In this document: positions 1 to 64,000 of the stretch, piece after piece
How positions within the stretch are numbered: the first letter of the stretch is position 1
How the letters are laid out: each line of letters opens with the position of its first letter
Source of the DNA: a virus
DNA length: 64,000 nucleotides
Direction: 5' to 3' (one strand)
UHGV virus genome: UHGV-0033546
The notes under the pieces: generated by a model
Database searches by the model: none
Told to the model about the DNA's origin: nothing
The model's input: the letters and a program-made list of their open reading frames with translations, nothing else
Position numbers and translations under genes: made by a program

Positions 1-145
1 AGGCTTCAATGATGAACTTAGTAAGAGTAGTCTTACCAGTACCAGCAGGTCCATTAATAGTTACATGATGTTTCTTTTCTTTAATAGCCCTCATAACGAT
101 GTTAAAGGCATTTTTCTGGCCTTCTGTCAAATCATCAAATGTCAT
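1..145 (-). CDS. dda: DNA helicase Dda, N-terminal fragment (continues beyond window start)
   Basis: ATG at 145 reads MTFDDLTEGQKNAFNIVM...HHVTINGPAGTGKTT (Walker A); frame open to window edge. Confidence 0.85.
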   Translation of the reverse strand, partial: MTFDDLTEGQKNAFNIVMRAIKEKKHHVTINGPAGTGKTTLTKFIIEA

Positions 146-453
146 CGTAAATTCCCTGCAATTGGTATACTAACAATACGCCCAGTATCTAAAATTCGCC
201 GATATAATCTTTGTGTGTCTACATCAGGCTTAACATGTTTAACTTCTATTTTATTAAACCAAAACTTGCGTGGAGTCTCAACTAATCTCGGAATTCCCAT
301 ACCTAAAGCTAGTCGATACTGATCTTTAAGAGTTGTAAATACTTTATCAGCAATCTCCCTTTCAAAAAATACAGCAGGACGATGTTCATCAAGCGGAACT
401 GGCACCGCAAATCCATCTTTATCTCTATACACTATCGCATATACATAAACCAT
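142..453 (-). CDS. hypothetical protein (dda.1 position)
   Basis: 103-aa ORF(-), stop overlaps dda start; no motif recognised. Confidence 0.55.
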   Translation of the reverse strand: MVYVYAIVYRDKDGFAVPVPLDEHRPAVFFEREIADKVFTTLKDQYRLALGMGIPRLVETPRKFWFNKIEVKHVKPDVDTQRLYRRILDTGRIVSIPIAGNLR

Positions 454-454
454 A

Positions 455-1210
455 TTATCCTCGGATAAGTTTAAAAATTGAACAATTTAGCGGGTATCCT
501 CTTTTCAGTTTAAGTTTATCAATGAAAGATAAGTTTTGATACCGCTCTACACCTTGAATAATTTTATCACACATATCATATTGCATTTCTGCTTCTGACA
601 ACTTTTTCACAGTTTTCCAATCAGAGCCTTTAAGAAGAACGTTCAGTTTAACAATTTCAGCGCCTTCTGCTATGCGAGAACCGTCAATACGTGCTTTAAG
701 TGTTATAATCCTTAGCTTAATGTCAGAGGTCTGTTTTGATTTAGAAAGCTGAGAAATGTGTTCAATTCGGTTTTCACGTTTTTTCTGTATAGCTTTAATT
801 TGATTATAAGTCTTTTTGATTTTAGCCCATTTCTTTTCATCTAAATTTAGTTTATGAACTTTTTTCGCAGATGAACGACCAATTCGCAAAGCAAATAAAT
901 CACGCTTTTCAATCAACTCTTCTAAAGTATAATCAGAACGAAATGTATTATACTTTTTCTTTACTGCAATAACATTCCCTTTAATGTATCCAACGTTATT
1001 ATCAAAACGTTCTAATGATAATTTCTCGCCTTCAATACGATTATCAAAAGGTTCTCCCGAGTAAGCACAAACTTTTTGATTTAAAATGTTCTTAATGTAA
1101 TTGAAGTCTAAGTTAAAATCTTTAGAACGTCTTTTTGCAGATGCCTGAGTATGCTCTAAGCGACGTTTAATTTTACGAATTTGATTATTAGACATATTAT
1201 GCAGTTTCAT
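455..1210 (-). CDS. Srd-like early protein (assigned by position between dda.1 and modA)
   Basis: 251-aa basic ORF(-); T4 gene order dda-dda.1-srd-modA-modB; identity not verified. Confidence 0.45.
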   Translation of the reverse strand: MKLHNMSNNQIRKIKRRLEHTQASAKRRSKDFNLDFNYIKNILNQKVCAYSGEPFDNRIEGEKLSLERFDNNVGYIKGNVIAVKKKYNTFRSDYTLEELIEKRDLFALRIGRSSAKKVHKLNLDEKKWAKIKKTYNQIKAIQKKRENRIEHISQLSKSKQTSDIKLRIITLKARIDGSRIAEGAEIVKLNVLLKGSDWKTVKKLSEAEMQYDMCDKIIQGVERYQNLSFIDKLKLKRGYPLNCSIFKLIRG

Positions 1211-1246
1211 ATTTTTCTCACATCTTACGGACGGTTAACTACTTAT

Positions 1247-1276
1247 ACTATAACATTTTTACCTTAGCTTGTAAAC
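1247..1276 (-). promoter_or_regulatory. T4-type early promoter
   Basis: minus strand GTTTACA -35, 18-nt spacer, TATAGT -10, between modA and srd-like gene. Confidence 0.55.
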
Positions 1277-1333
1277 AACTTTATGTAAAAATGCTTTAAA
1301 ACTTTCGTGGTATAATGAATCTAAGTCCTTCCA

Positions 1334-1936
1334 TTATAGATTAAATCCTTCAAAATCAAGAGTATAGATAGTGTATGTTGAATACTTTTTATACTCATAT
1401 CTATCTGCAATTCTAAATACACTTCCAGCTGGTATCATTACTTCTTGTTCATCTGAAACTAATTCCATATTACGATAGCGATGGCTATCCGGAAACTTAA
1501 AGCTTGGATTGTATTCTTTACAGCGTAGAGCTTTTATAGCATACTCCTGGAAATTAAATACCATAGGAGCTTTGAATTCAAAAATAATTTGTGTATTGTA
1601 TTCTAATCCAGAAGCAAAATGTAGAGCTATATTTTTATCATATGAAGCTGATACTACTTTATCAAATGTAATAATATCAATTCCTTGATTTAACACTTGT
1701 TTAGTCTCGACTGGAACACCTCTCCAAAGAGGTTTATCGTTTGGTTCCAAACGAGATTTGATTATTTCATTTAACCAAGTGTGGTCATCTGGCTTATTAG
1801 TAATACAATGAATTAAAAGTTCAATTTCGGATAAATTAAACCCTTCAGAAAGTAATTCTTCACGAATAGAAGCACGCACCGATGCATCCATTGATTTGAT
1901 TTTAAAATCATTTAATTGCATTGCTGAATATTTCAT
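1334..1936 (-). CDS. modA: ADP-ribosyltransferase ModA-like
   Basis: 200 aa; R (WRGVP), SxS (SAS) and catalytic-Glu (EQEVMIP) ART motifs; position. Confidence 0.6.
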   Translation of the reverse strand: MKYSAMQLNDFKIKSMDASVRASIREELLSEGFNLSEIELLIHCITNKPDDHTWLNEIIKSRLEPNDKPLWRGVPVETKQVLNQGIDIITFDKVVSASYDKNIALHFASGLEYNTQIIFEFKAPMVFNFQEYAIKALRCKEYNPSFKFPDSHRYRNMELVSDEQEVMIPAGSVFRIADRYEYKKYSTYTIYTLDFEGFNL

Positions 1937-2568
1937 TCAACTACCTCAATATCATAAACTCTAAATGTTCCAAATGAATCGTGTAATTTTTCTTTTGAAA
2001 TAGAAGTTATTTTATACTTTCCAATTGGAACCATCCATTCTTGTTCATGTACAATCATCATTAAGTTATCAGTACGTTCTGAATCTAATCCATCAGTATC
2101 TTCATATGTATACTTGAACTCAGTATTTGGAGAAGAAAGTATAATATCGCTGATATGGTCAGAGTAATTAAAAGCTTTATCAGTTTTTAAGCGAAATATT
2201 ATTTCAGTGAAATATTCAGCATAAGAAAAAGAGCATGCTGTATGCAAACTAGTAGTAAATGAATCTACTCTATTCGTTGAAAACACTTCTCCAACTTGCA
2301 AATCTTTAATGAGTTCTTTTGTCGATTTTGATATACCACGATATAGCTGATAAGGTGATTTAGTTAAATGCTTTTTAACGATTTTATTCAACTGCCGATG
2401 AAGAGCTTCATTCTTTTTGGCTTCCATACATTGCCAAAGAATTGACTGTTCAAAGTCAGTAAATTTTTCACAGACCTTTTTATACATATCATATTGAAAA
2501 TCGACGCTTTCAGCTTTTATAGATAACTGTTCAACATCTGCAGGATTAATAATCATGATAGCCTCCAT
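1933..2568 (-). CDS. modB: ADP-ribosyltransferase ModB-like
   Basis: 211 aa paralog of adjacent ART: YRGIS, STN, EQEWMVP motifs. Confidence 0.6.
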   Translation of the reverse strand: MEAIMIINPADVEQLSIKAESVDFQYDMYKKVCEKFTDFEQSILWQCMEAKKNEALHRQLNKIVKKHLTKSPYQLYRGISKSTKELIKDLQVGEVFSTNRVDSFTTSLHTACSFSYAEYFTEIIFRLKTDKAFNYSDHISDIILSSPNTEFKYTYEDTDGLDSERTDNLMMIVHEQEWMVPIGKYKITSISKEKLHDSFGTFRVYDIEVVE

Positions 2569-2623
2569 ATACTTCAGAAGCTATCATATCATCGTTAGGA
2601 AGGAAAGTAAACAACTTTTTGAA

Positions 2624-2806
2624 TTATTTTGCCCAGGGAGCCCAGGGCGGAGGGTCAAGATGGTATGAAGCTAGTTCTTCTAGAAGAGCATCTGGGGCTT
2701 CAATTCCATAATTCTGTAATACTATACGGTACTCTTTCTTATAATCACTAGAATCATTCTGGATATTCGTAGAATGATTATCTTCTAACATCTCAAATAA
2801 ATCCAT
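2624..2806 (-). CDS. hypothetical protein
   Basis: 60-aa acidic ORF(-). Confidence 0.45.
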   Translation of the reverse strand: MDLFEMLEDNHSTNIQNDSSDYKKEYRIVLQNYGIEAPDALLEELASYHLDPPPWAPWAK

Positions 2807-2814
2807 ATTAATTC

Positions 2815-3285
2815 CTAGCGATAAAAACCAAAATGACGATTAGCTTCAACAATCTTTCTTTCTTCTTCGGACATTCTCCAACGTAGTCCAACATCAAAAT
2901 GAGCCCAGACCATCTTAACAAATGCATTTATATCTTTAATATCTTCAATAATGAATGTTTTACTTTTAGAAGGCTGACTCACTAATTTAACTTTATCATC
3001 TTCAAACAAGTCAAAAAGACCGTATTCATGAGCTCTTTTATATCCTTTAATAGTTAAAGCTTCGGAAGAAGAAAACGGTGAATCCGTATTATGCAAAATA
3101 TCTTCAGTATGCTTTATAATTAGAATAACATTTTCTGGATATTTTCTTTCTTTTATATCTTTAATTAAAATATCCGGATTTTCTGCTAAAGGAATAATTA
3201 ATGAGCAATTTTTATCGAGCGTATTTACTGATTTACCTTCTTTAGACATAAATTCTATTGAATAGTGTTTTGCTACTTCAATCAT
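2815..3285 (-). CDS. hypothetical protein
   Basis: 156-aa ORF(-); start overlaps stop of upstream small ORF (ATGATTGA). Confidence 0.55.
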
Positions 3286-3442
3286 GTGATTTCCTCTTGC
3301 CTACTAATGGACCATCAGGAATTTTGTTTTCCTGGATATACTTCTCATTTTCTTCCATCATTTTACTACCGATTTTAAGAAGCAAATCTAACGCTTCATT
3401 TGCCTTAGCCTTAGCCTCTTCTAACGTCATATTCTTGTTCAT
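3278..3442 (-). CDS. hypothetical small protein (54 aa), translationally coupled
   Basis: ATG 3442 overlaps upstream stop (ATGA); own stop overlaps downstream ATG; [13 protein letters not shown]... Confidence 0.4.
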
Positions 3443-3642
3443 GATTTATCCCCATAGATGTCTCTCATCAATTTAAGTGCTGAGCGCTCTAATTTCTTTT
3501 CTTTCTCAGCGCTAATCATTGATTTCATCCATTCTTCTGATTCGTTCTGCATTTCTTTATTTGCTTGTTCAACCCAATCATCATCAATATACATTGAGTT
3601 TGGTCTATTGAACCATTCAAGCATTTTCTTCAGAACTTTCAT
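3439..3642 (-). CDS. hypothetical protein
   Basis: 67-aa ORF(-). Confidence 0.5.
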
Positions 3643-4114
3643 TTGTTTTACCTAAAACGATAGTATGGACACCGTCAAATTCATGAATTTTTAGCAATTT
3701 TGGATTTAAATTATTCCATAAAGAGGTAATAAAATATGATAGCGCATTTTCTTCTGTAATTATAAATTTATTTCCTTTATCTATTTTCCAGTCATATATT
3801 GAATCATATGAATATAACGGCAATGGTTTATTGTTATAATATGATTCAGCAACATCAATATAGTTAGATTTAGTAAATGCTTGAATTGACATAAATGGAG
3901 AATTTCGTACAGTTTCAATAATTCCGATCTTTTTAAGTTTTATTTCAACATCTTCTGGAACTGGCATTGAAATAAAATCTTCTACTAGATACATGCTATT
4001 ATCATATCTTTTATCAATCATTACTGCTACTGTAATTGGAATATCTTTAGCAAACGCCATGCTATCACTACTAATATACATTTCAAACAAAATCGCTTCC
4101 ATAATTTTCCTCAA
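3617..4114 (-). CDS. hypothetical protein
   Basis: 165-aa ORF(-). Confidence 0.55.
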
Positions 4115-4449
4115 TCACAAGATGTAGATGAACAACTAGAATCACAAGAACTTCCACACGAATCGCCCGTCCATACATGAACAGGAACATTAGTGTCATA
4201 TGAATCAGAACTAGACTGTGTATTCTGCGTATTAGATGATGTAGGTGTTGACCAGCGCCAAGGATTTTTATAATATTCTTGGGCTTCTTCATAAGTCATA
4301 GTAACTGCTTCTACTGTTCCATCTCCCATATAAACATATTCAACTACAGTTAAAGGAAGGTAGTCATTTGAAATAGGAACTACACCTTCTCCGGGAGTTG
4401 TAGAGAAAAAATCCGTAAAGAAACTTTTAAACCAATTAAAGATAAACAT
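4111..4449 (-). CDS. hypothetical protein, hydrophobic N-terminus and Ser/Cys-rich C-terminus
   Basis: 112 aa; C-terminal [15 protein letters not shown]. Confidence 0.5.
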
Positions 4450-4655
4450 TACAAAAAGCCTCTCTTGAATTCAACTTGCTTCTCGCCATAATCATGTCGA
4501 ATCTCTGCATTAAATTCGACAGAACCATCTGCATACATCATAAATGAATGCACAACAACTTCTGTAGACCATGGCTGTAGTTCATATTTTTTCATTACAT
4601 GCCGTGAAATGATAATATCTAAATCTTCATTTGGTTTAATCCAACGATTTAACAT
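4449..4655 (-). CDS. hypothetical protein
   Basis: 68-aa ORF(-) immediately downstream of early promoter. Confidence 0.5.
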   Translation of the reverse strand: MLNRWIKPNEDLDIIISRHVMKKYELQPWSTEVVVHSFMMYADGSVEFNAEIRHDYGEKQVEFKRGFL

Positions 4656-4681
4656 AGTGCTCTCCTCTATAAGATAATTCT

Positions 4682-4711
4682 ATTATACCATACTCATTTT
4701 GGAAAGTAAAC
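4682..4711 (-). promoter_or_regulatory. T4-type early promoter
   Basis: minus strand GTTTACT, 17-nt spacer, TGG-TATAAT. Confidence 0.6.
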
Positions 4712-4721
4712 CGGTAAAATG

Positions 4722-4747
4722 AAAAAAAGGACTCCCGAGGGAGTCCT
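4722..4747 (-). terminator. intrinsic terminator after soc
   Basis: GGACTCCC..GGGAGTCC hairpin followed by T7 run on minus strand. Confidence 0.6.
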
Positions 4748-4753
4748 TAAATT

Positions 4754-4990
4754 TTAACCACCTATTTCTGTAGGTGTAAACATTGCAGCATTTTTAGTTT
4801 TCCAAGTTGCTGCATCAGAAACTACGGTAGAATATGCTGCCTTTTCAGAAGGAAAGGTCTGATAATGAGAATCTGCAATACGGTGTTCATTTGAATATAC
4901 ATCAAATGCTACAGAAACTTCCATACCTTTAACTTCTTTGCCTTCACCTGCCGGATGAGTAAAGGTCTTGATGTTAACGAAACCACCCAT
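4754..4990 (-). CDS. soc: small outer capsid protein Soc
   Basis: 78 aa; VNIKTF...SHYQTFPSEKAAYSTV matches recalled T4 Soc; late promoter upstream. Confidence 0.8.
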   Translation of the reverse strand: MGGFVNIKTFTHPAGEGKEVKGMEVSVAFDVYSNEHRIADSHYQTFPSEKAAYSTVVSDAATWKTKNAAMFTPTEIGG

Positions 4991-5021
4991 AATAAACTCC
5001 TTTATTGTTTAATTACAGGTG

Positions 5022-5029
5022 TATTTATA
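5022..5029 (-). promoter_or_regulatory. late promoter TATAAATA (soc)
   Basis: exact TATAAATA on minus strand about 30 nt upstream of soc ATG. Confidence 0.6.
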
Positions 5030-5032
5030 TCA

Positions 5033-5551
5033 TTAATAACCTCTGTCTTGACGTGCGAAATTTTCTGCATTTTTCAGATAATAAAGTTTAAAGATTTCTT
5101 CAGCAGTAAGACCAAGACCTTGAAACATATTCAGAACGAAATGAAGAATATCAATCATTTCAAATTTAATTTCCAACTGGTCTTGCGGAGACAAATCAGT
5201 AATCAGAGTTTCACGGCGTTCACCATGTTGCGACTTCCAAGGTTTCCATACAGCAGATGCATCTTTTTCGCCATTGCTCATACCACCAAGAGAAGTCAGA
5301 AGTTCACGGAATTCATCATCAATATAGTCTTTCTGATTACGTAGCCAATCAACAACTTCACCGGCAGTAGCCAAATCATCAGGATGACGGTTATATTCAG
5401 GTTTATCTTTAGCTAAACGAACCTGTAAAGATTTCTGCATATCAAGCATAACCTGCAGCGGGTCTTTTTCATCACCGAGAATATCCCAGTATTCATTTTG
5501 AGCTTTATCAGCGCCTTCGATCAGTTGTGAACATTCGTTAAAGTATGCCAT
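5033..5551 (-). CDS. 56: dCTPase/dCTP pyrophosphatase gp56
   Basis: start re-assigned to internal ATG 5551 (MAYFNEC..., AAGGA SD); strong match to recalled T4 gp56. Confidence 0.85.
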   Translation of the reverse strand: MAYFNECSQLIEGADKAQNEYWDILGDEKDPLQVMLDMQKSLQVRLAKDKPEYNRHPDDLATAGEVVDWLRNQKDYIDDEFRELLTSLGGMSNGEKDASAVWKPWKSQHGERRETLITDLSPQDQLEIKFEMIDILHFVLNMFQGLGLTAEEIFKLYYLKNAENFARQDRGY

Positions 5552-5585
5552 TATTTTTCCTTTCAATTCATGGGTTAGTAGATTA

Positions 5586-5609
5586 ATTATACAATAAATA
5601 TATAAAGCA
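5586..5609 (-). promoter_or_regulatory. MotA-dependent middle promoter upstream of gene 56
   Basis: minus strand TGCTTTA (MotA box), 11 nt, TATAAT. Confidence 0.5.
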
Positions 5610-5622
5610 ATAAGGAGGACAT

Positions 5623-5823
5623 ATGGTACAAAAATTAATGGCACTTGTCAATGCCATAAAAGGTAATAAAAAGCGTATAGCTTTTACTATTTCTGCTATG
5701 GTAGGAATTTTACTCTGGAACTTTATTTTATCGCCAATTGCTATTGCTCATGGCGTCAATATTCCAGTAGTTACTCTTGATACATTCGTAGATTTAGCAT
5801 TTGCTTTAGTTGGGCTAATTTAA
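5623..5823 (+). CDS. hypothetical small membrane protein on opposite strand (66 aa)
   Basis: plus ORF in 56-61 intergenic gap; AAGGAGG 4 nt before ATG; two hydrophobic segments; SD overlaps minus promoter, so could be fortuitous. Confidence 0.3.
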   Translation: MVQKLMALVNAIKGNKKRIAFTISAMVGILLWNFILSPIAIAHGVNIPVVTLDTFVDLAFALVGLI

Positions 5824-6848
5824 ATTTTGGCATATTTAGATAGCCGCATTTTAGCCATTAACCCCTGGGCAATATTATTTTTCATATATTCCATAATTTG
5901 TTCAGGGGTTGCACCTTCCTTTCTAATCATATCATTAACATCTTTTGATTTCCAGGGAGATTTATCCCAGAACATAACCCTTTCTCCTGCATTGACTAAT
6001 TTAGTCATTCGCTTAATAGTGTCAGGATGACGAGGTTCATTATCTAAGACCCACACACGTCTATCTTTAAATGGAACAATTTCTAGGTCTAATTGACCAC
6101 CCGTAATAGCTATACCATTTTCAATAAAAAGTGAATCTATAGGTCCTTCTAGAACATATACATCACCATCTTTAACTCGTTCGACTCCATATATTTTTGT
6201 TGCCTCAGGATAAGCTTTAATGGTGATATATTTTTGAGGAGCATCTTTCTTTAATGCACGTCCTTGAAAAGACTCAGCTTTTCCATTAGCATTATAAATT
6301 GGAATAACAAGACGAGGCTCAGAAATTTCCTTTTTGTATGTTCCTGGTGCTATACTATTAACCAATTTTGGCCATTCAGTTGTAAACCAAAGATATTTCC
6401 ATTTATCCTTTGGAATACAACGAGCTTTTACGTATTTTATAATTGGATGGTCTTCCGCCAGTTTATCTAATCTAACACATGACGGAAGAGATTTAATTAT
6501 TTTCTTCTCAGGCTGTTTAGGAAGTTCTTTAGGTTTTTCTACTGGACGACTTTTACCTTTTTCTTTTCTTATTTCAAAGATATACTCGCGATATAAATCA
6601 GGTTCAAACTCCTTTAAATATATTCCGATTGGTGCATGATAGTTACAGTTATAACAATGAATATTTCCTTCATTATTATCGCCATAATACCATCCACGGG
6701 CTTTATTTTGATCGGTTTTTGAATCTCCACAAACAGGGCATCTAAACCGCAATTTAAAAGTTGAACTATTATTTACTTGTGTGAATTTAGGTAAATGAGC
6801 CAATGCACGGTATGCAAACTCATTATCAATCCAAGGTATTGATGACAT
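5820..6848 (-). CDS. 61: DNA primase gp61
   Basis: 342 aa; zinc ribbon CPVCGDS...CYNCNYH; TOPRIM-like region. Confidence 0.9.
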   Translation of the reverse strand: MSSIPWIDNEFAYRALAHLPKFTQVNNSSTFKLRFRCPVCGDSKTDQNKARGWYYGDNNEGNIHCYNCNYHAPIGIYLKEFEPDLYREYIFEIRKEKGKSRPVEKPKELPKQPEKKIIKSLPSCVRLDKLAEDHPIIKYVKARCIPKDKWKYLWFTTEWPKLVNSIAPGTYKKEISEPRLVIPIYNANGKAESFQGRALKKDAPQKYITIKAYPEATKIYGVERVKDGDVYVLEGPIDSLFIENGIAITGGQLDLEIVPFKDRRVWVLDNEPRHPDTIKRMTKLVNAGERVMFWDKSPWKSKDVNDMIRKEGATPEQIMEYMKNNIAQGLMAKMRLSKYAKI

Positions 6849-6850
6849 TT

Positions 6851-7015
6851 TTACTCTTCTTTTTCTTTAGATTCCTCTTTTTTCTTTTTAGGAATCTGTT
6901 CAGGACCTTTATTTACTACAGCACCTGACGTTGTTCCAGTAGAGATATTTTCAGGATTACCACCTGAATCTCCAGCTACCATATCTTCTTTAATAAATTC
7001 TTTATATGTTTTCAT
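6851..7015 (-). CDS. hypothetical small protein (61.1 position) with capsid-targeting-like N-terminus
   Basis: 54 aa MKTYKEFIKEDMVAG...; ATG 1 nt after upstream stop; stop 2 nt before gene 61 ATG. Confidence 0.5.
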   Translation of the reverse strand: MKTYKEFIKEDMVAGDSGGNPENISTGTTSGAVVNKGPEQIPKKKKEESKEKEE

Positions 7016-7016
7016 A

Positions 7017-7373
7017 TTAACCTCTATTCATAAAAGCATTAAAAATTTGGTCATCAATCGATGGAATAGCAACTTTTTCTGCATCATTTAGCAAATCATT
7101 AATTTCATCAGATAGCATAACACATGTACCTTTATTTCCTGTAATTGTTACTGCACAATTACGAACGTTTTCTTTATCAAATTTTAGGTTAATATTTTCG
7201 TAGTGAAAATCCTTTAATGCCGAATATATTTTTAAAATGAAATTGTCTTTTACTACAATAAACCCAACCTCGCTATTAAAACGTGGTTCATGGAAGCTGT
7301 AATAAATCTTTTCATCTATGAAATCGTATGAAATTTTTTCCAATTTTAAATATGAAAATTCAGAACTATACAT
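7017..7373 (-). CDS. hypothetical protein (61.2 position; possible AdfA-like anti-DarT factor by position only)
   Basis: 118-aa ORF(-). Confidence 0.5.
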   Translation of the reverse strand: MYSSEFSYLKLEKISYDFIDEKIYYSFHEPRFNSEVGFIVVKDNFILKIYSALKDFHYENINLKFDKENVRNCAVTITGNKGTCVMLSDEINDLLNDAEKVAIPSIDDQIFNAFMNRG

Positions 7374-7385
7374 ACTAACCTCTAA

Positions 7386-7679
7386 TTATTCACCTACCAC
7401 TTCAGCGATGATATTTTTATTATTAAAGTTTTTATCGCAATACAGAACATAATTATATTGCATTACACCACCAGATTTAAGCTGTTTTTGCACTTCAGCT
7501 TTCATTTCAGGACGATCACGCTCAACGATATTCATAATATCTGCTTCAATTTGAGTTTCAACTTCAGTCTGATCCGCAGTCATAGACCATTCGCACAAAT
7601 CTTTATCATAACCTGCCATGGCAGGCTGAGCAGCACAAGAAGATAAAGCAAAAATTGCAGCAAAGATAAATTTTTTCAT
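7386..7679 (-). CDS. sp: periplasmic spackle protein Sp (superinfection exclusion)
   Basis: 97 aa with signal peptide MKKFIFAAIFALSSCAAQPAMA; size and position match T4 sp (61.3). Confidence 0.65.
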   Translation of the reverse strand: MKKFIFAAIFALSSCAAQPAMAGYDKDLCEWSMTADQTEVETQIEADIMNIVERDRPEMKAEVQKQLKSGGVMQYNYVLYCDKNFNNKNIIAEVVGE

Positions 7680-7705
7680 GATAATCTCCTCAGTAGTTTA
7701 TGTTT

Positions 7706-7735
7706 ATAGTATCTCAATTTCCTGCAAAAGTAAAC
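7706..7735 (-). promoter_or_regulatory. T4-type early promoter
   Basis: minus strand GTTTAC, 18 nt, TACTAT. Confidence 0.5.
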
Positions 7736-7737
7736 AG

Positions 7738-7995
7738 TTATTTTAAAACTTCTGCATAATCACATGTTACAAACTGTTTCTCTAACTTGACGATTTTACG
7801 AAAGTATCTTTTGCATTGGCGAATCTGTCGCTTCGTAGGGCGCACAGCAAACTTAATAAATTCCGCTCGACCAAATGGAGGGCTTTCTTCTGCCGGAATA
7901 TCTAATACTAATTCCCACGTATCTGCAATAAGTGCTTTGAATTGTGTATTTTTCCTGACGTTATACGGAGTAGGTTTAAATAAAACAATATGCAT
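7738..7995 (-). CDS. hypothetical protein (61.4 position; possible TifA-like by position only)
   Basis: 85 aa from ATG 7995 (GAGGA SD, 1 nt after dmd stop); longer ATG at 8037 lacks SD. Confidence 0.5.
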   Translation of the reverse strand: MHIVLFKPTPYNVRKNTQFKALIADTWELVLDIPAEESPPFGRAEFIKFAVRPTKRQIRQCKRYFRKIVKLEKQFVTCDYAEVLK

Positions 7996-7996
7996 A

Positions 7997-8179
7997 TTAT
8001 CCTCGGCAATCCACTTCACATACTTTCTTGCCATCAATGAAAGCTTTAACTAATGCTTTATTAACTTCAGCATATTGAGTAGTAGCCCATTGAACGTCAT
8101 CTTTCATCATTGTGATTTCTTTAGTAAACATGCTTTCGTTCTTAAACCACCCCATAAAAACTACCTTTACCAATTCCAT
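7997..8179 (-). CDS. dmd: Dmd-like antitoxin (discriminator of mRNA degradation)
   Basis: 60 aa MELVKVVFMGWF...; size and position next to gene 41 as T4 dmd (61.5). Confidence 0.6.
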   Translation of the reverse strand: MELVKVVFMGWFKNESMFTKEITMMKDDVQWATTQYAEVNKALVKAFIDGKKVCEVDCRG

Positions 8180-8208
8180 AACAATCTCCTCATTTAACCA
8201 ACAAGACT

Positions 8209-8238
8209 ACTATACCATAATCTTGTCAGCTTGTAAAC
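8209..8238 (-). promoter_or_regulatory. T4-type early promoter
   Basis: minus strand GTTTACA, 18 nt, TGG-TATAGT, overlapping 3' end of gene 41. Confidence 0.55.
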
Positions 8239-9665
8239 TAAAATTTTAATTCATTTGCCAAAGCATCTAACTGAGCTCGAGCGGATTCGTTTCTTTGATA
8301 GCGGTTCTGTTCAGCTTGAATCTGCTGTGAACCTGCTACTTCGTTCACTTCGGTTGGAGTAGAATCTTGTTCAATTTCTACCCATTTCTGATTTCCTTTT
8401 TGAACACCCATCAAAAACTTATTCCATTTATTCTTATCACCATATCGTGATTTGATTTGCTTAATGAGTTGTTGTTCAGCAGCTGCTAACTCTTCAGTTT
8501 CAATGACCGCAAGCATAAAATCGGCTGTCGCTGGAAGACCAGCAGATTCTGCTATATCACTCATGTTAACATCAGAAGAGTCCCAAGCTTGTTTACCAAC
8601 CTGCGCTGCAGTCCAAAGAACAGTTTCAGTTTCAACAGCCAGAGCACGTAATTCCTCTGCAATAGCTTTAACAGTTGTGTAACTATTTTCTGAATAAACT
8701 CGGATGCGGCACGATTTACAAATACCTAGATAGTCGACAATAATGATTGTTGGAACAAAATTCTTCTTGAGCTTCAATTCATTCAAGAGAGACCTGAATG
8801 TGTTAGCATCTGCTCCACCAGTAGGATACTGTTTAACAATTAAACGACCGAGAGTAGATTTCTCACGCCATTTTTCCATTTTTCCTTTATACTCAGCGTA
8901 AGAAATATGCCCATCATCAATGTCATCAAGAGAAACATCAAGCATATTAGCATCAATGCGCTTAGCACAGACTTCTTCTGCCATTTCCATGGAAATGTAA
9001 AGAACATTATGTCCAAGCTGCAAATAATCTGCTGCTAATGAACACAATCCTAATGACTTACCAACGTTAACACCAGCCATTAAAACGTTCAGTGTTCCAG
9101 TCTCAGCTCCGCCTTTAGTAATTTTATTCAGAATTTTGAGTCTAAATGGAACCTTACGAGCTTTATTCATATAAGATAGCCAACGTGCTTCGTAGTCATC
9201 CATCCAATCATGGCCAACGTAGCTATCAAATGAAATTGATAATGCTTGACGCATGATGTCAGGAATAGCACCTACATCTGGCATTTTCTTATTTCGTTTT
9301 TCCGGAGGAAGCTCAGCATTGGTTTGAATTTCAATTATTTTAGACGTAGCATTAAACATCGCCCTTTGCTGAACATATTTTTCTGTTTCTTTTACTAACC
9401 AACTGTGGTCTTCCGGAGAATCAGCTAGTTTTGAAATAAGTGTTTTTACACCAGAATATTCTGTTTCAGTAAATGAACTATTTTCTAATGCAACATTTAA
9501 CGCATTAATAGATGGAACGCTATGGTACTCATTGACATGAGATTTAATTAATTTGAATGTATTTTTAGCTGGACCACTTTCAAAATATTCTGAATCCATA
9601 TATGGCCAAACTTTTGAAAAATAAGCTTGATCAAATATGAGATGAGAAAGAATAATTTCTACCAC
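8238..9665 (-). CDS. 41: replicative DNA helicase gp41
   Basis: 475 aa; DnaB-family Walker A GVNVGKS; matches recalled T4 gp41. Confidence 0.9.
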   Translation of the reverse strand: MVEIILSHLIFDQAYFSKVWPYMDSEYFESGPAKNTFKLIKSHVNEYHSVPSINALNVALENSSFTETEYSGVKTLISKLADSPEDHSWLVKETEKYVQQRAMFNATSKIIEIQTNAELPPEKRNKKMPDVGAIPDIMRQALSISFDSYVGHDWMDDYEARWLSYMNKARKVPFRLKILNKITKGGAETGTLNVLMAGVNVGKSLGLCSLAADYLQLGHNVLYISMEMAEEVCAKRIDANMLDVSLDDIDDGHISYAEYKGKMEKWREKSTLGRLIVKQYPTGGADANTFRSLLNELKLKKNFVPTIIIVDYLGICKSCRIRVYSENSYTTVKAIAEELRALAVETETVLWTAAQVGKQAWDSSDVNMSDIAESAGLPATADFMLAVIETEELAAAEQQLIKQIKSRYGDKNKWNKFLMGVQKGNQKWVEIEQDSTPTEVNEVAGSQQIQAEQNRYQRNESARAQLDALANELKF

Positions 9666-9674
9666 ACTTACTCC

Positions 9675-10019
9675 TTAAAAGAATTTAAATTTTTTCTTTG
9701 ACCTTTTATTAAATGCATCTTGTAGTTGCATTGTAATACATTTTTCTACATGAGGAGCTAACTCAGCTTTTCTTTCTTGGTCAAGAACAGCAAAGTCCAT
9801 TACAACCTTTCCATCAACCCAATCTAATTTTGTCACATACACAATGTGTGTAGAACCATCTTCTAGTTTAATGACAATCTCCTGGATAACATTTTCCATG
9901 GCAGATTTAATTATCTTAAGAGATTCATTAAAAAGACGTTCTTTTCTTTCTTCTTCCCCCTCCGAAGAGGGGGATTCATCGATAATTTCTAGATCTAAAT
10001 CTAAATCATCTTTATTCAT
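9675..10019 (-). CDS. 40: gp40-like head assembly protein
   Basis: 114 aa from ATG 10019 overlapping uvsX stop (ATGAATAA); alternative ATG at 10037. Confidence 0.5.
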   Translation of the reverse strand: MNKDDLDLDLEIIDESPSSEGEEERKERLFNESLKIIKSAMENVIQEIVIKLEDGSTHIVYVTKLDWVDGKVVMDFAVLDQERKAELAPHVEKCITMQLQDAFNKRSKKKFKFF

Positions 10020-11193
10020 TAAATTCTTCCATATCACTTAACTGATCTAGGTCAGTTTCTAAATCAGCTGCTGATTTACTTTTACTTTCTGGAGATTTAA
10101 ATTTTTCAACCTTTGAGTTAATCAATTCATCAACTTCAGCTTCAACAATTTCATTACTATCAATAGCACCTAATTGATAAGCACGTTTAATAGCATCTCG
10201 GAATGGCTGATGCTTAAATAAAGGACCCCAGAATGTAGTGCAGTTGGTATCTTTTGCACGCCAAGATTTTTCTTCGCGAATCATCTCGCCGGTTTCTTCG
10301 TCAAGAAATTCACGAGCATACCAGCCATTTTTTGGTTTTACCACAAATCCTAATTCAAGAGCCATATCTAACAATCCAGAATAAGGATCGATACCACCGT
10401 CAAATTTAACATCAATAAAGAATTTACTTTTTTCTTTAACAGTACGAGATTTTTCTACATTTAGAACAAATTGATACCCCTGAAGATCAGAACCATCTTT
10501 AATCTGGCGCTTACCGATAATGAATACAGTATCAGCCGAATACATTACGCCTGTACCACCTGTCATCACGGTTTTACTAAACATTTCAATTGTTTCAATT
10601 GTATGGTTAACCGCAACACATGGAATATTTTTAATGCTAAAATAAGGAGTAACAATACGGAATAATGACTTCAGCGATTTAGCACGAGTCATATCTGCCA
10701 CAGATTTTTCATTCAAGGCATCTTCCGTTTCTTTCTTAGAAGCCATATTACCGATTGAGTCGATGAATACAATAACCTTTTCACCACGCTCAATAGCTTC
10801 AAGCTGATTCACCATATCAATTTTCAGCTGTTCAACTGACTGGATTGGCGTATGAATTACTCGTTCCGGGTCAACACCCATGGATCGCAAATAAGCTGGA
10901 GTAATACCAAATTCGCTATCATAAAATAGACAAACCGCGTCAGGATATTTGTTCAAATACGCCGCAACCATAGTCAAAGACATATTTGATTTAAAGTGTT
11001 TAGAAGGACCTGCAAAAATGGTTAAACCAGACTGCATACCACCATCAATCGCACCAGAAATAGCGATATTAAGCATTGGGATTTTTGTGCGAATTACATC
11101 CTTTTCATTAAAGAATTTAGATGTAGTCAGTTCAGCAGTCATTTTAGAAGTGGAAGCTTTAATCAAACGGGATTTTAAATCTGCAATAGACAT
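10012..11193 (-). CDS. uvsX: recombinase UvsX (RecA-like)
   Basis: 393 aa; Walker A GPSKHFKS; close match to recalled T4 UvsX. Confidence 0.9.
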   Translation of the reverse strand: MSIADLKSRLIKASTSKMTAELTTSKFFNEKDVIRTKIPMLNIAISGAIDGGMQSGLTIFAGPSKHFKSNMSLTMVAAYLNKYPDAVCLFYDSEFGITPAYLRSMGVDPERVIHTPIQSVEQLKIDMVNQLEAIERGEKVIVFIDSIGNMASKKETEDALNEKSVADMTRAKSLKSLFRIVTPYFSIKNIPCVAVNHTIETIEMFSKTVMTGGTGVMYSADTVFIIGKRQIKDGSDLQGYQFVLNVEKSRTVKEKSKFFIDVKFDGGIDPYSGLLDMALELGFVVKPKNGWYAREFLDEETGEMIREEKSWRAKDTNCTTFWGPLFKHQPFRDAIKRAYQLGAIDSNEIVEAEVDELINSKVEKFKSPESKSKSAADLETDLDQLSDMEEFNE

Positions 11194-11270
11194 TCATTTT
11201 TTCCATAGGCATCATTATATTTTCCTCACTGGTTAAAGATAGAGTAATTATAACACAATAAATTTAGGCA

Positions 11271-12119
11271 TTAATCAACTGCTATTGGATGAATAGCATT
11301 AAACTTATGAAATGCTTCTGATTTTTCTTTACGCGAAACACACATACGAAGAACCTTTAATGGCTCGTCTTCTTCACCCAACGATTTTCGTTTTTCAATA
11401 TTAGAAGTTTTCCAACGAGCTTGCTCTGGAAACTCTCTATTGATTTGCTCAAGAGCTCTATTATGTTTTGAATTACTACGAATTGAACTACACCCACCAG
11501 GAGCTTGTGCTTTTCCAGATACAACTAGATATTTGAACAAGGCCAAATGCGGATAACCTTGATTAATTAAATTGAGAAATGCATACATATCTTCGCATAA
11601 ATCAATTTTTCCATACCCAATTTGTTCTGTGGTAAGTTTTCCTAAATCATACCATGTATTTGTGAATCCATATGAATTTTCACGATAATTACCCCAAGAT
11701 GAAGTAATTTTAAAAATTGGTAGACGAGCATGGCCATGATAATACCCGCAATCCATGGCATCTTCAACGTATTGAATCAATTCATAGAACTGTTCACGAG
11801 TTAATTGATTAATTTTATCTACGCAGCGACGATCATCTTTCTTTCGCATTGAACTCATACGAATAGTAGTATCATCATCAATCATCCAAATTCGTTGACC
11901 TGCATACATATCAGTAATTGCTTTACGAGTACCAGCAATTCCGTTAACATCATCAGGAATAGTTATAATTTTAGCTCTAGACCCGTAAGCGTCATAATAA
12001 GCTTTTTCTTCATGTTTACGCACTACAATATGGGGTTCATAATCAGTCGGAAACATATCAAGGGCAGAAACTGCCCCGACACGCTGATAACTTGGAATTA
12101 CGAATTGAATCATTTCCAC
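11271..12119 (-). CDS. GT-A-type glycosyltransferase at the beta-gt locus (possible T2/T6-type beta-alpha glucosyltransferase)
   Basis: 282 aa; N-terminal FVIPSYQR and DxD (WMIDDD); not like 351-aa T4 beta-gt. Confidence 0.55.
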   Translation of the reverse strand: MEMIQFVIPSYQRVGAVSALDMFPTDYEPHIVVRKHEEKAYYDAYGSRAKIITIPDDVNGIAGTRKAITDMYAGQRIWMIDDDTTIRMSSMRKKDDRRCVDKINQLTREQFYELIQYVEDAMDCGYYHGHARLPIFKITSSWGNYRENSYGFTNTWYDLGKLTTEQIGYGKIDLCEDMYAFLNLINQGYPHLALFKYLVVSGKAQAPGGCSSIRSNSKHNRALEQINREFPEQARWKTSNIEKRKSLGEEDEPLKVLRMCVSRKEKSEAFHKFNAIHPIAVD

Positions 12120-12850
12120 TCACCATTATAATCTTTTTTCGCAATATGAGTTTCGCCAGTATTCCACCAATGGTCAACCAAATAAAACTGATTTTCGTAC
12201 ACATGAAGACTTCCGACATTCCATATAATAGAACCTGCTTTATACTGTCGTGATGGGTCGCCTGCATTCAAATCAGATACTAATTTATCTAGTACGTATT
12301 TTTGCCACGCATAATCATTACGATAGCCTGCCCAGCAGTCATTGCTTCTCATATTAACAACTGCATTGACTTTCTTATCACGAATCAGGTACTGTACTGT
12401 ATTAGTACACATGAAATCTGACATGCCGTCTTTGTTGTAGTCAAACTGCATAGATGGACGAGTATAAATCATGATACCACGCCGAGAATCAGGATTTTGA
12501 CCAAGTTCAGCTAAACACATATCATACTGGGCATAGTTATTTTCTGACCAGATAGCCCAACCATAATTCGAGTTAATTTCGCCTTTAGAAGATGCTACCT
12601 GCTGCCAAATCTTTGGTGTTTCACCTGGAATATCTTTAACAAACAAGCTCTTAGATTTATACCATTCAAGTTCACGCTGAATGTATTCATCATTAAGAGC
12701 GCCAAAAATAAACGGTTCATCTGCTACAAATGATGCGCCAATAATTTCAATAGTTTTAACACCAGTTTTATCAACTACGAAATCTTTTTCCTTTAATGCA
12801 AGCCCCAAATGAAGACGGATTTCTTCAACTGTCATAGAGTCACTAATCAT
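12110..12850 (-). CDS. 42: dCMP hydroxymethylase gp42
   Basis: 246 aa; thymidylate-synthase-like fold; near-identical to recalled T4 gp42. Confidence 0.9.
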   Translation of the reverse strand: MISDSMTVEEIRLHLGLALKEKDFVVDKTGVKTIEIIGASFVADEPFIFGALNDEYIQRELEWYKSKSLFVKDIPGETPKIWQQVASSKGEINSNYGWAIWSENNYAQYDMCLAELGQNPDSRRGIMIYTRPSMQFDYNKDGMSDFMCTNTVQYLIRDKKVNAVVNMRSNDCWAGYRNDYAWQKYVLDKLVSDLNAGDPSRQYKAGSIIWNVGSLHVYENQFYLVDHWWNTGETHIAKKDYNGEWK

Positions 12851-12857
12851 TTAAACC

Positions 12858-13007
12858 TCAATTGATACATTCATATTTAACTTGTAACAGTAATAAACTC
12901 CAACCTAAAATAATAGTTGGAATCATAAGAGGAACCGTTACACTATAGTATATACTTATTATAATCATCAAGATTAAAAGCAATGCTGCTATAATTTTGC
13001 TTTTCAT
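12858..13007 (-). CDS. hypothetical small membrane protein (49 aa)
   Basis: ATG 13007 overlaps imm stop (ATGA); MKSKIIAALLLILMIIISIYY... Confidence 0.35.
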   Translation of the reverse strand: MKSKIIAALLLILMIIISIYYSVTVPLMIPTIILGWSLLLLQVKYECIN

Positions 13008-13255
13008 TCCTTCTCTCTGATGATAATTACTTGATTTGGTTGTGCAGACTTTTTAGTTTCACCTGCAATTGACCAAATAAATGTAATAAACCAACCAATA
13101 ATTGACCAATTAAACAGTAAAGATGTGAAAAAGATTCCTACTGTCGATTTTGACCCACGCATCAAGGCGATGAACCACGGAAGCATGTATATAATAATAG
13201 CCAACACGCCTGAAACTAAAACCATAAAAATTGAACCTGCTACTAAAGTTTCCAT
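13004..13255 (-). CDS. imm: immunity protein Imm (superinfection exclusion)
   Basis: 83 aa, two TM segments; position between 42 and 43 as in T4. Confidence 0.6.
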   Translation of the reverse strand: METLVAGSIFMVLVSGVLAIIIYMLPWFIALMRGSKSTVGIFFTSLLFNWSIIGWFITFIWSIAGETKKSAQPNQVIIIREKE

Positions 13256-13262
13256 GTTTTCC

Positions 13263-13643
13263 TCACTTAGTCAAATTTTTTACACATGAATTATAAGAAT
13301 TCACTACATACTCCATCGGAGCATTTTTACCAGTACGCCATTGGTAATTATTAGCCCAATTAGCCCAAAGTTCGGCACAGTAGTTTTCAATTTTTTCTTC
13401 GCGTGTAATTACATCTGAATTACGATATGCTTGAGCAGATTCATCTGGACGAATAGCCTCGTCAAAATTCGCCTGCATTTGTTCTACCGTCTGTTTTGGA
13501 GCTTCTTTATAACACTTGACGTTAGGATTATAAAACTTACTTGAACAGTTTACAATTTTTCCTACATCAGATTGATTTACTACCGGTCCTTGAGCTACAC
13601 AACCAGTAAGACCCAATGCAATAACTAAAATAGTGATTTTCAT
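13263..13643 (-). CDS. predicted lipoprotein
   Basis: start re-assigned to ATG 13643 (GGAG SD); MKITILVIALGLTGC lipobox; 126 aa. Confidence 0.55.
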   Translation of the reverse strand: MKITILVIALGLTGCVAQGPVVNQSDVGKIVNCSSKFYNPNVKCYKEAPKQTVEQMQANFDEAIRPDESAQAYRNSDVITREEKIENYCAELWANWANNYQWRTGKNAPMEYVVNSYNSCVKNLTK

Positions 13644-13677
13644 TTCATTCTCCAAATCTGTATTGGTTGATAGTTGT

Positions 13678-13707
13678 ATAGTACCATGGAAGAACAGGGA
13701 TGTAAAT
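13678..13707 (-). promoter_or_regulatory. T4-type early promoter (variant -35 ATTTAC)
   Basis: minus strand ATTTACA, 18 nt, TGG-TACTAT; part of 63-bp repeat shared with 56818..56880. Confidence 0.5.
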
Positions 13708-13790
13708 AGTTTTGTGAAAAAATTTTTAATGAATTTACAGGACCTAGAATCATCTATTTTTCCTAAGTATAGATTTATATTACTTGTATG

Positions 13791-13811
13791 AAAAAGGGAC
13801 CCGGAGGTCCC
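13791..13811 (-). terminator. intrinsic terminator after gene 43
   Basis: GGGACC-CGGA-GGTCCC hairpin followed by T5 on minus strand. Confidence 0.55.
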
Positions 13812-13824
13812 TAGATTTATTCTA

Positions 13825-16521
13825 TCAGCCAAACAGGAAGTCTAACGAAGCTTTTTCCTCATAGTCCATACCTGCAGATTCACACATACCCGCAAGCGGT
13901 TTAACAAACGATTTTTGGAACAAAGTTGAGTAGTCAATCCAAGACAGTACGTCAGAACGAATTTCTTTTGGAAGTTCCGTACCCGATGGCCAAGCAATGC
14001 ACTTATCACCAAATGGATTTCCTTCACGTAATGGAAGAACCATTACCTTATTTCCATCCAAAATTGGAGCTACACCTAAACCGTTAACAGCTCGACGATA
14101 AGTTAGTACACCACGAATATGGAACGGACATTTAAATCCTGGCCAACCTTTATCATCATATTTCGCTATATCGTTCGCAGTTTTTACTTCAGCAATAACT
14201 TTATAGTCAAGTTGACGATATTCTTTCTCGAAGTTCTTGTAATATTCTTGGACAGACTCTTCACCTTCCTGAAGAATACGACGAATACTTTCTTCGAGAG
14301 CTTCTTGGACCGCTTTAGGCGTTGAGCTCTGCTGAGTTTCCATACCCATGATTTTTAGATGCGGTTCGGCAAATCGCTTATCTTCCATATCATAAACGTT
14401 CAGAGCATAACGTTTTTTCGCTTTCCAAAATCCACCGACACCCTTTGAACCAAGCGGAGGGCAAGAAATAGCTTCACGGTCCATATGCATCAGATGCTCG
14501 CGGTTATTCATATAATCACATAACTCGCGATATGCAACATCAATCATAGGTTCCATCTTTTTCTTACCGAACTGATTCATGAATTCAACTAAATCATTTT
14601 GTTCTTTAAAGCGATCAAGACCTACTTTTTCAATAACTTTATCTACACAAACATATACCGAATCAGTATCACCTGCTGCGATGAAATCTTCACCATTAGT
14701 TCCACATACTTTATTCAGATATTCATTAATTTTGCGAGCAATCCACTGAATACCGACTTGACCGAAAATTGTGATAGCAGTAGCATTTCGCAAATCATAG
14801 TAACGGAAATGAATATTACCAAGAGCACCATAAAGACTGTTAATAAGAATTTTACGGTTCAGCTGATTTGTGTTAGCAAGTGTAGCAGCTTTTTCACATT
14901 CTTCAATCAGACTATTAAGAACAGATTCGGTGTAATTCGATAATTCGTTTAAGAAATCATCACTGAACTTAACATATCGTTCAACTTCTGGTTTAGTTGA
15001 GCAAGACCCTGCACCTTTCATAATAATCTTTTTAATAGCTTCGGCATTCATTTCTTCCGCGAACATTTTCTTTTTCCAATCTTTACGCTGGAAAAATACT
15101 TTAGCGATTTCCTTTGGAATGATACCTTCTTGGTGCTTATCATACATCCATCCATTCGGAGAGCAAGAATATTCATCACTTGGCTTAGGAGCTGTTCCTG
15201 CGATATATTCATGAATTGGATGAACTTTAAACTGCCCACGAATAGTCTCAGGACTAATGTTAACCTGACGAATAATGCTAGGATACAGAGACGTCAAGTC
15301 AAAACTCATAATGTATCGACGAGCAATCGGTTTAGGTTCAAACACAAATGCACCTGGAAAACTCTGTTTAACGTGCGAACCTTGTTGAGGAATAACCTTA
15401 TGTTCACCTTTCAATGAGTTAAAAATAATAGCATCCCAAGTTTTAATAGGACTCATTACACCAGAAAAAGGCATTTTAGCATAATAAGACATACTTAAAA
15501 CTAGATCGATAAACCCACGAATTTTATCAATTGCTTGAACTGATTCTACGTCAATGATGTTATAACTAATGTATCGTTGATGATTAGTCTCACGAAGTTT
15601 ATTAATAGGACCATCGTACGGCAATTTACCTTTTTTGGTTTCATGTTGAGCAACTGATTCCAAAGAGAATGACGGCAAATTAGTAAAAGCGAATTTCTTG
15701 TACAAATCTAAATAATCAAGAATAGATACGCCATCAATAGAATAAATTTCTTTGCTACCATACATATTTTGAATTAGTTTAGATTTTACTCGACCGATTG
15801 GAGAGAAGCGTTTCATACTGCGTTCGCCCAGAACCATTTTAACACGATTCATGATATACGGAACGTCAAATCCCTCAATATTCCAACCGGTAAAAATAGC
15901 AGGTCGTTTCTGTTCCCAGAGATTAATATATTCCATGAGCATATCACGCTCATTATCGAATGGCATATAAATTACTCGGTCAAGAATTTCTTGAGGAACT
16001 TCATCACCACCTTCACAGTCAAGCTTAGCAGCTAACTTTGCATCCCATTTTGATACTGAACCGTACATTGAATTCAAAAGGTCGAAAACATAAAAACGAT
16101 CATCAATTGAATCATAATGGGTGATAGCATCAATTTCATATTCTGCTTTCATTGGGTCAGGAAATTTATCACCAGTAACCTCAATGTCGCAGTTAGCTAC
16201 ACGAACAAATTTTCGGTCATAAACAATTTCTGAACCATATGTATCACTGATATAAGCGAGTTTAAAATCGTTCATACCAAGAGCTTCGAGACCGATGTCT
16301 TCCATTCGTTTCATCCAATCTCGGGCATCTTTCATTGATGGAAATTTTTGAGGAGCACAGTTTTTACCGTAAATGTCTTTGTACTTTGACTCTTCCTTAC
16401 AGTGCCTAAACATAGTCGGAAGATATTCTACTTCGCGAGTACGTTCCTTTCCGTTTTCATCAATATAACGCTCAACAATGTTATTTCCGACTGTTTCAAT
16501 AGAGATATAAAATTCTTTCAT
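13825..16521 (-). CDS. 43: DNA polymerase gp43 (family B)
   Basis: 898 aa; exo and pol motifs incl. GDTDS; length as T4 gp43. Confidence 0.95.
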   Translation of the reverse strand: MKEFYISIETVGNNIVERYIDENGKERTREVEYLPTMFRHCKEESKYKDIYGKNCAPQKFPSMKDARDWMKRMEDIGLEALGMNDFKLAYISDTYGSEIVYDRKFVRVANCDIEVTGDKFPDPMKAEYEIDAITHYDSIDDRFYVFDLLNSMYGSVSKWDAKLAAKLDCEGGDEVPQEILDRVIYMPFDNERDMLMEYINLWEQKRPAIFTGWNIEGFDVPYIMNRVKMVLGERSMKRFSPIGRVKSKLIQNMYGSKEIYSIDGVSILDYLDLYKKFAFTNLPSFSLESVAQHETKKGKLPYDGPINKLRETNHQRYISYNIIDVESVQAIDKIRGFIDLVLSMSYYAKMPFSGVMSPIKTWDAIIFNSLKGEHKVIPQQGSHVKQSFPGAFVFEPKPIARRYIMSFDLTSLYPSIIRQVNISPETIRGQFKVHPIHEYIAGTAPKPSDEYSCSPNGWMYDKHQEGIIPKEIAKVFFQRKDWKKKMFAEEMNAEAIKKIIMKGAGSCSTKPEVERYVKFSDDFLNELSNYTESVLNSLIEECEKAATLANTNQLNRKILINSLYGALGNIHFRYYDLRNATAITIFGQVGIQWIARKINEYLNKVCGTNGEDFIAAGDTDSVYVCVDKVIEKVGLDRFKEQNDLVEFMNQFGKKKMEPMIDVAYRELCDYMNNREHLMHMDREAISCPPLGSKGVGGFWKAKKRYALNVYDMEDKRFAEPHLKIMGMETQQSSTPKAVQEALEESIRRILQEGEESVQEYYKNFEKEYRQLDYKVIAEVKTANDIAKYDDKGWPGFKCPFHIRGVLTYRRAVNGLGVAPILDGNKVMVLPLREGNPFGDKCIAWPSGTELPKEIRSDVLSWIDYSTLFQKSFVKPLAGMCESAGMDYEEKASLDFLFG

Positions 16522-16579
16522 AGATATTCCTTAGTTTATAGCCCGAGTTATTAGGCTCTTGATATATTATACTCCAAAT

Positions 16580-16597
16580 AAGGGGCCGAAGCCCCTT
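16580..16597 (-). terminator. CUUCGG-tetraloop hairpin between regA and 43
   Basis: AAGGGGC-UUCG-GCCCCUU on minus strand; weak T-run. Confidence 0.5.
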
Positions 16598-16599
16598 GC

Positions 16600-16968
16600 T
16601 TAATTACCAATCGTATATTTAGGAACGAGTTTCCATTCATGTTTTTGTTTAAAAGAAATAACTCGGAAGTTATTAGTTAGATCTTTCATAAAAGTTCTTT
16701 GACCTGGAGCGATTTCAATCAGTCCCCAATCTTCTAACAGCCACGCAATCGAATCACGGCGAACTTCATCTTCTTCTGTCATTTCAACCTGACGGCCATC
16801 CATACGAAGCATTTCTTTAAAATGAACGATATAGTATAGTCCTTTTTTCTGAAGAATATGACAGGACTGATACAAAACTTTATCTTTATTATTAGCAATT
16901 CCCATACGAGTCAAAGTTTCTTTTACTTTCAGAAAATCTTCAGGTTTTTTAAGAGTAATTTCAATCAT
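16600..16968 (-). CDS. regA: translational repressor RegA
   Basis: 122 aa, essentially identical to recalled T4 RegA. Confidence 0.9.
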   Translation of the reverse strand: MIEITLKKPEDFLKVKETLTRMGIANNKDKVLYQSCHILQKKGLYYIVHFKEMLRMDGRQVEMTEEDEVRRDSIAWLLEDWGLIEIAPGQRTFMKDLTNNFRVISFKQKHEWKLVPKYTIGN

Positions 16969-16969
16969 T

Positions 16970-17533
16970 TTACCATTCCAATGCTAGTTTTTTGAGTTGT
17001 TTCTGTTCTTTTACATTCTTAGTCACTTCTTTTAAAAAATCATCCGTGACTAAACCTTTTAGTTCTTTTAATACTAAAGGAAGTTTTCCATTTTTAGTAA
17101 GAATTGATTTATAGTTAATTGCATCATTTGTATTAACTTGATACCGTTTAGCAAGTAACTTAATAATCAATACTTCGGTAGAATCTTCAACCAGTTTTGC
17201 CCATTTACCATATCTTTTACCACGAGGAACTGCAGCCATCAGATAATTAAAATGAGCTTCATCACTTAATCCGGAACCGATTAAATTCATTGCATATACA
17301 GCTGGCATGCACTCCGGAAATTGTGATAATGCATTTTCAACCATGAATTTTGAATAATCTTTTTGAGCAATAGAGCATTTAGTTTTATTATTAATAGCTC
17401 CAATTATTTCAAAAAATTCATTTTCAGATTTTTCCTTAAAAGAATCAGCAGCAGATTGGACAGCTGTCCAATCTTTTGAATACCAAGCAACTTGATGCTT
17501 GTTTAATTGAATATCATCTTCAAATAAGCTCAT
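16970..17533 (-). CDS. 62: clamp-loader subunit gp62
   Basis: 187 aa from ATG 17533 ([11 protein letters not shown]...), TGA-t-ATG junction with gene 44. Confidence 0.85.
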
Positions 17534-17534
17534 A

Positions 17535-18509
17535 TCACTTCCACTGCATTTCACATGCTAATTGAATGAAAAGATATGCTAAATGTAATTCCGTATTAGC
17601 CGCAATTCCATGATACTGATTATTTTCACCAACAATTTCATACATACGAATAATACTTTGCGGAGTTACACGTGAATAAATTTCTTCGGCAAGTTTACCT
17701 ACGAACCACGAATAATCAGCTGCATATTTTGGTGCTAAAGCTCTGAGTTGTTTAACATCTTTATTTTTGAGAGACTCAAGAACATCATCAATAGCACCAC
17801 GATCGTTAGTAACCAATGATAAAATACCAGCATCCAAAACACCTTTAGATGAATAACTATCGAGCTCACCAATAGTTTTACGAAAATCAGGAAAATTCTT
17901 TTTAACCAAAGCTGCTACAACTTTCATATCAGCTATAGCAATTCCTTCATGCTTGCAGATTTCAGTCAATCGACGAATCATCTGCTTCATCATTTCAATT
18001 TTATCTTCATCAGTCGGTTGACCGAATGTAATAACTCGGCAGCGTGACTGAAGCGGTTTAATAATACCATCAATATTGTTAGCAGTAATAATAATACTAC
18101 AGTTTGAACTATAAGCTTCCATAAAGGAACGAAGATGTCGCTGAGACTCTGCTAACCCTGAACGGTCAAATTCATCAATAACGATTACTTTTTGACGACC
18201 ATCAAATGAAGCTGCACTAGCAAAATTAGTCAAAGGACCACGAACGAAATCAATTTTACAATCTGACCCATTCACAAACATCATATCAGCATTTACATCA
18301 TGACACAATGCTTTTGCTACAGTTGTTTTACCTGTTCCTGGAGAAGGAGAATGAAGAATAATATGTGGAATCTTACCTTTACTTGTAATAGATTTAAAGG
18401 TTTCTTTATCAAAGGCGGGAAGAATACATTCATCGATAGTAGATGGACGATATTTCTGTTCAAGAATGTGTTCTTTTTCATTTACAGTAATCATAATTTC
18501 CTCATTCAA
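17535..18509 (-). CDS. 44: clamp-loader ATPase gp44
   Basis: 324 aa; AAA+ Walker A SPGTGKTT, Walker B VIVIDEFD. Confidence 0.9.
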
Positions 18510-18526
18510 GTTTTAGTGTAAATTAT

Positions 18527-18544
18527 AAAGGGCCGAAGCCCTTT
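18527..18544 (-). terminator. CUUCGG-tetraloop hairpin between 45 and 44
   Basis: AAAGGGC-UUCG-GCCCUUU on minus strand immediately after gene 45 stop. Confidence 0.5.
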
Positions 18545-18545
18545 A

Positions 18546-19232
18546 TTAAAAATCATGGGTAGAATCAGCTTCAAGAGCTACTACATAATTCGCGTGTTCA
18601 CCTTCAAATTTAGCAGCACCTTGTTTACCTTTTGCCCAGAGCAGAAGTTTATAATTTCCTGGTTGCATTTTCATATTTGCCATATTGATAATGAAATTAA
18701 ATGTATTTTCACCATCATAATCACCAAGATTCAAAGAATATTTAACACGGGTCAGAGCAGAATCTTCTACTTTATTAAAACCGTTAATTACGATTTTACC
18801 TTCTTTTACCGTGATAGCAATTGTATCAATTTGCAGACCACGAGATACACGCAACAGTTGTTGAAGGTCTTCAGCTTTAATTTCAGTAACAACAGATGCT
18901 ACCGGGAATGGAATTGGTTTATTAGGAGCAACTACTGTACTCGGATCGGCTGCTGGCCAAAAAATTGTTGAACGAGCATCAGCAATTTTAATATTTCCAT
19001 CTTCTGATTGGGAAATTTCTGCATCATCATTAACTAGGGACAGAATACCGAGAAAACCGTTCAAATCGTAAATTGCTACATCAAAATCAATAGTGTCAGA
19101 AATATTTGCTTCCGCATAAGTTGTACCATTAACTGCGCGAGTCATAATAAATTGACCAGATTTAAGCATAATACCGGAGTTAATAGTAGCGAAATTTTTC
19201 AAAATATTCAGTGTGTCTTTAGATAATTTCAT
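18546..19232 (-). CDS. 45: sliding clamp gp45
   Basis: 228 aa nearly identical to recalled T4 gp45. Confidence 0.95.
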   Translation of the reverse strand: MKLSKDTLNILKNFATINSGIMLKSGQFIMTRAVNGTTYAEANISDTIDFDVAIYDLNGFLGILSLVNDDAEISQSEDGNIKIADARSTIFWPAADPSTVVAPNKPIPFPVASVVTEIKAEDLQQLLRVSRGLQIDTIAITVKEGKIVINGFNKVEDSALTRVKYSLNLGDYDGENTFNFIINMANMKMQPGNYKLLLWAKGKQGAAKFEGEHANYVVALEADSTHDF

Positions 19233-20116
19233 TTCAATTTCCTATTTACATAATAGTTAGACCAGGACCGTACAGCACCCTGATAAGATTCGTCGTTAAA
19301 CCCATTAGCTACTGCAATTTTACGAAATTTATTATAACTCGGTTTTCCGTAAGCATGCCATAAAGATTTTAATTCATCTTCATGTTCAATCCAAGTTCCT
19401 CTAGCTTTAGATTTTCTAAATTTTGATTTGAATTCCGGTGAATTATTTCTAACAGTTGCTTGAATTGAAGCTCTCTGTCTTCTTTCAGCATTATTCCATA
19501 ACTCTTTTTGAGATTTAGAAATTTTTGATTTTACACTTTCTGAATTCATTATATCACTAAACTTTTTAGCATAACTGCAATCAAGATATTTCAATTTCAT
19601 CTTATTTGAAAGTTTAAGCTTTTTCTCATCGGTCCAGTGATTCTTCATTGAATTAGATATTTTGTATTTTACGTCAGAACTATGTTTGTAACCTTTACGA
19701 ATACCAACATAATCGGGCGTAATTTCAGATTGCGAAAGCTTTACAATTTTTCCAGTTAAAACATTTTTATATGTTCCATATCCTTTAGCGCCAATTAAAG
19801 TATTTTCATCTGCGTATGCTTTATTAAAATATTTTATATTACTTTTTGCTTTAACTTTTAATTGAAAAAATCTTTCCAATTTTCTTGGATCTAATATAGT
19901 TTCAGCTAAAATTTTGACGGTATATTTAGTGGTTTTAATAAGCTCAAAATATTCATCGCTATAACTCGATGACACGCTTCCAGTATAAATCTTTCCAGCT
20001 GAATCAATTATATTTGTTCCATCGAAAATTGCGTCAATTTTCGAACCTATATAATAACATGGAAAAATATTTTTAGCTTCCCGCTCTGGAAAGCTAATAA
20101 GATATACTAAATTCAT
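19229..20116 (-). CDS. putative GIY-YIG homing endonuclease with NUMOD-like repeats
   Basis: 295 aa; VYLISF...YYIGS; basic KxS repeats; between rpbA and 45. Confidence 0.55.
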
Positions 20117-20502
20117 TTATTAAAATCAGCCGCAATTGTTTCTGCAACAATTTGAGCAGCGACAATTAGACGTTCATCTGCATTACCACAATAATCATCT
20201 TCAAGGCGTTCACCACATGAAGTCATAATAAATTTAGCACCGGCGTTTAAAGATTCTGTCGTATGTTTGCGCATTAGTTCAATCCATTTATTACTTACTT
20301 CACGATCGATAGCTTCATAATACGCATAACGAGCAGGTGCAGATTTAATTTTATCCTGAATAATTTCCATTGCGTTTTCAGAAAGAGACAAAACCCATGC
20401 TCGACGAATTTTATTTTGGTTTTGTGGATTTGAATCAGAACGCACGTGTTTTGGCTGAATATCTTTTACATCAACAGTATAATTCACAGTAATTTTAGTC
20501 AT
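20113..20502 (-). CDS. rpbA: RNA polymerase-binding protein RpbA-like
   Basis: 129 aa; size and position between 46 and 45 as T4 rpbA; sequence not verified. Confidence 0.55.
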
Positions 20503-20511
20503 AATACACCT

Positions 20512-20700
20512 TTAGTCATAATAATCAGTAACAGTCCAAGCTTCATTTCTGTTGGACATTATTTTCATATATTCTGCTTTAAATGCATTCTTAAGCATAG
20601 ATTCAGTAACTATATGCTCTTCATTAGAAAAATTATTTCTCAGAATATATCGTTTTATTTCAGGAATAGTTAATAGATGCTGTCCAGTTGAATATTCCAT
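20512..20700 (-). CDS. hypothetical protein
   Basis: 62-aa ORF(-). Confidence 0.45.
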   Translation of the reverse strand: MEYSTGQHLLTIPEIKRYILRNNFSNEEHIVTESMLKNAFKAEYMKIMSNRNEAWTVTDYYD

Positions 20701-20755
20701 GTTTTTCCTCCATAGAGATTATACTCTAATAAATTAAAGCATAATCTCTTGTAAA

Positions 20756-22438
20756 TTAAACCATTACAGTAAATCGACCAACTTTCTTCATCTGAAGATG
20801 CTGACCATATTCTTGCGGGTCATGGTCTTTATGTGAAATTATAAAAACATTAGTGTTTTTCATTGAATTTATAATATTAGCTACACCTTTAATACCTTCA
20901 GCATCAAATGACCCGTCAAACACTTCATCGAGTATTAATGTACTAATACTAACACCAGATACAATAGAAGCAATATCACGCCAAGTAAATAAAAGAGCAA
21001 TATCAATTCGCGCTTTTTCACCTTCACTAAATGAAGCATAACTAAAATCTTCACGACCACGGGATTTAATTGTTTCATTAAATTCTTCATCTAATGTAAA
21101 CACATAATCCGCTTCCATTATTTTAAGATAATGGTTAATCTGCTTATTAAATAATGGAATGTACTTTTTAATAATAGCACCTTTAATACCAGAATCTTTG
21201 AGCATATCAGTCAAAATTCCTCTGTGGTATTTTTCCATTACTAAATTAGTTTTTGTTTTAACAATTTTATCAAGTTCTTCTTGAAGCAGTGCTATTTCAT
21301 CAGCATGGTCAATAAACTCGGATGATGCTTTTTCGATAGCCGCTTTAACTTTTTTAGCTTTATCTACTGTGGTGATTAAAGACTGCTTTTTATTGCGAAT
21401 ATCATTTGCCAACGTCTGTTGGGTTTTAATATTATCTCGGTATTCATCAACGAGAACTTTTAAATTATCACGATGTGTTGAAAGCTGTTCAAACGAATGT
21501 GTGCATTCAGAAACTTTATCTTTAATTTTAGAAACAACTTTATCACCGGAACTTAATTGTGACAAACAGGTTGGACATAATCCACCTTCGTGATACATAT
21601 TAATGACTTTATTATACGAGTCAATTTTTGATTTAATTAAAAATGCTTCTTGACCGATTTTATTAAATGCATCAGTCGGGTCTTCATCCAAAACAATATT
21701 AACTAATCTTTCATTAGCTTCTTCTATTTCCGATTTTAGTGTTCTAGCTTCTTTTGCCAAATCATCATACATATTCTGTAGACGAGTAAGATTATCACCA
21801 GTTAATTTTTTCTGGCGTTCAACATTATCGTTATATATTTTAATTTGTTGGATAATACTGTCTTTTTTAACATCAAGCACTTGGTTCTGCGAATTTAATT
21901 CACGTATTAGTGCTTTATTAAGCTTATCCATTTCAGCTAATGTTCCTACCTCAAGCAGGTCTTCCACAAGCTTTCTTCGCGCAGGGGTCGACAAACCCAT
22001 GAAAGGGGTATACCCTGCTGTACCAAGGACAACAATCTGCTTGAAACTGGCATATGACATTCCGATAAGCTGTTCAAATTCTGCTTGGAAATCTTTACTG
22101 CTGGCAGATTCATTAAGACGTGTACCGTTAACGGTGATTTCGAAAACGTTTGGTTTTTGTCCTCTTTTGATATAGTACTTTTTCTCATCATATTCCATCC
22201 ACAATTCAACTAAAAGTTCTTTCTTATTTGTGCTGTTTATTAATTGGCCTTTCTTTACATCACGAAATGGCTTGCCAAAAAGCCCAAATGTGATGGCTTC
22301 TAACATAGTAGACTTACCACCGCCATTTCGTCCAGTAATAAGAGTTTTTTGAACCTTATCTAATTGAATGTCAACTCCATTTTGACCAACTGACATTATA
22401 TTTTTATATTTTACTCTATTAAGTTTAAATGATTTCAT
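20756..22438 (-). CDS. 46: recombination endonuclease subunit gp46 (Rad50/SbcC-like)
   Basis: 560 aa; Walker A GRNGGGKST, coiled coil with CPTC zinc hook, signature/D-loop. Confidence 0.9.
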   Translation of the reverse strand: MKSFKLNRVKYKNIMSVGQNGVDIQLDKVQKTLITGRNGGGKSTMLEAITFGLFGKPFRDVKKGQLINSTNKKELLVELWMEYDEKKYYIKRGQKPNVFEITVNGTRLNESASSKDFQAEFEQLIGMSYASFKQIVVLGTAGYTPFMGLSTPARRKLVEDLLEVGTLAEMDKLNKALIRELNSQNQVLDVKKDSIIQQIKIYNDNVERQKKLTGDNLTRLQNMYDDLAKEARTLKSEIEEANERLVNIVLDEDPTDAFNKIGQEAFLIKSKIDSYNKVINMYHEGGLCPTCLSQLSSGDKVVSKIKDKVSECTHSFEQLSTHRDNLKVLVDEYRDNIKTQQTLANDIRNKKQSLITTVDKAKKVKAAIEKASSEFIDHADEIALLQEELDKIVKTKTNLVMEKYHRGILTDMLKDSGIKGAIIKKYIPLFNKQINHYLKIMEADYVFTLDEEFNETIKSRGREDFSYASFSEGEKARIDIALLFTWRDIASIVSGVSISTLILDEVFDGSFDAEGIKGVANIINSMKNTNVFIISHKDHDPQEYGQHLQMKKVGRFTVMV

Positions 22439-22453
22439 TTTGTATCCAATTGT

Positions 22454-23308
22454 TCACAATGAAGAAAATTCTTTAACTAAAGCCTGTAATGAAGCCTCTA
22501 TTGGATATCCATTCTTAACTAACATTTTCCTAAACATCACATGTTTAGGACGATTATATGATATCCACAATTCATACAATTTATCTTTATTATCCCAATG
22601 ATAGCCTTTTCGTCGAGATGCTATATGAGCTTTTCTAATCTCCGGATTTTTCCAACTAGCAGCTACTGAATTTAATATAGCTATTTTATATTCAGGTTTT
22701 GATAAAGCAGCACGAACAGCCTTTTGGTGTTTAATTTTATTTTCTTCGTTATTAAACCATTCCCTTGAAGCCATTGAAATTTTTTGTTTTGTTTTAAAAT
22801 TATTTAATCTTTCTTTGTTATCTTTCCTATTTTTTGCTACTGAAAAATATTTTAATGCCCTTTCTCTAGCAACATTTCTATTTTGTGGATTTGAATAATA
22901 CTGTTGAAGCCTTTTTGATATTGTGTCACTTACATCCTGTCTTATAAAACTATATTCAGCAGCTATTAAATCAACTTCGGCTAAAGATAAATTTTTATAT
23001 GTTTTTCCTGACATCATTCTATTTAAAGCATTTAGCATTTTTCCATTTTTACCTTTTGCTAATAAGAAATGTGCTTTGAAATGATTAAAATGACTTAAAT
23101 TAACTAAATTCCATGTAGATTTTAAATATTCAGGAAATATTGATTTAGGAAGCACGTGGTGTGCTTCCGTTTTACCTGGAGTTTTAACAGTTGAATTCAT
23201 AGAAATAAAATTAATATAAGACTTGGCGTCTTCTTCACTCAACGCTAATTTTTCAACTAATTCCTTTATTAAAAATTCATCATTAATATCAAGTTTAAAA
23301 TTCTTCAC
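22454..23308 (-). CDS. free-standing HNH homing endonuclease
   Basis: 284 aa; HNH core EAHHVLPKS...NLVNLSHFNHFKAH; NUMOD-like repeats. Confidence 0.7.
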   Translation of the reverse strand: MKNFKLDINDEFLIKELVEKLALSEEDAKSYINFISMNSTVKTPGKTEAHHVLPKSIFPEYLKSTWNLVNLSHFNHFKAHFLLAKGKNGKMLNALNRMMSGKTYKNLSLAEVDLIAAEYSFIRQDVSDTISKRLQQYYSNPQNRNVARERALKYFSVAKNRKDNKERLNNFKTKQKISMASREWFNNEENKIKHQKAVRAALSKPEYKIAILNSVAASWKNPEIRKAHIASRRKGYHWDNKDKLYELWISYNRPKHVMFRKMLVKNGYPIEASLQALVKEFSSL

Positions 23309-23520
23309 AAAAGATTCCTTTTAATGTATCTTTTAGACCATTCTATCATATCATCATAATCTAAAAAGTATTCATCAAATTCAGCCATGCAAACAACACC
23401 TTGTGCTGCTTTTGATGTGATATAAATTATTCCAACATATCTAGAATCTTCTTCGGTGTAATCAATATTTGCTATGAATTCATCATTAATGTCAAATGTC
23501 GAAAACTTCACAGTATGCAT
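23305..23520 (-). CDS. hypothetical protein
   Basis: 71 aa from ATG 23520 (AAGGA SD). Confidence 0.45.
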   Translation of the reverse strand: MHTVKFSTFDINDEFIANIDYTEEDSRYVGIIYITSKAAQGVVCMAEFDEYFLDYDDMIEWSKRYIKRNLL

Positions 23521-23755
23521 CCTTAATACAAGATATGGCTGTATCTTGTATTGATTTAGGTGTGTCATTATCTAAAATGTTGAAGTTAAAAGATACAGCC
23601 CAGTCAGTGCAGACCGTAACCTTTTTAATACAGTTATCTTCAACTTCTAGTGGTTCAAACCAGTATTCAATAATTTCTTTATGACCAATATCATCTTTTA
23701 CTTCGCATTCAAAATGCTGACTCATCATAACATTTTTAAATTCATCAAAAGTCAT
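23492..23755 (-). CDS. hypothetical protein
   Basis: 87-aa ORF(-) coupled to gene 47 stop. Confidence 0.45.
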   Translation of the reverse strand: MTFDEFKNVMMSQHFECEVKDDIGHKEIIEYWFEPLEVEDNCIKKVTVCTDWAVSFNFNILDNDTPKSIQDTAISCIKDAYCEVFDI

Positions 23756-24771
23756 TGTGTTGCCTCTACATATAACTGATTTGCATATTGAATAAGTGCT
23801 TCGCGATCAGAATCAGTGATGTCTGGAATTGCATTAATGTATTCTTCCATCAATGTCTGGAGAGATTGAACTTCAACTTCTTCACTATCATCTGACTCGA
23901 CAGAGTTATCAATCTTTGACACAACTCGTAACGAATGCACAACTTTTTCTAGTTCGGATTCGAACTTCGTTAGATTTTTGTCTACTTCAGTTACTATAAC
24001 ACGTACTGATAGATTTGTAAAATCTTTATAGTCAATTTTCCCCTTAAATGGATATTGAATTCGACGATGCCAGGTGGTGTTGTTTGGAATAAATTCCATT
24101 CGTTCTGTTTCTGTATCAAACATCCAGAACCCGCGAGGGTCATTCTCGTCACCTGCAGTTAGTGTCCATGGTGTCCCAATATATCTGACGTTAGCAGCCT
24201 CAGAGATAGTATGGAAGTGACCAGACCACACCTCTTTATAAGTCTTAAGGAAATCAGGTTCAAGACCGTGAGATTTCATTCCTTTATAAAAATAAAATCC
24301 ATTCAGTTCCCAGTGACCGACACAAAAAGAAGCAGATGAAGTTTTGATATGCTCAAGAATTTCACCAGTATTTTCTTCGCACATCCAGGGAATTAAATCA
24401 ATCAAACATCCGTCAAAATCTACTGTGGTAGGCTTATCATATACTTTAACATTAGGATATTTAGCCAAAAGCTCAGTAGAAGCATTTGGATGCATTACAT
24501 TTTTGTAGTGGAGATCGTGATTTCCTACAATAGTATGTAGGGTAATACCAGCATCATCAAGCATTTGAACTATTTCACGAGCGAACTCCATAGTTTTATG
24601 TGTGATTGCTTTTCGCACATCAAAAATATCGCCATATTGAATCCATGTAGTAATTCCATTTTTCTTAGAATATTCTATCGCTTGTTTAATTCCATCAATT
24701 TGAATACCGCGAATCCACTCATCATCAGCTTTAACACCTAAATGCCAATCACCTAAATTTAAAATTTTCAT
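23752..24771 (-). CDS. 47: recombination endonuclease subunit gp47 (Mre11/SbcD-like)
   Basis: 339 aa; calcineurin-like phosphoesterase motifs (GDWHLG, GNHDL). Confidence 0.9.
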   Translation of the reverse strand: MKILNLGDWHLGVKADDEWIRGIQIDGIKQAIEYSKKNGITTWIQYGDIFDVRKAITHKTMEFAREIVQMLDDAGITLHTIVGNHDLHYKNVMHPNASTELLAKYPNVKVYDKPTTVDFDGCLIDLIPWMCEENTGEILEHIKTSSASFCVGHWELNGFYFYKGMKSHGLEPDFLKTYKEVWSGHFHTISEAANVRYIGTPWTLTAGDENDPRGFWMFDTETERMEFIPNNTTWHRRIQYPFKGKIDYKDFTNLSVRVIVTEVDKNLTKFESELEKVVHSLRVVSKIDNSVESDDSEEVEVQSLQTLMEEYINAIPDITDSDREALIQYANQLYVEATQ

Positions 24772-24931
24772 ATGTCAAGAACCGTCATTGAAATGCAAAA
24801 TAAAATTATTGAAATAAACCCATCTGGTGTGCTAAAGAACCCAATCCAACATGCTCTAGTGAATAAATAAAACGCGAGAAAAAGTATCACATATCCAAGA
24901 AATATCATTATATCAAACTCCGTATAAAGCT

Positions 24932-24949
24932 AAAGGGCCGAAGCCCTTT
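24932..24949 (-). terminator. CUUCGG-tetraloop hairpin overlapping alpha-gt stop
   Basis: AAAGGGC-UUCG-GCCCUUU on minus strand. Confidence 0.5.
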
Positions 24950-26150
24950 ATTTTGTAATAATGTCAAACTGTTCTTTAAAGCAGAAGCTTGAATCTTGAT
25001 GCTGATACAAAAATTCATAAGCTTTTTCTCGCTCACGGTCATAAAGAGCTCGGTCAGATGACAGTTCTTTAATACGCTCGAATGTCGATTCCATGTCATT
25101 TTCGTCAAACCAAACGATACCGCTATCATGAGAAATTAACGGAGTATTATCAACACGGAATTTTAAATTTTCGCCAGTAGATTTCCAAAATACCGGAATT
25201 GTTCCACACGCTCCAAGCTCGAGATGAGTATATTCTAAAGAACGTTGTAGATATTTTTTGTCCAACTTACTCAACTGATAACCAAAACCGGATTTACTCA
25301 TGCGTTCAAGCATTTCGCTATTTACATAACGATCAAGAATTTGCGTTGGCAAATTAGGAGCAATTTTAATTTGGTCTACTTGATGAAGACGATAATACTC
25401 GTATGGAATTCCTTTTTCTTTAATAGGAATGAACGCTGGAGAACGTTCCAGACCTTCCATAATAGTACTTAGCCCAGCAGGTTTAAGATGTTTTTCGTGG
25501 AAATCAAACATCTGATAAAAACCTTTCCATGTAGTCGTACGACCAATCCAACGATTGACATTCATGTTAATTTTAGAAACATCTTTCCAGTAGGTTGATC
25601 GAACCTTCGCAATATCCATAGGAGGCTGAAAGTTGTATACAGTCGGTGCTTCTTCAATATCATCAAACAGAGAAACCGTTTCTGGATACCATTCTTTCAT
25701 CAAAACTTTATTAAAATCGCCATTATCAGAATGACTAAAAATAACATCAGCTCGACGAACAGTTTCTTCTAATCCCAAATTTCGACGCAAAGAAAGAGAA
25801 GAATGGTCATGTTGATAAACTACAACACGAACCGAAGGTTTAATGTTATCAATAATTTTTTTATAGTTATTAATAGTGTCTTCTTCGACTGAAGTAGCAG
25901 GAACTGAATTGATAATTAGAATATCACAATCATTTACCAGCTTAAGCGTTTTATCATATTCTTTTGCCAATAAAACCGGAATTGAAAATGATTTATAATC
26001 ATGTGCGCAATTACGAGTAAATGATTTATCTTTAGCATAAACCAAAGTTACTTCATGACCATTTTTAATAAACCAATCACGTTGCTCGAGAGAAAATTTA
26101 GTTACACCACAACCTTCAAGACCCCGAGCCATAAAAATACATACTTTCAT
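24948..26150 (-). CDS. a-gt: DNA alpha-glucosyltransferase
   Basis: 400 aa nearly identical to recalled T4 alpha-gt. Confidence 0.9.
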   Translation of the reverse strand: MKVCIFMARGLEGCGVTKFSLEQRDWFIKNGHEVTLVYAKDKSFTRNCAHDYKSFSIPVLLAKEYDKTLKLVNDCDILIINSVPATSVEEDTINNYKKIIDNIKPSVRVVVYQHDHSSLSLRRNLGLEETVRRADVIFSHSDNGDFNKVLMKEWYPETVSLFDDIEEAPTVYNFQPPMDIAKVRSTYWKDVSKINMNVNRWIGRTTTWKGFYQMFDFHEKHLKPAGLSTIMEGLERSPAFIPIKEKGIPYEYYRLHQVDQIKIAPNLPTQILDRYVNSEMLERMSKSGFGYQLSKLDKKYLQRSLEYTHLELGACGTIPVFWKSTGENLKFRVDNTPLISHDSGIVWFDENDMESTFERIKELSSDRALYDREREKAYEFLYQHQDSSFCFKEQFDIITK

Positions 26151-26200
26151 TTAATATCCTCATTGTTTTGGTTTATTTTACCAAAAATTTATAAAGCAAT

Positions 26201-26220
26201 ATAGGAGCCGAAGCTCCTAT
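26201..26220 (-). terminator. CUUCGG-tetraloop hairpin
   Basis: AUAGGAGC-UUCG-GCUCCUAU on minus strand upstream of alpha-gt. Confidence 0.45.
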
Positions 26221-26390
26221 CCACATAATACACCATACAGAGGCTCATTAGAGCTTCTAAATTTTATACGCTTATATGTTATAGTTCCTTCTGCTTTAGC
26301 TTTATCATGAGACTCTTTAAAGCGTCTCATCATTTCTACTTTAGAGGAACGAATTTTATTATAATCTATTTCACAAGTCTGGGCGTTCAT
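26217..26390 (-). CDS. hypothetical small protein (57 aa)
   Basis: ORF(-) below 60-aa cut-off; stop inside hairpin. Confidence 0.3.
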   Translation of the reverse strand: MNAQTCEIDYNKIRSSKVEMMRRFKESHDKAKAEGTITYKRIKFRSSNEPLYGVLCG

Positions 26391-26393
26391 CTT

Positions 26394-26600
26394 TCACAGC
26401 TGCCACCATTTTTTGACTTGATAAGAATCAACCCACACTTTCATATTAGGGTCTGCTCTTACAATAGGAGGATTAACTTCTTTAATTGAACTATCATGGT
26501 ATTCTTTTTCAGAAATTTTCACACAAAGATGACCGTTCAAAGATTCAGTAAATCCTGCATTAATTTTAAGACGCTTGAATTTTACGTGTGTAAGCATCAA
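26394..26600 (-). CDS. hypothetical protein
   Basis: 68-aa ORF(-). Confidence 0.45.
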   Translation of the reverse strand: MMLTHVKFKRLKINAGFTESLNGHLCVKISEKEYHDSSIKEVNPPIVRADPNMKVWVDSYQVKKWWQL

Positions 26601-26883
26601 TCATATCCTCAATCTGCGATCTAGTAGTCTTCCAAAGAATACTAATGAGTTCATCGTTATATGGCTGTTTTAGAATATCCCGACTTTTCTTGATAGCATA
26701 TTCGTATTGAGCAAAATTATTATTTTCAGCTGCGATCTGAGCGTGCTTATAAAGACGGTTCAGTTCGCGTTTGTTTTTAGACAATAACTTATTTGCTTTT
26801 CTTTCTGCTTCAAGACGGTTCTTTTCTTCAATAGAAGAAATAAGCTTTTCCACTTCATCATTAATTTCGGGTTTATCAGTCAT
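26566..26883 (-). CDS. hypothetical protein
   Basis: 105-aa ORF(-), predicted helical. Confidence 0.5.
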   Translation of the reverse strand: MTDKPEINDEVEKLISSIEEKNRLEAERKANKLLSKNKRELNRLYKHAQIAAENNNFAQYEYAIKKSRDILKQPYNDELISILWKTTRSQIEDMIDAYTRKIQAS

Positions 26884-26884
26884 A

Positions 26885-27103
26885 TTATTTCTCTAATATA
26901 AAATAAAAATCATCATCTGTTAAATGATACCGATAGTTTAATTCTACACCATTAGATTTAAAAGCGGTATCATACGGATTTTCTGGGTCAATATCAATGT
27001 CAAGAGCTAAAACTTCCCTGAGATACATTTTAAGTAAATAGGGAATAGCTTCAACTTCAGGTATTTCTTCCAAGAATCCGGAGAGGTTAATCGTTAGCCT
27101 CAT
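26885..27103 (-). CDS. hypothetical protein
   Basis: 72-aa ORF(-). Confidence 0.5.
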
Positions 27104-27650
27104 ATAAAAAATCCAAACTAGGAGAATCGTCTACAACACTTTTCTTTTCAGCCCCCGGTGTTCTATAGGTTGATTCTTCGTAATGCGTCATTTTATCGTA
27201 GATGTCTTGAATAAAAGTTTCATCTACTAACGCAACCATATCGTCGTCACGACTGTCATAGACATTGTGAACGAAGTAACTATATTTCTTTGCAACTTCC
27301 TTACGTTCTTTTTTAATACGTTGGACGAATGCATTAAAACAAGCTTGAGTTATATATGCATGTGGGTTTTTATATTTCGTTTCATCAAAATTATGAAGTC
27401 CCTTAATAGAAGCTTCTATACCATCTGCAATCATTTCTTGTTTCCAAGATTGGGTGTATCCTGAAAAGTTGAAACGTTTAGATAAGCCTTCTGCAATAAG
27501 CATAATGGCTAATCCAATAGTATCATTCTGACGAACTACTTTATTTGGGTCTTTATTATTTGCTAATTCTGTTTTCCAATCAATAATAGCTTGTAAAAGC
27601 TCTTTATTGTTTACGTAATTATATTTAGGCTTAGTTTCTGACATTTTCAC
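27087..27650 (-). CDS. 55: late sigma factor gp55
   Basis: 187 aa matching recalled T4 gp55. Confidence 0.9.
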
Positions 27651-27722
27651 CTCTTAGCTCAATTCATAGATCTATTATATCATAATATTTGAAGATCTAT
27701 CTTAAAGCATAGAGGATATCAG

Positions 27723-27992
27723 TTATCTAAGTAAACAGTATGCTTGGAACACTTTCTCCATCATCTTTTTAAATTCATGAATATCTATGTAATGACTAGT
27801 TAAATCAGCATGATATAAAAAGTCTAAAAACTTTTCATGTGTGCTAACATATTCACTTTCATTTAATTCAGAAACATGACTTTCCCAATATCCAACACCA
27901 GTCTTATTTGGGAAAAATGAAATTTTCATGTATTGATCAACATAGAAAATGCCATAATTTTCAATAGTAATAGAAATATTAATAAATTTCAT
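27723..27992 (-). CDS. hypothetical protein
   Basis: 89-aa ORF(-). Confidence 0.5.
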   Translation of the reverse strand: MKFINISITIENYGIFYVDQYMKISFFPNKTGVGYWESHVSELNESEYVSTHEKFLDFLYHADLTSHYIDIHEFKKMMEKVFQAYCLLR

Positions 27993-28210
27993 GCATTCAT
28001 CAACTTAGCCGCTTCAAGAGCTGCATCTAGTGAATCAAATTGGTCAACGTATTCAATCAATTCGCCATAATTAGCGTATAACCACCATTGACTAAATTCA
28101 TACTCAAGGATGAATCCGTTTCCTTCAATTTGAGTTAAACCAATGCCATTTGTATTTACTTCATATCCGGCAAGACGCAAATCGTTAATAAGAGCTTCGT
28201 TCATATTCAT
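27989..28210 (-). CDS. hypothetical protein
   Basis: 73-aa ORF(-), coupled. Confidence 0.5.
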   Translation of the reverse strand: MNMNEALINDLRLAGYEVNTNGIGLTQIEGNGFILEYEFSQWWLYANYGELIEYVDQFDSLDAALEAAKLMNA

Positions 28211-28533
28211 ACCTTAGCAATTTTCAGGTCAGCAAATTTTTTCTTGCGTTGATTTTTCATACGACGAATAGTTTTATCGGAAATTTCATGCTTTTGATAA
28301 GCTTTAGATTCTACGCCAAAAGCTTTAACATCAAATTCTGACAAGATATATTGAACCAACAATTCACGGACAGTATTTCGTCCAATCTTCTGATCATTCT
28401 GTTTCATCGTCTGATGAAGCTCTTTTTCCCATTTATCCAAAATTTGAGGAGTTACAATATCGCCTTTTTCTAGCAAAGAAACTACTTTATCATATGCGTA
28501 AGAATTGATGGCGTTTTTAATTTGAATAGTCAT
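28207..28533 (-). CDS. hypothetical protein
   Basis: 108-aa ORF(-). Confidence 0.5.
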   Translation of the reverse strand: MTIQIKNAINSYAYDKVVSLLEKGDIVTPQILDKWEKELHQTMKQNDQKIGRNTVRELLVQYILSEFDVKAFGVESKAYQKHEISDKTIRRMKNQRKKKFADLKIAKV

Positions 28534-28568
28534 ACATTATCCTCAATTACATTAAAATTTTATTATCC

Positions 28569-28587
28569 AAAAAGGGCCGAAGCCCTT
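28569..28587 (-). terminator. intrinsic terminator (CUUCGG hairpin + T-run)
   Basis: AAGGGC-UUCG-GCCCUU followed by T5 on minus strand. Confidence 0.55.
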
Positions 28588-28786
28588 AACTAAACTGTTT
28601 GGCACCCTTCCAGCCTTCATACATCATTGCGGCTGATATTAATATTGCTCCTGAGCAACTTGAATATTTGTGATTCCAAAACCAATTTAGAAAAACTTCG
28701 TCATCAATACCTTGGGCTATCATATTTTCAAAGAACTGACGACGAGCTTCAGCAATTCGTTGCGATAATTTAGATTCAGGATTCAT
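28586..28786 (-). CDS. hypothetical protein
   Basis: 66-aa ORF(-). Confidence 0.45.
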   Translation of the reverse strand: MNPESKLSQRIAEARRQFFENMIAQGIDDEVFLNWFWNHKYSSCSGAILISAAMMYEGWKGAKQFS

Positions 28787-28918
28787 TTAAATTTTCCAGT
28801 TACCATTTTCATCAATAAATTTAATCCAGTCATTTACTGACCACTTGGTCGTATCGCTTTTTGGAGTAACATTTAAAGTATATAACCCTTGTTTAAAAAG
28901 CATTCGTTTGATATTCAT
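28787..28918 (-). CDS. hypothetical small protein
   Basis: 43 aa from ATG 28918 (GAGGA SD); longer starts overlap upstream ORF. Confidence 0.3.
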   Translation of the reverse strand: MNIKRMLFKQGLYTLNVTPKSDTTKWSVNDWIKFIDENGNWKI

Positions 28919-28925
28919 ATTTTCC

Positions 28926-29219
28926 TCAGCTGTAACGATAACACTCATTTGATTTACGTTTAGCAACTCGTTGAGAAGTATTATAATCAAAATCATCGTC
29001 AATGTAAACAGATTTTTTCAATTTTCTTACTTCACCACGTAATTGACGATTTAGCTCATCTTTAACTTCTGAATCGATGCCTTTCATTCTACGCCATTTA
29101 TCTGAGCGAAAAATGTTTTCAACCATATCTTTATGACTTACACCATCAGGAGCTTTACGCTTTCCAAAATAGTCATAATCACGAACTTTTAAGTCTTTAC
29201 GACGATACGTTTTACCCAT
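28926..29219 (-). CDS. hypothetical basic protein
   Basis: 97 aa from ATG 29219 (AGGAA SD). Confidence 0.45.
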   Translation of the reverse strand: MGKTYRRKDLKVRDYDYFGKRKAPDGVSHKDMVENIFRSDKWRRMKGIDSEVKDELNRQLRGEVRKLKKSVYIDDDFDYNTSQRVAKRKSNECYRYS

Positions 29220-29388
29220 GGAGTTTAATTTCCTTAGCAACTGAACTAAATACAGCACGATCGCAAATCAAGCGTTTATTCCATTTAAGTAAAGTATAGT
29301 GAACATCTAGATCATCTACTGCTGTAACAATAACAATATGTCCATTAACACGATAATACTGATCTCTTTTAATCTCTTTATCAACCAT
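29212..29388 (-). CDS. hypothetical small protein (58 aa)
   Basis: ATG 29388 with GAGGA SD; stop overlaps next start. Confidence 0.35.
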   Translation of the reverse strand: MVDKEIKRDQYYRVNGHIVIVTAVDDLDVHYTLLKWNKRLICDRAVFSSVAKEIKLHG

Positions 29389-29418
29389 ATCAAATCCTCA
29401 AAGGCAATTCATATGTTA

Positions 29419-29448
29419 ATAATACCATAGTTTGAACTTGTTGTAAAC
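29419..29448 (-). promoter_or_regulatory. T4-type early promoter
   Basis: minus strand GTTTACA, 18 nt, TGG-TATTAT. Confidence 0.5.
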
Positions 29449-29520
29449 AACTTTGTGAAAATTATTTTAGGTAATGATAAGAAAGGAACGATAGCTTAGA
29501 ATGGTAATATACAGAATGTG

Positions 29521-29543
29521 AGAAAGAAAGGCCCAGAGGGCCC
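29521..29543 (-). terminator. putative terminator after nrdH
   Basis: GGGCC..GGCC hairpin followed by T-rich run on minus strand. Confidence 0.4.
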
Positions 29544-29546
29544 GTC

Positions 29547-29870
29547 TTAATCTTCTATGATATCTCTATCATATCCAAGTGAAATGAGAGTTTCTTTGAA
29601 GTGTTTAATGTTCTTTTGTCTAGAATCATTAATGAAAATGACTGGATACCGAATGTTAAGAGATGTAAATCCAGCACGTTTAGCAAGAGATACAATCAGT
29701 GGACGATCATACTCAATCTTACCATTATTTGTAAGAACTTTATAGAAAGTAAAAGGAGCATTGAGCTCCTTTAGAAGTTTTGTAACTGATTGACATCCAG
29801 GACAACGACCTACTTCATCTGGAATTCCATAGACTTCAATCTTATTCTTTAAGTTCGAGTTTTGTTCCAC
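29547..29870 (-). CDS. nrdH: NrdH-like redoxin
   Basis: CxxC motif (CPGC) after first beta strand; start uncertain, proposed GTG 29870 (AAGGA SD) because first ATG (29999) overlaps upstream ORF by 158 nt. Confidence 0.55.
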   Translation of the reverse strand: MEQNSNLKNKIEVYGIPDEVGRCPGCQSVTKLLKELNAPFTFYKVLTNNGKIEYDRPLIVSLAKRAGFTSLNIRYPVIFINDSRQKNIKHFKETLISLGYDRDIIED

Positions 29871-30153
29871 GAGAAATAATTCCTTGATAAGCCCAATAAG
29901 GAGGATTAACAGAATCCTCACCAGAGTTTTCTTCAGGAAAATAAACTTGGATAACAAATCCAGATGCGTCAAAGGTAAAATAAACTGTAGGCAGTTCACC
30001 TAACAATTCGGCACGAGCATTAATTTCTTCAAGATCGGATTCACGCCCAGCCCAAAAACTAGGATTTAGACTACATTCGTAGAAATAATAGTCATTACCG
30101 AACATATCAAAACCATTCCAGCTTTCCACCACATAACGTTCAAAACTAATCAT
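29842..30153 (-). CDS. hypothetical protein
   Basis: 103-aa ORF(-). Confidence 0.5.
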   Translation of the reverse strand: MISFERYVVESWNGFDMFGNDYYFYECSLNPSFWAGRESDLEEINARAELLGELPTVYFTFDASGFVIQVYFPEENSGEDSVNPPYWAYQGIISRGTKLELKE

Positions 30154-30155
30154 AA

Positions 30156-30371
30156 TTAATCCTTTTTATCAAGAACAGCATTCAGCTTGTTAGTAATTTT
30201 ATCCAGACGCTCATTGAACTCGCTAGAAGACAGTCCTTTTTCTGGAGAAATCAAACTAATTACGAAAAATATAACAATAAAAGGAATAAGGAAAATAGCT
30301 CCAACTGCCATAAACAAAAAGAATGTTACAGTTGTAAGAAAATCAGCTAAACCTTTACGAAATTTATACAT
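30156..30371 (-). CDS. hypothetical membrane protein
   Basis: 71 aa with one long TM segment. Confidence 0.5.
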   Translation of the reverse strand: MYKFRKGLADFLTTVTFFLFMAVGAIFLIPFIVIFFVISLISPEKGLSSSEFNERLDKITNKLNAVLDKKD

Positions 30372-30486
30372 ATTTTACCCTTAATTGATTAACCAAGCAT
30401 TGATAAGCACTAAACTATACTGCGAATAAAATTCTGGACCAAAATGAAAAATCATATCATTTATAGTATCCATAATGTAATTCAAT

Positions 30487-30957
30487 TTAATCATGTTTCC
30501 ACACCCCATTGGTATTTGACCAAAGCCGCTGATTATCTGATCCTCGCCACAGCTTTTTGGTCGGAAGATTTTTCTCATACTTCCCATCAATAATAACATC
30601 AACATATTTAAGCATTTCTAGTTGTTTAATATCTTCAAACTTATATCCTGTCCACAACCAAATGCTTTTATTTGGATAAAGATTTTTGATAGTTTGAACC
30701 ACAGAGTGAATTACATCTCTATTATCAGGATAAAGAGGGTCACCTCCGGTTATAGTTAATCCTTCTATATAATCGTTATTCAAGCATTCAATTAATTGTT
30801 CCAGTGTTTCACCAGTGAATGGAATACCATTTCTAGCATTCCATGTTGATTTATTATAACACCCTTCGCATTTATGCAAACAACCTGTAACGAAAAGAAC
30901 GGTCCTGCACCCAGGACCATTAATAAAATCGCAAGGATAAATTCTATCGTAATTCAT
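30487..30957 (-). CDS. nrdG: anaerobic ribonucleotide reductase activating protein NrdG
   Basis: 156 aa; radical-SAM CLHKCEGC. Confidence 0.9.
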   Translation of the reverse strand: MNYDRIYPCDFINGPGCRTVLFVTGCLHKCEGCYNKSTWNARNGIPFTGETLEQLIECLNNDYIEGLTITGGDPLYPDNRDVIHSVVQTIKNLYPNKSIWLWTGYKFEDIKQLEMLKYVDVIIDGKYEKNLPTKKLWRGSDNQRLWSNTNGVWKHD

Positions 30958-32771
30958 TGATGCTTAACCCTATGCATGATTTCTTTATTTTTACCGAGAT
31001 TAAATCCGCGTTCGTTCGGGTTTCCCAAATATCCGCATGTTCTTCTTATGGTATTCATCTTTTTAGGATCAGTTTCTCCACAAATAGAACAAACAAATCC
31101 GGTTTCAGTAGGAGTCATTTCATGGGTACTTCCACATGTAAAACATTTATCTACTGGCATGTTAACACCAAAATAATCTAAATGTTGTGCAGCATAATCC
31201 CATACAGCCTCAAGACCTTTTAAGTTATTTTTCATATCAGGAAGTTCAACATAAGAAATGTGACCACCTGTTGCAATGAAATGATATGGTGCTTCACGAG
31301 AAATCTTTTCAAACGGGGTGATATTTTCTTCTACTGAAACGTGGAAACTGTTAGTGTACCAGCCTTTATCAGTAACATCCTTTACACTTCCATATTTTTC
31401 GGTATCAAGTTTACAGAAGCGATAACAAAGGTTTTCAGCGGGTGTAGAATACAAGCTAAAAGCAAAACCGGTTCTTTCAGTCCACTGCTTAAGATGAGCA
31501 TTCATTTTAGTTAAAATTTCCTGTCCAATATCACGACCAACAAGAATATTCAATTCATGAATACCAATGTATCCTAGAGACACTGAACTTCTGCCGTTTT
31601 TAAATAACTCAATTATATCGTCATCAGGTTTAAGACGAACCCCGAATGCACCTTCTTGATAAAGAATAGGAGCAACAGTCGCTTTAACTCCTTTTAAGGA
31701 ACTAATTCTACACATCAAAGCTTCAAAACACAAATCCATTCGCTCATTGAATAATTCAACAAATTTCTGTTCATTGAACTGTGTTCCAATATAAGAATCT
31801 AACGCAATGCGAGGAAGATTCAGTGTTACAACACCAAGATTATTACGTCCATCAAGAATTTCATTACCAGTCGAATCTTTCCATACGCTCAAGAAACTAC
31901 GGCAACCCATTGGAGAAACAGGAACAGATGAACCAGTGATAGCTTTATTGTTCTTAGCTGAAATAATATCAGGATACATCCTTTTGCTTGCACACTCTAG
32001 AGCAAGCAGTTTAATATCATAGTTCGGGTCGTCTTTATAAAGATTAACACCTTCTTCAACGAACATAACAAGCTTAGGGAAAATAGGAGTTATCCCATCA
32101 CGACCAAGACCTTTAATGCGATTTTTCAGAATTGCTTTCTGAATCATTCGTTCAGTCCAGTCAGTTCCCGTACCAAATGTAATTGTTACAAAAGGCGTTT
32201 GTCCGTTTGAACTAAAGAGAGTATTTACTTCATATTCATAAGCTTGGAATGCATCGTATACGTCTTTTTCTGTTTTAGATTGAGCATAATTTAACGCATC
32301 AGCGATTTGCCATTTTTCTGCATCCTCAATATGTTTTGCATAGGTGCGTTTAACATAAGGAGAAAGTACTTTATCTACATTCGCAAAAGTCGTTCCGCCA
32401 TATTGGTGAGAAGCAACCTGTGCAGTAATTTGTGCCATAATTGCAGTAGCAACGCCAATTGATTTAGGAGTTTCAATCTGTGCATTACCAAGCTTAAATC
32501 CGTTCTCAAGCATTCCTTTTAAATCTACTAAACAGCAATTAGTAAATGGAAGAGCAGGGGAATAATCAATATCGTGGAAATGAATAATTCCGCTTTCATG
32601 CGCTTTCATAATAAAAGACGGGACCATATTTTTGGCAATGTGTTTAGACACAATACCAGCCATAAGGTCCCGTTGAGTTGGAAAAACACGAGAATCTTTA
32701 TTAGCATTCTCGTTTAAAAGGTCTTTATTAGTTTTATGAATTAATCCTTCAATTTCTTTTTCAATTGTCAT
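30954..32771 (-). CDS. nrdD: anaerobic ribonucleoside-triphosphate reductase NrdD (intronless)
   Basis: 605 aa continuous; C-terminal glycyl radical RRTCGYLG; zinc ribbon CFTCGS...CSICGE. Confidence 0.95.
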   Translation of the reverse strand: MTIEKEIEGLIHKTNKDLLNENANKDSRVFPTQRDLMAGIVSKHIAKNMVPSFIMKAHESGIIHFHDIDYSPALPFTNCCLVDLKGMLENGFKLGNAQIETPKSIGVATAIMAQITAQVASHQYGGTTFANVDKVLSPYVKRTYAKHIEDAEKWQIADALNYAQSKTEKDVYDAFQAYEYEVNTLFSSNGQTPFVTITFGTGTDWTERMIQKAILKNRIKGLGRDGITPIFPKLVMFVEEGVNLYKDDPNYDIKLLALECASKRMYPDIISAKNNKAITGSSVPVSPMGCRSFLSVWKDSTGNEILDGRNNLGVVTLNLPRIALDSYIGTQFNEQKFVELFNERMDLCFEALMCRISSLKGVKATVAPILYQEGAFGVRLKPDDDIIELFKNGRSSVSLGYIGIHELNILVGRDIGQEILTKMNAHLKQWTERTGFAFSLYSTPAENLCYRFCKLDTEKYGSVKDVTDKGWYTNSFHVSVEENITPFEKISREAPYHFIATGGHISYVELPDMKNNLKGLEAVWDYAAQHLDYFGVNMPVDKCFTCGSTHEMTPTETGFVCSICGETDPKKMNTIRRTCGYLGNPNERGFNLGKNKEIMHRVKHQ

Positions 32772-33241
32772 TTTAAACTCTTTCTAAGCTGCTTCTTAAA
32801 TGAAGCTATTAATTGTGTTTTGGTGTCAGATTCATTATATTCAAATCCTCTTTGAAGCATCTCAGCCATCATTTCCTCTTTTCCTAAACGAGAAAATTCC
32901 TTTGATTTATCTCCAACGAAGTTAGGGTGAATATTATTTTGGGTGTAATCGGATTTTAAATAAGTAAGTAAATTTTCTAACCATTCAAGATAATCAACGC
33001 CTTGTCCCTTTAAGCCAGAACGATTAAATTTGTGTTTCATTTGACCTTCCGCAGCATTACATAAATTACAAAGCAATCCACGTACCTTTCCCGCTTTTGG
33101 TCCATTTAATTCATGGTCATGGTCGAGGTGATTAGCTTGAACATCAGGATTTAGTTCTCGTTGGCAAATTAAGCATTTACCGTTTTGTGCATCATAAAAT
33201 TTCTGTTTTTCTTCTTTGTATAATTTGCCAGTCAATAACAT
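32768..33241 (-). CDS. 49: endonuclease VII (Holliday junction resolvase) gp49
   Basis: 157 aa essentially identical to recalled T4 endo VII. Confidence 0.9.
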   Translation of the reverse strand: MLLTGKLYKEEKQKFYDAQNGKCLICQRELNPDVQANHLDHDHELNGPKAGKVRGLLCNLCNAAEGQMKHKFNRSGLKGQGVDYLEWLENLLTYLKSDYTQNNIHPNFVGDKSKEFSRLGKEEMMAEMLQRGFEYNESDTKTQLIASFKKQLRKSLK

Positions 33242-33289
33242 AATAAACCCTTACCTTAAATAGATAAGGGTATTTATTATTTTCAAGTA

Positions 33290-33754
33290 TTAAAATGCTC
33301 GGTCAGAAAAAGAAATTTGAGTTTCAAGCCATTCAATATATTCTGCCGCGGCTTGCATTAAATTTCCTTCATAATCATCAATATCTTTTTTCAACGCCGA
33401 TTTAGATAATGCGTATGAAATGCGTTCACCCTGAAATCCAGCTTTAGGCTTCTGAACAACTTGATTAGTTCGCTCTACAACTTCTTCAATTTCGCCATTT
33501 TCTGCTGATTCAGTATTCCACAAGCACCAATACGTAATTGGCTTATCGTAGATATTAATAATCTTTCCATCAGAAAGTTCAATTTCAATAATTCCAGTAT
33601 CAGGTTCTATATCATCTTCGCATTCTTTTGCAAGTTCACGAACTTTAAAGACAGTACCTGCACTAAGTTCCGGCCAGTAATTACACAGCCCTTTATCAGC
33701 ACGATTAATTCTAAACCACTTATCTACTGCAATCATATCCCATCTCCATATCAA
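33290..33754 (-). CDS. hypothetical protein (possible Pin-like by position)
   Basis: 154-aa ORF(-) immediately downstream of gene 49. Confidence 0.5.
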   Translation of the reverse strand: MIWRWDMIAVDKWFRINRADKGLCNYWPELSAGTVFKVRELAKECEDDIEPDTGIIEIELSDGKIINIYDKPITYWCLWNTESAENGEIEEVVERTNQVVQKPKAGFQGERISYALSKSALKKDIDDYEGNLMQAAAEYIEWLETQISFSDRAF

Positions 33755-33859
33755 TTAAGTCGTTTATCGTTGGTTCATTATATACTGTTTCTTCATCAGT
33801 GTAAACCGGTTCTTCCGGCTCTGGCTCTACTGTTTCCCATCTAGCCGCCCACCAAGGTT

Positions 33860-34207
33860 TTATAGCGTAATCCATTCTCGTATTGTCTGAGTTACTACAC
33901 GTTCACGGGGCTCGACTAGTTCAACAGTCGGAACTGCATAATACCAGTCAGAATGGTAAGAACCTGAGCGAGTTTCATTTACGGAAACATGTACATTGTG
34001 TTTTGGACTAAAATAAACACACTGACGATATTGGCATTTACCATCTTGCACCCAGTCTTCTATTTCGATAGGTTTAAGATAATCCGAAAAATCAAAATCA
34101 TAGTTTTCTGAAAATGCATCATGGTCTTCAATGATTTCATTCAGAACTGCATCAACATCGTAAATCATATTTACCCCAGTTTGACTATACAATCGCCATA
34201 TTTCCAT
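33860..34207 (-). CDS. hypothetical protein
   Basis: 115-aa ORF(-). Confidence 0.5.
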   Translation of the reverse strand: MEIWRLYSQTGVNMIYDVDAVLNEIIEDHDAFSENYDFDFSDYLKPIEIEDWVQDGKCQYRQCVYFSPKHNVHVSVNETRSGSYHSDWYYAVPTVELVEPRERVVTQTIREWITL

Positions 34208-34386
34208 TTAGAAATAGACTTTTCACCATTAGAATAATAAACTTCAAGTTTAGCACGGTTATTTTTAATTTGAATAACCTTGGCTGTCATCAAAGTTCCA
34301 TACCCATAATAAACTGCAACCTCATCACCTACATATACCGCGCTTCCGCGGTAGTCATGGATATAATCAGTTTCTTCGAGCATCAT
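34171..34386 (-). CDS. hypothetical protein
   Basis: 71-aa ORF(-). Confidence 0.45.
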   Translation of the reverse strand: MMLEETDYIHDYRGSAVYVGDEVAVYYGYGTLMTAKVIQIKNNRAKLEVYYSNGEKSISKWKYGDCIVKLG

Positions 34387-34646
34387 TTAAAGTATTCCCG
34401 CAATTGGTCAAATCCACCGATATGACTTCCATCAGGAGCAAATACCTGAGGCATCGTCAAACCGATTTGAGTATCACGACCTAGTTTGGTCAGAAGCTCA
34501 GCGATTTTCTCATCATCAAAAACACCTTTTTCTGGCATAATATTGATAAATTCAAACGGCTGTTTCTTCACGGTCAGAAGACGCTTTGCATTATCGCAAT
34601 ACACGCATTTATGGATGTTGCTATCATAACCATATACTTTAAACAT
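34383..34646 (-). CDS. nrdC: thioredoxin/glutaredoxin NrdC
   Basis: 87 aa; CVYC active site; matches recalled T4 NrdC. Confidence 0.8.
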   Translation of the reverse strand: MFKVYGYDSNIHKCVYCDNAKRLLTVKKQPFEFINIMPEKGVFDDEKIAELLTKLGRDTQIGLTMPQVFAPDGSHIGGFDQLREYFK

Positions 34647-34647
34647 A

Positions 34648-34890
34648 TTATTCCTTAATTCCTAGTACTTGTTTAAAAGTCTCATCGTAATCAAGACTTT
34701 GGCCTGTTTGTTCTTTATGTTTGTATATAATATCACTTACTTCTGATAGCATATTTTTATATGAACGAGTTAAAGCAGATTTAAGAACGCTGTATCTATC
34801 AGGAAATTTACCATGTTCATTATAATAAGCTATTGCTAATTCACGGACTGCCTTTTCAGCAGTCTCCATATATTCTTTACGCTTTGTCAT
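34648..34890 (-). CDS. hypothetical protein
   Basis: 80-aa ORF(-). Confidence 0.5.
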
Positions 34891-35194
34891 TTTCTTCTCG
34901 GTTAAATCGGTGTTTGCAATGACGGCATTTATAACGAAGAATACTAGTCTGCCAATGAATTAATTGAACCTGTTCAGTACCGCATTCAGGACAATTAGGA
35001 ACGTTTTTAGAAGCCCTTTCACGACGTTCAACCATAACCATAATAGCATCCCAGGCTGGAGGTTTAAAATCTAAATCATCACAACCATGAATCTTTCCAC
35101 GCATTTCCAGATCGTCTTCTTCACCCGCTATAATAATTTTAATTAGACTGGAATTACTTGAAGCTGCAATATCTTCTAATAGACGCTTTTTCAT
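34877..35194 (-). CDS. hypothetical zinc-ribbon protein
   Basis: 105 aa; CPECG...CRHCKH. Confidence 0.5.
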
Positions 35195-36117
35195 TTCAAT
35201 ACCTCAATAGCATTACGTAAACCATTTGCTTTGGTGGTTAAAGCCTTAAGAACTTTGGTATGCTCTTCAATTTGTTTTTCAACTTCAATCAAACGAGCAT
35301 TGAGATATTCGCGTTCTTCTTTCATAGTATCATTCCCATGATTGAATTTTGGCGTAGGTTTAAATTCGCTGGGGTCCTTTAACTTAATAACAAATTTAGT
35401 TTCAAACAGTGAAAGACCATAATTCGTATTATCATCAAAGGATTCAACTACATCCATATTAGATAATAACTCACGCAAATTATAAGCCAAAGAACTAATA
35501 GTTTCATTGTGTTTATTAGCTTCGCGCGGTTTCATATACGGAAGATTTTTATATATCTCGTGCGGAGCACAAACAATAATTGACAATTCAAATTGTCCAT
35601 TCTGGGATGATGGAGTGAATTTAGCAGTAACCCAGTCTTTTACATTCACATTAATAGTACGGTTATCACCATGACAAAACAGTCTACGAGAATGCTTAAA
35701 AAGCATATTAACGTTCTCATTAAATTCACTTGAAAACTCACTAGCGAATTTTTCTTTACTATTTTTAGAAAACCATTCTTCTAAATAAGTTCTTTTCACG
35801 TCATTAATAATATTAAATGTAACAACACTAGCATTTGATATATTAGTCTCAATGTAGCTCGGATACATAAATTTTTTAACATTATTAACAGCTATCACAG
35901 AAGATAGTAATCGGGAACGTTTGAACCACTCGAGCAAAGAACCAAGAGAATGTGAATACGCATTTTGTGTATCTTTACAAATATGGTTTTCCCATCCAAT
36001 ATAGTCTAAAAAATCACGAAGAATATTATTGATTACTGCTCTGTGTCCTATCTGATAATTACGATGTTTAGTAATAAGACTGTCAAAATAATCAATATAA
36101 TGTTTACGAGTTTTCAT
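35191..36117 (-). CDS. hypothetical protein, paralog family member 1 (C-terminal coiled coil)
   Basis: 308 aa; N-terminus MKTRKHY; heptad-rich C-terminus. Confidence 0.55.
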   Translation of the reverse strand: MKTRKHYIDYFDSLITKHRNYQIGHRAVINNILRDFLDYIGWENHICKDTQNAYSHSLGSLLEWFKRSRLLSSVIAVNNVKKFMYPSYIETNISNASVVTFNIINDVKRTYLEEWFSKNSKEKFASEFSSEFNENVNMLFKHSRRLFCHGDNRTINVNVKDWVTAKFTPSSQNGQFELSIIVCAPHEIYKNLPYMKPREANKHNETISSLAYNLRELLSNMDVVESFDDNTNYGLSLFETKFVIKLKDPSEFKPTPKFNHGNDTMKEEREYLNARLIEVEKQIEEHTKVLKALTTKANGLRNAIEVLK

Positions 36118-36169
36118 ATTCTTCTCACTTGGTTAATGATTTATGCTCCAAGCCATCCTTGGCTTTAAA

Positions 36170-37171
36170 TTACTTAATTAACTGTAAAGCTTGTTCAAGA
36201 CGATCCAGGCGATTAACAGATTCTTCCCAAATCCTTTTAGCCTGTTCATATTCTTTTTGCGCTTTATTAGAAATTTCTAGAACTTCTTTATAAGCTTTTT
36301 CTAGTGCAATAACTTCTGGACGAATTTCTACTGGTTCAGGCGAATCGTCAAGATTATCCATTAGTTCCTCAAGGGTAGTTTCTTCTTTAGGAGTATTCAC
36401 AATTTCATCACATTTTTGTTGGTAAATTTCTTTATCAGTCGGTGAATACGCACACTTTACTTCACGAAGACTAACTACAATTTTATATCCTTCCCAACCG
36501 CACATATTCTTAAAAGGATAAGTATGAATATTTTCTACTGTTTCCATACATCCAAAAGCTGTCTCTAATTGATGAGTTATAGTGCTAGCAATTGAGAAAA
36601 ATTTATTAATATTCTTTTGGTTAGCTTCTGGTGTAAAAAATTCATAATTCACAAAAATAGCTACTTTATTTTTATCAAGCTCGTATTCTTTTACGATAAT
36701 CATATCAGAAGCTAAAGGATGAATTTGACGATAATCGCCATAGCATAATTTAGAAGCGGATTTTATAATTTGCTTCTTGAAAAGTCTGAAATTACTAACC
36801 CAACGACGAGTAAAAATATTCTCAGGGTCTTCTTTATTATTAAGATGATAAGAATTAACATCACCGAACCAATTATATCCTACTACATTTTTAGTTCGTT
36901 TAATTTCTTTCCCAAATTTACCAAAAATATCCCGATTAACCAAATATGAAAGAAGACGAGACCCTTTAAAGGTTTCCTTAATATCATCTTTATCTGTATG
37001 ACTAGAAATTTTACGAACTTCATGAATAAATTTACTTGAAGAAACAATACTTACATCAGTATTATTGAGCCACTGATTGATAATAGAAAGAACACTATTC
37101 TGACTAGACATAGGTTTAACTTTATCATCAATAACGCTATTGAATGATTTGATATATTCGTTACGAGTCAT
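36170..37171 (-). CDS. hypothetical protein, paralog family member 2
   Basis: 333 aa from ATG 37171 (GAGGAG SD; MTRNEY...); shares QLxxAFxxM motif with member 3. Confidence 0.55.
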   Translation of the reverse strand: MTRNEYIKSFNSVIDDKVKPMSSQNSVLSIINQWLNNTDVSIVSSSKFIHEVRKISSHTDKDDIKETFKGSRLLSYLVNRDIFGKFGKEIKRTKNVVGYNWFGDVNSYHLNNKEDPENIFTRRWVSNFRLFKKQIIKSASKLCYGDYRQIHPLASDMIIVKEYELDKNKVAIFVNYEFFTPEANQKNINKFFSIASTITHQLETAFGCMETVENIHTYPFKNMCGWEGYKIVVSLREVKCAYSPTDKEIYQQKCDEIVNTPKEETTLEELMDNLDDSPEPVEIRPEVIALEKAYKEVLEISNKAQKEYEQAKRIWEESVNRLDRLEQALQLIK

Positions 37172-37228
37172 ATTAATCTCCTCAGTAGAAAGTAAGAACA
37201 TTATACCACATCCTTGTGGCAAAGTAAA

Positions 37229-38233
37229 CTAGTTTAGTGCATTTAGTGCATTGTTCAGTTTAGAACGTTGTTTTGTCAGATTTTGAACCCTTGACTGTGC
37301 TTGTTCTAACACCTTTTCAGCTTCTAACATTTCATTAGTTGCTTTAACTAATTCATCATCTACTGCTTTAAGAGACTTCTCAATCGCATCGGCGTGCCAT
37401 TTTTCTACAGGTTTAAAATTTGAATTTTCAGTAGGAAGAAAACTCACTTTATTAAGTTTACATGCATCTATGTTACTTGAACTATACATCCAGCATTTAG
37501 GATCGTTTGATGAACAGTTAGTTTGGGGTTCAGGTTTTTTCTCTTGCGGGACTTCGTCCTTTCTCAAAAAATCGTATTTAAATGAAACGATCATATCAAG
37601 TTCATATGTTGTTGTGTCTAATTTAAATCGCTCAAAACGAGGTAAAATCTTAGACTGAACAGCGGCAACAACATCCATATACTTAAATGCTTCTGTCAAC
37701 TGTGATTTAAGGCATTCACAAATTGAAAGAGAATTTTTTGTATTAGGTTTAAAGCTAATTCGTGCAGTTCTATTATTTTCTTTTAATGGTCTTACTTCCA
37801 TCTGAAGAGTATAACCATCAAATTTCAGATTCTTTAAGTTAATATCAGAACCTTTTAATCGACTAGCTGTGGACAAAATTTGTTTTAGTTGTGTACGGAA
37901 TAGAGCAATAAATCTCCATTCAATACGATAATGATTTGGATTGAAAAATCCAGATGATAAATCAACCTTACTCTGACCAACACCTTGAACAAATAGAGGA
38001 TTTTTATAATCAATAGTTTTACAGAAATCGGTGAGCTGCTCACGAGCAGTCATTTGTGTAATATACCCCGCTTTACTAAAATGACGTAACCATTCACTGC
38101 TATTCATATATTTAAAGTGAATATCATGATTAACTTTATCAGGGTCTAAATTATTTTGACACAAAAATGTCATAACATCACGAGTATAGCTGGCATTACG
38201 AACCATATCTTCAATTTGAGAACGAGTTTTCAT
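37229..38233 (-). CDS. hypothetical protein, paralog family member 3
   Basis: 334 aa; MKTRSQ... N-terminus; coiled-coil C-terminus. Confidence 0.55.
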   Translation of the reverse strand: MKTRSQIEDMVRNASYTRDVMTFLCQNNLDPDKVNHDIHFKYMNSSEWLRHFSKAGYITQMTAREQLTDFCKTIDYKNPLFVQGVGQSKVDLSSGFFNPNHYRIEWRFIALFRTQLKQILSTASRLKGSDINLKNLKFDGYTLQMEVRPLKENNRTARISFKPNTKNSLSICECLKSQLTEAFKYMDVVAAVQSKILPRFERFKLDTTTYELDMIVSFKYDFLRKDEVPQEKKPEPQTNCSSNDPKCWMYSSSNIDACKLNKVSFLPTENSNFKPVEKWHADAIEKSLKAVDDELVKATNEMLEAEKVLEQAQSRVQNLTKQRSKLNNALNALN

Positions 38234-38241
38234 GGTGTTCC

Positions 38242-38847
38242 TTAAGATTTAAGTAAATCAACAATTTTAATTAACTTTTCACGCTCAGATTTAGCTTTAC
38301 TACTCAATCCAGATAGTCTGAAAATTTCATCATCATATTGTTGAATAGAAATATTCAGTTCTTCAATCTGTTTATTAAAATAATCAATTTGTTCAGAGTG
38401 TTTTTCGTTACTACGAACTGGTACGGGTTTCGTAGGCAATTTAGTTGAACTAGATTCATCCGGGCGATAAATTAAAATACAACTTGAACCAATTGGGCAT
38501 TTTGCACCAGATGAATATTCCAATGTTCCAGATTCTTTTAAAACTTCAAAAGCTAAACAGAGATGATGCCCCATATTAACATAATCTGTAGAGCGAGCTC
38601 TGATGTAATAATCATCGCCACGAATACTAAATTTAAAGCATTTAAGGTCTTCTGTATTATTGGTCTTAAAAATCATTTGCTTATCTAGACCTTTAGCTAA
38701 TCGAGCGCCTAATGCTAATAATCGTCGCTGATTTTCCCACAAATCCGCAATCATTTGATCGAATGACAATTTCGGCATCAGTCGACCATAAAGATCATAG
38801 CCTTTATTATAATTACGAAGGATTTCACTCGCGTTAATACGAGACAA
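38242..38847 (-). CDS. hypothetical protein, paralog family member 4 (shorter)
   Basis: 201 aa; MSRINASE... N-terminus; N-terminal 70 nt overlap upstream ORF. Confidence 0.5.
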   Translation of the reverse strand: MSRINASEILRNYNKGYDLYGRLMPKLSFDQMIADLWENQRRLLALGARLAKGLDKQMIFKTNNTEDLKCFKFSIRGDDYYIRARSTDYVNMGHHLCLAFEVLKESGTLEYSSGAKCPIGSSCILIYRPDESSSTKLPTKPVPVRSNEKHSEQIDYFNKQIEELNISIQQYDDEIFRLSGLSSKAKSEREKLIKIVDLLKS

Positions 38848-39128
38848 TGCTCCAATTTATTAAGGGCTTTCATAATGCGATTAGATAAACCCATTCCAGA
38901 CCCATTTGTTCGCTGCAAATGTTTTTCTAATCCAAATCCAATATCAACTTTAAACTTATCTAAAATTTCTGCATGAACATCTCTGTCAATAACATTCAAA
39001 TCCAAAGTTGGGTTAAATCTATGAAAAAATTTATCTGGCTCTCCACGACGAAGTACAGTCCATTCATTCAATTTTTTATTAACTAAAGATTTAATTACTG
39101 CATTGACATTATTAATCACTACTGGCAT
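38778..39128 (-). CDS. hypothetical protein
   Basis: 116 aa from ATG 39128 (GAGGAAA SD). Confidence 0.45.
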   Translation of the reverse strand: MPVVINNVNAVIKSLVNKKLNEWTVLRRGEPDKFFHRFNPTLDLNVIDRDVHAEILDKFKVDIGFGLEKHLQRTNGSGMGLSNRIMKALNKLEHCLVLTRVKSFVIIIKAMIFMVD

Positions 39129-39135
39129 ATTTTCC

Positions 39136-39543
39136 TCACTCAATTTCAATTTTACTAAATACATAGAATATGATTGAACAGACTACATAAGCGCCACACA
39201 CAGATTGAACTAATACCATTCCAAAGAACCAAACAATATTATCAAACAGTGTCTGTTTTACGTCGAAAGGACGTAAACTTACAGTAATATTATCGCCTTT
39301 TTCTATTGATGAATACATCTCTGGTGAAATATATTCGCTAAATCTATAACCGTCTTTTAGTTCATATATGGCAATAAACGATAAACTAGACCCCTTTCCT
39401 TGTGTTCCTGTAATGGTATTAACTACAGTAACATCATAATCTTTATAATGCATATAATCATTAATAGCATAATAACCATATGCAATCGCTATACATAAAC
39501 AACATATCAATAAATTCAATCTTTTAATTATCAACTGTTTCAT
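39136..39543 (-). CDS. hypothetical membrane protein
   Basis: 135 aa with N- and C-terminal TM segments. Confidence 0.5.
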   Translation of the reverse strand: MKQLIIKRLNLLICCLCIAIAYGYYAINDYMHYKDYDVTVVNTITGTQGKGSSLSFIAIYELKDGYRFSEYISPEMYSSIEKGDNITVSLRPFDVKQTLFDNIVWFFGMVLVQSVCGAYVVCSIIFYVFSKIEIE

Positions 39544-39598
39544 AATAATCTCAATTAAAAGGGCTTAGAACCATTATACCATCCTTGGTATAAAGCGG

Positions 39599-40126
39599 TT
39601 ATGCGAGTACCGTCTTTAACCGTTCTTCAAACTTCCGAAGAGTATTTTGGCGTTCAGCTCTTTGCTTTTTGTAAGTTTCAATACGCTCTGAAATGAGAGT
39701 GTATCGTTCATTTACTGATTCTTTCATAAAATCAGGAATTTCACGAGAAGCTTTAATCTCGTCAAATTTATCAATAACAGCTTGCTCTTCAGCAATTAAA
39801 TTATCATACATTAAAATATCTTTCTTGATGAACTCAATATCTTCTTGAGTTACACGAGATAATTTAGATGCTTTATCCTTTTTGTACTGTTCGTTAGTAT
39901 CACGAGACCAGTGTAATGTACGATTTTTATTCGTATTTTTGTAAATTTCTACAATACCAATCTCATCAATAATAACGATCCAATTCCAACGTGATTTGTA
40001 AATTTGTCCTCCATCAACAGTGATTTCACCTCCGATTGAGATGTCATTAAAGAACTTGCTTTGTGCTTCAGATTTAAATTTACCATCATTGTAATTTACC
40101 AAGTTGAAAATATCTTTAGCGTTCAT
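39599..40126 (-). CDS. hypothetical protein with C-terminal coiled coil
   Basis: 175-aa ORF(-) just downstream of early promoter. Confidence 0.5.
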   Translation of the reverse strand: MNAKDIFNLVNYNDGKFKSEAQSKFFNDISIGGEITVDGGQIYKSRWNWIVIIDEIGIVEIYKNTNKNRTLHWSRDTNEQYKKDKASKLSRVTQEDIEFIKKDILMYDNLIAEEQAVIDKFDEIKASREIPDFMKESVNERYTLISERIETYKKQRAERQNTLRKFEERLKTVLA

Positions 40127-40154
40127 TTTCTGTTCCTCCGTAGTTGATAGTTGT

Positions 40155-40184
40155 ATAGTACCACAGAGGAACAGTCTTGTAAAC
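40155..40184 (-). promoter_or_regulatory. T4-type early promoter
   Basis: minus strand GTTTACA, 18 nt, TGG-TACTAT. Confidence 0.55.
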
Positions 40185-40186
40185 CA

Positions 40187-40501
40187 CTAAAAGAAACTTC
40201 TTTCACAATTTTTTCCACTGAACCAGGCGCTCACTGCTTTCTTAGTCTCAGGAGCAGTGTTATCCATAAACCATTCAAAGGCAGCCTTTTTATGATTCTG
40301 GAGGGCTTCTCGGGCTTTAATCTGCTCACGGTCTATTAACACTAACACATGAGCCTTTCTTGTCACCATGGGCTTCTTATGATTTTTTGAATACTCCCAG
40401 TCATTTGTCCATCGCATTGTCGTTGCGAACTGAAATACTGCTTCTTTAATTTTAGTTTCGTAAATTTCACGAGCCTTTGAGTATAACATCACTACCTCCA
40501 T
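40187..40501 (-). CDS. hypothetical protein
   Basis: 104-aa ORF(-). Confidence 0.5.
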   Translation of the reverse strand: MEVVMLYSKAREIYETKIKEAVFQFATTMRWTNDWEYSKNHKKPMVTRKAHVLVLIDREQIKAREALQNHKKAAFEWFMDNTAPETKKAVSAWFSGKNCERSFF

Positions 40502-40590
40502 TCACCAGTTTAATTCTAGTCATCTTTTTAATGGCAGTCCATATAATCTATTTCTGAACTGCCTTTTTGTCATAGAAGTCCTCTTATGAA

Positions 40591-41577
40591 TTATTTCAGA
40601 AGAGTAACCTCAGCGATTTCTTCCCAACCGTTTTTGTCGGTCATAATAAAGTCAGCAAGATAAAGAGCAGTACGCAGTGAAACATTGCGTAAACGATTAA
40701 CATTAACTTTCATCCATGATAATGCTTTATAAGTTTCTTCATCAGAAAGACCGCGCTTTTGCATCATGTCAGTTGAAAGAATAACATCTTCAACCCTGAC
40801 CATAATTTCTTCATTAGTGTGAACACCCAAATCTAAATAAACCGAGCGGGACACTAATGCTTGTAAATGTGGAGCAAGTTTAGTACCACGGTCTAATTCG
40901 CGGTCAATGTCAACGTTTGTGATAAAAACAATCGTTCCTTTAAATTCAAACTCACGCTCAATGCCTTTTTCTTCTAAGTAAGAAGACGCAGTGCTCCAGC
41001 AGACTTTACGGGTCTCTCCAGTGTCCAGAGCAGCTTTTAGAAGATTAAGAATGTCCATATCAGAGAAAACATCCACATCATCAATCAAAAGGACAGAATT
41101 CTCTTCACGATTATTCCAAAGCTGCTCATAAAGACCAATACCAGAGATTTTACCATTAATGCTTTTATATTCAATGTATCCAATATCATTTGCTTTATTT
41201 AAAGCTTTATCTAAAGAATACGTTTTACCAATACCTGCCGCTCCTGAGATAATTAATGAACGAATATTTCCGTTAATAATACCATTCGTCATCATTCCCA
41301 TAACATTAAATCTTTTATTAATGCGGGTTTTCATATCTTCATATGATTCTTTAACTTCTTCAACTTTTACACCATCATATGAAATATCTGATTTGTAAAC
41401 CCAAACACCGCGACGCTTACCGTCAATTTCAACAAAAACTTTACCATCTCCTTGTGCATCTACCGGAGCATTATCTGGGAACCATTCGCCTAAGAGCTCA
41501 AAAGTTCCAGAGATTTCTTTACCGAAGTAGATACCCTTATTGATAGTTACAGTTTTCATTTTATTCTCCAATTTCAC
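40591..41577 (-). CDS. P-loop (AAA+-like) ATPase
   Basis: 328 aa; Walker A GAAGIGKT, Walker B VLLIDDVD after a 100-aa N-terminal domain. Confidence 0.65.
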   Translation of the reverse strand: MKLENKMKTVTINKGIYFGKEISGTFELLGEWFPDNAPVDAQGDGKVFVEIDGKRRGVWVYKSDISYDGVKVEEVKESYEDMKTRINKRFNVMGMMTNGIINGNIRSLIISGAAGIGKTYSLDKALNKANDIGYIEYKSINGKISGIGLYEQLWNNREENSVLLIDDVDVFSDMDILNLLKAALDTGETRKVCWSTASSYLEEKGIEREFEFKGTIVFITNVDIDRELDRGTKLAPHLQALVSRSVYLDLGVHTNEEIMVRVEDVILSTDMMQKRGLSDEETYKALSWMKVNVNRLRNVSLRTALYLADFIMTDKNGWEEIAEVTLLK

Positions 41578-41595
41578 ATTTGTTTTGATAGGGTA

Positions 41596-41625
41596 ATAGT
41601 ATCACACTACTACCCTACTGTAAAC
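41596..41625 (-). promoter_or_regulatory. T4-type early promoter
   Basis: minus strand GTTTACA, 18 nt, TACTAT. Confidence 0.55.
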
Positions 41626-41628
41626 AAT

Positions 41629-41892
41629 TTATTTTAATGTTTGCCAAATTTTTACTGCTTCGCGACGAGATACTTCTACAGCTCCAAGTTCTACGGCTTT
41701 TTGGCGTCGCCGAGCATGTAAGTCATAATGTTTAATGCGTTTATCTTGAAACCAAGAACGTTTCATTCCTATTGCTTCTGCCATTTTATGAAGCTCTTCA
41801 ATATCTCCATCAGTGAACATATGACAATTTTTAGTTGGATGACCGCGAAGTTTCCATCCATGATTCATTAAAACATCTACGTAAACTGTCAT
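41629..41892 (-). CDS. small DUF4031-like protein
   Basis: 87 aa; pattern HxFTDGDxEELHxxAxxIGxxRSWFQ...HYDL recalled for DUF4031 (unverified). Confidence 0.5.
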   Translation of the reverse strand: MTVYVDVLMNHGWKLRGHPTKNCHMFTDGDIEELHKMAEAIGMKRSWFQDKRIKHYDLHARRRQKAVELGAVEVSRREAVKIWQTLK

Positions 41893-42074
41893 TGATTCTG
41901 CTCCAAATATGTTTCTATAATTTTCTGAGCGAGATAAACTGCGTTATCTTCAGTTGCATCTTCTAAGAAACTTTCAAAACACTCTGAAATTTCTTCTGTG
42001 TCAATCAACTTTTTTACTTCAATTGGTGTAATTTTCATTTTGTTTTCCGTTTATGTGTTTGTTTTGATAGTTGT

Positions 42075-42104
42075 ATAGTACTACAAAGCTCTATGCTTGT
42101 AAAC
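42075..42104 (-). promoter_or_regulatory. T4-type early promoter
   Basis: minus strand GTTTACA, 18 nt, TACTAT. Confidence 0.55.
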
Positions 42105-42128
42105 AGTTTTGTGAAAAATTTTTGAAAT

Positions 42129-42152
42129 AAAAAAGGGAGCCCGAAGGCTCCC
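42129..42152 (-). terminator. intrinsic terminator (CUUCGG hairpin + T-run)
   Basis: GGGAGCC-UUCG-GGCUCCC followed by T6 on minus strand. Confidence 0.6.
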
Positions 42153-42154
42153 TA

Positions 42155-43168
42155 TCATTTATAATAACTTCGATGGTTTTCAAGATAGACCTTCTCAAGG
42201 AAGTCATCCCAGAAACTCATGTCTACTTTTTGCTGCATACCGTTCTTAGAAGCTTCAGTAGATGCTGCTTCTACTTGATCGACCACATCTTCCAAAAACT
42301 CTTGGACTGTTTTAAATGGATGTTTACCCAACTTCACGTCGAGAATAAATGGAGCGTCTTGAAGTGGATAGACTAAGTCACCAGTTTTGTAAATTTCCAA
42401 TAGTTGAAGTCCACCACGACAAGCATGACTCAGAGCTTTCCAATCAATGCCCTCATTCGCTTCAGCCTTACGAGCACGTTCACCGTATTCAGCATCTAGT
42501 TTGTTCAAAGATTGCTTAAGCTCAATAAGAGAAAGTGTTGTCTGATATTTGCGACCCAACACAGTGTAGAACGTTTGTGGACCTGTTTTCTCATGATTAT
42601 GGAATACCCATTCACAAAATTCGTTCTCTGGAAGACGATGCTTAATATCTTCAATTTTAACGCGACGTTGTCCTTGTGTTCCATCTTCTCGGTAGACATT
42701 CCGTTGATCAGGAATTTGATTAATTACTTTCAACACATCACGTAATGCAGCCAAACGAGAACCTTTAACACCATATTTAGAAGCTTGCTTACGAACATAT
42801 CCTAAATAGGACTTCATGTTGGTTGTATAAAAACGAGAACGGTTGTCTTGAATAAACTTCCACACATCAGGCAAATCAGATTTAACCACTAGTTCAGGTG
42901 GAGTGTGAAGCATATCTAATGCGACAGTTTCGCCATCTGCTGCTAATTTAAAGAAATACTTAAGACTGTATAGTTCATGGTCAATATCATCTTTAGTGTT
43001 TTTAGATGATGTATTGTTAGTGTTTTTACTCATGTGCTCTTTGACATTTCCGATAAGAATATCACGAGCAGGAGGAACAAAAATTTCTTTAAAATCTACA
43101 TCAGATTCTGGGGTAGAAGTTCCATAAAGATGACTACCAAAATAGCTTTTCATTACTGTTTTCATCAT
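42155..43168 (-). CDS. predicted nucleotidyltransferase (Pol-beta superfamily)
   Basis: 337 aa; N-terminal GSHLYGTSTPESDVDF (GS...DxD) at residues 11-26. Confidence 0.6.
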   Translation of the reverse strand: MMKTVMKSYFGSHLYGTSTPESDVDFKEIFVPPARDILIGNVKEHMSKNTNNTSSKNTKDDIDHELYSLKYFFKLAADGETVALDMLHTPPELVVKSDLPDVWKFIQDNRSRFYTTNMKSYLGYVRKQASKYGVKGSRLAALRDVLKVINQIPDQRNVYREDGTQGQRRVKIEDIKHRLPENEFCEWVFHNHEKTGPQTFYTVLGRKYQTTLSLIELKQSLNKLDAEYGERARKAEANEGIDWKALSHACRGGLQLLEIYKTGDLVYPLQDAPFILDVKLGKHPFKTVQEFLEDVVDQVEAASTEASKNGMQQKVDMSFWDDFLEKVYLENHRSYYK

Positions 43169-43626
43169 TCAGCCTTATATTCAATAACAGGACATACTTT
43201 AGCTTTACGAGCTTTTAAAAATTCGACGATAATCGATTTCTTGGGTTGAATAGGAGGTAAACCTTTAGCCTTCCTATCAATATTTTCTACATGTAAAGCA
43301 TAATCCTTTTTCCATTTATAATCTTTATATTTTTCATGTAGTTGCGCAGGAATAACAAATGAACCTATAATAAGTAAAACAATCAAAAGAGCAAATATAA
43401 ATGCTGATGGAAGAAGAGTCCATAAACTACCAAAAATAAGCCAACGCTGTAGGCTTTCTGCACAAATAATTGTTAACCCTACGAGTATAGCACATCCAAA
43501 AATAGAAACGAAAAATGTAGGGATAACAATAGACCAAAAGTATGCACATAGTGTCTTAGGTCGTTTCCATTCGTCGTTAAACAGTTTGAATAATTTATAA
43601 TGCCAAGAGTTTTCATTAATAATCAT
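43165..43626 (-). CDS. hypothetical membrane protein
   Basis: 153 aa; three hydrophobic segments; coupled to downstream gene. Confidence 0.5.
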   Translation of the reverse strand: MIINENSWHYKLFKLFNDEWKRPKTLCAYFWSIVIPTFFVSIFGCAILVGLTIICAESLQRWLIFGSLWTLLPSAFIFALLIVLLIIGSFVIPAQLHEKYKDYKWKKDYALHVENIDRKAKGLPPIQPKKSIIVEFLKARKAKVCPVIEYKAE

Positions 43627-43628
43627 AA

Positions 43629-44150
43629 TTATCCTTTCATTGAAGGTGTAACAGTTGTTAAATACTTAATCATAGCTTCAGCTTCTGATTTTGATAATGA
43701 AATTTCTCCATTGTTTTGACGAATAGAAATAAAATCCGGATGACGGTCACCACCAGCTTTTAAAACACACATATAAGTATCAACTTCATCTTCAATATCT
43801 GAAATGATTGAAGCAGTTCCACACGAATGTGGTTTTTGATAAATCAATACAGCTTTTCTTCCACCGTTTGACTGTTCATAAACTTTTAACACATCAAACA
43901 AATCACTTCTTTTATCAATAGCTAAGATGTTGTTTTCATCTTCAATGTTAAATCCTTCGGATACTTCATAAAGTGTCACCCATAAATCGCCAATATCAAT
44001 AACAGCGTTCACTTTTCCATGACTTTCAAGAGCATGACAAATTTTCTTGATTTCGTCATAACTCATTTTAATAATATCATCTCCTTGAATAAGAAAGATG
44101 TCATTTTTAAATTCAACACGAATTAAACCACTTCCACTTGAAATAAACAT
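43629..44150 (-). CDS. hypothetical protein (paralog of 44157..44708)
   Basis: 173 aa; shared IGDLWV / YLTTVTPSM motifs. Confidence 0.5.
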   Translation of the reverse strand: MFISSGSGLIRVEFKNDIFLIQGDDIIKMSYDEIKKICHALESHGKVNAVIDIGDLWVTLYEVSEGFNIEDENNILAIDKRSDLFDVLKVYEQSNGGRKAVLIYQKPHSCGTASIISDIEDEVDTYMCVLKAGGDRHPDFISIRQNNGEISLSKSEAEAMIKYLTTVTPSMKG

Positions 44151-44156
44151 ATTTCC

Positions 44157-44708
44157 TCACTTTGAAATCATAGTTGGAATGACAGAATCAAGATAAGTCT
44201 TTAGCGCAATAGCTTCGTCTTTGGTAAATGTGACAATATGCACTCGAGAATCATCAATTTGACGAACAAGTACAACATCACCATCTTCATAAGAAGTCTT
44301 GACATCCAAAGTCGTAGTATAGTTTGCAGCTACTGGATTAATAATGCTAGCACTGCGGTCTTTAGCCCATTGAAGTTTAGCCTTTTCGGGTGTTTCGACT
44401 GTTTCAGATTCCAAGAATTCTTTCACCTTGGCAACGAATGTTTCCCAATTGTTGATAGAAATACATGCAAGTTCAGTTTCAATATTACCACCGTGAGAGC
44501 CACGATAAAAACGAACTTGGAGGTCGCCTGTAATAGTTATACTGGTAACTCCTGAGGGAGCATAAGATAAAATCGCAGCCAGTTCCATAGGAAGAATAAT
44601 AATATTATCGTTTCCCTGCGTCAGAACGTATACATTACCACGTTTTTCGATAACCAGGTCACCGAATAAATTAGTTGTTTCAATTACAGCTTTCATATTA
44701 TTCACCAA
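44157..44708 (-). CDS. hypothetical protein (paralog of 43629..44150)
   Basis: 183 aa; TGDLQV / YLDSVIPTM motifs. Confidence 0.5.
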   Translation of the reverse strand: MVNNMKAVIETTNLFGDLVIEKRGNVYVLTQGNDNIIILPMELAAILSYAPSGVTSITITGDLQVRFYRGSHGGNIETELACISINNWETFVAKVKEFLESETVETPEKAKLQWAKDRSASIINPVAANYTTTLDVKTSYEDGDVVLVRQIDDSRVHIVTFTKDEAIALKTYLDSVIPTMISK

Positions 44709-44889
44709 TTAAAGTCTCAATTAATTCTCTTAATTTAAAAGCTTGCTCATTTGTCATTACATACTCCTCTGAATCATATCAATAATGTTGTTCACCAAAT
44801 TATAAGTAAACATTGGGTAATTATATTGAATCATCACATACACAACAAGCAAAACTTTCATTCTCTTCTCCTTGGCAGTTGACAAGATT

Positions 44890-44919
44890 ACTATACCATA
44901 ACCTTGCCAACTTGTAAAC
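44890..44919 (-). promoter_or_regulatory. T4-type early promoter
   Basis: minus strand GTTTACA, 18 nt, TGG-TATAGT. Confidence 0.55.
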
Positions 44920-44921
44920 CA

Positions 44922-45095
44922 TTAAATGACGTTTTCGATAAAATTCTGAAGCTTTGTGTGAGCATCAACCATGATTTTCATTTCTTCCTTTGCGAAAGCT
45001 GTACCTCTTTCCCGAGCAGAATACTCATAGTCAGAAACTGCATTAGCATATTCTTCAATTAGCTTCATTAAAAACATCTGCTTTTCAGTTTTCAT
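44922..45095 (-). CDS. hypothetical small protein (57 aa)
   Basis: ORF(-) below cut-off; ATG overlaps upstream gene end. Confidence 0.3.
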   Translation of the reverse strand: MKTEKQMFLMKLIEEYANAVSDYEYSARERGTAFAKEEMKIMVDAHTKLQNFIENVI

Positions 45096-45279
45096 TATTC
45101 CACCTAATCATTTCAAGATATTGAACTAACTTAGCTTTGGATTTATCCAAATCCTTTTTAGCAGCTTCTATACCGTCGTATGAATATCCTTCACAATGCT
45201 CAACTGCTAATTGGTATGAATCTATTTCAATATCACGTGCTAATTTAATGATTTTTTCAAACTGTTCACGTGTCAGCAT
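45085..45279 (-). CDS. hypothetical protein
   Basis: 64-aa ORF(-). Confidence 0.45.
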   Translation of the reverse strand: MLTREQFEKIIKLARDIEIDSYQLAVEHCEGYSYDGIEAAKKDLDKSKAKLVQYLEMIRWNNEN

Positions 45280-45281
45280 AC

Positions 45282-45521
45282 TTAAACTCTCGTATTATGA
45301 TCGATAATTTCATCAAGAAACATATCTAAAGCTTCTACAGCATTATCAACTTTATCTTCAAGTTCATCAATACCTTTATTTGCAATACCTGACGAAAACC
45401 AAGCAAAGTCGCTAAGTTCCTCATCTGCTTTACGAATTAAAGCTACCAATTCTTTAATCTTATCCGCTTGTTCAATGCTAATCATTATTCCACCACGTAT
45501 GAAAGAGAGAATATTGCACAC
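45282..45521 (-). CDS. hypothetical protein
   Basis: 79-aa ORF(-). Confidence 0.45.
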
Positions 45522-45718
45522 GCCATATGTGTTGCAGCTTCATCACACATATCATAACGTTTCTTAAGAAGTTCTACAAGCTCTTCACTAGTAACTTCAT
45601 CCATGTCGACGAAAAAATCACCATTAATGATGACGTAGATATTTCCTTCTTGATTGAGTGCTTCAATTTTCATGATGTTCTCCTCTTTATCTGATAGTTG
45701 TATAGTATCACAGCTCAA
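45485..45718 (-). CDS. hypothetical protein
   Basis: 77-aa ORF(-) downstream of early promoter. Confidence 0.45.
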
Positions 45719-45731
45719 ATGGAAAGTAAAC
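45702..45731 (-). promoter_or_regulatory. T4-type early promoter
   Basis: minus strand GTTTACT, 18 nt, TACTAT; same module as at 4682..4747. Confidence 0.55.
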
Positions 45732-45741
45732 CGGTAAAATG

Positions 45742-45763
45742 AAAAAAGTCTCCCGAAGGAGAC
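45742..45763 (-). terminator. intrinsic terminator (CUUCGG hairpin + T-run)
   Basis: GUCUCC-UUCG-GGAGAC followed by T6 on minus strand. Confidence 0.6.
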
Positions 45764-45768
45764 TAATG

Positions 45769-46155
45769 TTATTCGAGGGAAAGAAGATATTTGCTCTGGT
45801 AAAACATCCCAGTAATATCATCTATCGTGCTTTGAATGGCTGGAGGCATTTCTTTATAAATGCTGTTAGATTGGTCTAGTATGTGATCAATCATTTTAAT
45901 TGTGTCGGTAGGAAGTTTACTGGCATCTGGAATAGAAGGCGTGTATTTTCTACCAGAATACCCCAAATATTGCTCACCAAATTTGTCAATCAAATCTGGC
46001 AACTCAGAAAAAATAAAATCGTATGCTTTGTGTCTAGCATAACTTTTAGTTTCAAAATGTGCAGAATGAAAATAAGCTTGTGCAGCCATTAATAAACCTG
46101 AGTATTCATCTGCCTTCGAAGGTTTTCCACTCTGTGAAAAGTCGCTGAATTTCAT
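45769..46155 (-). CDS. hypothetical protein
   Basis: 128-aa ORF(-). Confidence 0.5.
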
Positions 46156-46445
46156 TCAGTCTCCAATTTAATGTTCATAATTCTAGCGTATGATTGTGCC
46201 ATCTCCGCGCCTCGTTCTATACATTCAAAATCGGAAGAGCACGGGTCATTTTTATAAGTCGTTCTCATAAAACTATAGAACTGTTCAGATGATTCTACGC
46301 TTTTATTTTCAAAAAGCATATAAACATGTCTAATACCAGATTCCATAAATTTATCAAAATGAGGATCGACATTCGCTTCAATTGGTGGAGATAAAGCAAA
46401 CGCTAATCCTAGCATGGCAAATAGTGCCGTTGCTTTTAAGGCCAT
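46152..46445 (-). CDS. rI: lysis inhibition regulator RI
   Basis: 97 aa with N-terminal signal-anchor; size and position next to tk as T4 rI. Confidence 0.7.
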   Translation of the reverse strand: MALKATALFAMLGLAFALSPPIEANVDPHFDKFMESGIRHVYMLFENKSVESSEQFYSFMRTTYKNDPCSSDFECIERGAEMAQSYARIMNIKLETE

Positions 46446-46457
46446 AAAGGCCTCCTA

Positions 46458-46670
46458 TCATTTTTGTCCTGTATTTACTTTATGCCGATGTACGGCCTTA
46501 ACTTTATCAAGGTATTTTTCAAAATTTCGCAATCTGGTATAGTCTGCCGGAGATTGGTTGAGTGATACTTCTCGACGCAAAGCTGAAATAACATTTCCAA
46601 CTTCCCTACGAATTTCATCTAATTGAAGCACAGTAAGATTGCGAAGTTGCTTTTCAGTTAATTGTAGCAT
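46458..46670 (-). CDS. hypothetical protein
   Basis: 70-aa ORF(-). Confidence 0.45.
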
Positions 46671-46712
46671 ATATACCCCTTTAGTTAGATAAACCTATTT
46701 ATAACTTTTGCA

Positions 46713-47294
46713 CTAACCGAGCTTTTTAGTTAATTCATTCCAATGTTTTCTACATAAAGAAACATAAATTTCATCACCAATACAGATTTGATTACCTTCT
46801 TTAACAGGTGTTCCATCTTCCATTAATCGAGCTGTCATAATCGCTTTTTTACCACAATGACAAACTGCCTTTAGTTCAATAAGTTTATCTGCAATCGCTA
46901 AAAGTTCTTTAGAACCTTCGAATAATTTTCCAGCGAAATCAGTTCTTAATCCATAAGCCATAACAGGAACATTATATGTATCAACAATTCGGCTTAATTG
47001 GTGCACCTGTTCAGTTTTTAAAAACTGAGCTTCATCTACAAATACGCAATGAATATCTTTTTGTGCTTCAGCCCATTTATAGAACTCGAAAATATCCATA
47101 TCATCCGTAATAATATTCGCTTCCTGTTTAATTCCAATGCGAGAAACGACTTCACAAACAGAATCGCGAGTATCAATAGCAGGCTTAAGAACTAATACAC
47201 CCATTCCGCGTTCTTTATAATTATGCGCAGCAGTCAAAAGAGAAGCAGATTTTCCAGCATTCATTGCTGCATAAGTAAAAATTAAACTCGCCAT
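46713..47294 (-). CDS. tk: thymidine kinase
   Basis: 193 aa; P-loop AMNAGKS; C-terminal zinc motif CHCGKK...C..C. Confidence 0.85.
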   Translation of the reverse strand: MASLIFTYAAMNAGKSASLLTAAHNYKERGMGVLVLKPAIDTRDSVCEVVSRIGIKQEANIITDDMDIFEFYKWAEAQKDIHCVFVDEAQFLKTEQVHQLSRIVDTYNVPVMAYGLRTDFAGKLFEGSKELLAIADKLIELKAVCHCGKKAIMTARLMEDGTPVKEGNQICIGDEIYVSLCRKHWNELTKKLG

Positions 47295-47303
47295 ATCACC
47301 TTC

Positions 47304-47489
47304 TTAAAGCGTATTCACATAAGCTATTAATTCGTTTTCTTTCTTATCAAACCGACCAGCAAATTCTTCCTGCTGTTCGGGAGATATCGGGCCATATTCA
47401 TCATAAAAGGCGTTTGCTTCTGTATGCTCATCTAGAAGTTCATGGATAAGCTCAAACAATTTATCTTTTTGTTCTTTACTTAGGCTCAT
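47304..47489 (-). CDS. hypothetical protein
   Basis: 61-aa acidic ORF(-). Confidence 0.45.
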   Translation of the reverse strand: MSLSKEQKDKLFELIHELLDEHTEANAFYDEYGPISPEQQEEFAGRFDKKENELIAYVNTL

Positions 47490-47659
47490 ATATTAATTTC
47501 CAGAAGTTTTAAAATAATTCGCTTTTGCTTAAATATTTCCATAGTTAAATGATCAGTATCTTTTTGACCAATTCCAATGGCAAAACCTTTATTAGCAGCG
47601 AGTTCAATTAAATTATCAAGTTCATGTAACACTTCGTATTGTAACTCAGAGCTATTCAT
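47486..47659 (-). CDS. hypothetical small protein (57 aa)
   Basis: ATGA overlaps at both ends with neighbours. Confidence 0.3.
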   Translation of the reverse strand: MNSSELQYEVLHELDNLIELAANKGFAIGIGQKDTDHLTMEIFKQKRIILKLLEINI

Positions 47660-47883
47660 TTCGGTTTACCTTCTTTAACGAAATCAGGATAAGGATAAAA
47701 TCCTGAATAAAATCCTTCGCCTTTATGATTGATGCATCCTTTATTAGAACAATAGCACCAATAATCAAAATCACAAGCCATTTCATCATTACATAAAGCA
47801 AATACAACTGGCCATTCGCACTTTTCGCAGTGGGCATTTTTAAGAATACTAGTTTGGCTCATAACCATGTAACCTTTAAGCAA
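47656..47883 (-). CDS. hypothetical Cys-rich protein
   Basis: 75 aa; CEKCEW...C..C.C...C. Confidence 0.45.
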   Translation of the reverse strand: MLKGYMVMSQTSILKNAHCEKCEWPVVFALCNDEMACDFDYWCYCSNKGCINHKGEGFYSGFYPYPDFVKEGKPK

Positions 47884-48071
47884 TATTCTTCTACGTGTTG
47901 TTTACGACCTTTCTTATCAATAAAGGTATATTCAACGAATGTTCCAATGTAGTCTTTATCTACATCATGTGGACTATTAATTGGGCATTTAGTACGGCAA
48001 ATGCGTTCCCATTGACGAATAATTACTGCTTTGTTTTTAGGATCAAACGGATGCGGGTAATGTGCTTTCAT
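47859..48071 (-). CDS. hypothetical protein
   Basis: 70-aa ORF(-). Confidence 0.45.
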   Translation of the reverse strand: MKAHYPHPFDPKNKAVIIRQWERICRTKCPINSPHDVDKDYIGTFVEYTFIDKKGRKQHVEEYCLKVTWL

Positions 48072-48522
48072 AATCCACCACTATTAAATCAATATCAGGA
48101 GTAAACATGTCGATTAATTTAGAAACCTTATCCCAATCACCGCCAGCAATACCACAACCTATACGTGGAATGTAAATTACTGGTTTAAACAAAAGGGTTT
48201 CTGCCTGTAGATTTAATTCTATCATACAGTTTACTAAAGCACCATAATCAAGATTAGAACCCGGTTCGTATTGCGTATACAAATTATAGCACATACTAAA
48301 TCCTGTAGGATTATGTTTAAAAACAATAGACATGTCGCCTAATTTATCACGAGAACCGTACTCGGTAGTGGTTTTATCTATTTCTAAAATTTTGGGATAG
48401 GCTCTTGCTAATTGACCCGCTACGCCAGAGCCCATTGTATGGAAGCAATTGCACCCGTGCGCAATAATATTACCTCCAAGAAAGAGGGCGACAATATCGC
48501 CCTTGATATATTTTACAATCAT
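48043..48522 (-). CDS. macro-domain protein (predicted ADP-ribose binding/hydrolase)
   Basis: 159 aa; YIKGDIVALF..GNIIAHGCNC...MGSGVAGQL and IPRIGCGIAGGDW resemble macro-domain Gly-rich loops. Confidence 0.6.
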   Translation of the reverse strand: MIVKYIKGDIVALFLGGNIIAHGCNCFHTMGSGVAGQLARAYPKILEIDKTTTEYGSRDKLGDMSIVFKHNPTGFSMCYNLYTQYEPGSNLDYGALVNCMIELNLQAETLLFKPVIYIPRIGCGIAGGDWDKVSKLIDMFTPDIDLIVVDYESTLPASV

Positions 48523-48866
48523 CTAGTACTCAATCCTCGATTATAAGAATCTACTAAACGGTCAACCATTGAACGACAAGCGGCTTTGTCTTTTTCCTCC
48601 GCGACTGAGCATTCTAAGGTATTCCATTTTTTAGCATATCGTTTTAATAATGTATCGTTTTTGTATCTGCTTGATTTATCTCTTTCTCCGTCTTTATATG
48701 CATATATTAATTTCTGCGCAAATTCAGCTTGACATGCTTTATTTTTCCCACAATAATCTGCCGCAGTGCGGTTTACATACTCTCTAATTTCAGTATATGA
48801 TGTATCTGCTGACGCAGAAGCAGAAATTGAAATTAATCCTATACATAAAACCAAAATTTTAGTCAT
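48519..48866 (-). CDS. secreted hypothetical protein
   Basis: 115 aa; signal peptide MTKILVLCIGLISISASASA. Confidence 0.5.
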   Translation of the reverse strand: MTKILVLCIGLISISASASADTSYTEIREYVNRTAADYCGKNKACQAEFAQKLIYAYKDGERDKSSRYKNDTLLKRYAKKWNTLECSVAEEKDKAACRSMVDRLVDSYNRGLSTR

Positions 48867-49404
48867 TTACTATTTCCAAAAGTTTATTATTTTTAAGGTA
48901 ATTAGCCTTTTCTAGGACTTCAGAAGCATATTTAGAACCTGCTTTAACATTCCATCCCGAATTATAAGAGGATATTGCTTTTCTTATATCGCCCTTATGT
49001 ATATTTAACCAATAAGAAAGTTCAATGTACGCCCAGGAAGCTGAATTGGACCGTTTATTCAACATTCTTTTTATTTCAGCATCGGTCATATTATAACCAA
49101 GTTCCTTAACTCTTGCTCGCATAGTTGGCAAATAATTTTGGAACATTCCATAGGCATGATGCTTTGGTTTAGATTTTAAATTAACTCCGCCAGAGCTTTC
49201 TTGCCATAAAATGGCTGCCATTATATGACCTAATCCACTCTTATGAACATTTTGGTGTGTTTTATATTTTCCATCCTTAGAAAACTGTTCCCCGAATTGA
49301 TACGCGTAACGCATGTTATCGAGTTGGACATTACTGAAAGTATGCTCGGAGCTATGTGCCATCATAGAAATGGCCAATAGACCAGCGAGTAGTGCTTTTC
49401 TCAT
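48859..49404 (-). CDS. secreted lysozyme-like (SLT-type) protein
   Basis: 181 aa; signal peptide; WQESSGG catalytic-Glu motif. Confidence 0.55.
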   Translation of the reverse strand: MRKALLAGLLAISMMAHSSEHTFSNVQLDNMRYAYQFGEQFSKDGKYKTHQNVHKSGLGHIMAAILWQESSGGVNLKSKPKHHAYGMFQNYLPTMRARVKELGYNMTDAEIKRMLNKRSNSASWAYIELSYWLNIHKGDIRKAISSYNSGWNVKAGSKYASEVLEKANYLKNNKLLEIVND

Positions 49405-49411
49405 GTTTACC

Positions 49412-49873
49412 TCATTGAGTTTTAATTACTGCTTTAGAAGCCTTTCCTGGTAAACGACGACTGTTGATAATTGCCATCCTACATTGAAGTGACGGGTCTT
49501 TGAACTTCGCATTAGGTTTACAAACCGTAAATCCAAGCCAAAGATTTCCATCTGTGATTTCTAAACGTCCAGGACGATATTCAACTCCATCAATAAAATC
49601 CTCGTCAATATCAGGACGCGGAGGCATACTCAGGAATTCATTAACTTCTAAAACATGGTCTTTTATTTTATGGAATAATTCAAAAACATATGTCTCATCA
49701 ATCTCCCGTTGAATTGCACGATCAAGAAGATGTTGAGAATATTTTAGATGAAACGATGAGACTCCTGCTGCTTTTGATGCCTCACGAATCTCATTGTTAA
49801 TTTGACGAAACTCCGACTCAAAGTGACGACGAAGCTTATTTCGACGGATAAAAACTTCTGTGTTGATAGTCAT
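49412..49873 (-). CDS. regB: endoribonuclease RegB
   Basis: 153 aa matching recalled T4 RegB. Confidence 0.85.
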   Translation of the reverse strand: MTINTEVFIRRNKLRRHFESEFRQINNEIREASKAAGVSSFHLKYSQHLLDRAIQREIDETYVFELFHKIKDHVLEVNEFLSMPPRPDIDEDFIDGVEYRPGRLEITDGNLWLGFTVCKPNAKFKDPSLQCRMAIINSRRLPGKASKAVIKTQ

Positions 49874-49899
49874 GTTATTCTCCTCTTAACTGATAGGAA

Positions 49900-49929
49900 A
49901 ATTATACCACAGTCAAGAGGAAAAGTAAA
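49900..49929 (-). promoter_or_regulatory. T4-type early promoter
   Basis: minus strand GTTTACT, 18 nt, TGG-TATAAT upstream of regB. Confidence 0.6.
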
Positions 49930-49932
49930 CAG

Positions 49933-50211
49933 TTATTCTTTAAATCTAATCAATTTATTCATAGACTTTGTAACTTCTGCACGGACCTCATGCAGGTTTT
50001 TAAGCTGTTCAAGACGTTGCTCATAGTAAGCAATTTCATCTTCTTCGAGACAGTCGTCAGAATCTTCTTTAAGATAACGCGCATAGTCCTGGAAAGCTTT
50101 ACGAACTACTTCTTGGAAGTCATCAAGACTTTGAATTTTCTTAGGAGCAACAGATACACGACGAGGGGCGGTATAATACTCGTAACCAAACCCTGCGCTT
50201 AATTGAGCCAT
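49933..50211 (-). CDS. hypothetical protein (one of two Acb2/Vs.4 positional candidates)
   Basis: 92 aa from ATG 50211 (AGGAAA SD); overlaps upstream ORF by 71 nt. Confidence 0.4.
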
Positions 50212-50476
50212 TAATATTTTTCCTCTGGTTGGAACACTGCACGACAAGCCCACATACTGGCTTCTTTGAGTTTCGTTTAGCAATAGTTAACTGATCGAGG
50301 CTTTCGGCGTAATTCTTCGCGAATTCATAGTCTTCACAATTATCTAGTGCTTCCCAGAATTCGTCATATAAAGCGGAAAAGATAAGTCCTAAACGAACTT
50401 CAGCGTCTTTGATAGCATTCACTTTACCGATTTTCTCTTCAGTATGTGGTTTATAACCTTTAATATCTTCAATCAT
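50141..50476 (-). CDS. hypothetical protein (boundaries uncertain)
   Basis: 111 aa from ATG 50476 (ATGA with upstream stop); low-complexity C-terminus, so a frameshift is possible. Confidence 0.4.
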
Positions 50477-50690
50477 ATTTGACTTCCTCGCCAGTACCCA
50501 AATCATATTCAACTAAACGAATAGGTTCATGAATGCCATATCCTTGAACAGAAATTTCTGTCGTAGGATAAATTCCATCAATATCACCCATATTCCATGC
50601 CTCATTAAATTGTTGTTCGCCTGAATTACTAAACCATTCAGCGAAAGCATTTAGTACATCTTCAGAACCTTCAATAATTATCTTTGCCAT
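50469..50690 (-). CDS. hypothetical protein
   Basis: 73-aa acidic ORF(-). Confidence 0.45.
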   Translation of the reverse strand: MAKIIIEGSEDVLNAFAEWFSNSGEQQFNEAWNMGDIDGIYPTTEISVQGYGIHEPIRLVEYDLGTGEEVKYD

Positions 50691-51052
50691 TATAAGCTCT
50701 CAGTAAAGGTACGAGCGATAACGTCGCGCTGCTGTTCCGGAGTCAGAGAGTTAAAGCGAACTGCATAACCGGATACACGGATGGTCAGCTGCGGATATTT
50801 TTCCGGATGCTTAACTGCATCTTCCAGAGTTTCACGACGCAGAACGTTAACGTTCAGGTGTTGACCACCTTCAATTTTAACTGTAGGCTGTGACTCAATT
50901 TCAATTTCACGGGCATGCAAACCATAGAAAATTTCTGGGTCTACAAAAGAGTCCTCTTTAAAAGTTTTAGAGACAATAATTCGTGCTTGAATACCATCTT
51001 CAAAATAAATAGTACCTTTATGTGTGCCTTCAAGAATTTGATATGCTTTCAT
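50690..51052 (-). CDS. autonomous glycyl radical cofactor (GrcA/YfiD-like)
   Basis: 120 aa; C-terminal [59 protein letters not shown] with RVSGY glycyl-radical motif. Confidence 0.7.
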
Positions 51053-51058
51053 ATAACC

Positions 51059-51388
51059 TCAATTAGAAAATAAATTTATCCAAGATTGTTCTTTAATTAA
51101 AAATGGCTCAGAATCATATGCCATTAAACTTTGGGTAATTAATCCTTTAAATGGTCCATCAATAAATTCCATTGTAAAATATGGAATTTTATTCATTAAC
51201 CGTGCATTAGGAGCAGTGCACAAAACTCTGCATCCTTTGAATACACCTTTCTGTAATTTATATTGCTTGGGATAAAATTCGCTCAAGACGTTGTTATTTG
51301 CTAAAATTTCAAAATGATTCACCAACTTATTTTTAATAGTTTTTGGCGAAAAATAAAGATATTCAAAAAGCTGCGCATCTGTCATCAT
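51059..51388 (-). CDS. hypothetical protein
   Basis: 109 aa from ATG 51388 (ATGATGA junction). Confidence 0.45.
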   Translation of the reverse strand: MMTDAQLFEYLYFSPKTIKNKLVNHFEILANNNVLSEFYPKQYKLQKGVFKGCRVLCTAPNARLMNKIPYFTMEFIDGPFKGLITQSLMAYDSEPFLIKEQSWINLFSN

Positions 51389-51924
51389 TGCATTCCAATT
51401 ACGAAAAACTGTGGACGAGTAATACCACCAATGCAACATTTACTATTGCAGCAGTAGTGTACAGTGTCCATATGGGCGCTATAAATCTTATCCATATCAG
51501 GAGATTTAACAGGCTCATCAATTATATACAAAATTCGCGAAAGCGATAAACCTATAAACTTGCTTCCTTTATTACCAATAAAACTACGGACAGAATCGGT
51601 AAATAAACGAAAACGTATATCGTCATTAGAATAACGCGAAAATTCCTTTTTGATGTTATCTGCAGAAATTTTAGCGTAAGCTGAAGTATTAGAAAGAACA
51701 ATAACTGTTCCGCCATCATACAGCCAATTAGCAGCAAAGTTAGTCACAGCAGTTGATTTACCGGATTGACGTCCACCATCTAGTCGAAGAGTGCAATACT
51801 GTTTAAGCAAGTCTTCAAATGGCAAGATATAATCGTTTTTACAAATTTCTTCTACTCTAGCATCAGAATGGTGTGTAAAAGCATTCATCAGGGATAGATA
51901 AGGACCAGTCAAAAATGTTCTCAT
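51385..51924 (-). CDS. hypothetical P-loop protein
   Basis: 179 aa from ATG 51924; Walker A-like GGRQSGKST. Confidence 0.5.
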   Translation of the reverse strand: MRTFLTGPYLSLMNAFTHHSDARVEEICKNDYILPFEDLLKQYCTLRLDGGRQSGKSTAVTNFAANWLYDGGTVIVLSNTSAYAKISADNIKKEFSRYSNDDIRFRLFTDSVRSFIGNKGSKFIGLSLSRILYIIDEPVKSPDMDKIYSAHMDTVHYCCNSKCCIGGITRPQFFVIGMQ

Positions 51925-52077
51925 TTTGTTCTCTCTAGATTTGGGCCATTCCATGGCACATGAATTGTCCATTCCTGTATTTACCCATTACCGCGCCCGG
52001 GCTCGACCTTATTACAGGTTGGCGGGAATCCCTCACAGAATCATGAGGTCCAGGTTGTTCCCATGTTATTTACTGTA

Positions 52078-52551
52078 TTATTTAAATGATTTGACGTACT
52101 GAACAGAACCTTTGCTATTCACGAAAGCGATTTTACCATTTTTGTTATACATGGTAGCAGTACGCTGATAGCCATAAGTTTGCTTACCAGATTGATAACC
52201 AACTAATGCAAAATTATCTTCGCCCATTTTATTCTGTTTAGCACGAATACGCTCATGACCGTGAGCCATAAGAACCTTAGCATCGCCAGTTGCAATGGAT
52301 CTACGAGTTTTTTCATCTTCAACTGTATTAACAAAGTCGTCAAATGAATCAAATTTAGCATGAGATTTATTATACAGTTTTCCATCTACTGCATAATTAT
52401 ATCCCTGTACATCCATCTCAACTTCTGTACCATCATCCAATACAGCAGTGATTTTTTGACCTTTTTTAAATTTCAAAAGATCAGTAAAAGATTCAGCAAT
52501 AATTTGAGAATTAATAGCTGCTTCAGTGATAAATTCTTGATATGTTTTCAT
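52078..52551 (-). CDS. internal (capsid-packaged) protein
   Basis: 157 aa; N-terminal capsid-targeting sequence MKTYQEFITEA; ip locus next to denV/e. Confidence 0.6.
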   Translation of the reverse strand: MKTYQEFITEAAINSQIIAESFTDLLKFKKGQKITAVLDDGTEVEMDVQGYNYAVDGKLYNKSHAKFDSFDDFVNTVEDEKTRRSIATGDAKVLMAHGHERIRAKQNKMGEDNFALVGYQSGKQTYGYQRTATMYNKNGKIAFVNSKGSVQYVKSFK

Positions 52552-52560
52552 GTGTTTCCT

Positions 52561-52977
52561 TTAAATGTAAATATTTTTACCGTAATACTTATACCAGTGT
52601 GGTTTCATTAAAATTTTTTCATCGAGTCGTTGTTGACTCAACTTAATAGCTGATTTGCATGGGTTATAATCATTTTTCCATTCTACTGGAATATCGCTGA
52701 TGTCAGGAACTTCAGTATCTTTTATACTGAACCCGCGTTTTAAGCATTCCGTTATAATGTCTGATTGACGCTTTCGCAAAAATTCTAACTTATCGTAAAA
52801 GAACGTAACATGACCAGAACCTAAAATAAACTCGGAAGATATTTTAAAATCTTTAACTCTCTTACCATTTGCCACATGTTTACGAACTATACCAAAAACG
52901 CGTGGCAATTCACGGTATTCTGCAATTAAATGCTGATCAGCAAGTTCAGATACTAAAGTCAAATTAATACGAGTCAT
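52561..52977 (-). CDS. denV: endonuclease V (pyrimidine dimer glycosylase)
   Basis: 138 aa near-identical to recalled T4 endo V. Confidence 0.9.
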
Positions 52978-53002
52978 TTTATCCCTCCAAGTAACTGTGA
53001 AT

Positions 53003-53032
53003 ATACTATCACAATTCTAGGAGAAAGTAAAC
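53003..53032 (-). promoter_or_regulatory. T4-type early promoter
   Basis: minus strand GTTTACT, 18 nt, TAGTAT upstream of denV. Confidence 0.55.
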
Positions 53033-53036
53033 AACT

Positions 53037-53567
<531 letters not shown>

Positions 53568-54008
53568 TTAAAAGAGGTTGTTCATTATTCGGTAAAGTGA
53601 AGGACCCATCACATATTGCCATTGAGTACGAGGAATAAGAGCAAAAGCGTCCATCTCTGGAATCATAACTCCATCTTTATTTTCAAAATAAGACTCGCAA
53701 TGGCAATTTCTGAACATCTCATGCTCTACTGGAATCGTATAATAAAATAACTGCAGGTCTTTATTACTAGAATATTTAAATACACCTAGGTCTTCTAGAA
53801 GGTCTGGATTATAATTGCTAAAACCAGTCTCTTCTAAGCATTCTCTTTTTGCAGCTTCCAGCGCATTCAAATCAGAACTTTCTACACGCCCCTTTGGAAT
53901 ATCCCAACGATGCGCCATCATTCCAGGCTTACGAGAACCGGTGACCCGCCCCATAAATAAATCTTTATCTTCTGTCATAAAGATAATACCAGCTGATAGT
54001 GTTTTCAT
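53568..54008 (-). CDS. nudE: Nudix hydrolase NudE
   Basis: 146 aa; Nudix box GRVESSDLNALEAAKRECLEETGF. Confidence 0.75.
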   Translation of the reverse strand: MKTLSAGIIFMTEDKDLFMGRVTGSRKPGMMAHRWDIPKGRVESSDLNALEAAKRECLEETGFSNYNPDLLEDLGVFKYSSNKDLQLFYYTIPVEHEMFRNCHCESYFENKDGVMIPEMDAFALIPRTQWQYVMGPSLYRIMNNLF

Positions 54009-54493
54009 TTTAATTTCCTACATTCAGTGATAAAGTTATTTAAATTTTGAGTATATTTCTTTTCATCAAAAATCTTTTGTTGTCTACGTAAACGCCATGG
54101 CATTTCAATGAACACACACCATATTCCTGATATTACTGCTGTTATAAAAACATTAACAAGCAGAGTAAAAAGAGCCCAATCTCCTATTCTATCCATTGGA
54201 TTTTTTCCAAAGAAATAAAATACGAATGATGACATAGGAAAACTAATGATATACCACAGAAGCATATTCTTGCCTGTAAACCAATCAGCGTTCGTTAACT
54301 TAGCGCGACCGTTTTGAATACACACGAATTTATCGTCTGTTAAAGTAGATGGCTTAACTGCTTGATATCCCATTCTAAACTCCCTAATTAACAAATTTTT
54401 CATATCTTCGGAACAACCATTCCAGTCAACTCTATCAACTGAAATGCCATCATCCCCATCATCTAAATCATACCAGCGAGTTTTAAAAATCAT
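54005..54493 (-). CDS. hypothetical membrane protein
   Basis: 162 aa; two TM segments. Confidence 0.5.
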   Translation of the reverse strand: MIFKTRWYDLDDGDDGISVDRVDWNGCSEDMKNLLIREFRMGYQAVKPSTLTDDKFVCIQNGRAKLTNADWFTGKNMLLWYIISFPMSSFVFYFFGKNPMDRIGDWALFTLLVNVFITAVISGIWCVFIEMPWRLRRQQKIFDEKKYTQNLNNFITECRKLK

Positions 54494-54852
54494 TTAATTT
54501 TCCTACAATCACTCACAAACTCTTTCATTGATTCGTTTTCAATATAAGACATGTAGCTATTATATTCCTTTAATTGTATTTTGTAATCCTTTTTTCTTTG
54601 CCAATTTATTTTAAAATTATCATAATGAAAATATAACATGGTACCAAAGAATGAAAATAATGAAATCGCTATAGTATAACGAAGTTCACTCCAAACCTCT
54701 GTTATAATTACTGTGCCGTCAATGTTTAAAATAAAACAGTCAATTAACAATCCAATAAGACTACCAGCAAGAGCTGTAAATACTGATACGGCAAGAATTA
54801 ATAGTGCCTCAGGAAACGAATATTTGACTTTATTTAATTTTGGCTTTTGCAT
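54490..54852 (-). CDS. hypothetical membrane protein
   Basis: 120 aa; three TM segments. Confidence 0.5.
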   Translation of the reverse strand: MQKPKLNKVKYSFPEALLILAVSVFTALAGSLIGLLIDCFILNIDGTVIITEVWSELRYTIAISLFSFFGTMLYFHYDNFKINWQRKKDYKIQLKEYNSYMSYIENESMKEFVSDCRKIK

Positions 54853-54921
54853 CGTGATTCCTTAACAAATTTCATAATTTCATCAAATTCATACGCAGCA
54901 AGTTTAAGTTGGTGTTCCTTT

Positions 54922-55221
54922 TTAATCTTTCCAATCGCGTACGCGTTTACGGTAATGTCTTCCTTGATACCAGTATCCTATCCAATTTACGGGTACTAAT
55001 AAAAGTGGAATTATCATTGGAAGAATTAGTGTTGACACAAATATTACACCAAATTTATTGGCAGTCATAACGTCTATAACCATTCCAACTACAAATGATA
55101 CAACTACCACAGGACCCATTAATACATCAGTAGAAATTATCTGACGCTTTAATTCATACTTCAACGGTTTACTTGGAAGGTATAGTGATGGTTTTGACAT
55201 ATTCTCTACATTCCTTAACAA
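54922..55221 (-). CDS. hypothetical membrane protein
   Basis: 99-aa ORF(-); start may be ATG 55200. Confidence 0.45.
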   Translation of the reverse strand: MLRNVENMSKPSLYLPSKPLKYELKRQIISTDVLMGPVVVVSFVVGMVIDVMTANKFGVIFVSTLILPMIIPLLLVPVNWIGYWYQGRHYRKRVRDWKD

Positions 55222-55783
55222 ATTTTTCTAATAATAAATCGCTTTCAAAATTGGGATTTTCTACGAATTTATCAAAAAGATCATCAACAATAGTTAAGAT
55301 ATTCTTTTTACTAAGAATACGTTTATTTTCATGCTTCGTTTCAGAATCAACTATAAGAGTAAAGAAATATTTCTTGCCATGAAATTTTACAGTAGTATCA
55401 ATATAGAACAAATTTGACTTTTGTAAATTACGTTTAAACCATGCGTCACTTAAACTATAAACGCCAAGATAATCATAATCGTCATTTAAATAACAAACTG
55501 TCCATTCAGGAGAAATGAAATCAGTAAATTCAACATCAAAATCACATGTCAATGAATGAATTGATTCAATGCTGTTAATAAGTATTCCAGGACGTATTAA
55601 AGACTTTTTACCTCTGGAAAATCTTCCAGAAAGGCTTTCATCAGTTTCATATGAAGAACCCCAATAATAATTACGTCCTTCTGCCATACGTTTAAGAGCA
55701 TTTAGTAATTGGTCTGGAACATCAACCTGTCTTTGGAACTCTTCAAACATTGAATTGAAATCACTTTGCATTTTCATTTTCAT
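55169..55783 (-). CDS. hypothetical protein
   Basis: 204-aa ORF(-). Confidence 0.5.
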   Translation of the reverse strand: MKMKMQSDFNSMFEEFQRQVDVPDQLLNALKRMAEGRNYYWGSSYETDESLSGRFSRGKKSLIRPGILINSIESIHSLTCDFDVEFTDFISPEWTVCYLNDDYDYLGVYSLSDAWFKRNLQKSNLFYIDTTVKFHGKKYFFTLIVDSETKHENKRILSKKNILTIVDDLFDKFVENPNFESDLLLEKFVKECREYVKTITIPSK

Positions 55784-55803
55784 TCCTATTTACTCCAAGT
55801 AAT

Positions 55804-55819
55804 AGGGGCCGAAGCCCCT
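55804..55819 (-). terminator. CUUCGG-tetraloop hairpin
   Basis: AGGGGC-UUCG-GCCCCU on minus strand just downstream of 55825..56418. Confidence 0.45.
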
Positions 55820-55824
55820 TATCA

Positions 55825-56418
55825 TTATTTCAGAGAATTAATGTATTCCTGAACATCGGCAGAGGTAGTTTCAACCCCAGAAATATTACCGTTAAAGGTT
55901 TCAACTCGAGCAAGGGTATCTTCAATATCAACCTTAGTCAGTGCTGCAATTTCAACTACATCATCGGCAGTACTAATTCCAAGGGCATTTGCTGCACGAG
56001 TTTCACGGATATATTCCAATTTAACCGCAAGTTCTTGACGAGCATCATCTAACTCAACTACTTTCTTGGCGATTTCAATTCGCATTTCAGCATAACCGTC
56101 AGCCTTAGTAGTCAACTGCTCAGCTGTTCGACGATATAGTAAACCGAGTTTAGCATGCATTGTTACATCTTGACCTTCGGAAAGAAGTTTACGAATTTCA
56201 CGCTCTTTTGATTCGGCCTGTCGATTCTTTTCGATAACAAGTTCACGAATACGTTTTTCTTCGTTAATAGATTTAATAGAAGCAGTTTTTAGATCTTTAA
56301 TTTTATCAAGTAGTTTTGCTGCTGCAGCAGTATACTGTTCTTCGACAGATAGATTTTTAGCCATAGCAGAACCAAGTTTAGTGCGAATAAACTCAACAAT
56401 TTTCTTCAGTGTGTTCAT
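55825..56418 (-). CDS. coiled-coil protein, possible PspA/IM30-like
   Basis: 197 aa predicted all-helical; architecture resembles PspA; weak evidence. Confidence 0.45.
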
Positions 56419-56522
56419 AGTATTTCCTTAGGTTGATTAAGATTTAAAATCCGTAAAAGTAGTATTATACTCTATCATCAAGTCACAGGCTCATAATATC
56501 TCAATCATGAGCCTATGTAAAC

Positions 56523-56798
56523 TTATTTCATATTATTGAAATATTCTTCTGCGATTTCGTCGTTATCATGGTAAACTTTAGAAGACAGTTTAACATAACC
56601 TTCAGCAGTGAACATGTTAATCACAACCTTTACAGTATACCACTGACCGTCTTCATTACCCATTACTGCGTAAGTTTCAAACATCGGATGATCAGGACCG
56701 ATAACTTTAATATCATTCACTGTACGACCAAAATCTTCTGAAACGCATTTCATAAAGAAGTTAAACAGTTCGCCGTAATTATCCATTTCATTCTCCAA
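56523..56798 (-). CDS. hypothetical protein
   Basis: 91-aa acidic ORF(-). Confidence 0.5.
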   Translation of the reverse strand: MENEMDNYGELFNFFMKCVSEDFGRTVNDIKVIGPDHPMFETYAVMGNEDGQWYTVKVVINMFTAEGYVKLSSKVYHDNDEIAEEYFNNMK

Positions 56799-56829
56799 GT
56801 TGTTTTCTGTATCAGTAGTTGATAGTTGT

Positions 56830-56859
56830 ATAGTACCATGGAAGAACAGTCTTGTAAAC
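56830..56859 (-). promoter_or_regulatory. T4-type early promoter
   Basis: minus strand GTTTACA, 18 nt, TGG-TACTAT; part of 63-bp repeat shared with 13666..13728. Confidence 0.55.
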
Positions 56860-56992
56860 AGTTTTGTGAAAAAATTTTTAAAAATTTTTAGGGAATTCTA
56901 GGGCAGGGAGGGGAAATTAAAAGGTAGGATAATATATTATAAAGGGTATAAACTAAATGATGCCTAGAAAGGCCCGGAAAGGCCTAGATACC

Positions 56993-57020
56993 AAAAAGCC
57001 CCAACCTTTCGGCTGGGGCT
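56993..57020 (-). terminator. intrinsic terminator (repeat copy 1)
   Basis: AGCCCCAGCC-GAAA-GGUUGGGGCU hairpin + T5 on minus strand; near-identical copy at 57551..57579. Confidence 0.6.
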
Positions 57021-57027
57021 AAGAATG

Positions 57028-57501
57028 TTATTTGATTTGTTTAGCAGACCAAATGCGGTCTTTAATAATTTTTTGGATGTCTTCAACATACTCTAGGTCA
57101 TGAGCATGTGGATTATCTTTAAAACTATGAGCTCGCGCAAGTTTCTGGCCTTCGGTCTTAATTACCAAAAGTTCTTTAAGGATAGCTTCATATTTAGAGA
57201 TAATTCCTTTAACAATATTTTTCTCTTGTGCGGCTTTAGGATCTGCTTTAGGAGCAGGTTTACCCGAAGCCTTTGCAAAAGCAGCTCCAGTAGCAACTAG
57301 ACTTTTCCAGGCCATACTAACCGCATTTCCCGTAAATCCTTCTGCTTTCATGTCGCGAGCAAATTGGAATCGTGATTCGTCAGAAGCATCTTTATAAGAA
57401 TATTTACCCGCTGCAATGGCTGCTTTTGCAACAGCTTGAATTTCGGTGCTAGATGCTTCATTTAACACCGCTTCATTTAAAAATTGAGTATATGATTTCA
57501 T
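57028..57501 (-). CDS. internal (capsid-packaged) protein
   Basis: 157 aa; capsid-targeting-like N-terminus MKSYTQFLNEA; Ala/Lys-rich; flanked by duplicated terminators. Confidence 0.6.
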   Translation of the reverse strand: MKSYTQFLNEAVLNEASSTEIQAVAKAAIAAGKYSYKDASDESRFQFARDMKAEGFTGNAVSMAWKSLVATGAAFAKASGKPAPKADPKAAQEKNIVKGIISKYEAILKELLVIKTEGQKLARAHSFKDNPHAHDLEYVEDIQKIIKDRIWSAKQIK

Positions 57502-57541
57502 CTTATTTCCTGTTTTAATTCGTGGATTTAATATACTACTA

Positions 57542-57549
57542 TATTTATA
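57542..57549 (-). promoter_or_regulatory. late promoter TATAAATA
   Basis: exact TATAAATA on minus strand about 40 nt upstream of 57501 ATG. Confidence 0.5.
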
Positions 57550-57550
57550 C

Positions 57551-57579
57551 TAAAAAGCCCCAACCTTTCGGTCGGGGCT
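57551..57579 (-). terminator. intrinsic terminator (repeat copy 2)
   Basis: AGCCCCGACC-GAAA-GGUUGGGGCU hairpin + T5 on minus strand. Confidence 0.6.
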
Positions 57580-57885
57580 AAGCCTTGCGGCAACCTTGTC
57601 GGGGTTCCACCTGCTAAGGCAAGTGTTTGTACGAAACGCCGGGATTCGAACCCGGTTATTAAGTAGTTGACGCTACTCAATATTTTTAAAAGGCCATATC
57701 TCGACCATATCCGAACGTTCCGTCAAAAACGCTACTCGGCTTACGGTAAAGATATTTCCTCGAATCGATAATTCGGTGCGCCGTTTCAGCTGTGATAGTA
57801 AAGAACCAGAACACAGTAAAACTGTGGGAGGAACTATACTCCAGGGAACATCAGTCCGACGACTTACCGGTAGCGACCCGGTTTC

Positions 57886-58236
57886 TTAATATTCTTTTAA
57901 AGTATCAATCTGTTCACGACGTTTACGCCATAAATCAATTGCTTCATACGCAGATTCAGCATTTCGAATTAGTCGGCATTTGTGTAAAGACTTATGATTT
58001 TGATATTGTGTAGATAACGGAATTTTATCTAAAAGGTCTTTACGTTCAAAGTATTCGTAACCATCTAAGCCAAATGAACGATTTTTAAGAAATTGCCAAT
58101 GACCATATTCGTTTTCGACATAAACATAATCCGCGTGTTGATAAAGCAAATTAATTACACGTTCAGAAATAACAGTGTCATTGTGATTAAAATAAAATGT
58201 TAAATCATGAACTACTAAATAAACATTACCTTTCAT
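57886..58236 (-). CDS. hypothetical protein adjacent to tRNA cluster
   Basis: 116-aa ORF(-); no confident motif. Confidence 0.45.
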   Translation of the reverse strand: MKGNVYLVVHDLTFYFNHNDTVISERVINLLYQHADYVYVENEYGHWQFLKNRSFGLDGYEYFERKDLLDKIPLSTQYQNHKSLHKCRLIRNAESAYEAIDLWRKRREQIDTLKEY

Positions 58237-58252
58237 ATTTTCCTCACTTAAT

Positions 58253-58328
58253 TGGTCGAGGCAGTAGGGATCGAACCTACGACCTAGGACTTAGAAGGTC
58301 CTTGCTCTTCCTTCTGAGCTATGCCCCG
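58253..58328 (-). tRNA. tRNA-Arg (anticodon TCT)
   Basis: manual cloverleaf: acceptor CGGGGCA/TGCCTCG, anticodon loop CTTCTAA, T-loop TTCGATC, CCA encoded. Confidence 0.8.
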
Positions 58329-58332
58329 TAAT

Positions 58333-58408
58333 TGGGGTGACCGATGGGAGTCGAACCCATGACTACGAGAATCACAATCTCGAGTTCTACCAACTGAACT
58401 ACGGCCAC
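58333..58408 (-). tRNA. tRNA-His (anticodon GTG)
   Basis: manual cloverleaf: anticodon loop TTGTGAT, T-arm ATGGG-TTCGACT-CCCAT, discriminator C, CCA encoded. Confidence 0.7.
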
Positions 58409-58522
58409 ATTAATACCTACTCCAACAATCAAGATGTCTTCACACGAAATTAAGAGAAGAATGATCAGTTCAACCCTTATAATCGCGTCAAGTAGATATT
58501 AATGTGACAGTTGTCACAAATT

Positions 58523-58597
58523 TGGCGGACATGCATGGATTCGAACCATGGACCAATTGATTAACAGTCAACTGCTCTACCACTGAGCTACACATCC
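58523..58597 (-). tRNA. tRNA-Asn (anticodon GTT)
   Basis: manual cloverleaf: D-stem GCTC/GAGC, anticodon loop CTGTTAA, T-loop TTCGAAT, CCA encoded. Confidence 0.7.
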
Positions 58598-58601
58598 AAA
58601 T

Positions 58602-58688
58602 TGGTGGGGAGTGATGGAGTCGAACCACCCGAGTCGCAATGACAATGGATTTACAGTCCACACCGCTACCTCTACGGGATAACTCCCC
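58602..58688 (-). tRNA. tRNA-Tyr (anticodon GTA), type II
   Basis: 87 nt; perfect acceptor GGGGAGT/ACTCCCC, anticodon loop CTGTAAA, long variable arm; D-arm pairing imperfect. Confidence 0.6.
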
Positions 58689-58701
58689 CTAATTCATAAT
58701 T

Positions 58702-58776
58702 TGGTGGCCCTGGGTGGAATTGAACCACCATCTGGCGATTATGAGTCGCTTGCTTGAACCTTCCAGCTACAGGGCC
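58702..58776 (-). tRNA. tRNA with anticodon CAT (Ile2-lysidine type or Met)
   Basis: acceptor GGCCCTG/CAGGGCC, anticodon loop CTCATAA, T-arm GGTGG-TTCAATT-CCACC, CCA encoded. Confidence 0.65.
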
Positions 58777-58777
58777 T

Positions 58778-58853
58778 TGGTGCTGATTGACGGAATCGAA
58801 CCGCCGACATCCTCATTACAAGTGAGGTGCTCTACCTACTGAGCTAAATCAGC
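58778..58853 (-). tRNA. tRNA-Thr (anticodon TGT)
   Basis: acceptor GCTGATT/AATCAGC, anticodon loop CTTGTAA, CCA encoded. Confidence 0.8.
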
Positions 58854-58858
58854 AAAAC

Positions 58859-58948
58859 TGGCGGAGGCGATAGGATTTGAACCTATGAGTCGCCGGAGCG
58901 ACTGCCGGTTTTCAAGACCGGTGCATTAAACCACTCTGCCACGCCTCC
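58859..58948 (-). tRNA. tRNA-Ser (anticodon TGA), type II
   Basis: 90 nt; anticodon stem CCGGT/ACCGG, loop CTTGAAA, long variable arm, CCA encoded. Confidence 0.8.
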
Positions 58949-58950
58949 AG

Positions 58951-59024
58951 TCTCCATACAAGGATTTGAACCTTGGACCTCCTGATCCCAAATCAGGCGC
59001 TCTACCAAACTGAGCTACACGGAG
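58951..59024 (-). tRNA. tRNA-Pro (anticodon TGG), CCA not encoded
   Basis: anticodon loop TTTGGGA, T-arm CAAGG-TTCAAAT-CCTTG; 2 nt from tRNA-Ser (dimeric precursor as in T4). Confidence 0.8.
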
Positions 59025-59034
59025 TAAATTAAAT

Positions 59035-59108
<74 letters not shown>

Positions 59109-59113
59109 AAATT

Positions 59114-59200
59114 TGGTGCGAGAAGTGGGACTCGAACCCACAAGGAAATCATTCCGCAGCATTTTAAGTGCTGTGCCTTTACCAATTTGACCATTCTCGC
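59114..59200 (-). tRNA. tRNA-Leu (anticodon TAA), type II
   Basis: 87 nt; anticodon stem CAGCA/TGCTG, loop CTTAAAA, long variable arm, CCA encoded. Confidence 0.8.
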
Positions 59201-59201
59201 G

Positions 59202-59274
59202 CTGGGAATAAAGGACTCGAACCTTTGCATCCTGGAATCAAAATCCAGTGCCTTACCAACTTGGCTAATTCCCA
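59202..59274 (-). tRNA. tRNA-Gln (anticodon TTG), CCA not encoded
   Basis: acceptor TGGGAAT/ATTCCCA, anticodon loop TTTTGAT; 1 nt from tRNA-Leu (dimeric precursor). Confidence 0.8.
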
Positions 59275-59371
59275 ATTATTAACAAAGGCTCTTAAGCAAG
59301 AACCCTTGATGATAGAGGGTATTAATCAGTGCGATATGAGTTAATAATAACAAATAATTCTTAAAGCATAT

Positions 59372-59665
59372 TTACCATTTATGATAATACATATTTACGA
59401 TGCATTCAAGACCCAAAGGATTCTTGAAAATATCATATTCAAGAGGACCTTTTTCTGTTTCAATAAAGAAATCAAAATTTACTGTATTAAATTTACGATC
59501 TTCCTTCACTAATTTAACTTGAGAAGATGAACGGTCAATGTAAACCTTTTCAACTTCAAAATATGTTAAAATGCCATAATCATCAATCAAGGCTTTAGCT
59601 GCTTCTTGATCATATTTATATCCATTTTCAATGGATGATACTTTCGCATAAAGAATCATTATCAA
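59372..59665 (-). CDS. hypothetical protein
   Basis: 97-aa ORF(-). Confidence 0.45.
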   Translation of the reverse strand: MIMILYAKVSSIENGYKYDQEAAKALIDDYGILTYFEVEKVYIDRSSSQVKLVKEDRKFNTVNFDFFIETEKGPLEYDIFKNPLGLECIVNMYYHKW

Positions 59666-60063
59666 CCTTCATCAACAATAGTGTGCGTATTGGCATTTAC
59701 AATTTGCCACCAATCAAAGCGATTAGAACCACACATCGCTTTGTTTTCATTTTCTTTGATAATGTCACGAAGTTCATCTTCAGTGGAGGCTTTCGCGATT
59801 AAATCAGTATACCCACCACGTGGATAATAATTATCACCTGCAAACAAAAGGAAATTTACCTTCCCGGAAGGAACATATGCTTCCTTAGGATACTTGTTTC
59901 CTGCGTGGTCAACCACTTCAATATAACGGTAAGGAATATCGGTTCTTTCAACCCATTGCCATGCCGCTGCAGGGGAATCGAAAGCATCTACACCTAAACG
60001 ATTATCTTCATCTTTAGATGGATTATTTTCGTAATCCGCATATACATAGTATTCAACGTTCAT
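59662..60063 (-). CDS. hypothetical protein
   Basis: 133-aa ORF(-), coupled. Confidence 0.5.
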   Translation of the reverse strand: MNVEYYVYADYENNPSKDEDNRLGVDAFDSPAAAWQWVERTDIPYRYIEVVDHAGNKYPKEAYVPSGKVNFLLFAGDNYYPRGGYTDLIAKASTEDELRDIIKENENKAMCGSNRFDWWQIVNANTHTIVDEG

Positions 60064-60248
60064 TATTCACCTTTAGAAATTTTATCCATAACGATAGCGA
60101 TTAAACCAATTAAAAATGCTACTACAAGTGAAAACACATTTTCTGCTGTAGTTAATAATCCACATATAAATCCAACAAACATTGAAAAACTAAAAGCGGA
60201 AGCAGAAATTGCAATAGCAACATTTCGAATTAATTCACAACGTTTCAT
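60063..60248 (-). CDS. hypothetical small membrane protein
   Basis: 61 aa, two hydrophobic segments. Confidence 0.45.
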   Translation of the reverse strand: MKRCELIRNVAIAISASAFSFSMFVGFICGLLTTAENVFSLVVAFLIGLIAIVMDKISKGE

Positions 60249-60276
60249 TTTATTCTCCTCAGTAGTTGATAGGGTA

Positions 60277-60306
60277 ATAGTATCACTACTAAAACCCTAT
60301 GTAAAC
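60277..60306 (-). promoter_or_regulatory. T4-type early promoter
   Basis: minus strand GTTTAC, 18 nt, TACTAT. Confidence 0.5.
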
Positions 60307-60325
60307 AACTTTGTGAAATTGTTTA

Positions 60326-60613
60326 TTACAAAAGATTTTTAGCAATAATCTTGAGATGTGCTGCAGAAATGTGTTTAGCTTTAAACAACGCAGTTTCTTC
60401 AGCAGGAGAGATAACGATTGTAGCACCATCCTTTTTAGCAGACCACCCATCACCTAGGTAAACAGTACCTTTGATTTCTTCGCCATCAACCAGACTAATC
60501 ATTGGTTTACCTTCTCGTCCTTTATTTGCTTTAATAACTTCAGAAGTAAGAGTAGCCTCGGTAATGGTAGAAACCGGGGTAGTTGTAGAAGTAAATTCTT
60601 TGAAAGTTTTCAT
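60326..60613 (-). CDS. internal protein I-like (capsid-packaged)
   Basis: 95 aa; capsid-targeting-like N-terminus MKTFKEFTS; position upstream of 57B/57A as T4 ipI. Confidence 0.55.
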   Translation of the reverse strand: MKTFKEFTSTTTPVSTITEATLTSEVIKANKGREGKPMISLVDGEEIKGTVYLGDGWSAKKDGATIVISPAEETALFKAKHISAAHLKIIAKNLL

Positions 60614-60643
60614 TTTATTTTCCTAATTAATTTTGATGAGATA

Positions 60644-60673
60644 ATAGTATCACTACCTCATCAGCGTGTAAAC
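60644..60673 (-). promoter_or_regulatory. T4-type early promoter
   Basis: minus strand GTTTAC, 18 nt, TACTAT. Confidence 0.5.
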
Positions 60674-60685
60674 AACTTTGTGAAA

Positions 60686-61382
<697 letters not shown>

Positions 61383-61383
<1 letters not shown>

Positions 61384-62108
61384 TATAGTACCTTTAGTGT
61401 ATTTTTAATTTTAGAAAAAAGTTCTTCAAGAGAACCATCGTTTGTAATTACTAAATCACCATCACGAATTGGCAATCCAGCTTCTGTAATATGTGTATCA
61501 TTGGATTTTTGACCAGGACGAACTACATGAATTACTGTAGCACCCATCGCCCTAGCCGCATCCATTTCATGATCTTGACGAGTATCAGGAACGATATAAT
61601 AATCATAACCTGAATTAAATTTATCAAGATAATCTAAAGCAAATAATTTTACCCAATACATGCGGTCGAAGTTATTAACAATCAAATCCGTACCTAGGGC
61701 TTGCATCAGACGACGGACTGACCATTGATCTTCAATATTATTTATAACGTCAATAATCTTGTTAAATGCTACGGAATTAACTGATTCTTGTCCTTCGTCA
61801 TCAAAAACAAACACACCCTTAATTGGGCTTTTACCGTTAAGATAGCAAAATGCTTGTTCCATAATCGTGATTACTTCTAATTTAGTCAGATTTAAATTAG
61901 TCTCACGATCATAGTCAATTCCTTCAAACTCTTTACGAGTCAAGCAAGGATAGTCAGTGTTTGCTGCAAATACAGCCCATGCATAAGCCAATGCATCCTT
62001 AATCGGACCAGCAAGTTGGTATTTAACTGCAGAATAACTGTTCATAATAAAATCAGCAGTAGTATCTTTTCCACTACGCTTTACACCGCTTAAAAAGATT
62101 AATTTCAT
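61383..62108 (-). CDS. 1: deoxynucleoside monophosphate kinase gp1
   Basis: 241 aa from ATG 62108 (GAGGAG SD); MKLIFLSGVKRSGKDT P-loop. Confidence 0.9.
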
Positions 62109-62157
62109 GTGTTTCTCCTCAAATTTAATTAAGATTATAACACACAAAACTGAAGCA

Positions 62158-62688
62158 TTAAACTTCTGCTATAATTTTGCCATCTTTTTCTACTTGAAAA
62201 TAGGTGTAAGGAATCGTTGCAGTACATACTAAAGCCGGGTCTGAATCTTCCGTGTAGCTAAATTCTACTTCAGATAGGTCAGAAACCCAAGGCTTATAAA
62301 AATTTATTGACATCACGATTTCAGTTTTGCTATTATCTAAGATGTAAAGCGTAATGTACTCAGGACCTGTTTTTTGGGCAGTATTTTCACCTGTAAGATA
62401 GTTGCTAGTTCCTAGCATCCATTCATACATTCCTATCCACGACTTAAGCTCTTCATCAACTATAAATCTCACGATGAGTGGATCGTACTCAAATGTAACT
62501 CCTGGACGTTGTGCTCGGCCCAGTCCAAACGGCCCAGTCACGGTATCAGTAACAGGTATTCTAATTCCCGGAATAGGAACTGACTGAGCATTTAAAGTAA
62601 AAGCAGATGTAGTATTACTATGTGGTATTGATACTACAAAGTTAGTTGTATTTGCTTGGTTAAAAATTTGTTGTAATGCTTGCGACAT
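62158..62688 (-). CDS. 3: tail completion / sheath stabiliser gp3
   Basis: 176 aa from ATG 62688 (GAGGAA SD); MSQALQQIFNQANTTNFVV... matches recalled T4 gp3. Confidence 0.85.
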   Translation of the reverse strand: MSQALQQIFNQANTTNFVVSIPHSNTTSAFTLNAQSVPIPGIRIPVTDTVTGPFGLGRAQRPGVTFEYDPLIVRFIVDEELKSWIGMYEWMLGTSNYLTGENTAQKTGPEYITLYILDNSKTEIVMSINFYKPWVSDLSEVEFSYTEDSDPALVCTATIPYTYFQVEKDGKIIAEV

Positions 62689-62794
62689 ATATTCCTCATA
62701 ATGCTTTATAAATGTTGGTGGTATAATGGGTCTAAGTCCCTTCCATTCAATTCCATTTAGAACAAACAACAGAAAAGAATGGAAGATAATAGAA

Positions 62795-63619
62795 TTAAAT
62801 ATTTGACCAGACTTTGTTTGCAGAGAAACGTTTTCCTTTGGAGTAGAAGCTTTGGAGTGGCATTAACACAACGTTCGCCCAGTCTTTCGGGGCGATTTCA
62901 ACAAGGCTACCCATAATATTACCAGGTATATATGCCTTAATCATTTGGTCTGCACCTCTAAATCCTTTCACTTGACTCCAATCAATTTTTAATTTCGTTT
63001 TATTAGTAATAGTAGGTGTATTTGAATATTGCTTTAAAAGCTCTTCTAGAAATTGCTGACGAGCTTTAGGTGGAATATAGTGCAAGTTCAATCCATACAT
63101 TAAATTATGCTTACCTAAACCAAGGTAAATTATCAAAGGAAATTTATCCCAATAAGGAAGAGTTTCCTTGTGTTTAGCATCATAAGCAAAAGCATATATT
63201 CGTCCCGGCTGCGGGCGAACAACTTTATGTCCTTTTACTTGCTTAATAGTTTCAGCAAACCACTTTCTGGTTTTATTATTAATTGCTGCACCTTCATTAC
63301 GAATTTTATCACGTAATGTTTGTCTGAATGAATTTATCATAAGCAACTGTCTTTCTTGCTTATTGAGTTTATTCATTGGTTTTGATTCAAGCTTTTGAAT
63401 CTTTTCAGCCGTTTTAATTCCTGAAGCATATTTTGACATTGCTGAAGTAAATGTAGAGTATTTGATTCCTCTTTCTTCAGCAAATTGCTTTCCTGTCATT
63501 CCTTTTGCTTTGGCCTTTTTATATTCAAGACCTATCTGAATCCATTTCTTTTCGTTTAATGATTGCTTAACCTTTGGAACTTGGGGAGTGCTTTCATTAA
63601 TTATTTGAAAAATAGCCAT
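62795..63619 (-). CDS. 2: DNA end-protector protein gp2
   Basis: 274 aa; size and position between genes 3 and 4 as T4 gp2; sequence not verified. Confidence 0.7.
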
Positions 63620-64000
63620 TATGCCCCCTTAAAGCCAAGAGCTCGTAATCCATCTTCCGTTAGAATTCTAAATTTTATTCCACGCTTTTCAGCTAAAGAT
63701 TGCGCTGCTTTCCATTTGTCAGTATTAACGGAATATGTATAAATTTCATTCATGAATCTTTTCTTCGCTGCAGTTGTTAGATGTGCTGGTTTAACTGGTG
63801 GTTGAGTTTCTTTTTTAGGTTTTATTTCAATAAAAAATTCTTGTCCAGAAGAATCTTTCATCCAAATATCCATGAAGTATCTACGTTTTTTCCCTTCTGC
63901 ATTACAAAAATAAGGAATTACTGCTGTTTCACTACCCCATGCAATAATTTCTGGATTTTTATCTAACCATTCAAAAAAGAATTTTTCCCAATTTGATCTA
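63619..64000 (-). CDS. 4: head completion protein gp4, C-terminal part (gene starts beyond window end)
   Basis: frame open from window edge to stop at 63619; position after gene 2. Confidence 0.65.

Follow-up and report, generated by a model that had tools for sequence, protein, structure and literature searches.

The window analysed here, a 64,000-nt stretch of the virus genome UHGV-0033546, contains between primase gene 61 and helicase gene 41 the packed block of five small genes that the first-pass annotation of this DNA had described. The genes are closely set on the minus strand (6851–8179) of a Tequatrovirus and encode proteins of 54, 118, 97, 85 and 60 aa. The genes, flanks and sequence features considered below are the following:

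5820..6848, minus strand: gene 61, DNA primase, downstream flank (342 aa, 98.8% identical to T4 gp61)
6851..7015, minus strand: 61.1 orthologue, 54 aa (96% identical to T4 gp61.1, 100% to T2)
7013..7061, minus strand: conserved tail SIDDQIFNAFMNRG and TAA-T-ATG coupling to 61.1 (DNA alignment of the window, T4, slur02 and T2)
7017..7373, minus strand: putative single-module AdfA-family paralogue, 118 aa, of the RB32ORF033c / T2 EcT2_00036 type (partial match to Pfam AdfA)
7386..7679, minus strand: sp (spackle), 97 aa, periplasmic gp5 tail lysozyme inhibitor family, signal peptide at residues 1–22
7706..7735, minus strand: T4 early-promoter-like site 5′ of sp (GTTTAC, 18 nt, TACTAT; pattern match)
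7738..7995, minus strand: tifA (61.4), 85 aa, RNA-binding ToxN endoribonuclease inhibitor family, T4-type F41 allele
7997..8179, minus strand: dmd (61.5), 60 aa, antitoxin mimic family, RnlA/LsoA inhibitor (Pfam Dmd, T4 identity, PDB match)
8209..8238, minus strand: T4 early promoter 5′ of dmd-tifA (GTTTAC, 18 nt, TATAGT; TGG directly 5′ of the −10)
8238..9665, minus strand: gene 41, replicative helicase, upstream flank (475 aa, 99.4% identical to T4 gp41)

The genes are separated by 1–2 nt at the 61/61.1, 61.1/118-aa gene and tifA/dmd junctions, by 12 nt between the 118-aa gene and sp, and by 58 nt in both gaps that hold the promoters. A family or homologue match was found for all five ORFs, and their pairwise pN/pS values against T2, T4 and slur02 ranged from 0.00 to 0.26 (from small counts); on these two grounds the ORFs are real genes kept under purifying selection and not chance ORFs. 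None of the five proteins had a match in the NCBIfam or PADLOC scans, and no RNA family was detected in the islet by the Rfam scan. Plus-strand ORFs within the interval (40–88 aa) were also considered; they run antisense to the conserved genes, had no support and were discarded.

The corresponding T4 region, 61.1–61.5, has been named the "anti-TA island" (Srikant, Guegler & Laub 2022, PMC9391042), with adfA being 61.2, tifA 61.4 (85 aa) and dmd 61.5 (PMC9391042), so that the names AdfA and TifA, as attached earlier to 61.2 and 61.4, agree with the literature. The islet shares with it the flanks (41 and 61), the gene order, the strand and the two early promoters. When the proteins were compared with those of T4 61.1–61.5, four of the five were near-identical orthologues (61.1, 96%; spackle, 97%; 61.4/TifA, 97.6%; Dmd, 98%), and for these the earlier equation of the islet with the T4 block stands, whereas for the 118-aa gene it does not: T4 has a 208-aa two-module AdfA, while the window has a single-module paralogue of 118 aa and no full-length adfA. 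In addition, sp and the next gene overlap in T4, in contrast to the 12-nt gap found here.

The two early promoters that had been proposed for the islet, at 7706..7735 and 8209..8238, both fit the T4 early-promoter pattern. For the motif GTTTAC-N16–18-TANNNT, 2.7 matches are expected across the window and 21 were observed; all but one of the 21 lie on the minus strand, and the two sites are among them at exactly these coordinates. In a generic sigma-70 scan 8209–8237 ranked first (10 of 12 matches, TG upstream), and the sp promoter fell under the threshold of the same scan. The −35 of the dmd promoter shares bases with the gene 41 stop codon. In a 91-bp alignment that includes the flanking coding ends, this promoter differs from T4 by three bases and from T2 by one; the site 5′ of sp is kept in both phages apart from changes within the spacer and a 2-bp deletion immediately 3′ of the −10. 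In T4, one early promoter lies upstream of dmd (dmd-61.4) and another downstream of tifA (PMC9391042). By these motifs, the promoter at 8209–8238 would drive dmd and the translationally coupled tifA, while the one at 7706–7735 would serve sp and the 118-aa gene as well as 61.1, which are coupled through stop/start distances of 1–12 nt. Transcription probably runs on into gene 61, because the promoter/terminator scan found no terminator-like site inside the islet.

The 60-aa product, previously thought to look like Dmd, matched Pfam PF17587 over positions 1–60 of 60 (1.4e−45) and PDB 5hy3_B 'Antitoxin Dmd' (1.5e−36), and 59 of its 60 residues are those of T4 Dmd, the sole change being D50G. T4 Dmd binds and neutralises the RnlA/LsoA toxins (PMC9391042), and from the near-identity of the two proteins we infer that Dmd of this phage would bind and neutralise these RNase toxins as well.

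The identification of the 85-aa gene as T4 61.4/TifA was also correct, as the proteins are 85 aa in both phages, match end to end and share 83 residues (Pfam DUF7279, 1.1e−19). The tifA ATG at 7995 has GAGG upstream and lies 1 nt past the dmd stop; a 99-aa 61.4 product starting from a TTG (7738–8037), the form given in the ORF listing, was rejected, as its 5′ end would lie within dmd and the homologues without exception align from the ATG. The Pro-Thr helix cap and the basic residues that are needed for RNA binding and ToxN inhibition (P53/T54 and K55, R56, R59; PMC10853763) are all present. Loop residue 41 is F, the weaker allele carried also by wild-type T4, and not the Ser or His that makes TifA a strong inhibitor (PMC10853763); V44A is found in the same loop. 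The TifA homologues of T2, T4 and T6 (> 96% mutually identical) neutralise ToxN on overexpression (PMC10853763), and T4 is restricted by toxIN, its single-copy tifA being insufficient (PMC9391042). By analogy with its T4 near-twin, TifA would bind RNA and ToxN and so trap the toxin, and one copy of the T4-type F41 allele would probably not be enough against E. coli toxIN; because the single-copy tifA of T4 fails against toxIN, 'anti-ToxIN' describes a latent capacity and not a demonstrated phenotype. A PDB sequence search with TifA found nothing.

The 97-aa protein, noted earlier for a signal peptide and labelled Sp, is indeed Spackle: it matched Pfam T4_Spackle PF25676 over positions 1–96 of 96 (2.8e−45) and PDB 6x6o (1.1e−60), has 94 of its 97 residues in common with T4, and the solved mature chain (7cn6) begins at residue 23. 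T4 Spackle inhibits the gp5 lysozyme and acts as a superinfection exclusion factor (PMC7677548). The near-identical protein of this phage is thus expected to be exported to the periplasm, where it would block the gp5 lysozyme of superinfecting phages. The product of 61.1 has a low-complexity look with a Lys/Glu-rich C-terminus and a full-length match to phrog_1823 (7e−34), and it found no counterpart in Pfam, NCBIfam or PADLOC.

The five-gene architecture, the 118-aa gene included, is identical to that of T2 (AP018813, EcT2_00035-00039), from which the islet proteins differ by point substitutions only (identities of 100% for 61.1, 92% for the 118-aa protein, 98% for Sp, 98% for TifA, and 97% for Dmd). 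For instance, TifA has A44 and E82 in the window vs. V44 and K82 in T2, and Dmd has I22 and G50 vs. T22 and D50. Downstream of gene 61, T2 carries dam, which is absent there in the window. The islets of the slur02 type (approximately 150 phage records) have the same sp, tifA and dmd as well as a 118-aa protein with 116 of 118 identical residues beside 61.1; unlike the window, they carry a full-length adfA directly upstream of the 118-aa gene, both genes ending in the same block of approximately 48 nt. The islet is a known system, a T4-like early-gene cluster between primase and helicase, and its only unusual feature is that a half-size AdfA relative takes the place of full-length AdfA, as in T2.

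By its position, the 118-aa gene had been equated with T4 61.2/AdfA. The T4 protein has 208 aa and matches Pfam AdfA PF23813 over positions 1–211 with 450 bits, whereas the 118-aa protein reaches 34.3 bits, above the 27-bit gathering threshold, and only its residues 24–118 match, to model positions 115–211 of 211. In the pairwise alignment it covers T4 AdfA residues 109–208 only, at 35% identity; 14 of the 36 identical residues fall in the common tail, and the body is only ~25% identical. The counterpart of AdfA residues 1–108 is absent, and with it the two-module architecture of 208–216 aa. Active AdfA alleles carry His164 (RB69 numbering), which enables the binding and neutralisation of DarT1 (PMC11257639 / PMC11825919); this His was not found in the 118-aa protein, the aligned residue being Asn72 (MAFFT) or Cys73 (BLAST). 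The equation with T4 61.2 cannot be kept given the length of 118 vs. 208 aa, the restriction of the match to the C-terminal half and the missing His164, and the gene is, to judge from these alignments, a different, single-module paralogue within the AdfA family and not the T4 61.2 orthologue. Common to the 118-aa protein and AdfA (PF23813; RB69, T4 gp61.2) are the C-terminal module, the invariant DDQIFNAFM tail, the genomic slot between sp and 61.1, and the lack of an enzymatic domain or a solved structural relative; a PDB search with the AdfA-family profile gave no sequence match.

The AF2 model of the 118-aa protein (pLDDT 83.7) has five strands and three helices arranged in one beta5-alpha module, and that of AdfA (pLDDT 70.9, medium confidence) has two such modules. 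The short family and the N-terminal half of AdfA aligned weakly in hhalign (E 2e−3, probability 13%), and an origin of AdfA by internal duplication is suggestive only. The fold matches in BFVD included a 212-aa protein of AdfA length and other tail-bearing proteins. The 118-aa protein would thus consist of one beta5-alpha module and the conserved C-terminal helix, placed in the slot that the two-module AdfA occupies in T4.

The 118-aa gene was found at ≥ 90% identity over its full length in 293 phage records, and the junction between adfA and the 118-aa gene was spanned in 154 of 482 phage records; in slur02 the two lie in tandem. Other phages, including the genus Gaprivervirus, have homologues of 117–125 aa at 42–49% identity. 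An exhaustive HMMER search among 1.8 billion representatives brought up no more than three real relatives of the 118-aa protein and missed full-length AdfA; a word-indexed search retrieved five close clusters only. In the sp-61.1 slot there are at least three common configurations, namely adfA only, the short paralogue only, and both. The ~48-nt tail block that ends the 118-aa gene also ends full-length adfA in other phages, and it is a candidate recombination joint. The tail pattern gave one match (7029–7055), and across genera the amino acids of the tail are kept while their codons change synonymously (tail codon table).

One reading of the 118-aa gene is that it is a true, functional AdfA directed against DarT1, in which case the islet would hold three validated anti-TA activities. 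The score above the Pfam gathering threshold, the shared slot, and the location of specificity residue 164 in the C-terminal module, the very half that the 118-aa protein resembles, speak for it, but the whole N-terminal module is missing and Asn or Cys stands where the His needed for DarT1 binding should be. Moreover, T2, whose copy is 92% identical, is described by its investigators as lacking adfA and becomes ~10^4-fold more sensitive to DarTG1 when adfN is deleted (PMC11257639 / PMC11825919), and since this sensitivity arises despite the 118-aa gene, anti-DarT1 activity at native level is disfavoured. The retention of the gene beside full-length adfA in ~150 phage records speaks for a non-redundant role, and we regard a functional AdfA as improbable here. 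In T4, adfA is dispensable against DarTG1 (PMC11257639 / PMC11825919); a phage with full-length AdfA thus behaves like T2 towards this system, which tempers the argument drawn from T2. The opposite reading, a functionless remnant of adfA decaying after recombination, would account for the resemblance to only half of AdfA, and the identical 3′ end could be a recombination scar. Against it stand pN/pS values of 0.04–0.26 among four phages, the full-length conservation in the 293 records, the diverged homologues of the same size in Gaprivervirus and other phages, a Shine-Dalgarno of its own with a coupled start, a body too far from AdfA for a recent truncation, and a confident, compact AF2 model, and we consider it highly improbable. 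We infer that the single-module paralogue inhibits some toxin, DarT-like or otherwise, by protein binding, and that it would not inhibit DarT1 effectively, at least when natively expressed.

A more general idea, which offers a modest new lead, is that AdfA belongs to a superfamily built like cassettes around a conserved C-terminal tail. The helix S[IV]DDQIFNAFM[NK]R[GD] is common to at least three unrelated-looking bodies (the two-module AdfA of 208–216 aa, the short form of 117–125 aa, and the VR25_038 type of ~122–157 aa). In the protein it could serve as a common functional handle, and its DNA could be the recombination joint through which T-even phages gain, lose or exchange bodies in the sp-61.1 slot. 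Each body would then be directed at a toxin of its own, DarT-like or not, and the 118-aa protein would be a stand-alone inhibitor. We put this forward tentatively, as a scheme that is rather unlikely to hold in full. If the 118-aa gene does encode an inhibitor of different specificity, it would be an added member of the anti-TA island and an example of modular inhibitor cassettes exchanged via a common tail. For annotation pipelines, genes at the '61.2' position are not interchangeable across T-even phages; the short paralogue is matched by Pfam AdfA yet lacks all the features known to matter for DarT1 neutralisation.

Taken as an early cluster between 41 and 61 with members of at least two validated anti-toxin families, an anti-TA island is present in the window (dmd and tifA, together with the AdfA-family gene). 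We consider it highly probable that this is an accessory islet of the 41–61 interval with two early promoters, the Dmd, TifA and Spackle roles known from T4, and a single-module AdfA-family member. The phage carries the usual T-even equipment against toxins, namely Dmd and TifA, together with Spackle, and lacks canonical AdfA; this equipment predicts its behaviour on rnlAB/lsoAB or toxIN hosts. The first-pass view of a dense counter-defence islet is borne out for the dmd and tifA families; it goes too far in that Spackle is a superinfection exclusion protein and the single-copy tifA and adfA of T4 are weak or dispensable. The interval could likewise be seen as a generic hyperplastic region of T-even phages that gathers unrelated early accessory genes and is not a dedicated counter-defence unit, to which we assign a considerable chance, short of even. 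What lies between 41 and 61 differs greatly from phage to phage: RB69 has 11 genes including imm and imm.1, and VR25 also has 11, its tifA-like and AdfA-like genes being arranged differently. Within the window Sp serves superinfection exclusion and 61.1 is without an assigned function; on the other hand, families in which anti-toxin activity has been demonstrated account for two or three of the five genes, and such clustering is what prompted the anti-TA island proposal (PMC9391042). The descriptions as a hyperplastic region and as a dedicated island are mutually compatible.

The window phage is T4-like (Tequatrovirus), and its closest public matches reach only ~96–97% identity, whether over the 1.7 kb surrounding the islet or over the first 25 kb. 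All genes of the interval between helicase 41 and primase 61 lie on the minus strand, and are listed here with protein identities to T4 (NC_000866):

8238-9665, minus strand: helicase 41, 475 aa, 99.4% identical
7997-8179, minus strand: dmd, 60 aa, 98% identical
7738-7995, minus strand: 61.4 (tifA), 85 aa, 97.6% identical
7386-7679, minus strand: sp, 97 aa, 97% identical
7017-7373, minus strand: short AdfA-family gene, 118 aa
6851-7015, minus strand: 61.1, 54 aa, 96% identical
5820-6848, minus strand: primase 61, 342 aa, 98.8% identical

The coordinates, sizes and order of the five genes in the first-pass annotation all agreed with the ORF list, together with the ATG at 7995 for the 85-aa gene. 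This ATG lies 1 nt past the dmd stop with GAGG upstream, and the resulting product aligns with T4 gp61.4 end to end; a 99-aa version from an upstream TTG in the mechanical ORF list was rejected, as that start overlaps dmd. As each of the five has family or homologue support and gave pairwise pN/pS values of 0.00–0.26 in comparisons with T2, T4 and slur02 (small counts), they are real genes.

The same annotation had matched the islet to the T4 61.1-61.5 anti-defence block, and protein comparison bore this out for 61.1, Sp, 61.4 and Dmd (96–98%), but not for the 118-aa gene, whose likeness to 61.2 is partial. The Pfam models Dmd (1e-45) and T4_Spackle (3e-45) were matched in full length by the 60-aa and 97-aa proteins respectively, while 61.4 fell into DUF7279. 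A solved structure exists for Dmd (5hy3_B) as well as for Spackle (6x6o), and the mature Spackle chain 7cn6 starts at residue 23, confirming the proposed signal peptide of Sp (22 residues). The names adfA and tifA given there were also right: Srikant et al. 2022 (PMC9391042) assign 61.2 to adfA, rename the 85-aa product of 61.4 tifA and give 61.5 as dmd, so the idea of an anti-toxin islet is already published. The earlier reading was thus largely right but already in the literature, and its error was to identify the 118-aa gene as T4 AdfA.

T4 AdfA has 208 aa, and only its residues 109–208 align with the 118-aa protein, at 35% identity, with 14 of the 36 identities falling in a shared C-terminal tail. 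Against the 211-position Pfam AdfA model the short protein matched positions 115–211 only (34 bits), compared with 450 bits across the whole model for T4 AdfA. The DarT1-binding residue 164, Arg in the inactive RB69 AdfA (R164) and His in active alleles (PMC11257639 / PMC11825919), aligns to Asn72 or Cys73 depending on the aligner. T2 has its own copy of the 118-aa gene at this position (92% identical to that of the window), and the LeRoux-lab paper describes T2 as naturally lacking an adfA homolog, T2 ΔadfN being ~10^4-fold sensitive to DarTG1 (PMC11257639 / PMC11825919). Despite its full-length AdfA, T4 behaves like T2 in this respect, because AdfA-T4 binds DarT1 weakly (PMC11257639 / PMC11825919). 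In slur02 both genes stand in tandem (sp, adfA of 208 aa, 118-aa gene, 61.1), and of the 482 phage records matched by a query spanning this adfA/118-aa junction, 154 covered at least 80% of it. The 118-aa type was found in 295 records at ≥ 80% identity (293 of them at ≥ 90%) and T4-type AdfA in 232 at ≥ 90%; hence adfA only (T4), the short gene only (window, T2) and both (slur02) are all common configurations. By these comparisons, the 118-aa gene is a paralogue of adfA, not an allele.

The two genes share a ~48-nt 3′ end, TCTATTGATGACCAAATTTTTAATGCTTTTATGAATAGAG(G/A)TTAATATG, which could offer a simple recombinational route for cassette loss or gain. In the AF2 model of the 118-aa protein (pLDDT 83.7, confident), five beta strands are followed by a helix, a short strand, a second helix and, at lower confidence, a C-terminal helix made by the tail. 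In a T4-like AdfA model (pLDDT 70.9) the five-strand-plus-helix pattern occurs twice before the same tail helix, and residue 164/165 sits in the predicted second-module helix. A short-family profile was weakly positive against the AdfA N-terminal half, so that an origin of AdfA by internal duplication of one module is suggestive only. Profile and fold searches of solved structures found none resembling the 118-aa model, which fits the description of AdfA in the literature as lacking structural homologues (PMC11257639 / PMC11825919). Among predicted viral structures it matched a 118-aa homologue, a 212-aa AdfA-length protein and two proteins of 145–157 aa. One of the latter, VR25_038, is encoded directly upstream of a 119-aa short homologue in phage VR25 (Gaprivervirus) and has no detectable sequence likeness to AdfA except the tail VYSVDDQIFNAFMKRD. 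Scanning IMG/VR with the back-translated tail retrieved 16 loci; together with the earlier loci, three body types (208–216, 117–119 and ~122–157 aa) end in S[IV]DDQIFNAFM[NK]R[GD], and in every case a TAA-(T/A)-ATG junction couples the gene to its downstream neighbour. Across genera the codons change synonymously while the peptide stays constant, so the tail is under selection as protein and is more than a DNA joint. This cassette-like AdfA superfamily with a common tail is the only new lead.

In Gaprivervirus (locus L005 of VR25, 2059-3080, and loci L011, L012 and L022), tail-bearing genes of 145–157 and 117–119 aa stand in tandem, directly followed by a tifA-like DUF7279 gene, placing AdfA-like next to TifA-like genes in an order unlike T4. 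In L022 the partner of a 119-aa short form is a 210-aa AdfA.

Both 58-nt gaps contain GTTTAC, 18 nt and a TA-rich hexamer, and the window has 21 matches to GTTTAC-N16-18-TANNNT (2.7 expected), 20 of them on the minus strand, including 7706-7735 and 8209-8238, exactly where early promoters had been proposed. The dmd promoter, near-identical to T4 and T2, ranked first in a generic promoter scan; the sp promoter is conserved with both except that 2 bp are deleted immediately past the -10 element, and scored under the threshold. Early promoters have been described both upstream of dmd and downstream of tifA (PMC9391042), and a generic scan found no terminator-like site within the islet. The likeliest working model has two early units: dmd-tifA would yield Dmd, a predicted RnlA/LsoA inhibitor, and TifA, a latent ToxN inhibitor, while the second, running through sp, the 118-aa gene and 61.1 into 61, would yield Spackle, a single-module AdfA-family protein and gp61.1. 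The 20 minus-strand sites (e.g., 1247, 2583, 4682, 28980, 29419, 33777, 37200, 40155 ... 60644) allow early transcription units to be mapped quickly and could locate further accessory islets.

The basic C-terminal helix of TifA binds RNA, ToxN inhibition needs P53, T54, K55, R56 and R59, and loop residue 41 tunes its strength (F41 of T4 weak, Ser or His stronger; Guegler et al. 2023, PMC10853763). The window TifA keeps all five residues and F41, and carries V44A in the same loop, a change absent from T4 and T2. Since E. coli toxIN restricts wild-type T4, with escape only via dmd-tifA amplification (PMC9391042), we infer from the F41 allele that the window phage would also be restricted at single-copy tifA.

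In the proposed dense counter-defence islet, dmd and tifA belong to anti-toxin families, but Spackle inhibits the gp5 tail-spike lysozyme domain and mediates superinfection exclusion (PMC7677548); it acts on competing phage, not host defence. For 61.1, no Pfam, NCBIfam or PADLOC match and no literature was found. A further, longer PHROG family (phrog_2086) is matched at its C-terminal end (positions 109–154 of 156, 2.6e-16) by gp61.1 residues 8–53, and RB69 is annotated with a 92-aa 'gp61.1', so 61.1, too, may be the short form within a family of longer proteins. The 41-61 interval of other Tevenvirinae holds quite different gene sets (11 genes in RB69, imm and imm.1 among them, and 11 in VR25); rather than a fixed five-gene unit, this is an accessory slot of variable content in which anti-toxin genes are enriched.

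Elsewhere in the window, the stretch from dCTPase (gene 56) to primase 61 (5033-5823) holds only a 66-aa plus-strand ORF (5623-5823; RB32ORF030w type, also in slur02, Sso113 and T2), whereas T4 and T2 have the dam methyltransferase there; tblastn with T2 Dam found no match in the whole 64-kb window. Downstream of uvsX, a 280-aa minus-strand ORF (11274-12113; RB32ORF041c type, 98% identical to T2 EcT2_00043) takes the place of the T4 segA homing endonuclease and beta-glucosyltransferase, neither of which has a match anywhere in the window; we take this position to be the T2/T6-type glucosyltransferase site. Rfam reported 11 clustered tRNA matches on the minus strand at 58256-59274, of which one only just passed the threshold (30.2 bits, 58607-58686); T4 itself has eight tRNAs.

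Follow-up and report, generated by a model that had tools for sequence, protein, structure and literature searches.

[quoted passage not shown] The reading I favour, as a real possibility that I would stop short of calling probable, is that gp61.1 would act as a disordered mimic of this gp23 junction, recruited to the prohead core and cut there by gp21.

The window, i.e. the whole stretch of DNA analysed, is 64,000 nucleotides long. Megablast of positions 6700-7400 matched 510 records of phages, with 95-99% identity in 504; nearly all come from Tequatrovirus, and in them the matching gene is labelled 'gp61.1 hypothetical protein'; the T4 gene itself lies at 18966-19130. The profile phrog_1823 covers residues 1-54 (E=7e-34), and phrog_2086, which represents a longer form of the protein, matches at E=2.6e-16. 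The 54-aa ATG ORF (MKTYKEFIKEDMVAGDSGGNPENISTGTTSGAVVNKGPEQIPKKKKEESKEKEE) is present as first described, with the strand now added: it is read from the minus strand, and the plus-strand frame of the same interval is riddled with stops. It is a real gene, since it is annotated as 61.1 in T4 and hundreds of relatives, is found by tblastn (E ≤ 1) in 1486 records of phages, among them RB69, RB16 and phages that infect Klebsiella, Acinetobacter, Aeromonas, Vibrio, Morganella and Serratia, and evolves at a pN/pS of 0.16 in its core and 0.27 in its leader, with pS at 0.6-0.97 and synonymous sites thus near saturation. Searching 1.84 billion cluster representatives with a profile recovered 51 clusters (50% identity) of 50-251 aa with the motif. 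Lack of conservation in related phages had been named as what would speak against the original prediction; the gene proved strongly conserved and under purifying selection.

The gene is indeed translationally sandwiched, as had been proposed. The 61.2 stop ends 1 nt ahead of its ATG, its own stop lies 2 nt ahead of the primase ATG, and it has a GAGG Shine-Dalgarno sequence of its own (Table 1). Its last codons, GAAGAG, double as the purine-rich stretch before the primase ATG.

Table 1. Gene 61.1, its parts and neighbours, and internal-protein-like genes elsewhere in the window.
Feature	Coordinates	Strand	Basis
Gene 61.1 ORF, 54 codons + TAA stop (6851-6853)	6851..7015	-	phrog_1823, T4 annotation, pN/pS
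CTS-like leader MKTYKEFIKE, codons 1-10; pairs with gp23 P9-P1 (QAFGSFLTE)	6986..7015	-	CTS identity, key positions, [LI]xE
Copy of gp23 66-93 (N-fist), codons 11-38, DMVAGDSGGNPENISTGTTSGAVVNKGP	6902..6985	-	BLASTP, HMM, PDB, shuffles
Charged tail with conserved Lys/Arg patch, codons 39-54, EQIPKKKKEESKEKEE	6854..6901	-	A1 conservation, basic tails in relatives
GAGG Shine-Dalgarno of 61.1, within 3' end of gene 61.2 (...aatagaggttaatATG)	7021..7024	-	sequence context
Gene 61, DNA primase; ATG 2 nt past 61.1 stop	5820..6848	-	universal downstream neighbour of 61.1 family
Gene 61.2 variant, 118 aa, upstream neighbour	7017..7373	-	related to C-terminal half of T4 61.2 = AdfA
Spackle (sp)	7386..7679	-	neighbour
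61.4	between dmd and spackle in neighbour list	-	neighbour
dmd	7997..8179	-	neighbour
Helicase 41	8238..9665	-	neighbour
Internal virion protein, 157 aa, canonical CTS (MKTYQEFITE↓A), phrog_3155	52078..52551	-	CTS 9/10, PHROG
157-aa ORF, MKSYTQFLNE↓AVLNE↓A, phrog_2280 (PHROG without functional annotation)	57028..57501	-	CTS-like leader, L/I-x-E ending at residues 10 and 15
IPI homolog, 95 aa, MKTFKEFTSTTTPVSTITE↓A, phrog_4363	60326..60613	-	PHROG, leader

The published capsid-targeting sequence (CTS) of the T4 internal proteins (IPs) is MKTYQEFIAE. Proteins fused to it are packaged, and it is widely used to package foreign proteins; by suppression mapping, targeting depends mainly on positions 4 and 7, and processing on 8 and 10, and gp21 cuts after Glu in L/I-X-E. 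The original prediction held that the N-terminus of the 54-aa protein mimics this signal, and the closeness of the two sequences is borne out: MKTYKEFIKE is identical to the CTS at 8/10 positions, far above chance among window ORFs, with mismatches at positions 5 and 9 only. Comparison with IP N-termini and the gp21 consensus, suggested at the time as a check, gave a match at all four mapped positions (Y4, F7, I8 and E10) and a single [LI]xE in the whole protein, I8-K9-E10, which ends at residue 10. Among the window's 813 ATG ORFs with 30 aa or more, identity to the CTS reaches 8/10 or more only in 61.1 and in the gene at 52078..52551; two further IP-like genes follow at 5/10, and the remainder stand at 4/10 or below. 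The gene at 52078..52551, cited in the prediction as the model for the signal, does start with MKTYQEFITEA and encodes an internal virion protein (phrog_3155, E=1e-101). T4 gp61.1 begins MKTFKEF, and its first seven residues are the same as those of IPI, with F4 in both.

The claim of mimicry thus stands as far as the key positions and the L/I-X-E site are concerned, but it has to be modified in that the leader is also the start of a longer homology to gp23. Directly past the predicted cut stands an acidic residue, D or E in most family members; the gp21 sites verified here have Ala at that place, both in gp23 and at the Glu-Ala bond of gp22. At the DNA level the first 7 codons of 61.1 are identical to those of ip genes at 17-20/21 nt and the upstream 40 nt at only 12-15/40. 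Recent recombination with an ip gene was rejected as the origin of the leader, the upstream DNA being at background identity; the codon identity arises because the amino acids are the same and codon bias is AT-rich.

The alignment of gp61.1 2-38 with T4 gp23 57-93 has 16/37 identities (43%; BLASTP E=1e-8). An HMM of the 61.1 family matches the gp23 proteins of three phages, T4, RB69 and RB16, with E-values of ~1e-10 to 1e-11 and low bias, the matched stretch in each case being residues ~57-101. When run on 2036 six-frame ORFs from the window and the head-gene clusters of three phages, it scored only 61.1 and gp23, and among all PDB sequences gp23 is the sole match to gp61.1 (E=1.4e-5). The Smith-Waterman score is 80, compared with 29 ± 4.4 in 5000 shuffles (maximum 55; z = 11.7). 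An artefact of Gly/Ser/Thr-rich composition is rejected by the shuffles, the low HMM bias and the fact that gp23 alone is matched among both the ORFs and the PDB sequences.

The register is what gives this homology its interest. The gp23 cut, LTE65↓A66, falls exactly on IKE10↓D11 of gp61.1; gp23 maturation removes 65 residues, and mature gp23* chains in the PDB start AEIGGD, which places the cut after E65. The N-fist comprises the unusual 25 N-terminal residues of gp23* (gp23 66-90). In the unexpanded head gp23 66-105 is disordered and lies inside the shell, probably touching the gp22 core, and on expansion it moves outside, makes inter-capsomer contacts and helps form the Soc site; the gp23 head-length mutations A66D, A94V and G97S map to this segment. 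The pattern F..F(I/L).E…(A/G)GD.G…NI..G.(T/S)SGA(V/I)…GP is common to gp61.1 and gp23, and the most conserved residues of the gp61.1 family are those held in common with gp23. Before the cut, aromatic-x-x-Phe/Leu-Ile/Leu/Val-x-Glu is common to gp23 P7-P1 (FGSFLTE), the IP CTS (YQEFIAE) and short-form 61.1 leaders (YKEFIKE). Placed without gaps along gp23, the CTS itself fits best at residue 57 (rank 1/513), if by a narrow margin (15 vs 14).

Similarity is limited to gp23 57-93/101. The HK97-fold A/P domains are absent from the 54-aa protein, and it gives no Pfam Gp23 match. Because gp61.1 has no HK97 body it cannot be a shell subunit, and the label 'major capsid protein' on 61.1 is wrong. Many 61.1 proteins of 51-166 aa are called 'major capsid (domain-containing) protein' in GenBank and UniRef, and one is called 'methyltransferase'; these errors spread from the short gp23-like motif, which is genuine.

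Does gp61.1 track the gp23 of its own phage? Across four phage pairs, with the Aeromonas phage 65 pair and the Vibrio pair left out of the comparison, identity was 16-19/46 within a pair and 15-21/46 across phages, and only one column (V/I) co-varied with the cognate gp23. Neither concerted evolution with the cognate gp23 nor ongoing mimicry of it is supported in these four pairs, and the relation between 61.1 and gp23 is best read as an old partial duplication under shared constraint rather than as ongoing gene conversion.

The family has short and long forms. Long forms include those of RB16 (163 aa), Acinetobacter phage Apostate (158 aa), Vibrio phage PVA23 (159 aa) and Aeromonas phage 65 (121 aa), and their layout, typically of ~155 aa, runs from a ~100-aa helical N-domain through a linker and a hydrophobic-x-Glu junction to the core and a basic tail. 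The long-form core is the same as that of the short form, (D/E/A)(M/V)VAGD(S/A)GG…NIASG.TTGA..N.GP. T4-type phages have the C-terminal module only, with a 10-residue leader where the N-domain would be. The hydrophobic-x-Glu junction is kept in 34/37 short and 94/103 long members, and a second (L/I/V)(T/S/N)E occurs 9-40 residues upstream of it in 43 of 71 de-replicated long forms. Short forms from diverse sources, which are without the ~100-aa N-domain, carry aromatic-x-x-[F/Y/L/W/M]-hydrophobic in the leader in 24 of 37 cases, as in MKSFTEFV…, MKNFNIFYEE-MVAGD and MIKFKDFVES-MVAGD; one, MRLMKTFNEFLKEAE-VSGDSGG, nearly reproduces gp23 FLTEAE-IGGDHGY. The F-x-x-F or aromatic-x-x-F leader pattern was absent in the long forms compared. 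Basic tails are found in all long and short forms, some of them more basic than the tail here. The N-domain occurs elsewhere almost only in 61.1-like proteins of 145-187 aa, and it may do in long forms the targeting job that a CTS-type leader does in short forms. Such a swap would explain the family-wide junction, the selection on the leader and the convergence of the leader on the IP/gp23 pattern where the N-domain is missing.

Several members depart from these two layouts. In the RB69 reference (NC_004928 17317-17783; 2199..2665 of locus L003) the long form is split into two overlapping ORFs, ORF032c corresponding to phrog_2086 positions 1-52 and '61.1' to positions 64-155; in two metagenomic contigs of RB69-like type, L024 and L025, the gene is unbroken and encodes 155 aa, and the split is either an isolate frameshift or a sequencing error. 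In three proteins of 149-251 aa (P0116, P0132 and P0137) the basic tail is followed by another CTS-like stretch (M.E..FKQFVE.LEADK) and by a further domain of ~100 aa; this extension could represent a downstream gene, fused or reached by read-through, that brings a targeting-like leader of its own. Among remote relatives, P0181 and P0184 keep the N-domain and have the gp23-like module swapped for an unrelated C-terminal domain, and P0183, P0185 and P0188 combine the N-domain with a degenerate Gly-rich module, ANNVGGGKVAGLGVGPQGEP, and a basic tail. The P0188 gene belongs to a replication module with ThyX and RNR, and a T4-type primase follows ~2 kb downstream of it (the remote relatives are found at loci L034-L036).

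gp61.1 is probably a small intrinsically disordered protein. AF2 models the short form, with low confidence, mostly as coil (pLDDT 61, pTM 0.19), a short helix over residues 4-11 being weakly predicted; for the long form it predicts a disordered gp23-like module and tail (pLDDT <50), with residues 1-70 of the N-domain helical (pLDDT 80-89). The short-form alignment has 16 invariant columns, and in the tail K44 is invariant and K45 nearly so within the A1 group. The predicted mature 44-mer has, as read from the sequence, 7 Lys against 9 Asp+Glu and is net acidic despite its KKKK patch. Searches of Pfam and NCBIfam with 61.1 were empty, and the long-form N-domain has no fold analogue in the PDB and matches only family members in BFVD. 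For mass spectrometry, EDMVAGDSGGNPENIS(T/I)GTTSGAVVNK is the tryptic peptide of uncleaved gp61.1, and DMVAGDSGG…VVNK is the semi-tryptic form expected after a cut at Glu10.

Gene 61.1 lies upstream of the primase gene and on the same strand at 26/26 loci, with a gap of 2-125 nt in 23 loci and an insertion of 214-757 nt in three; in a remote relative of marine origin the distance to the primase downstream is ~2 kb, and that primase is only 36% identical. The same conserved early cluster holds gene 40, a head-vertex assembly factor, and because gene 40 is embedded there a head function for 61.1 is compatible with replication synteny. The T4 61.1 transcript is classed as 'early', as are those of ipII and ipIII. 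There is no exact late-promoter box (TATAAATA) between gene 41 and 61.1, and of the window's three IP-like genes two also have no exact late box nearby. No late promoter of its own was found for 61.1, as the near-match TATGAATA at -17 leaves too little distance to the ATG to serve it, and a scan for sigma-70-type promoters near 61.1 gave nothing above shuffles. A 2010 review of the core and quasicore genome of T4-related phages never mentions 61.1 in its main text, probably an omission due to the small size and variable length of the gene, and a literature search that covered the more recent papers found none on gp61.1 function or on its presence in proheads or virions.

Other genes of the window merit separate mention. 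The 118-aa 61.2 product is 35% identical to residues 109-208 of T4 61.2 (AdfA, an anti-DarTG1 protein), with the last 14 residues identical, and the N-terminal half of AdfA is missing; because that half is absent, anti-DarT activity may differ in UHGV-0033546. Downstream of denV the window encodes a single 157-aa internal protein where T4 has ipII and ipIII. The ORF at 57028..57501, which falls in a PHROG without functional annotation and has an exact late box 48 nt upstream, is plausibly an additional unannotated internal head protein.

How might gp61.1 work? As a free-standing copy of gp23 57-93, i.e. propeptide junction plus N-fist, with a lysine-rich tail, it would join the prohead core through the contacts that the gp23 segment makes inside the shell against the scaffolding core. 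In T4-type phages these contacts would be reinforced by a leader that follows the logic of the IP CTS (aromatic-x-x-Phe-Ile/Leu-x-Glu). gp21 would then cut after Glu10 (IKE↓D) to leave a 44-residue peptide, which could remain on the DNA by way of its basic patch, bind at N-fist sites or exit the head. The key CTS residues, the gp23 homology with its register at E65, the family-wide junction and purifying selection are shown; that the protein goes to the core, that gp21 cuts it and what then becomes of the peptide I infer. A more specific version, with gp61.1 filling vacant N-fist sites at the gp24 vertices, was rated low; the N-terminus of gp24* is reported to make those contacts.

Several observations count against recruitment to the prohead core. 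gp61.1 is absent from the core-component lists in two recent reviews or papers and from the supplements of one further study, and the T4 protein was undetected in a published whole-cell time-course proteome. The missing late box upstream of 61.1 and the acidic residue in place of Ala after the predicted cut are not what this reading would lead one to expect; nor are the long forms without F-x-x-F or a 44-mer that is acidic, unlike the basic IPs. Finally, it leaves the invariant linkage to the primase unexplained.

Two alternatives place gp61.1 outside the head. It could be a cytoplasmic decoy, made early, that mimics the nascent N-terminal region of gp23, occupies a host or phage factor by which this region is recognised and so protects or times capsid production, its targets being perhaps EF-Tu/Lit-type abortive-infection sensors, chaperonin delivery, or premature gp21 or gp22 contacts. 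I consider this unlikely, if deserving of attention: the transcript class fits, dmd, sp and 61.2 (adfA), all counter-defence genes, are among its T4-type neighbours, the product is peptide-like and disordered, and Gol, the determinant that sets off Lit, is located in the first quarter of gp23, ~100 aa of which bind EF-Tu more stably than the 29-residue Gol core. Counter-defence genes are usually patchy in distribution. The 61.1 family, however, is conserved from enteric phages to distant Vibrio, Aeromonas and Acinetobacter phages whose 61.1 surroundings lack dmd, sp and adfA; the alignment to gp23 stops near 93-101, so that most of the Gol core, which I take to be approximately gp23 93-122, is not copied; and a decoy would not explain the conserved protease-type junction or the CTS-like leader. 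An accessory role in replication, as a DNA-binding or loading cofactor of the primase or primosome acting through the basic tail and the long-form N-domain, would make the gp23 likeness an accident of duplication. Its place upstream of the primase at every one of the 26 loci and in the remote marine relative, tight packing with gene 61 and the conserved basic tail are what one would expect of such a cofactor, but I think it improbable: the empty Pfam, NCBIfam and PDB fold searches give no likeness to known replication proteins, the most conserved residues are the gp23-like ones, the protease-type junction is conserved, and synteny is weak evidence in a cluster that also contains head-vertex gene 40.

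The remaining alternatives concern what becomes of the peptide, or deny it a role. IPI acts against GmrSD after injection, and gp61.1, with a CTS-like leader and one cleavage site, the layout of the IPs, might likewise be a classical injected internal protein, in line with the original prediction of a virion-injected protein, its 44-mer retained in the filled head through a lysine patch that could bind DNA and acting in the next host. This too seems to me improbable. IPs are variable, basic and encoded in plastic loci, gp61.1 is conserved, linked to the replication genes and, in this phage, net acidic once cut; the capsomer openings of 14-17 A by which scaffold fragments escape could also let out a disordered peptide of 4.6 kDa, and gp61.1 is absent from published lists of head contents. 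At the other extreme, 61.1 might have no function as a protein and serve as a spacer or translational-coupling leader for the primase, its likeness to the CTS and gp23 being fortuitous. The very short, low-complexity, disordered product, the 2-nt spacing and the use of the last codons as a purine-rich pre-ATG stretch would suit this, and it is already strongly disfavoured by pN/pS of 0.16-0.27 with saturated synonymous sites, the 51 clusters, the shuffle z of 11.7 and the 16 invariant columns.

Protein sorting into the T4 scaffolding core is still called 'mysterious'. The single gp61.1 alignment joins the leader of the IPs to the cleavage junction of gp23 and to its N-fist, and it suggests that the CTS works by imitating gp23's own core-docking and cleavage segment. 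A bolder form of this idea, which I rate as rather unlikely, makes the CTS of the T4 IPs a mimic or descendant of the gp23 junction, with gp61.1 as the linking form: a 'free N-fist', conserved in all T4-like phages sampled from enteric, Acinetobacter, Aeromonas and Vibrio hosts, that would dock on the core or protease site used by gp23, be cut in the same register and take part in maturation of the head, perhaps as a competitor for N-fist or scaffold-contact sites or by filling them. If true, the receptor logic for sorting into the T4 prohead would be identified. gp61.1 offers a 54-residue natural substrate for testing CTS imitation, so that the question of the CTS receptor becomes testable. 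The analysis also flags a gene conserved from coliphages to vibriophages and corrects a widespread mislabel; and should gp61.1 prove to be a decoy or a partner of the primase that works outside the head, it would be no less unexpected to meet a peptide module derived from the capsid in the replication cluster.

Among known systems, the prohead-core proteins gp67 and gp68 resemble gp61.1 in being small and are thought to act in head assembly and to be processed at L/I-x-E, but they are encoded in the late head operon and have no sequence similarity to it, the HMM finding only gp23 in the head clusters of three phages. The Gol peptide, which triggers the e14 Lit protein via EF-Tu, is likewise a short piece from the first quarter of gp23, and one with an activity of its own; the segment copied in gp61.1 ends about where I take Gol to begin, which would make it at most a mimic of the flank. 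In the way it would work, gp61.1 comes nearest to the CTS-bearing prohead proteins: with IPI, IPII and IPIII it shares the leader M-K-T-(Y/F)-x-E-F…, with positions 4/7/8/10 kept and one L/I-x-E closing it. Unlike these proteins, which are described as 'highly basic', its mature part is predicted to be a disordered gp23-homologous peptide, net acidic in this phage, and not a folded, variable basic effector, and the gene is conserved across Straboviridae and adjacent to the primase rather than placed in the plastic ip loci. A further likeness is to gp23 itself. gp61.1 is without the first 56 propeptide residues and the HK97-fold body and has gained a lysine-rich tail, but it shares with the gp23 junction (…FGSFLTE65↓A66) and N-fist an ungapped homology of 37 residues in exact cleavage register.

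Follow-up and report, generated by a model that had tools for sequence, protein, structure and literature searches.

In the window, that is, the whole 64-kb stretch of viral DNA analysed here, uvsX and gene 42 are separated by a gene that is almost certainly an orthologue of the ba-gt gene of phages T2 and T6, the product of which would attach a second, beta-1,6-linked glucose after alpha-gt has acted and so produce gentiobiosyl-hmC. The gene is an already known and routinely annotated one, every element of the finding has been published, and ba-gt stands at this spot in nearly all T4 relatives.

The gene and its start codon

The genes and signals of primary concern are the following.
11271..12113, minus strand: ba-gt (TAGT) coding sequence, 280 aa plus stop, predicted GT-A fold, second-glucose enzyme
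12110..12113, minus strand: ATGA overlap of the ba-gt start and the gene 42 stop, read from the sequence
12110..12850, minus strand: gene 42, dCMP hydroxymethylase, 93-98% identical to gp42 of T4, T6, T2, Some and JK23
24948..26150, minus strand: alpha-gt, DNA alpha-glucosyltransferase (GT-B), 400 aa, Pfam AGT PF11440, E=2.3e-235

In the list of open reading frames the gene was entered as 11271..12119 on the minus strand with 282 aa and a GTG start, and it is flanked by uvsX (10012..11193, minus strand) on one side and gene 42 on the other. Translation, however, most likely begins at the ATG at 12113 and yields 280 aa, because this ATG overlaps the stop codon of gene 42, is preceded by a Shine-Dalgarno-like GGTGAG and corresponds to the Met at which every homologue in the alignment starts (M-IQFVIPSY), and because exactly this 280-aa sequence is on deposit as QVW08851.1, [quoted passage not shown] (16 contigs). 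The GTG at 12119 was dropped in its favour on the grounds of the homologue starts, the gene 42 overlap and the deposited sequence. The initial annotation, which described a 282-aa gene between uvsX and 42, was thus correct in location, but 280 aa is the likelier length. In addition, the ATGA overlap suggests that gene 42 and ba-gt may be translationally coupled.

Identity with the T2 and T6 enzyme

Winkler and Rueger (Nucleic Acids Res 1993) reportedly cloned and sequenced the ba-gt genes of T2 and T6, and the enzyme also goes by the names ggt and glucosyl-DNA beta-glucosyltransferase, EC 2.4.1.28. The window protein matches PHROG 842, "beta-glucosyl-HMC-alpha-glucosyltransferase", over residues 1-275 (E=1.1e-88, 298 bits) and Pfam PF20691 (TAGT) over residues 3-207, covering positions 2-205 of the 205 in the profile with 38.3 bits, which is above the gathering cutoff of 27.5 bits. 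The hmC of T-even phages arises at the nucleotide level via gp42, not by a TET/JBP dioxygenase, so the "TET-associated" name of the family is unfit in the T-even context; gene 42 is annotated as dCMP hydroxymethylase in the T4, T2 and T6 records.

The protein is 100% identical to the copy of Salmonella phage Lv5cm. Comparison with the T2 and T6 enzymes, which had been suggested as a check in the initial annotation, gave 275 of 280 identical residues (98.2%, five differences) for the enzyme of T2 and 273 of 280 for the T6 reading frame, where one of the seven differences is a stop codon in the T6 record. From phage vB_Eco_Some the protein differs at five of its 280 residues, all of them at non-conserved positions. 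By tblastn it was found in 690 phage records, 110 of them at at least 99% identity and 472, essentially Tequatrovirus, at at least 95%, while a second group at 60-80% identity comprises T4-like phages of Klebsiella, Enterobacter and Citrobacter.

That the frame arose by chance or is non-functional is so improbable as to be negligible; the only point in its favour is that ORF lists are compiled mechanically, and it is refuted by conservation. The full-length frame is kept in 686 phage records with identities down to 47%, 37 nucleotide differences from T2 at the DNA level lead to only five amino-acid changes, and the fold prediction given below is confident. Furthermore, a HMMER scan of 1.84 billion representatives in a library at 50% identity yielded 333 family clusters, so the wider TAGT family is large.

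The order uvsX / ba-gt / 42 / imm is common to the window, T2, T6 and phage Some. The T2/T6-type glucosylation scheme put forward in the initial annotation is therefore upheld by the PHROG 842 match, the identity to T2 and T6, the same synteny and the presence in the window of alpha-gt, which had been placed at 24948..26150 and is indeed a real ORF with the strong PF11440 match listed above. The alternative offered alongside it, a different sugar modification, is unsupported, for phages with about 98% identical proteins have been measured to contain alpha-gentiobiosyl-hmC (PMC13390438).

Fold and conserved residues

The AlphaFold2 model built on a 48-sequence alignment (pLDDT 93.3, pTM 0.91) shows one Rossmann-like alpha/beta/alpha domain in agreement with known GT-A structures, and the top structures retrieved by Foldseek were the GT2 enzymes TarP, AvpGT, TarS, K4CP and SpsA. 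Sequence searches of the PDB gave nothing significant, either with the single protein (best E 0.75-2, unrelated proteins) or with the 48-sequence profile, so the fold assignment rests on the predicted structure. The best profile match was a sub-threshold one to AvpGT (9jma, a GT2 beta-glucosyltransferase, E=0.11), in which IPSYkR is aligned with IPTYNR, DDD with DDD and eDyyf with EDWDF. The T2/T6 beta-glucosyl-HMC-alpha-GT has been assigned to PF20691, with a GT-A fold and as a sister to GT2 (PMC13216743). The motifs are located as follows, residues being numbered from the ATG.
12081..12098, minus strand: IPSYQR, residues 6-11, a GT2-like "IPTYNR" nucleotide-sugar-binding start
11871..11879, minus strand: DDD, residues 79-81 (in WMIDDD, 76-81), DxD metal/UDP-sugar motif after strand beta-4 (model residues 74-78)
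11589..11591, minus strand: D175 in "CEDMY", candidate catalytic base of the GT2 "ED" motif, a putative role

Conservation was read from an alignment of 177 diverse TAGT family members. R11 is Arg in all 173 ungapped sequences, D80 and D175 are kept in 177 of 177 and D79 in 176 of 177, followed by G207 (171/177), D81 and G206 (169/177 each), R63 (168/177) and R212 (164/177). All of these residues, from R11 to R212, are present in the window protein. The full conservation of D175 and the sub-threshold AvpGT alignment are consistent with a role of this residue as catalytic base. Accordingly, the GT-A-like N-terminus with a DxD motif noticed in the initial annotation is confirmed in IPSYQR and WMIDDD and in the predicted GT-A fold, and the structure prediction proposed there returned a glycosyltransferase fold at the high pLDDT given above.

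The slot shared with T4 beta-gt

When the window protein was compared by BLASTP with T4 beta-gt (351 aa), no similarity emerged (best E=3.3), and tblastn of T4 beta-gt over the 64-kb window gave no match (best E=7.4). In Pfam, T4 beta-gt matches PF09198 and a GT-B-type family, and the window protein matches neither. The unlikeness to the 351-aa T4 enzyme remarked on earlier therefore holds in both alignment and family assignment. As candidates, a relative of T4 beta-gt and a transferase of another sugar were dropped in view of the null BLASTP and tblastn results and the gentiobiosyl-mdC carried by the relatives.

In the T4 region fetched for comparison the order is uvsX, segA, b-gt and 42. The gap between uvsX and ba-gt in the window (11194..11270) is 77 nt; the segA homing endonuclease gene is located there in T4, but not in the window, T2 or T6. 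TAGT has been described at a position syntenic with T4 beta-gt in a 2026 AEM paper (PMC13390438), and according to Petrov et al. 2010 beta-gt is missing from T2 and T6, which have ba-gt in its stead. The initial description of the gene as one "in place of" T4 beta-gt is right about the slot, but in one respect its direction has to be reversed, because phages of the T-even type usually have alpha-gt plus ba-gt, and it is T4 that departs from the rule (PMC2993671; PMC13216743).

Pathway and proposed mechanism

In the proposed pathway, gp42 would make 5-hydroxymethyl-dCMP, which would be carried through the dNTP pathway to hm-dCTP and incorporated into DNA as hm-dC by the phage polymerase. Alpha-gt, with UDP-glucose as donor, would then attach an alpha-linked glucose to the hydroxymethyl group, creating the acceptor of ba-gt, and the 280-aa ba-gt protein would place the glucose of a second UDP-glucose on the first in beta-1,6 linkage to give gentiobiosyl-hmC. 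As to catalysis, the conservation and the sub-threshold profile alignment suggest that residues 79-81 (DDD) would bind the diphosphate of UDP together with a divalent cation, that contacts to the nucleotide-sugar would be made by R11 and R63, and that D175 would serve as the catalytic base. The reaction is thus presumed to be GT2-like, metal-dependent and inverting; an inverting enzyme acting on UDP-alpha-glucose would link the sugar in beta configuration, in line with the known product.

The addition of a beta-1,6-linked second glucose after alpha-gt, giving gentiobiosyl-hmC, is established for ba-gt (PMC2993671; PMC13216743). T6 with ba-gt deleted contains only alpha-glucosyl-hmC and turns Brig1-sensitive (PMC11078745), and Tequatroviruses with alpha-GT and TAGT, including Some, contain alpha-gentiobiosyl-mdC but no beta-glc-mdC (PMC13390438). 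It could be supposed, from the occupation of the exact T4 beta-gt slot, that ba-gt takes 5-hmC itself as acceptor or transfers a different sugar, and so stands in for T4 beta-gt instead of extending the alpha-glucose. [quoted passage not shown] With alpha-gt present and beta-gt absent from the 64-kb window, the T6-like route from alpha-glucosyl-hmC to gentiobiosyl-hmC is the predicted one.

Extent of gentiobiosylation and the alleles of T2 and T6

The fraction of gentiobiosyl-hmC differs among phages: it is about 5% in T2, about 40% in the Durham phages EL, BGP and Geo, and about two thirds in T6 and Some (PMC13390438). For T6 a value of about 72% is also given, against about 5% for T2. The extent thus varies among close relatives, and sequence alone does not reveal its value. 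The DNA of the window phage is nevertheless expected to be T6-like, with a large fraction of gentiobiosyl-hmC and without beta-glucosyl-hmC, since all family-conserved residues are intact.

An orthologue that is weak or inactive here, as it apparently is in T2, would leave mainly mono-alpha-glucosylated DNA with a few percent of gentiobiosyl-hmC. The T2 gene is apparently intact and yet gives about 5% (cited in PMC13390438), and close relatives do differ in extent; the window gene, however, has an intact ORF with all conserved residues in place, among them R11, a position at which His is confined to the T2 lineage, and its five differences from Some are non-conserved while Some itself has about two thirds gentiobiosyl-mdC. 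A weak enzyme is accordingly considered unlikely, and a T6-like active one is preferred.

Two peculiarities of the reference alleles were observed. In the T2 stretch compared (LC348380.1, 1501-2343) codon 11 of ba-gt is His, whereas it is Arg in the window (12081..12083), T6 and Some, and R11H is carried by all T2 records in the phage collection and by SV76; a 40-mer with the T2-type change was found only in seven T2 records and SV76. R11H may plausibly explain the low gentiobiosyl content of T2. The broader proposition, that the long-known gap between T2 (~5%) and T6 (~72%) stems from the sequence of the enzyme itself, is a tentative one, judged slightly less probable than its opposite. If it is true, the window phage with the consensus Arg would be a high-gentiobiose, T6-like phage, and its DNA would resist glycosylases specific for alpha-glucosyl-hmC such as Brig1.

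In the T6 record MH550421.1 (compared stretch ~3950-3955), codon 10 of ggt is a TAG amber codon, as against CAG (Gln10) in the window and all other phages compared, and the gene is annotated as 261 aa from Met20, a product that would lack R11 and the first strand as well as the conserved IPSYxR beginning. The 40-mer containing the amber codon is absent from all other phage records, and the codon reflects either a mutation specific to one stock or an error in sequencing. The amber codon and the resulting annotation are relevant to anyone modelling "T6 TAGT" from MH550421.

Neighbouring sequences

Within gene 42, nucleotides 481-540 (about 12311..12370 of the window) contain 20-22 differences per 60 nt from T4, T2, T6 and Some. 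In this dense patch VVFGF (residues 172-176) is replaced by CWAGY, and in a second one SRH (219-221) by ENQ. The same gene 42 variants occur in Shigella phage JK23, which carries, between 42 and ba-gt, an ORF for a 213-aa GIY-YIG/NUMOD3-like homing endonuclease that the window lacks. The window allele of gene 42 may be an endonuclease-resistant target site or the trace of a co-conversion.

Between gene 42 and imm, a strongly hydrophobic ORF of 49 aa (MKSKIIAALLLILMIIISIYY...) lies at 12858..13007 on the minus strand, its stop overlapping the imm start. The T4 copy (6228..6377 of the fetched region) is 100% identical, and the ORF is unannotated in the T4, T2 and T6 records, while in vB_Eco_Some it is annotated as "Phage protein". 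Consensus scans of 10900..13400 revealed no excess of promoters (14, against 11.4±4.0 in shuffled sequence) or terminators (1, against 1.0). At 12061..12077 on the minus strand, inside codons 13-18 of ba-gt, a hairpin rich in G+C precedes a T-rich tail (GGGGCAGTTTCTGCCCT TGATATGTTT); this arrangement is probably due to chance, because the terminator count is no higher than in shuffled sequence.

Significance

The ba-gt gene decides whether the hydroxymethylcytosines of the phage carry one glucose or gentiobiose and hence influences the sensitivity to modification-dependent defences. GmrSD-type enzymes such as BrxU cut both the mono- and the gentiobiose forms (PMC13216743; PMC13390438). The practical gain for the window is a correct annotation and a predicted T6-like modification pattern, and the current understanding is unchanged.

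Comparison with known systems

The closest system is that of T2 and T6, in which ba-gt has the same length, the same uvsX-42 position and the same alpha-gt partner as the window gene. The window protein has K33, Y40, K92 and I101 where the relatives have E, N/H, R and V, respectively, all at non-conserved positions, and it has neither the T2-specific R11H nor the amber codon recorded for T6 in GenBank. The signature of the Pfam TAGT family, consisting of R11, R63, DDD, D175, GG(C) and R212, is common to the family and the window protein. The GT2 enzymes of GT-A fold, TarP (6h1j), TarS (5tze), AvpGT (9jma) and SpsA (1h7l), show 8-16% identity to ba-gt; their acceptors are lipid, teichoic acid or glycan, whereas that of ba-gt is a sugar on duplex DNA. 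T4 beta-gt (PF09198, GT-B) occupies the same genomic slot as ba-gt but is unrelated in sequence and fold. Both enzymes create beta linkages on phage hmC DNA, presumably with UDP-glucose as the shared donor, but T4 beta-gt glucosylates hmC directly, while ba-gt extends alpha-glucosyl-hmC.

Follow-up and report, generated by a model that had tools for sequence, protein, structure and literature searches.

Promoter-early stem-loop elements (PeSLs) were defined, together with the mini-circles that form between them, in the T4-like phages RB49 and phi1 (Arbiol 2010, PMC2839356), where the promoters are near-perfect TTGACA/TATAAT, the stems are of the polyG/polyC kind, and both the mini-circles and the promoter and terminator activities are experimental findings. 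The concept was extended to T4 and PST by Comeau, Arbiol and Krisch in 2014, with the consensus TTTACW-N17-TAYWAT (PMC4122927), and in these phages the stem-loops are placed just upstream of the promoter (PMC4122927, Figure 3 legend). T4 early promoters as a class are very strong and sigma70-dependent, with an extended UP/-35/TGn/-10 architecture (Hinton 2010, PMC2988021), a functional description that does not address stem-loops or recombination. Uzan and Miller (2010, PMC3014915) describe, for the T4 genes e, soc, 49 and I-TevI, hairpins that sequester the ribosome-binding site and are combined with an internal promoter, and polymorphism of the T-even internal-protein loci was reported by Repoila et al. 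1994 (cited in PMC4122927). Lambdoid morons are, like some of the cassettes discussed below, accessory genes that come singly, each with a promoter and a terminator of its own, but they are thought to insert by illegitimate recombination without conserved flanks (PMC2839356), whereas the flanks found here are conserved and chimeric.

The window analysed here, 64,000 nucleotides of the virus genome UHGV-0033546, belongs to Tequatrovirus and is collinear with T4 10587-77266, and many Tequatrovirus genomes are ~96% identical to it; every gene is on the minus strand, as are all of the features located below. Nineteen extended sigma70 early promoters were located in it, each of which, by collinearity with T4, sits upstream of the corresponding T4 early gene. 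(A record with annotated promoters, X75802, covers the ndd region, which is outside the window.) The order within a module is an AT-rich upstream region, TTTAC[A/T], a 17-nt spacer, TGn, the -10 hexamer, and then a Shine-Dalgarno sequence (SD) of the GGAG type and ATG. The -35 hexamer and the spacer length are found in 19/19 modules and TGn at the spacer end in 16/19; TATCAA is conserved after the -10 hexamer, at about the start site, and a matrix built from the 19 sites has information content upstream of -35 as well. [quoted passage not shown] A difference from the latter lies in the -10 hexamers: 14 fit TAYWAT (TACTAT 9, TATAAT 3, TATTAT 2), whereas five fall outside it (TATAGT three times, TAGTAT and TATGAT). 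RB49 and phi1 stand further off, being of another genus.

Scored with the 19-site weight matrix, the promoters themselves reach 25-54 bits and the rest of the window, on both strands, at most 9 bits; the core replication block at 14-29 kb contains no strong promoter (score of at least 25 bits). A generic sigma70 hexamer scan was dropped, since it does not discriminate in AT-rich DNA (79 plain hexamer matches in the window against 75 expected, no over-representation) and the extended matrix alone does. The AT content of the 29 nt before the -35 hexamer ranges from 0.55 to 0.90 and is at least 0.69 in 15 of the 19 modules, the window as a whole being at 0.655, and the lowest values belong to the two modules whose terminator abuts the -35 hexamer. 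An SD and ATG lie 25-43 nt past the -10 hexamer in 18 modules; the exception is P56521 (56493..56551), the e.7 promoter in T4, which has neither because e.7 is deleted in the window.

A sequence-only reading of this DNA had pointed to a ~63-bp repeat of ~90% identity, 43 kb apart and spanning an early promoter, and both statements hold: 13666-13736 matches 56818-56888 at 90% identity in an ungapped alignment of 71 nt, with 4 mismatches (counted by eye) in the 63 nt from 13666 and 56818, and the two copies are the promoters of imm.1 and e.8. The imm.1 module (P13706, 13641..13736), which was the copy flagged, serves the imm.1 homologue at 13263-13643 and consists of the -35 hexamer TTTACA (13706-13701), a 17-nt spacer, the -10 hexamer TACTAT (13683-13678), the SD GGAG and the ATG at 13643. 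The e.8 module (P56858, 56784..56888; gene at 56523-56786) carries a rare 'agact' spacer allele. The core GATAGTTGTATAGTACC is exact at 13669, 40146 and 56821 and has one mismatch at 42066 and 45693, where shuffles expect 0; related cores had been proposed near 40141 and 42061, and the copy at 45693 is an addition to that list. P40183 (40124..40213), the promoter of nrdC.8 (39599-40126), belongs to the P56858 subfamily (76%), and P42103, which with its upstream terminator (42134-42153) occupies 42036..42153, drives ORF49 (41889-42038) in the window, its T4 orthologue driving nrdC.10 directly. A variant core had also been proposed at three loci, and this was right for two of them: GATAGGGTAATAGTATCAC is exact at 41587 and 60268, but the 60635 copy (GATGAGATAATAGTATCAC) has 3 mismatches and is therefore a looser relative.

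Over 70 nt, identity is 90% for 13706/56858, 76% for 56858/40183 and 74% for 56858/42103, and the mean over all 171 promoter pairs is 49%, the same as the column-shuffle mean. In 2000 column shuffles that keep the promoter consensus, the best pair averages 63% and never exceeds 71%. The likeness of the 13.7k and 56.8k copies is far above the shared promoter consensus, and the subfamily of the imm.1, e.8, nrdC.8 and nrdC.10/11 promoters shares much more than that consensus. When 50,697 phage records were searched by megablast with the e.8 promoter as query, identity bands did not separate the alleles.

Stem-loops are present in 16 of the 19 modules, as 10 hairpins that enclose the -10 hexamer and 6 intrinsic terminators upstream; none was found in the sp (P7734, 7677..7764), modB (P2611, 2554..2641) and srd (P1275, 1208..1305) modules. 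This arrangement is unlike that of the T4/PST PeSLs, with their stem-loops just upstream of the promoter. The terminators lie 16-138 nt from the promoter and have a GC-rich stem and a U-tract. One of them, after gene 43 (13795..13812; AGGGACCTCCGGGTCCCT plus a T-run), is 88 nt upstream of the -35 hexamer of P13706, and another (56997..57020) is 138 nt upstream of P56858, within the first of two terminator copies of 92% identity (56988-57023 and 57547-57582) that flank an ORF at 57028-57501. These ordinary terminators are the only stem-loops of the imm.1/e.8 pair; inside the repeat itself there is none (RNA fold z = +0.4 and -0.8), a caveat to the PeSL reading of this pair. In the mrh.2 (P4710, 4653..4748) and mobD.5 (P45730, 45671..45764; terminator 45747-45764) modules the terminator ends 16 nt before the -35 hexamer. 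A terminator-plus-promoter duplication had been noticed here at 4682-4747 and 45702-45763; it is real, the proposed coordinates deviating by only a few bases. It includes 28 identical nt (4700-4727 and 45720-45747), and the similarity extends over a terminator hairpin and T-run and stops past the -35 hexamer. The 55.6 module (P29447, 29386..29477) has a terminator 81 nt upstream and no embedded hairpin.

The embedded hairpins fold with z <= -4 in eight modules, 0/200 shuffles being as good, and two further modules reach -3.05 and -2.3. In P40183 a 15-bp hairpin around the -10 hexamer (-23.2 kcal/mol, z -6.5) has the SD GGAGGA as its 3′ arm, and in the regB module (P49929, 49871..49959; -20.3 kcal/mol, z -5.2) the spacer pairs with the SD AAGAGGAG. 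The nrdC.10 promoter (P41624, 41557..41654), which has the GATAGGGTAATAGTATCAC core, forms a TAGGGTA/TACCCTA hairpin around the -10 hexamer (-17.2 kcal/mol, z -4.3), and the promoter of the trna.4 homologue (P60305, 60246..60335) a TAGGGT/ACCCTA hairpin in the same position (z -2.3). Hairpins around the -10 hexamer are also found in P60672 (60611..60702; GATGAG/CTCATC, z -4.9), the promoter of an ipI-like internal protein gene (60326-60613), in P44918 of a mobD.2-like small ORF (44859..44948; 15 bp with two G.U, -18.6 kcal/mol, z -4.9) and in the related P8237 of dmd (8177..8267; -16.3 kcal/mol, z -4.8). P56521 has the hairpin AGGCTCAT/ATGAGCCT (-17.6 kcal/mol, z -4.4), P53031 (52975..53061), whose T4 counterpart is the ipIII promoter, has one of z -4.4, and P37228 of nrdC.4 (37169..37258) has moderate structure (z -3.05).

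Several observations bear on what these hairpins might do. An embedded hairpin and an upstream terminator never occur together in one module (Fisher p=0.003), and a spacer pairs better with its own downstream sequence than with that of other promoters (mean -10.3 against -7.1 kcal/mol; 0/20000 permutations). Mismatches in the helices are of the G.U type in 22 cases and of the A.C type in 5 (p=0.002), a bias that points to sense RNA, and G-T pairs are also found in the stems of the RB49/phi1 PeSLs (PMC2839356). The embedded hairpins lack a U-tract, their 3′ arms being followed by, e.g., AAAAUUAA, UCAACUAC or GCCAAGG, and therefore are not canonical intrinsic terminators; terminator scans returned 0/10 of them, and no Rfam family matched the promoter hairpins, the 11 tRNAs being the only matches. 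The SD is inside the helix, with the 5′ arm upstream of the proximal start site, at nrdC.8 (P40183), regB (P49929) and P53031-denV, and possibly at P37228, so that only the proximal transcript would have a free SD. The other six embedded hairpins do not have this arrangement, and SD sequestration as a general role was rejected, as it applies to 3-4 of the 10. An SD held in a helix is what is known from T4 e, soc, 49 and I-TevI, but there the internal promoter is late (TATAAATA) and the blocked RNA is early read-through (PMC3014915), whereas the internal promoters of the window are sigma70 early ones.

The sequence-only reading had tied the repeats to changes in gene content, and had named their failure to coincide with gene-content breakpoints between related genomes as evidence against it. 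Breakpoints against 11 relatives (12 genomes with the window) do fall in the modules. IMG/VR gave five close Tequatrovirus genomes and the more distant G6, other loci there being too divergent for nucleotide breakpoints, and T4, N2, T2, Shfl2 and BCPEco001 were added from GenBank. A boundary lies in a promoter module in 22 of 88 indel events, although the modules make up 3.6% of the window, and the modules take 17 of the 107 breakpoint clusters, against 3.8 expected from a uniform null (p=3e-7). Promoter junctions are also hit more than all gene junctions (OR 3.2, p=0.03), a comparison in which the gene calls for the null are crude, with several starts mis-called. Compared with the remaining intergenic regions that reach 50 bp or more, the promoters have no excess of breakpoints (12/16 vs 16/26, p=0.29), and hand curation of the list of long intergenic regions strengthened this result, 14 of the 15 others being hit as well. 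Since breakpoints strike other long intergenic regions as often, their coincidence with promoters is not specific, and exchange has to be argued from the promoter alleles that are chimeric or swapped.

Overlaps of 8-40 nt at junctions lie in promoter, SD or ATG sequence, although overlaps of 2-40 nt are also found at indels away from promoters; in RB49 and phi1, similarly, crossovers lie between the -10 hexamer and the SD and ATG, or in the stem-loop and AT-rich region (PMC2839356). Homing endonuclease genes are involved in 13 indels or more, and 0 of these are at a promoter module. A 460-bp cassette (41572..42031) with ORF49 (phrog_6888), ORF87 (phrog_4887) and promoter P41624 is absent from T4, N2, G2, G3, T2 and BCPEco001; it has a promoter/SD/ATG module at both ends, with a 19-nt overlap at the junction, much as ORFans are flanked by two PeSLs in RB49 and phi1 (PMC2839356). 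The window lacks ipIII and ipII, and P53031 is joined directly to denV (52561-52977). Between P60672 and P60305 the ORF varies among genomes (77, 85, 95 or 102 aa), the ipI locus having 4-5 alternative ORFs between two promoters in the genomes compared. At the ipI and ipIII/ipII loci, alternative ORFs sit between conserved promoters and leaders, as in the T-even polymorphism of Repoila et al. as cited in PMC4122927; unlike the internal-protein loci cited there, the pattern in the window reaches the non-IP loci imm.1, nrdC.10 and sp. Siting in hyperplastic regions, near indels and ORF swaps, is known for the T4/PST PeSLs (PMC4122927) and may be shared by the modules of the window, given an excess of breakpoints over the uniform null and over all gene junctions but none over other long intergenic regions. 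The proposed resemblance to PeSLs is supported by the sigma70 early promoter with its SD and start codon, by the stem-loop in 16/19 modules and, apparently, by the clustering in variable regions.

The alleles themselves are more telling. The window and BCPEco001 have the spacer block 'agact' at e.8, T4 and G5 have it at imm.1, and T2 has it within an nrdC.8-type spacer; in G3 and G4 the imm.1 spacer bears the variant 'agaat'. A 'tccct'-type block is at the opposite locus in each of these genomes, where sampled. The T4 imm.1 promoter equals the e.8 promoter of the window for ~70 nt, beyond which the leaders are locus-specific. In T2, the promoter at the imm locus is chimeric, being imm-type upstream of -35 and nrdC.8-type from -35 to the ATG. 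These chimeric and swapped alleles link loci 26-43 kb apart. In the 12 genomes compared, the sequences show that exchange between promoter copies has happened, and the two promoters 43 kb apart, with their alleles at reciprocal loci, are a clear case of it.

The repeats are very probably immediate-early promoters of a T4-like phage, arranged as PeSL cassettes whose shared stretches serve recombination. By established T4 biology, host sigma70 RNA polymerase would read the cassettes right after infection. Constraint on ~60-100 nt would account for the ~49% identity that the copies share. Most cassettes would also deal with incoming transcription, either by a terminator just upstream or by a spacer hairpin, the latter where the gap between genes is no more than ~60-75 bp, with the 5′ arm in the -35/-10 spacer and the -10 hexamer in the loop. 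Such a hairpin can form solely in read-through RNA; it may attenuate transcription or stabilise a 3′ end, and in 3-4 cases it may sequester the SD. Shared stretches of 20-70 nt would be substrates for phage homologous recombination, which may copy patches from one promoter to another far away and may add, remove or replace gene cassettes. The junctions of such cassettes would fall in the UP/-35 region, directly behind the -10 hexamer, or at the SD and ATG.

It is conceivable that the likeness among copies reflects convergence alone, through selection for strong recognition by sigma70 and the alpha-CTD and with neither descent nor exchange. Most of the 171 pairs are indeed at the identity expected from position weights, and the T4 early consensus is unusually extended (PMC2988021). 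However, the 90%, 76% and 74% pairs lie above all 2000 shuffles, their identity spans spacer positions that carry almost no matrix information, and a multi-base spacer block has been swapped between loci in different genomes; convergence is already contradicted for the subfamily and is very improbable as a full account. We give almost no credence to the repeats being ends or remnants of a self-transposing small mobile element, MITE-like or homing-type. There are several dispersed copies, some of them flanking small ORFs, but all have a single orientation and sit exactly at the promoter position, ~30-45 nt ahead of a start codon; incidental inspection showed neither terminal inverted repeats nor target-site duplications around them, no transposase is associated, and the homing endonuclease genes of the window are at other sites. 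Their orientation, their position and the missing transposase led us to discard a MITE or transposon origin.

Accessory genes might also move, moron-like, with promoters that are mere passengers, their homology not driving recombination; on this view promoters lie at indel boundaries simply through being intergenic and moving along with the cassette. This is a possibility of some substance, if a doubtful one, and it is compatible with recombination at PeSL cassettes rather than exclusive of it. Breakpoints are, after all, equally frequent in other long intergenic regions, and inserted cassettes bring distinct promoter variants, e.g., a GGTCT/AGACC-stem promoter at the 41624 locus in G4 and, at the e.7 locus, a TGTACA variant shared by G5, T2 and Shfl2; G3 and G5 carry extra ORF-plus-promoter units. 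Passengers would not be expected, however, to have chimera junctions inside conserved blocks (the T2 imm locus switches at -35), alleles at reciprocal loci without a change in gene content, or junction overlaps of 8-40 nt within the promoter, SD and ATG, and mini-circles between PeSLs have been shown experimentally in RB49 and phi1 (PMC2839356). We infer that promoter homology is a cause of the exchange and not a passenger in it. As for the embedded hairpins, they may act as DNA, in the form of cruciforms or single-strand hairpins targeted by recombination or nucleases: the inverted repeats are present in the DNA too, and recombination points were mapped within the stem-loop in RB49 and phi1 (PMC2839356). 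This is unlikely, as the 22 sense-strand G.T against 5 A.C mismatches are expected for RNA or a single strand and not for a symmetric cruciform, and the mutual exclusion of hairpins and terminators suggests a role at the level of the transcript.

Tentatively, and with appreciable doubt, the spacer-built hairpins might be selected RNA elements of read-through transcripts that replace a terminator in short gaps, a subset of them (nrdC.8, regB, P53031-denV) hiding the SD. If so, the SD-hidden genes would be translated only from their own immediate-early promoter, which would mirror, among early genes, the late-gene switch known from e, soc and 49, and the promoter spacer would be under constraint from RNA pairing in addition to that from RNA polymerase.

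Overall, the PeSL interpretation of the sequence-only reading is supported, and the elements in the window are already described PeSLs, both the concept and its T4 extension having been published (PMC2839356, PMC4122927). The additions made here are incremental: the reciprocal exchange of promoter alleles over 43 kb, the chimeric promoter of T2 and the clean either/or pattern of embedded hairpin and upstream terminator, along with the caution that breakpoint coincidence alone does not single out promoters from other intergenic DNA. For the phages themselves, the cassettes would be points at which T4-like phages gain, lose and swap small accessory genes, among them those for internal proteins, superinfection and host takeover, and they would therefore help to explain the differences in gene content among therapeutic and environmental phages that are otherwise 96% identical.

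The repeat that the sequence-only reading had put at about 63 bp and roughly 90% identity extends somewhat further: 13666-13736 and 56818-56888, the promoters of imm.1 and e.8, align without a gap over 71 nt at 90% identity, and the copies had been placed correctly to within a few bases. Related copies proposed near 40141 and 42061 were recovered at 40146 and 42066, where a 17-nt core, GATAGTTGTATAGTACC, recurs with at most one mismatch, as it does at 13669, 45693 and 56821; chance predicts none of these five. A variant core claimed for three sites held exactly for two (GATAGGGTAATAGTATCAC at 41587 and 60268), but the copy at 60635 has three mismatches. The duplication of a terminator-plus-promoter module at 4.7 and 45.7 kb was also borne out, the two sharing a terminator hairpin, a T-run and the -35 hexamer, with 28 nucleotides identical, and diverging thereafter.

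All genes of the window lie on the minus strand, as do the 19 promoter modules, named here by the window position at which the -35 hexamer starts. In every copy a 17-nt spacer separates TTTAC(A/T) from a -10 hexamer, and in 18 of the 19 a Shine-Dalgarno (SD) sequence and ATG stand 25-43 nt further on; the 29 nt upstream are AT-rich, TGn precedes the -10 hexamer in 16 of the 19, and a TATCAA motif lies 3′ of it. A weight matrix made from the 19 sites and scanned over both strands scores them at 25-54 bits, which is high by construction; the informative part is the gap to all other sites, the best of which, on either strand, stays below 9 bits. Promoters of this kind are recognized by the sigma70 RNA polymerase and act early in T4 infection. 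Judged by sequence, the repeats are extended T4 early promoters, whose published layout is UP/-35/TGn/-10 (PMC2988021). Going by the T4 gene order, with which the window is collinear, the genes downstream are srd, modB, mrh.2, sp, dmd, imm.1, 55.6, nrdC.4, nrdC.8, nrdC.10, mobD.2, mobD.5, regB, ipIII, e.7, e.8, trna.4 and ipI; promoter 41624 has no T4 counterpart. Promoter 56521 appears to be an orphan, since after deletion of e.7 it is followed by about 100 nt with no ORF ahead of e.6 (window 56435-56487).

How much of this likeness goes beyond a common consensus can be judged from the 171 promoter pairs, whose mean identity over 70 nt (49%) equals the mean after column shuffling of the alignment; most copies are therefore alike only as function requires. 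In the shuffles the best pair averages 63% and never exceeds 71%, and three pairs lie above that range (13706/56858 at 90%, 56858/40183 at 76% and 56858/42103 at 74%): one subfamily has a common history.

RNA folding of the stretch between the -35 hexamer and the ATG, scored against 200 shuffles, gave strong structure at promoters 60672, 56521, 53031, 49929, 44918, 41624, 40183 and 8237 (z -4.3 to -6.5, no shuffle as good), moderate structure at 37228 (z -3.05) and 60305 (z -2.3), and none detectable at 56858, 13706, 45730, 42103, 29447, 7734, 4710, 2611 and 1275. In the structured promoters the -35/-10 spacer supplies the 5′ arm and the loop contains the -10 hexamer; the 3′ arm follows this hexamer, ahead of the start site or more downstream. 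Stem sequences vary from promoter to promoter at a constant position (TAGGGT/ACCCTA, GATGAG/CTCATC, ACAAGA/TCTTGT, AGGCTCAT/ATGAGCCT), and relatives have GGTCT/AGACC or AGGACT/AGTCCT at the equivalent place. Spacers pair better with their own downstream sequence than with that of other promoters (means of -10.3 versus -7.1 kcal/mol; none of 20000 permutations as good), and helix mismatches are of the G.U type at 22 unique sites versus five of the A.C type (p=0.002), a bias that points to sense-strand RNA. At nrdC.8, regB and denV (promoter 53031), and possibly also at promoter 37228, the SD forms the 3′ arm. A relative at greater distance, G6 (IMGVR_UViG_2974739009), has a promoter subfamily of its own (loci L014, L040 and L072), several copies of which carry the AGGACT/AGTCCT stem, with TATAGT as the enclosed -10 hexamer; promoter subfamilies, each with a private stem, thus seem to spread within one genome.

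None of the ten embedded hairpins is followed by a U-tract, so they are not canonical terminators. Canonical intrinsic terminators were found by terminator scans 16-138 nt upstream of six promoters (4710, 45730, 42103, 29447, 13706 and 56858), and the two features exclude each other: ten promoters have the embedded hairpin, six the upstream terminator, three neither and none both (Fisher p=0.003). Intergenic gaps are about 58-104 bp with the former and 95-241 bp with the latter. The stem-loop attributed to the repeats is therefore present in one form or the other at 16 of 19 promoters, but folding of both copies of the 63-bp repeat found none inside it.

At the imm.1 and e.8 loci of ten genomes, including the window and five of six IMG/VR genomes (G1-G6), the first bases of the spacer are of two types, tccct and agact. 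Given in the order imm.1, e.8, the window and BCPEco001 have tccct, agact; T4 agact, tcctt; G5 agact, tccct; G3 agaat, tccct; T2 agact (inside an nrdC.8-type spacer), tccct; G1 tcccc, tctct; G2 tccct, tccct; Shfl2 tcccc, tccct; G4 has agaat at imm.1, e.8 not being sampled. Parallel mutation is not a plausible source of the swapped alleles, since reciprocal loci in different phages carry the same three-base difference. The T4 imm.1 promoter equals the e.8 promoter of the window for about 70 nt, after which each has a locus-specific leader. The T2 promoter at the imm locus is a chimera, in which imm-type sequence gives way at the -35 hexamer to nrdC.8-type sequence that runs to the ATG. The G1 nrdC.8 promoter has a -10/discriminator patch of the 60305 type. 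The Shfl2 nrdC.10 promoter (L102, orthologue of 42103), in which the segment with the -10 hexamer and leader is partly duplicated in tandem (…ggatttggatggTACTATacaactatcaactga…), looks like a slipped or degraded promoter-early stem-loop (PeSL) of the kind described by Comeau 2014 (PMC4122927).

The window is about 96% identical to hundreds of Tequatrovirus genomes (12-16 kb and the first 25 kb searched), with no exact match in those regions. By blastn it is collinear with T4 10587-77266 (NC_000866), the alignment being broken by some 20 insertions, deletions or replacements, and it therefore spans most of the T4 early region (dda.1/srd, modA, 41, 43, 55, nrd, tk, regB, e and the tRNA cluster, to genes 1-4). 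At two sites where T4 has no such gene, one between genes 45 and rpbA and the other adjoining gene 46, the window carries homing endonuclease genes of phrog_655 (19229-20116 and 22454-23308); segF, dam, segA, mobB, mobC, I-TevII, mobD and segB of T4 are missing. The tRNA cluster at 58253-59274 has eleven genes (Arg, His, Asn, Tyr, Met, Thr, Ser, Pro, Gly, Leu, Gln), versus eight annotated in T4. Gene 11271-12119, between uvsX and 42, sits where T2, Shfl2 and N2 annotate a beta-glucosyl-HMC-alpha-glucosyltransferase; from its position and the annotations of matching records it is the putative gene of that enzyme and not of the beta-glucosyltransferase of T4.

Chained blastn of the window against 11 genomes (T4, N2, T2, Shfl2, BCPEco001 and G1-G6) gave 88 distinct indels or replacements, and 107 distinct clusters of breakpoints. 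The proposed coincidence of repeats with indel boundaries held in part: 17 of the 107 clusters fall in the 121-bp promoter modules, 3.6% of the window, versus 3.8 expected (p=3e-7), and for 22 events one or both boundaries lie in a module (both for 13). The excess over gene junctions as a whole is modest (12/17 versus 53/124 with breakpoints; OR 3.2, p=0.03), and there is none over the remaining intergenic regions of 50 bp or more (p=0.29); with mis-called junctions curated by hand, 14 of 15 long non-promoter intergenic regions have breakpoints. Junction overlaps of 2-40 nt occur at promoter and non-promoter events alike, and homing endonuclease genes (record annotations; PHROGs) are involved in at least 13 events, with no relation to promoters. 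Breakpoint coincidence is thus a weak test, non-specific for promoters. Crossovers fall in three zones (the UP/-35 region, directly 3′ of the -10 hexamer, and the SD/ATG with the first codons), identical to those reported by Arbiol 2010 (PMC2839356).

Gene content varies at and beside the promoters. Cassette 41572-42031, two small ORFs (phrog_6888, phrog_4887) with promoter 41624 and a 19-nt overlap in the SD/ATG, is missing from T4, N2, G2, G3, T2 and BCPEco001. The ORF between promoters 60672 and 60305 varies in length: 95 aa (ipI-like) in the window, 77 aa (G1), 102 aa (G2) and 85 aa (G3), the last genome having beside it an additional ORF of 77 aa that comes with a promoter. An additional ORF-plus-promoter unit is found in G5 at 7745, and a 78-85-aa ORF is inserted exactly at the imm.1 ATG (13643/13636) in G1-G4 and Shfl2. 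At 52561-53036 the order is lysozyme gene e, the ipIII-type promoter 53031 and then directly denV, T4 ipIII and ipII being absent; the spacer reads ctcc in the window versus ctct in T4 and pairs with the denV SD GGAGGG. At internal-protein loci homology runs from the promoter into the first codons.

The 157-aa ORF 57028-57501 (phrog_2280) is flanked by two terminator hairpins, 92% identical (56988-57023 and 57547-57582), with a late-promoter-like motif, TATAAATA, directly 3′ of the upstream one; the boundaries of this cassette are repeated terminators, not promoters. In T4, T2 and BCPEco001 a single terminator stands there and the ORF is missing, and G1, G3 and G6 have a different insert of about 670 bp. 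Three ORFs begin similarly (MKTYKEFIKE, 6985-7015; MKTYQEFITEA, 52521-52551; MKSYTQFLNEA, 57471-57501), and the ipI-like gene begins MKTFKEF. We take such N-termini to resemble the capsid-targeting leader of T4 internal proteins, and 52078-52551 and 57028-57501 may therefore be internal head proteins.

PeSLs with the consensus of the window were already reported for T4/PST (Comeau 2014, PMC4122927), and reading the repeats as PeSL-like is correct: they show all features of the definition that can be tested in silico, apart from specificity for indels, on which the comparisons point both ways (an excess over the uniform expectation and over all gene junctions, none over long intergenic regions). 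The analysis adds, as increments, the reciprocal exchange of alleles, the mutual exclusion of embedded hairpin and upstream terminator, the predominance of G.U mismatches and a warning that the breakpoint test is non-specific. In read-through RNA the embedded hairpins would serve as attenuators or stabilisers or would mask the SD, and homology between promoters would be the cause of the exchanges.
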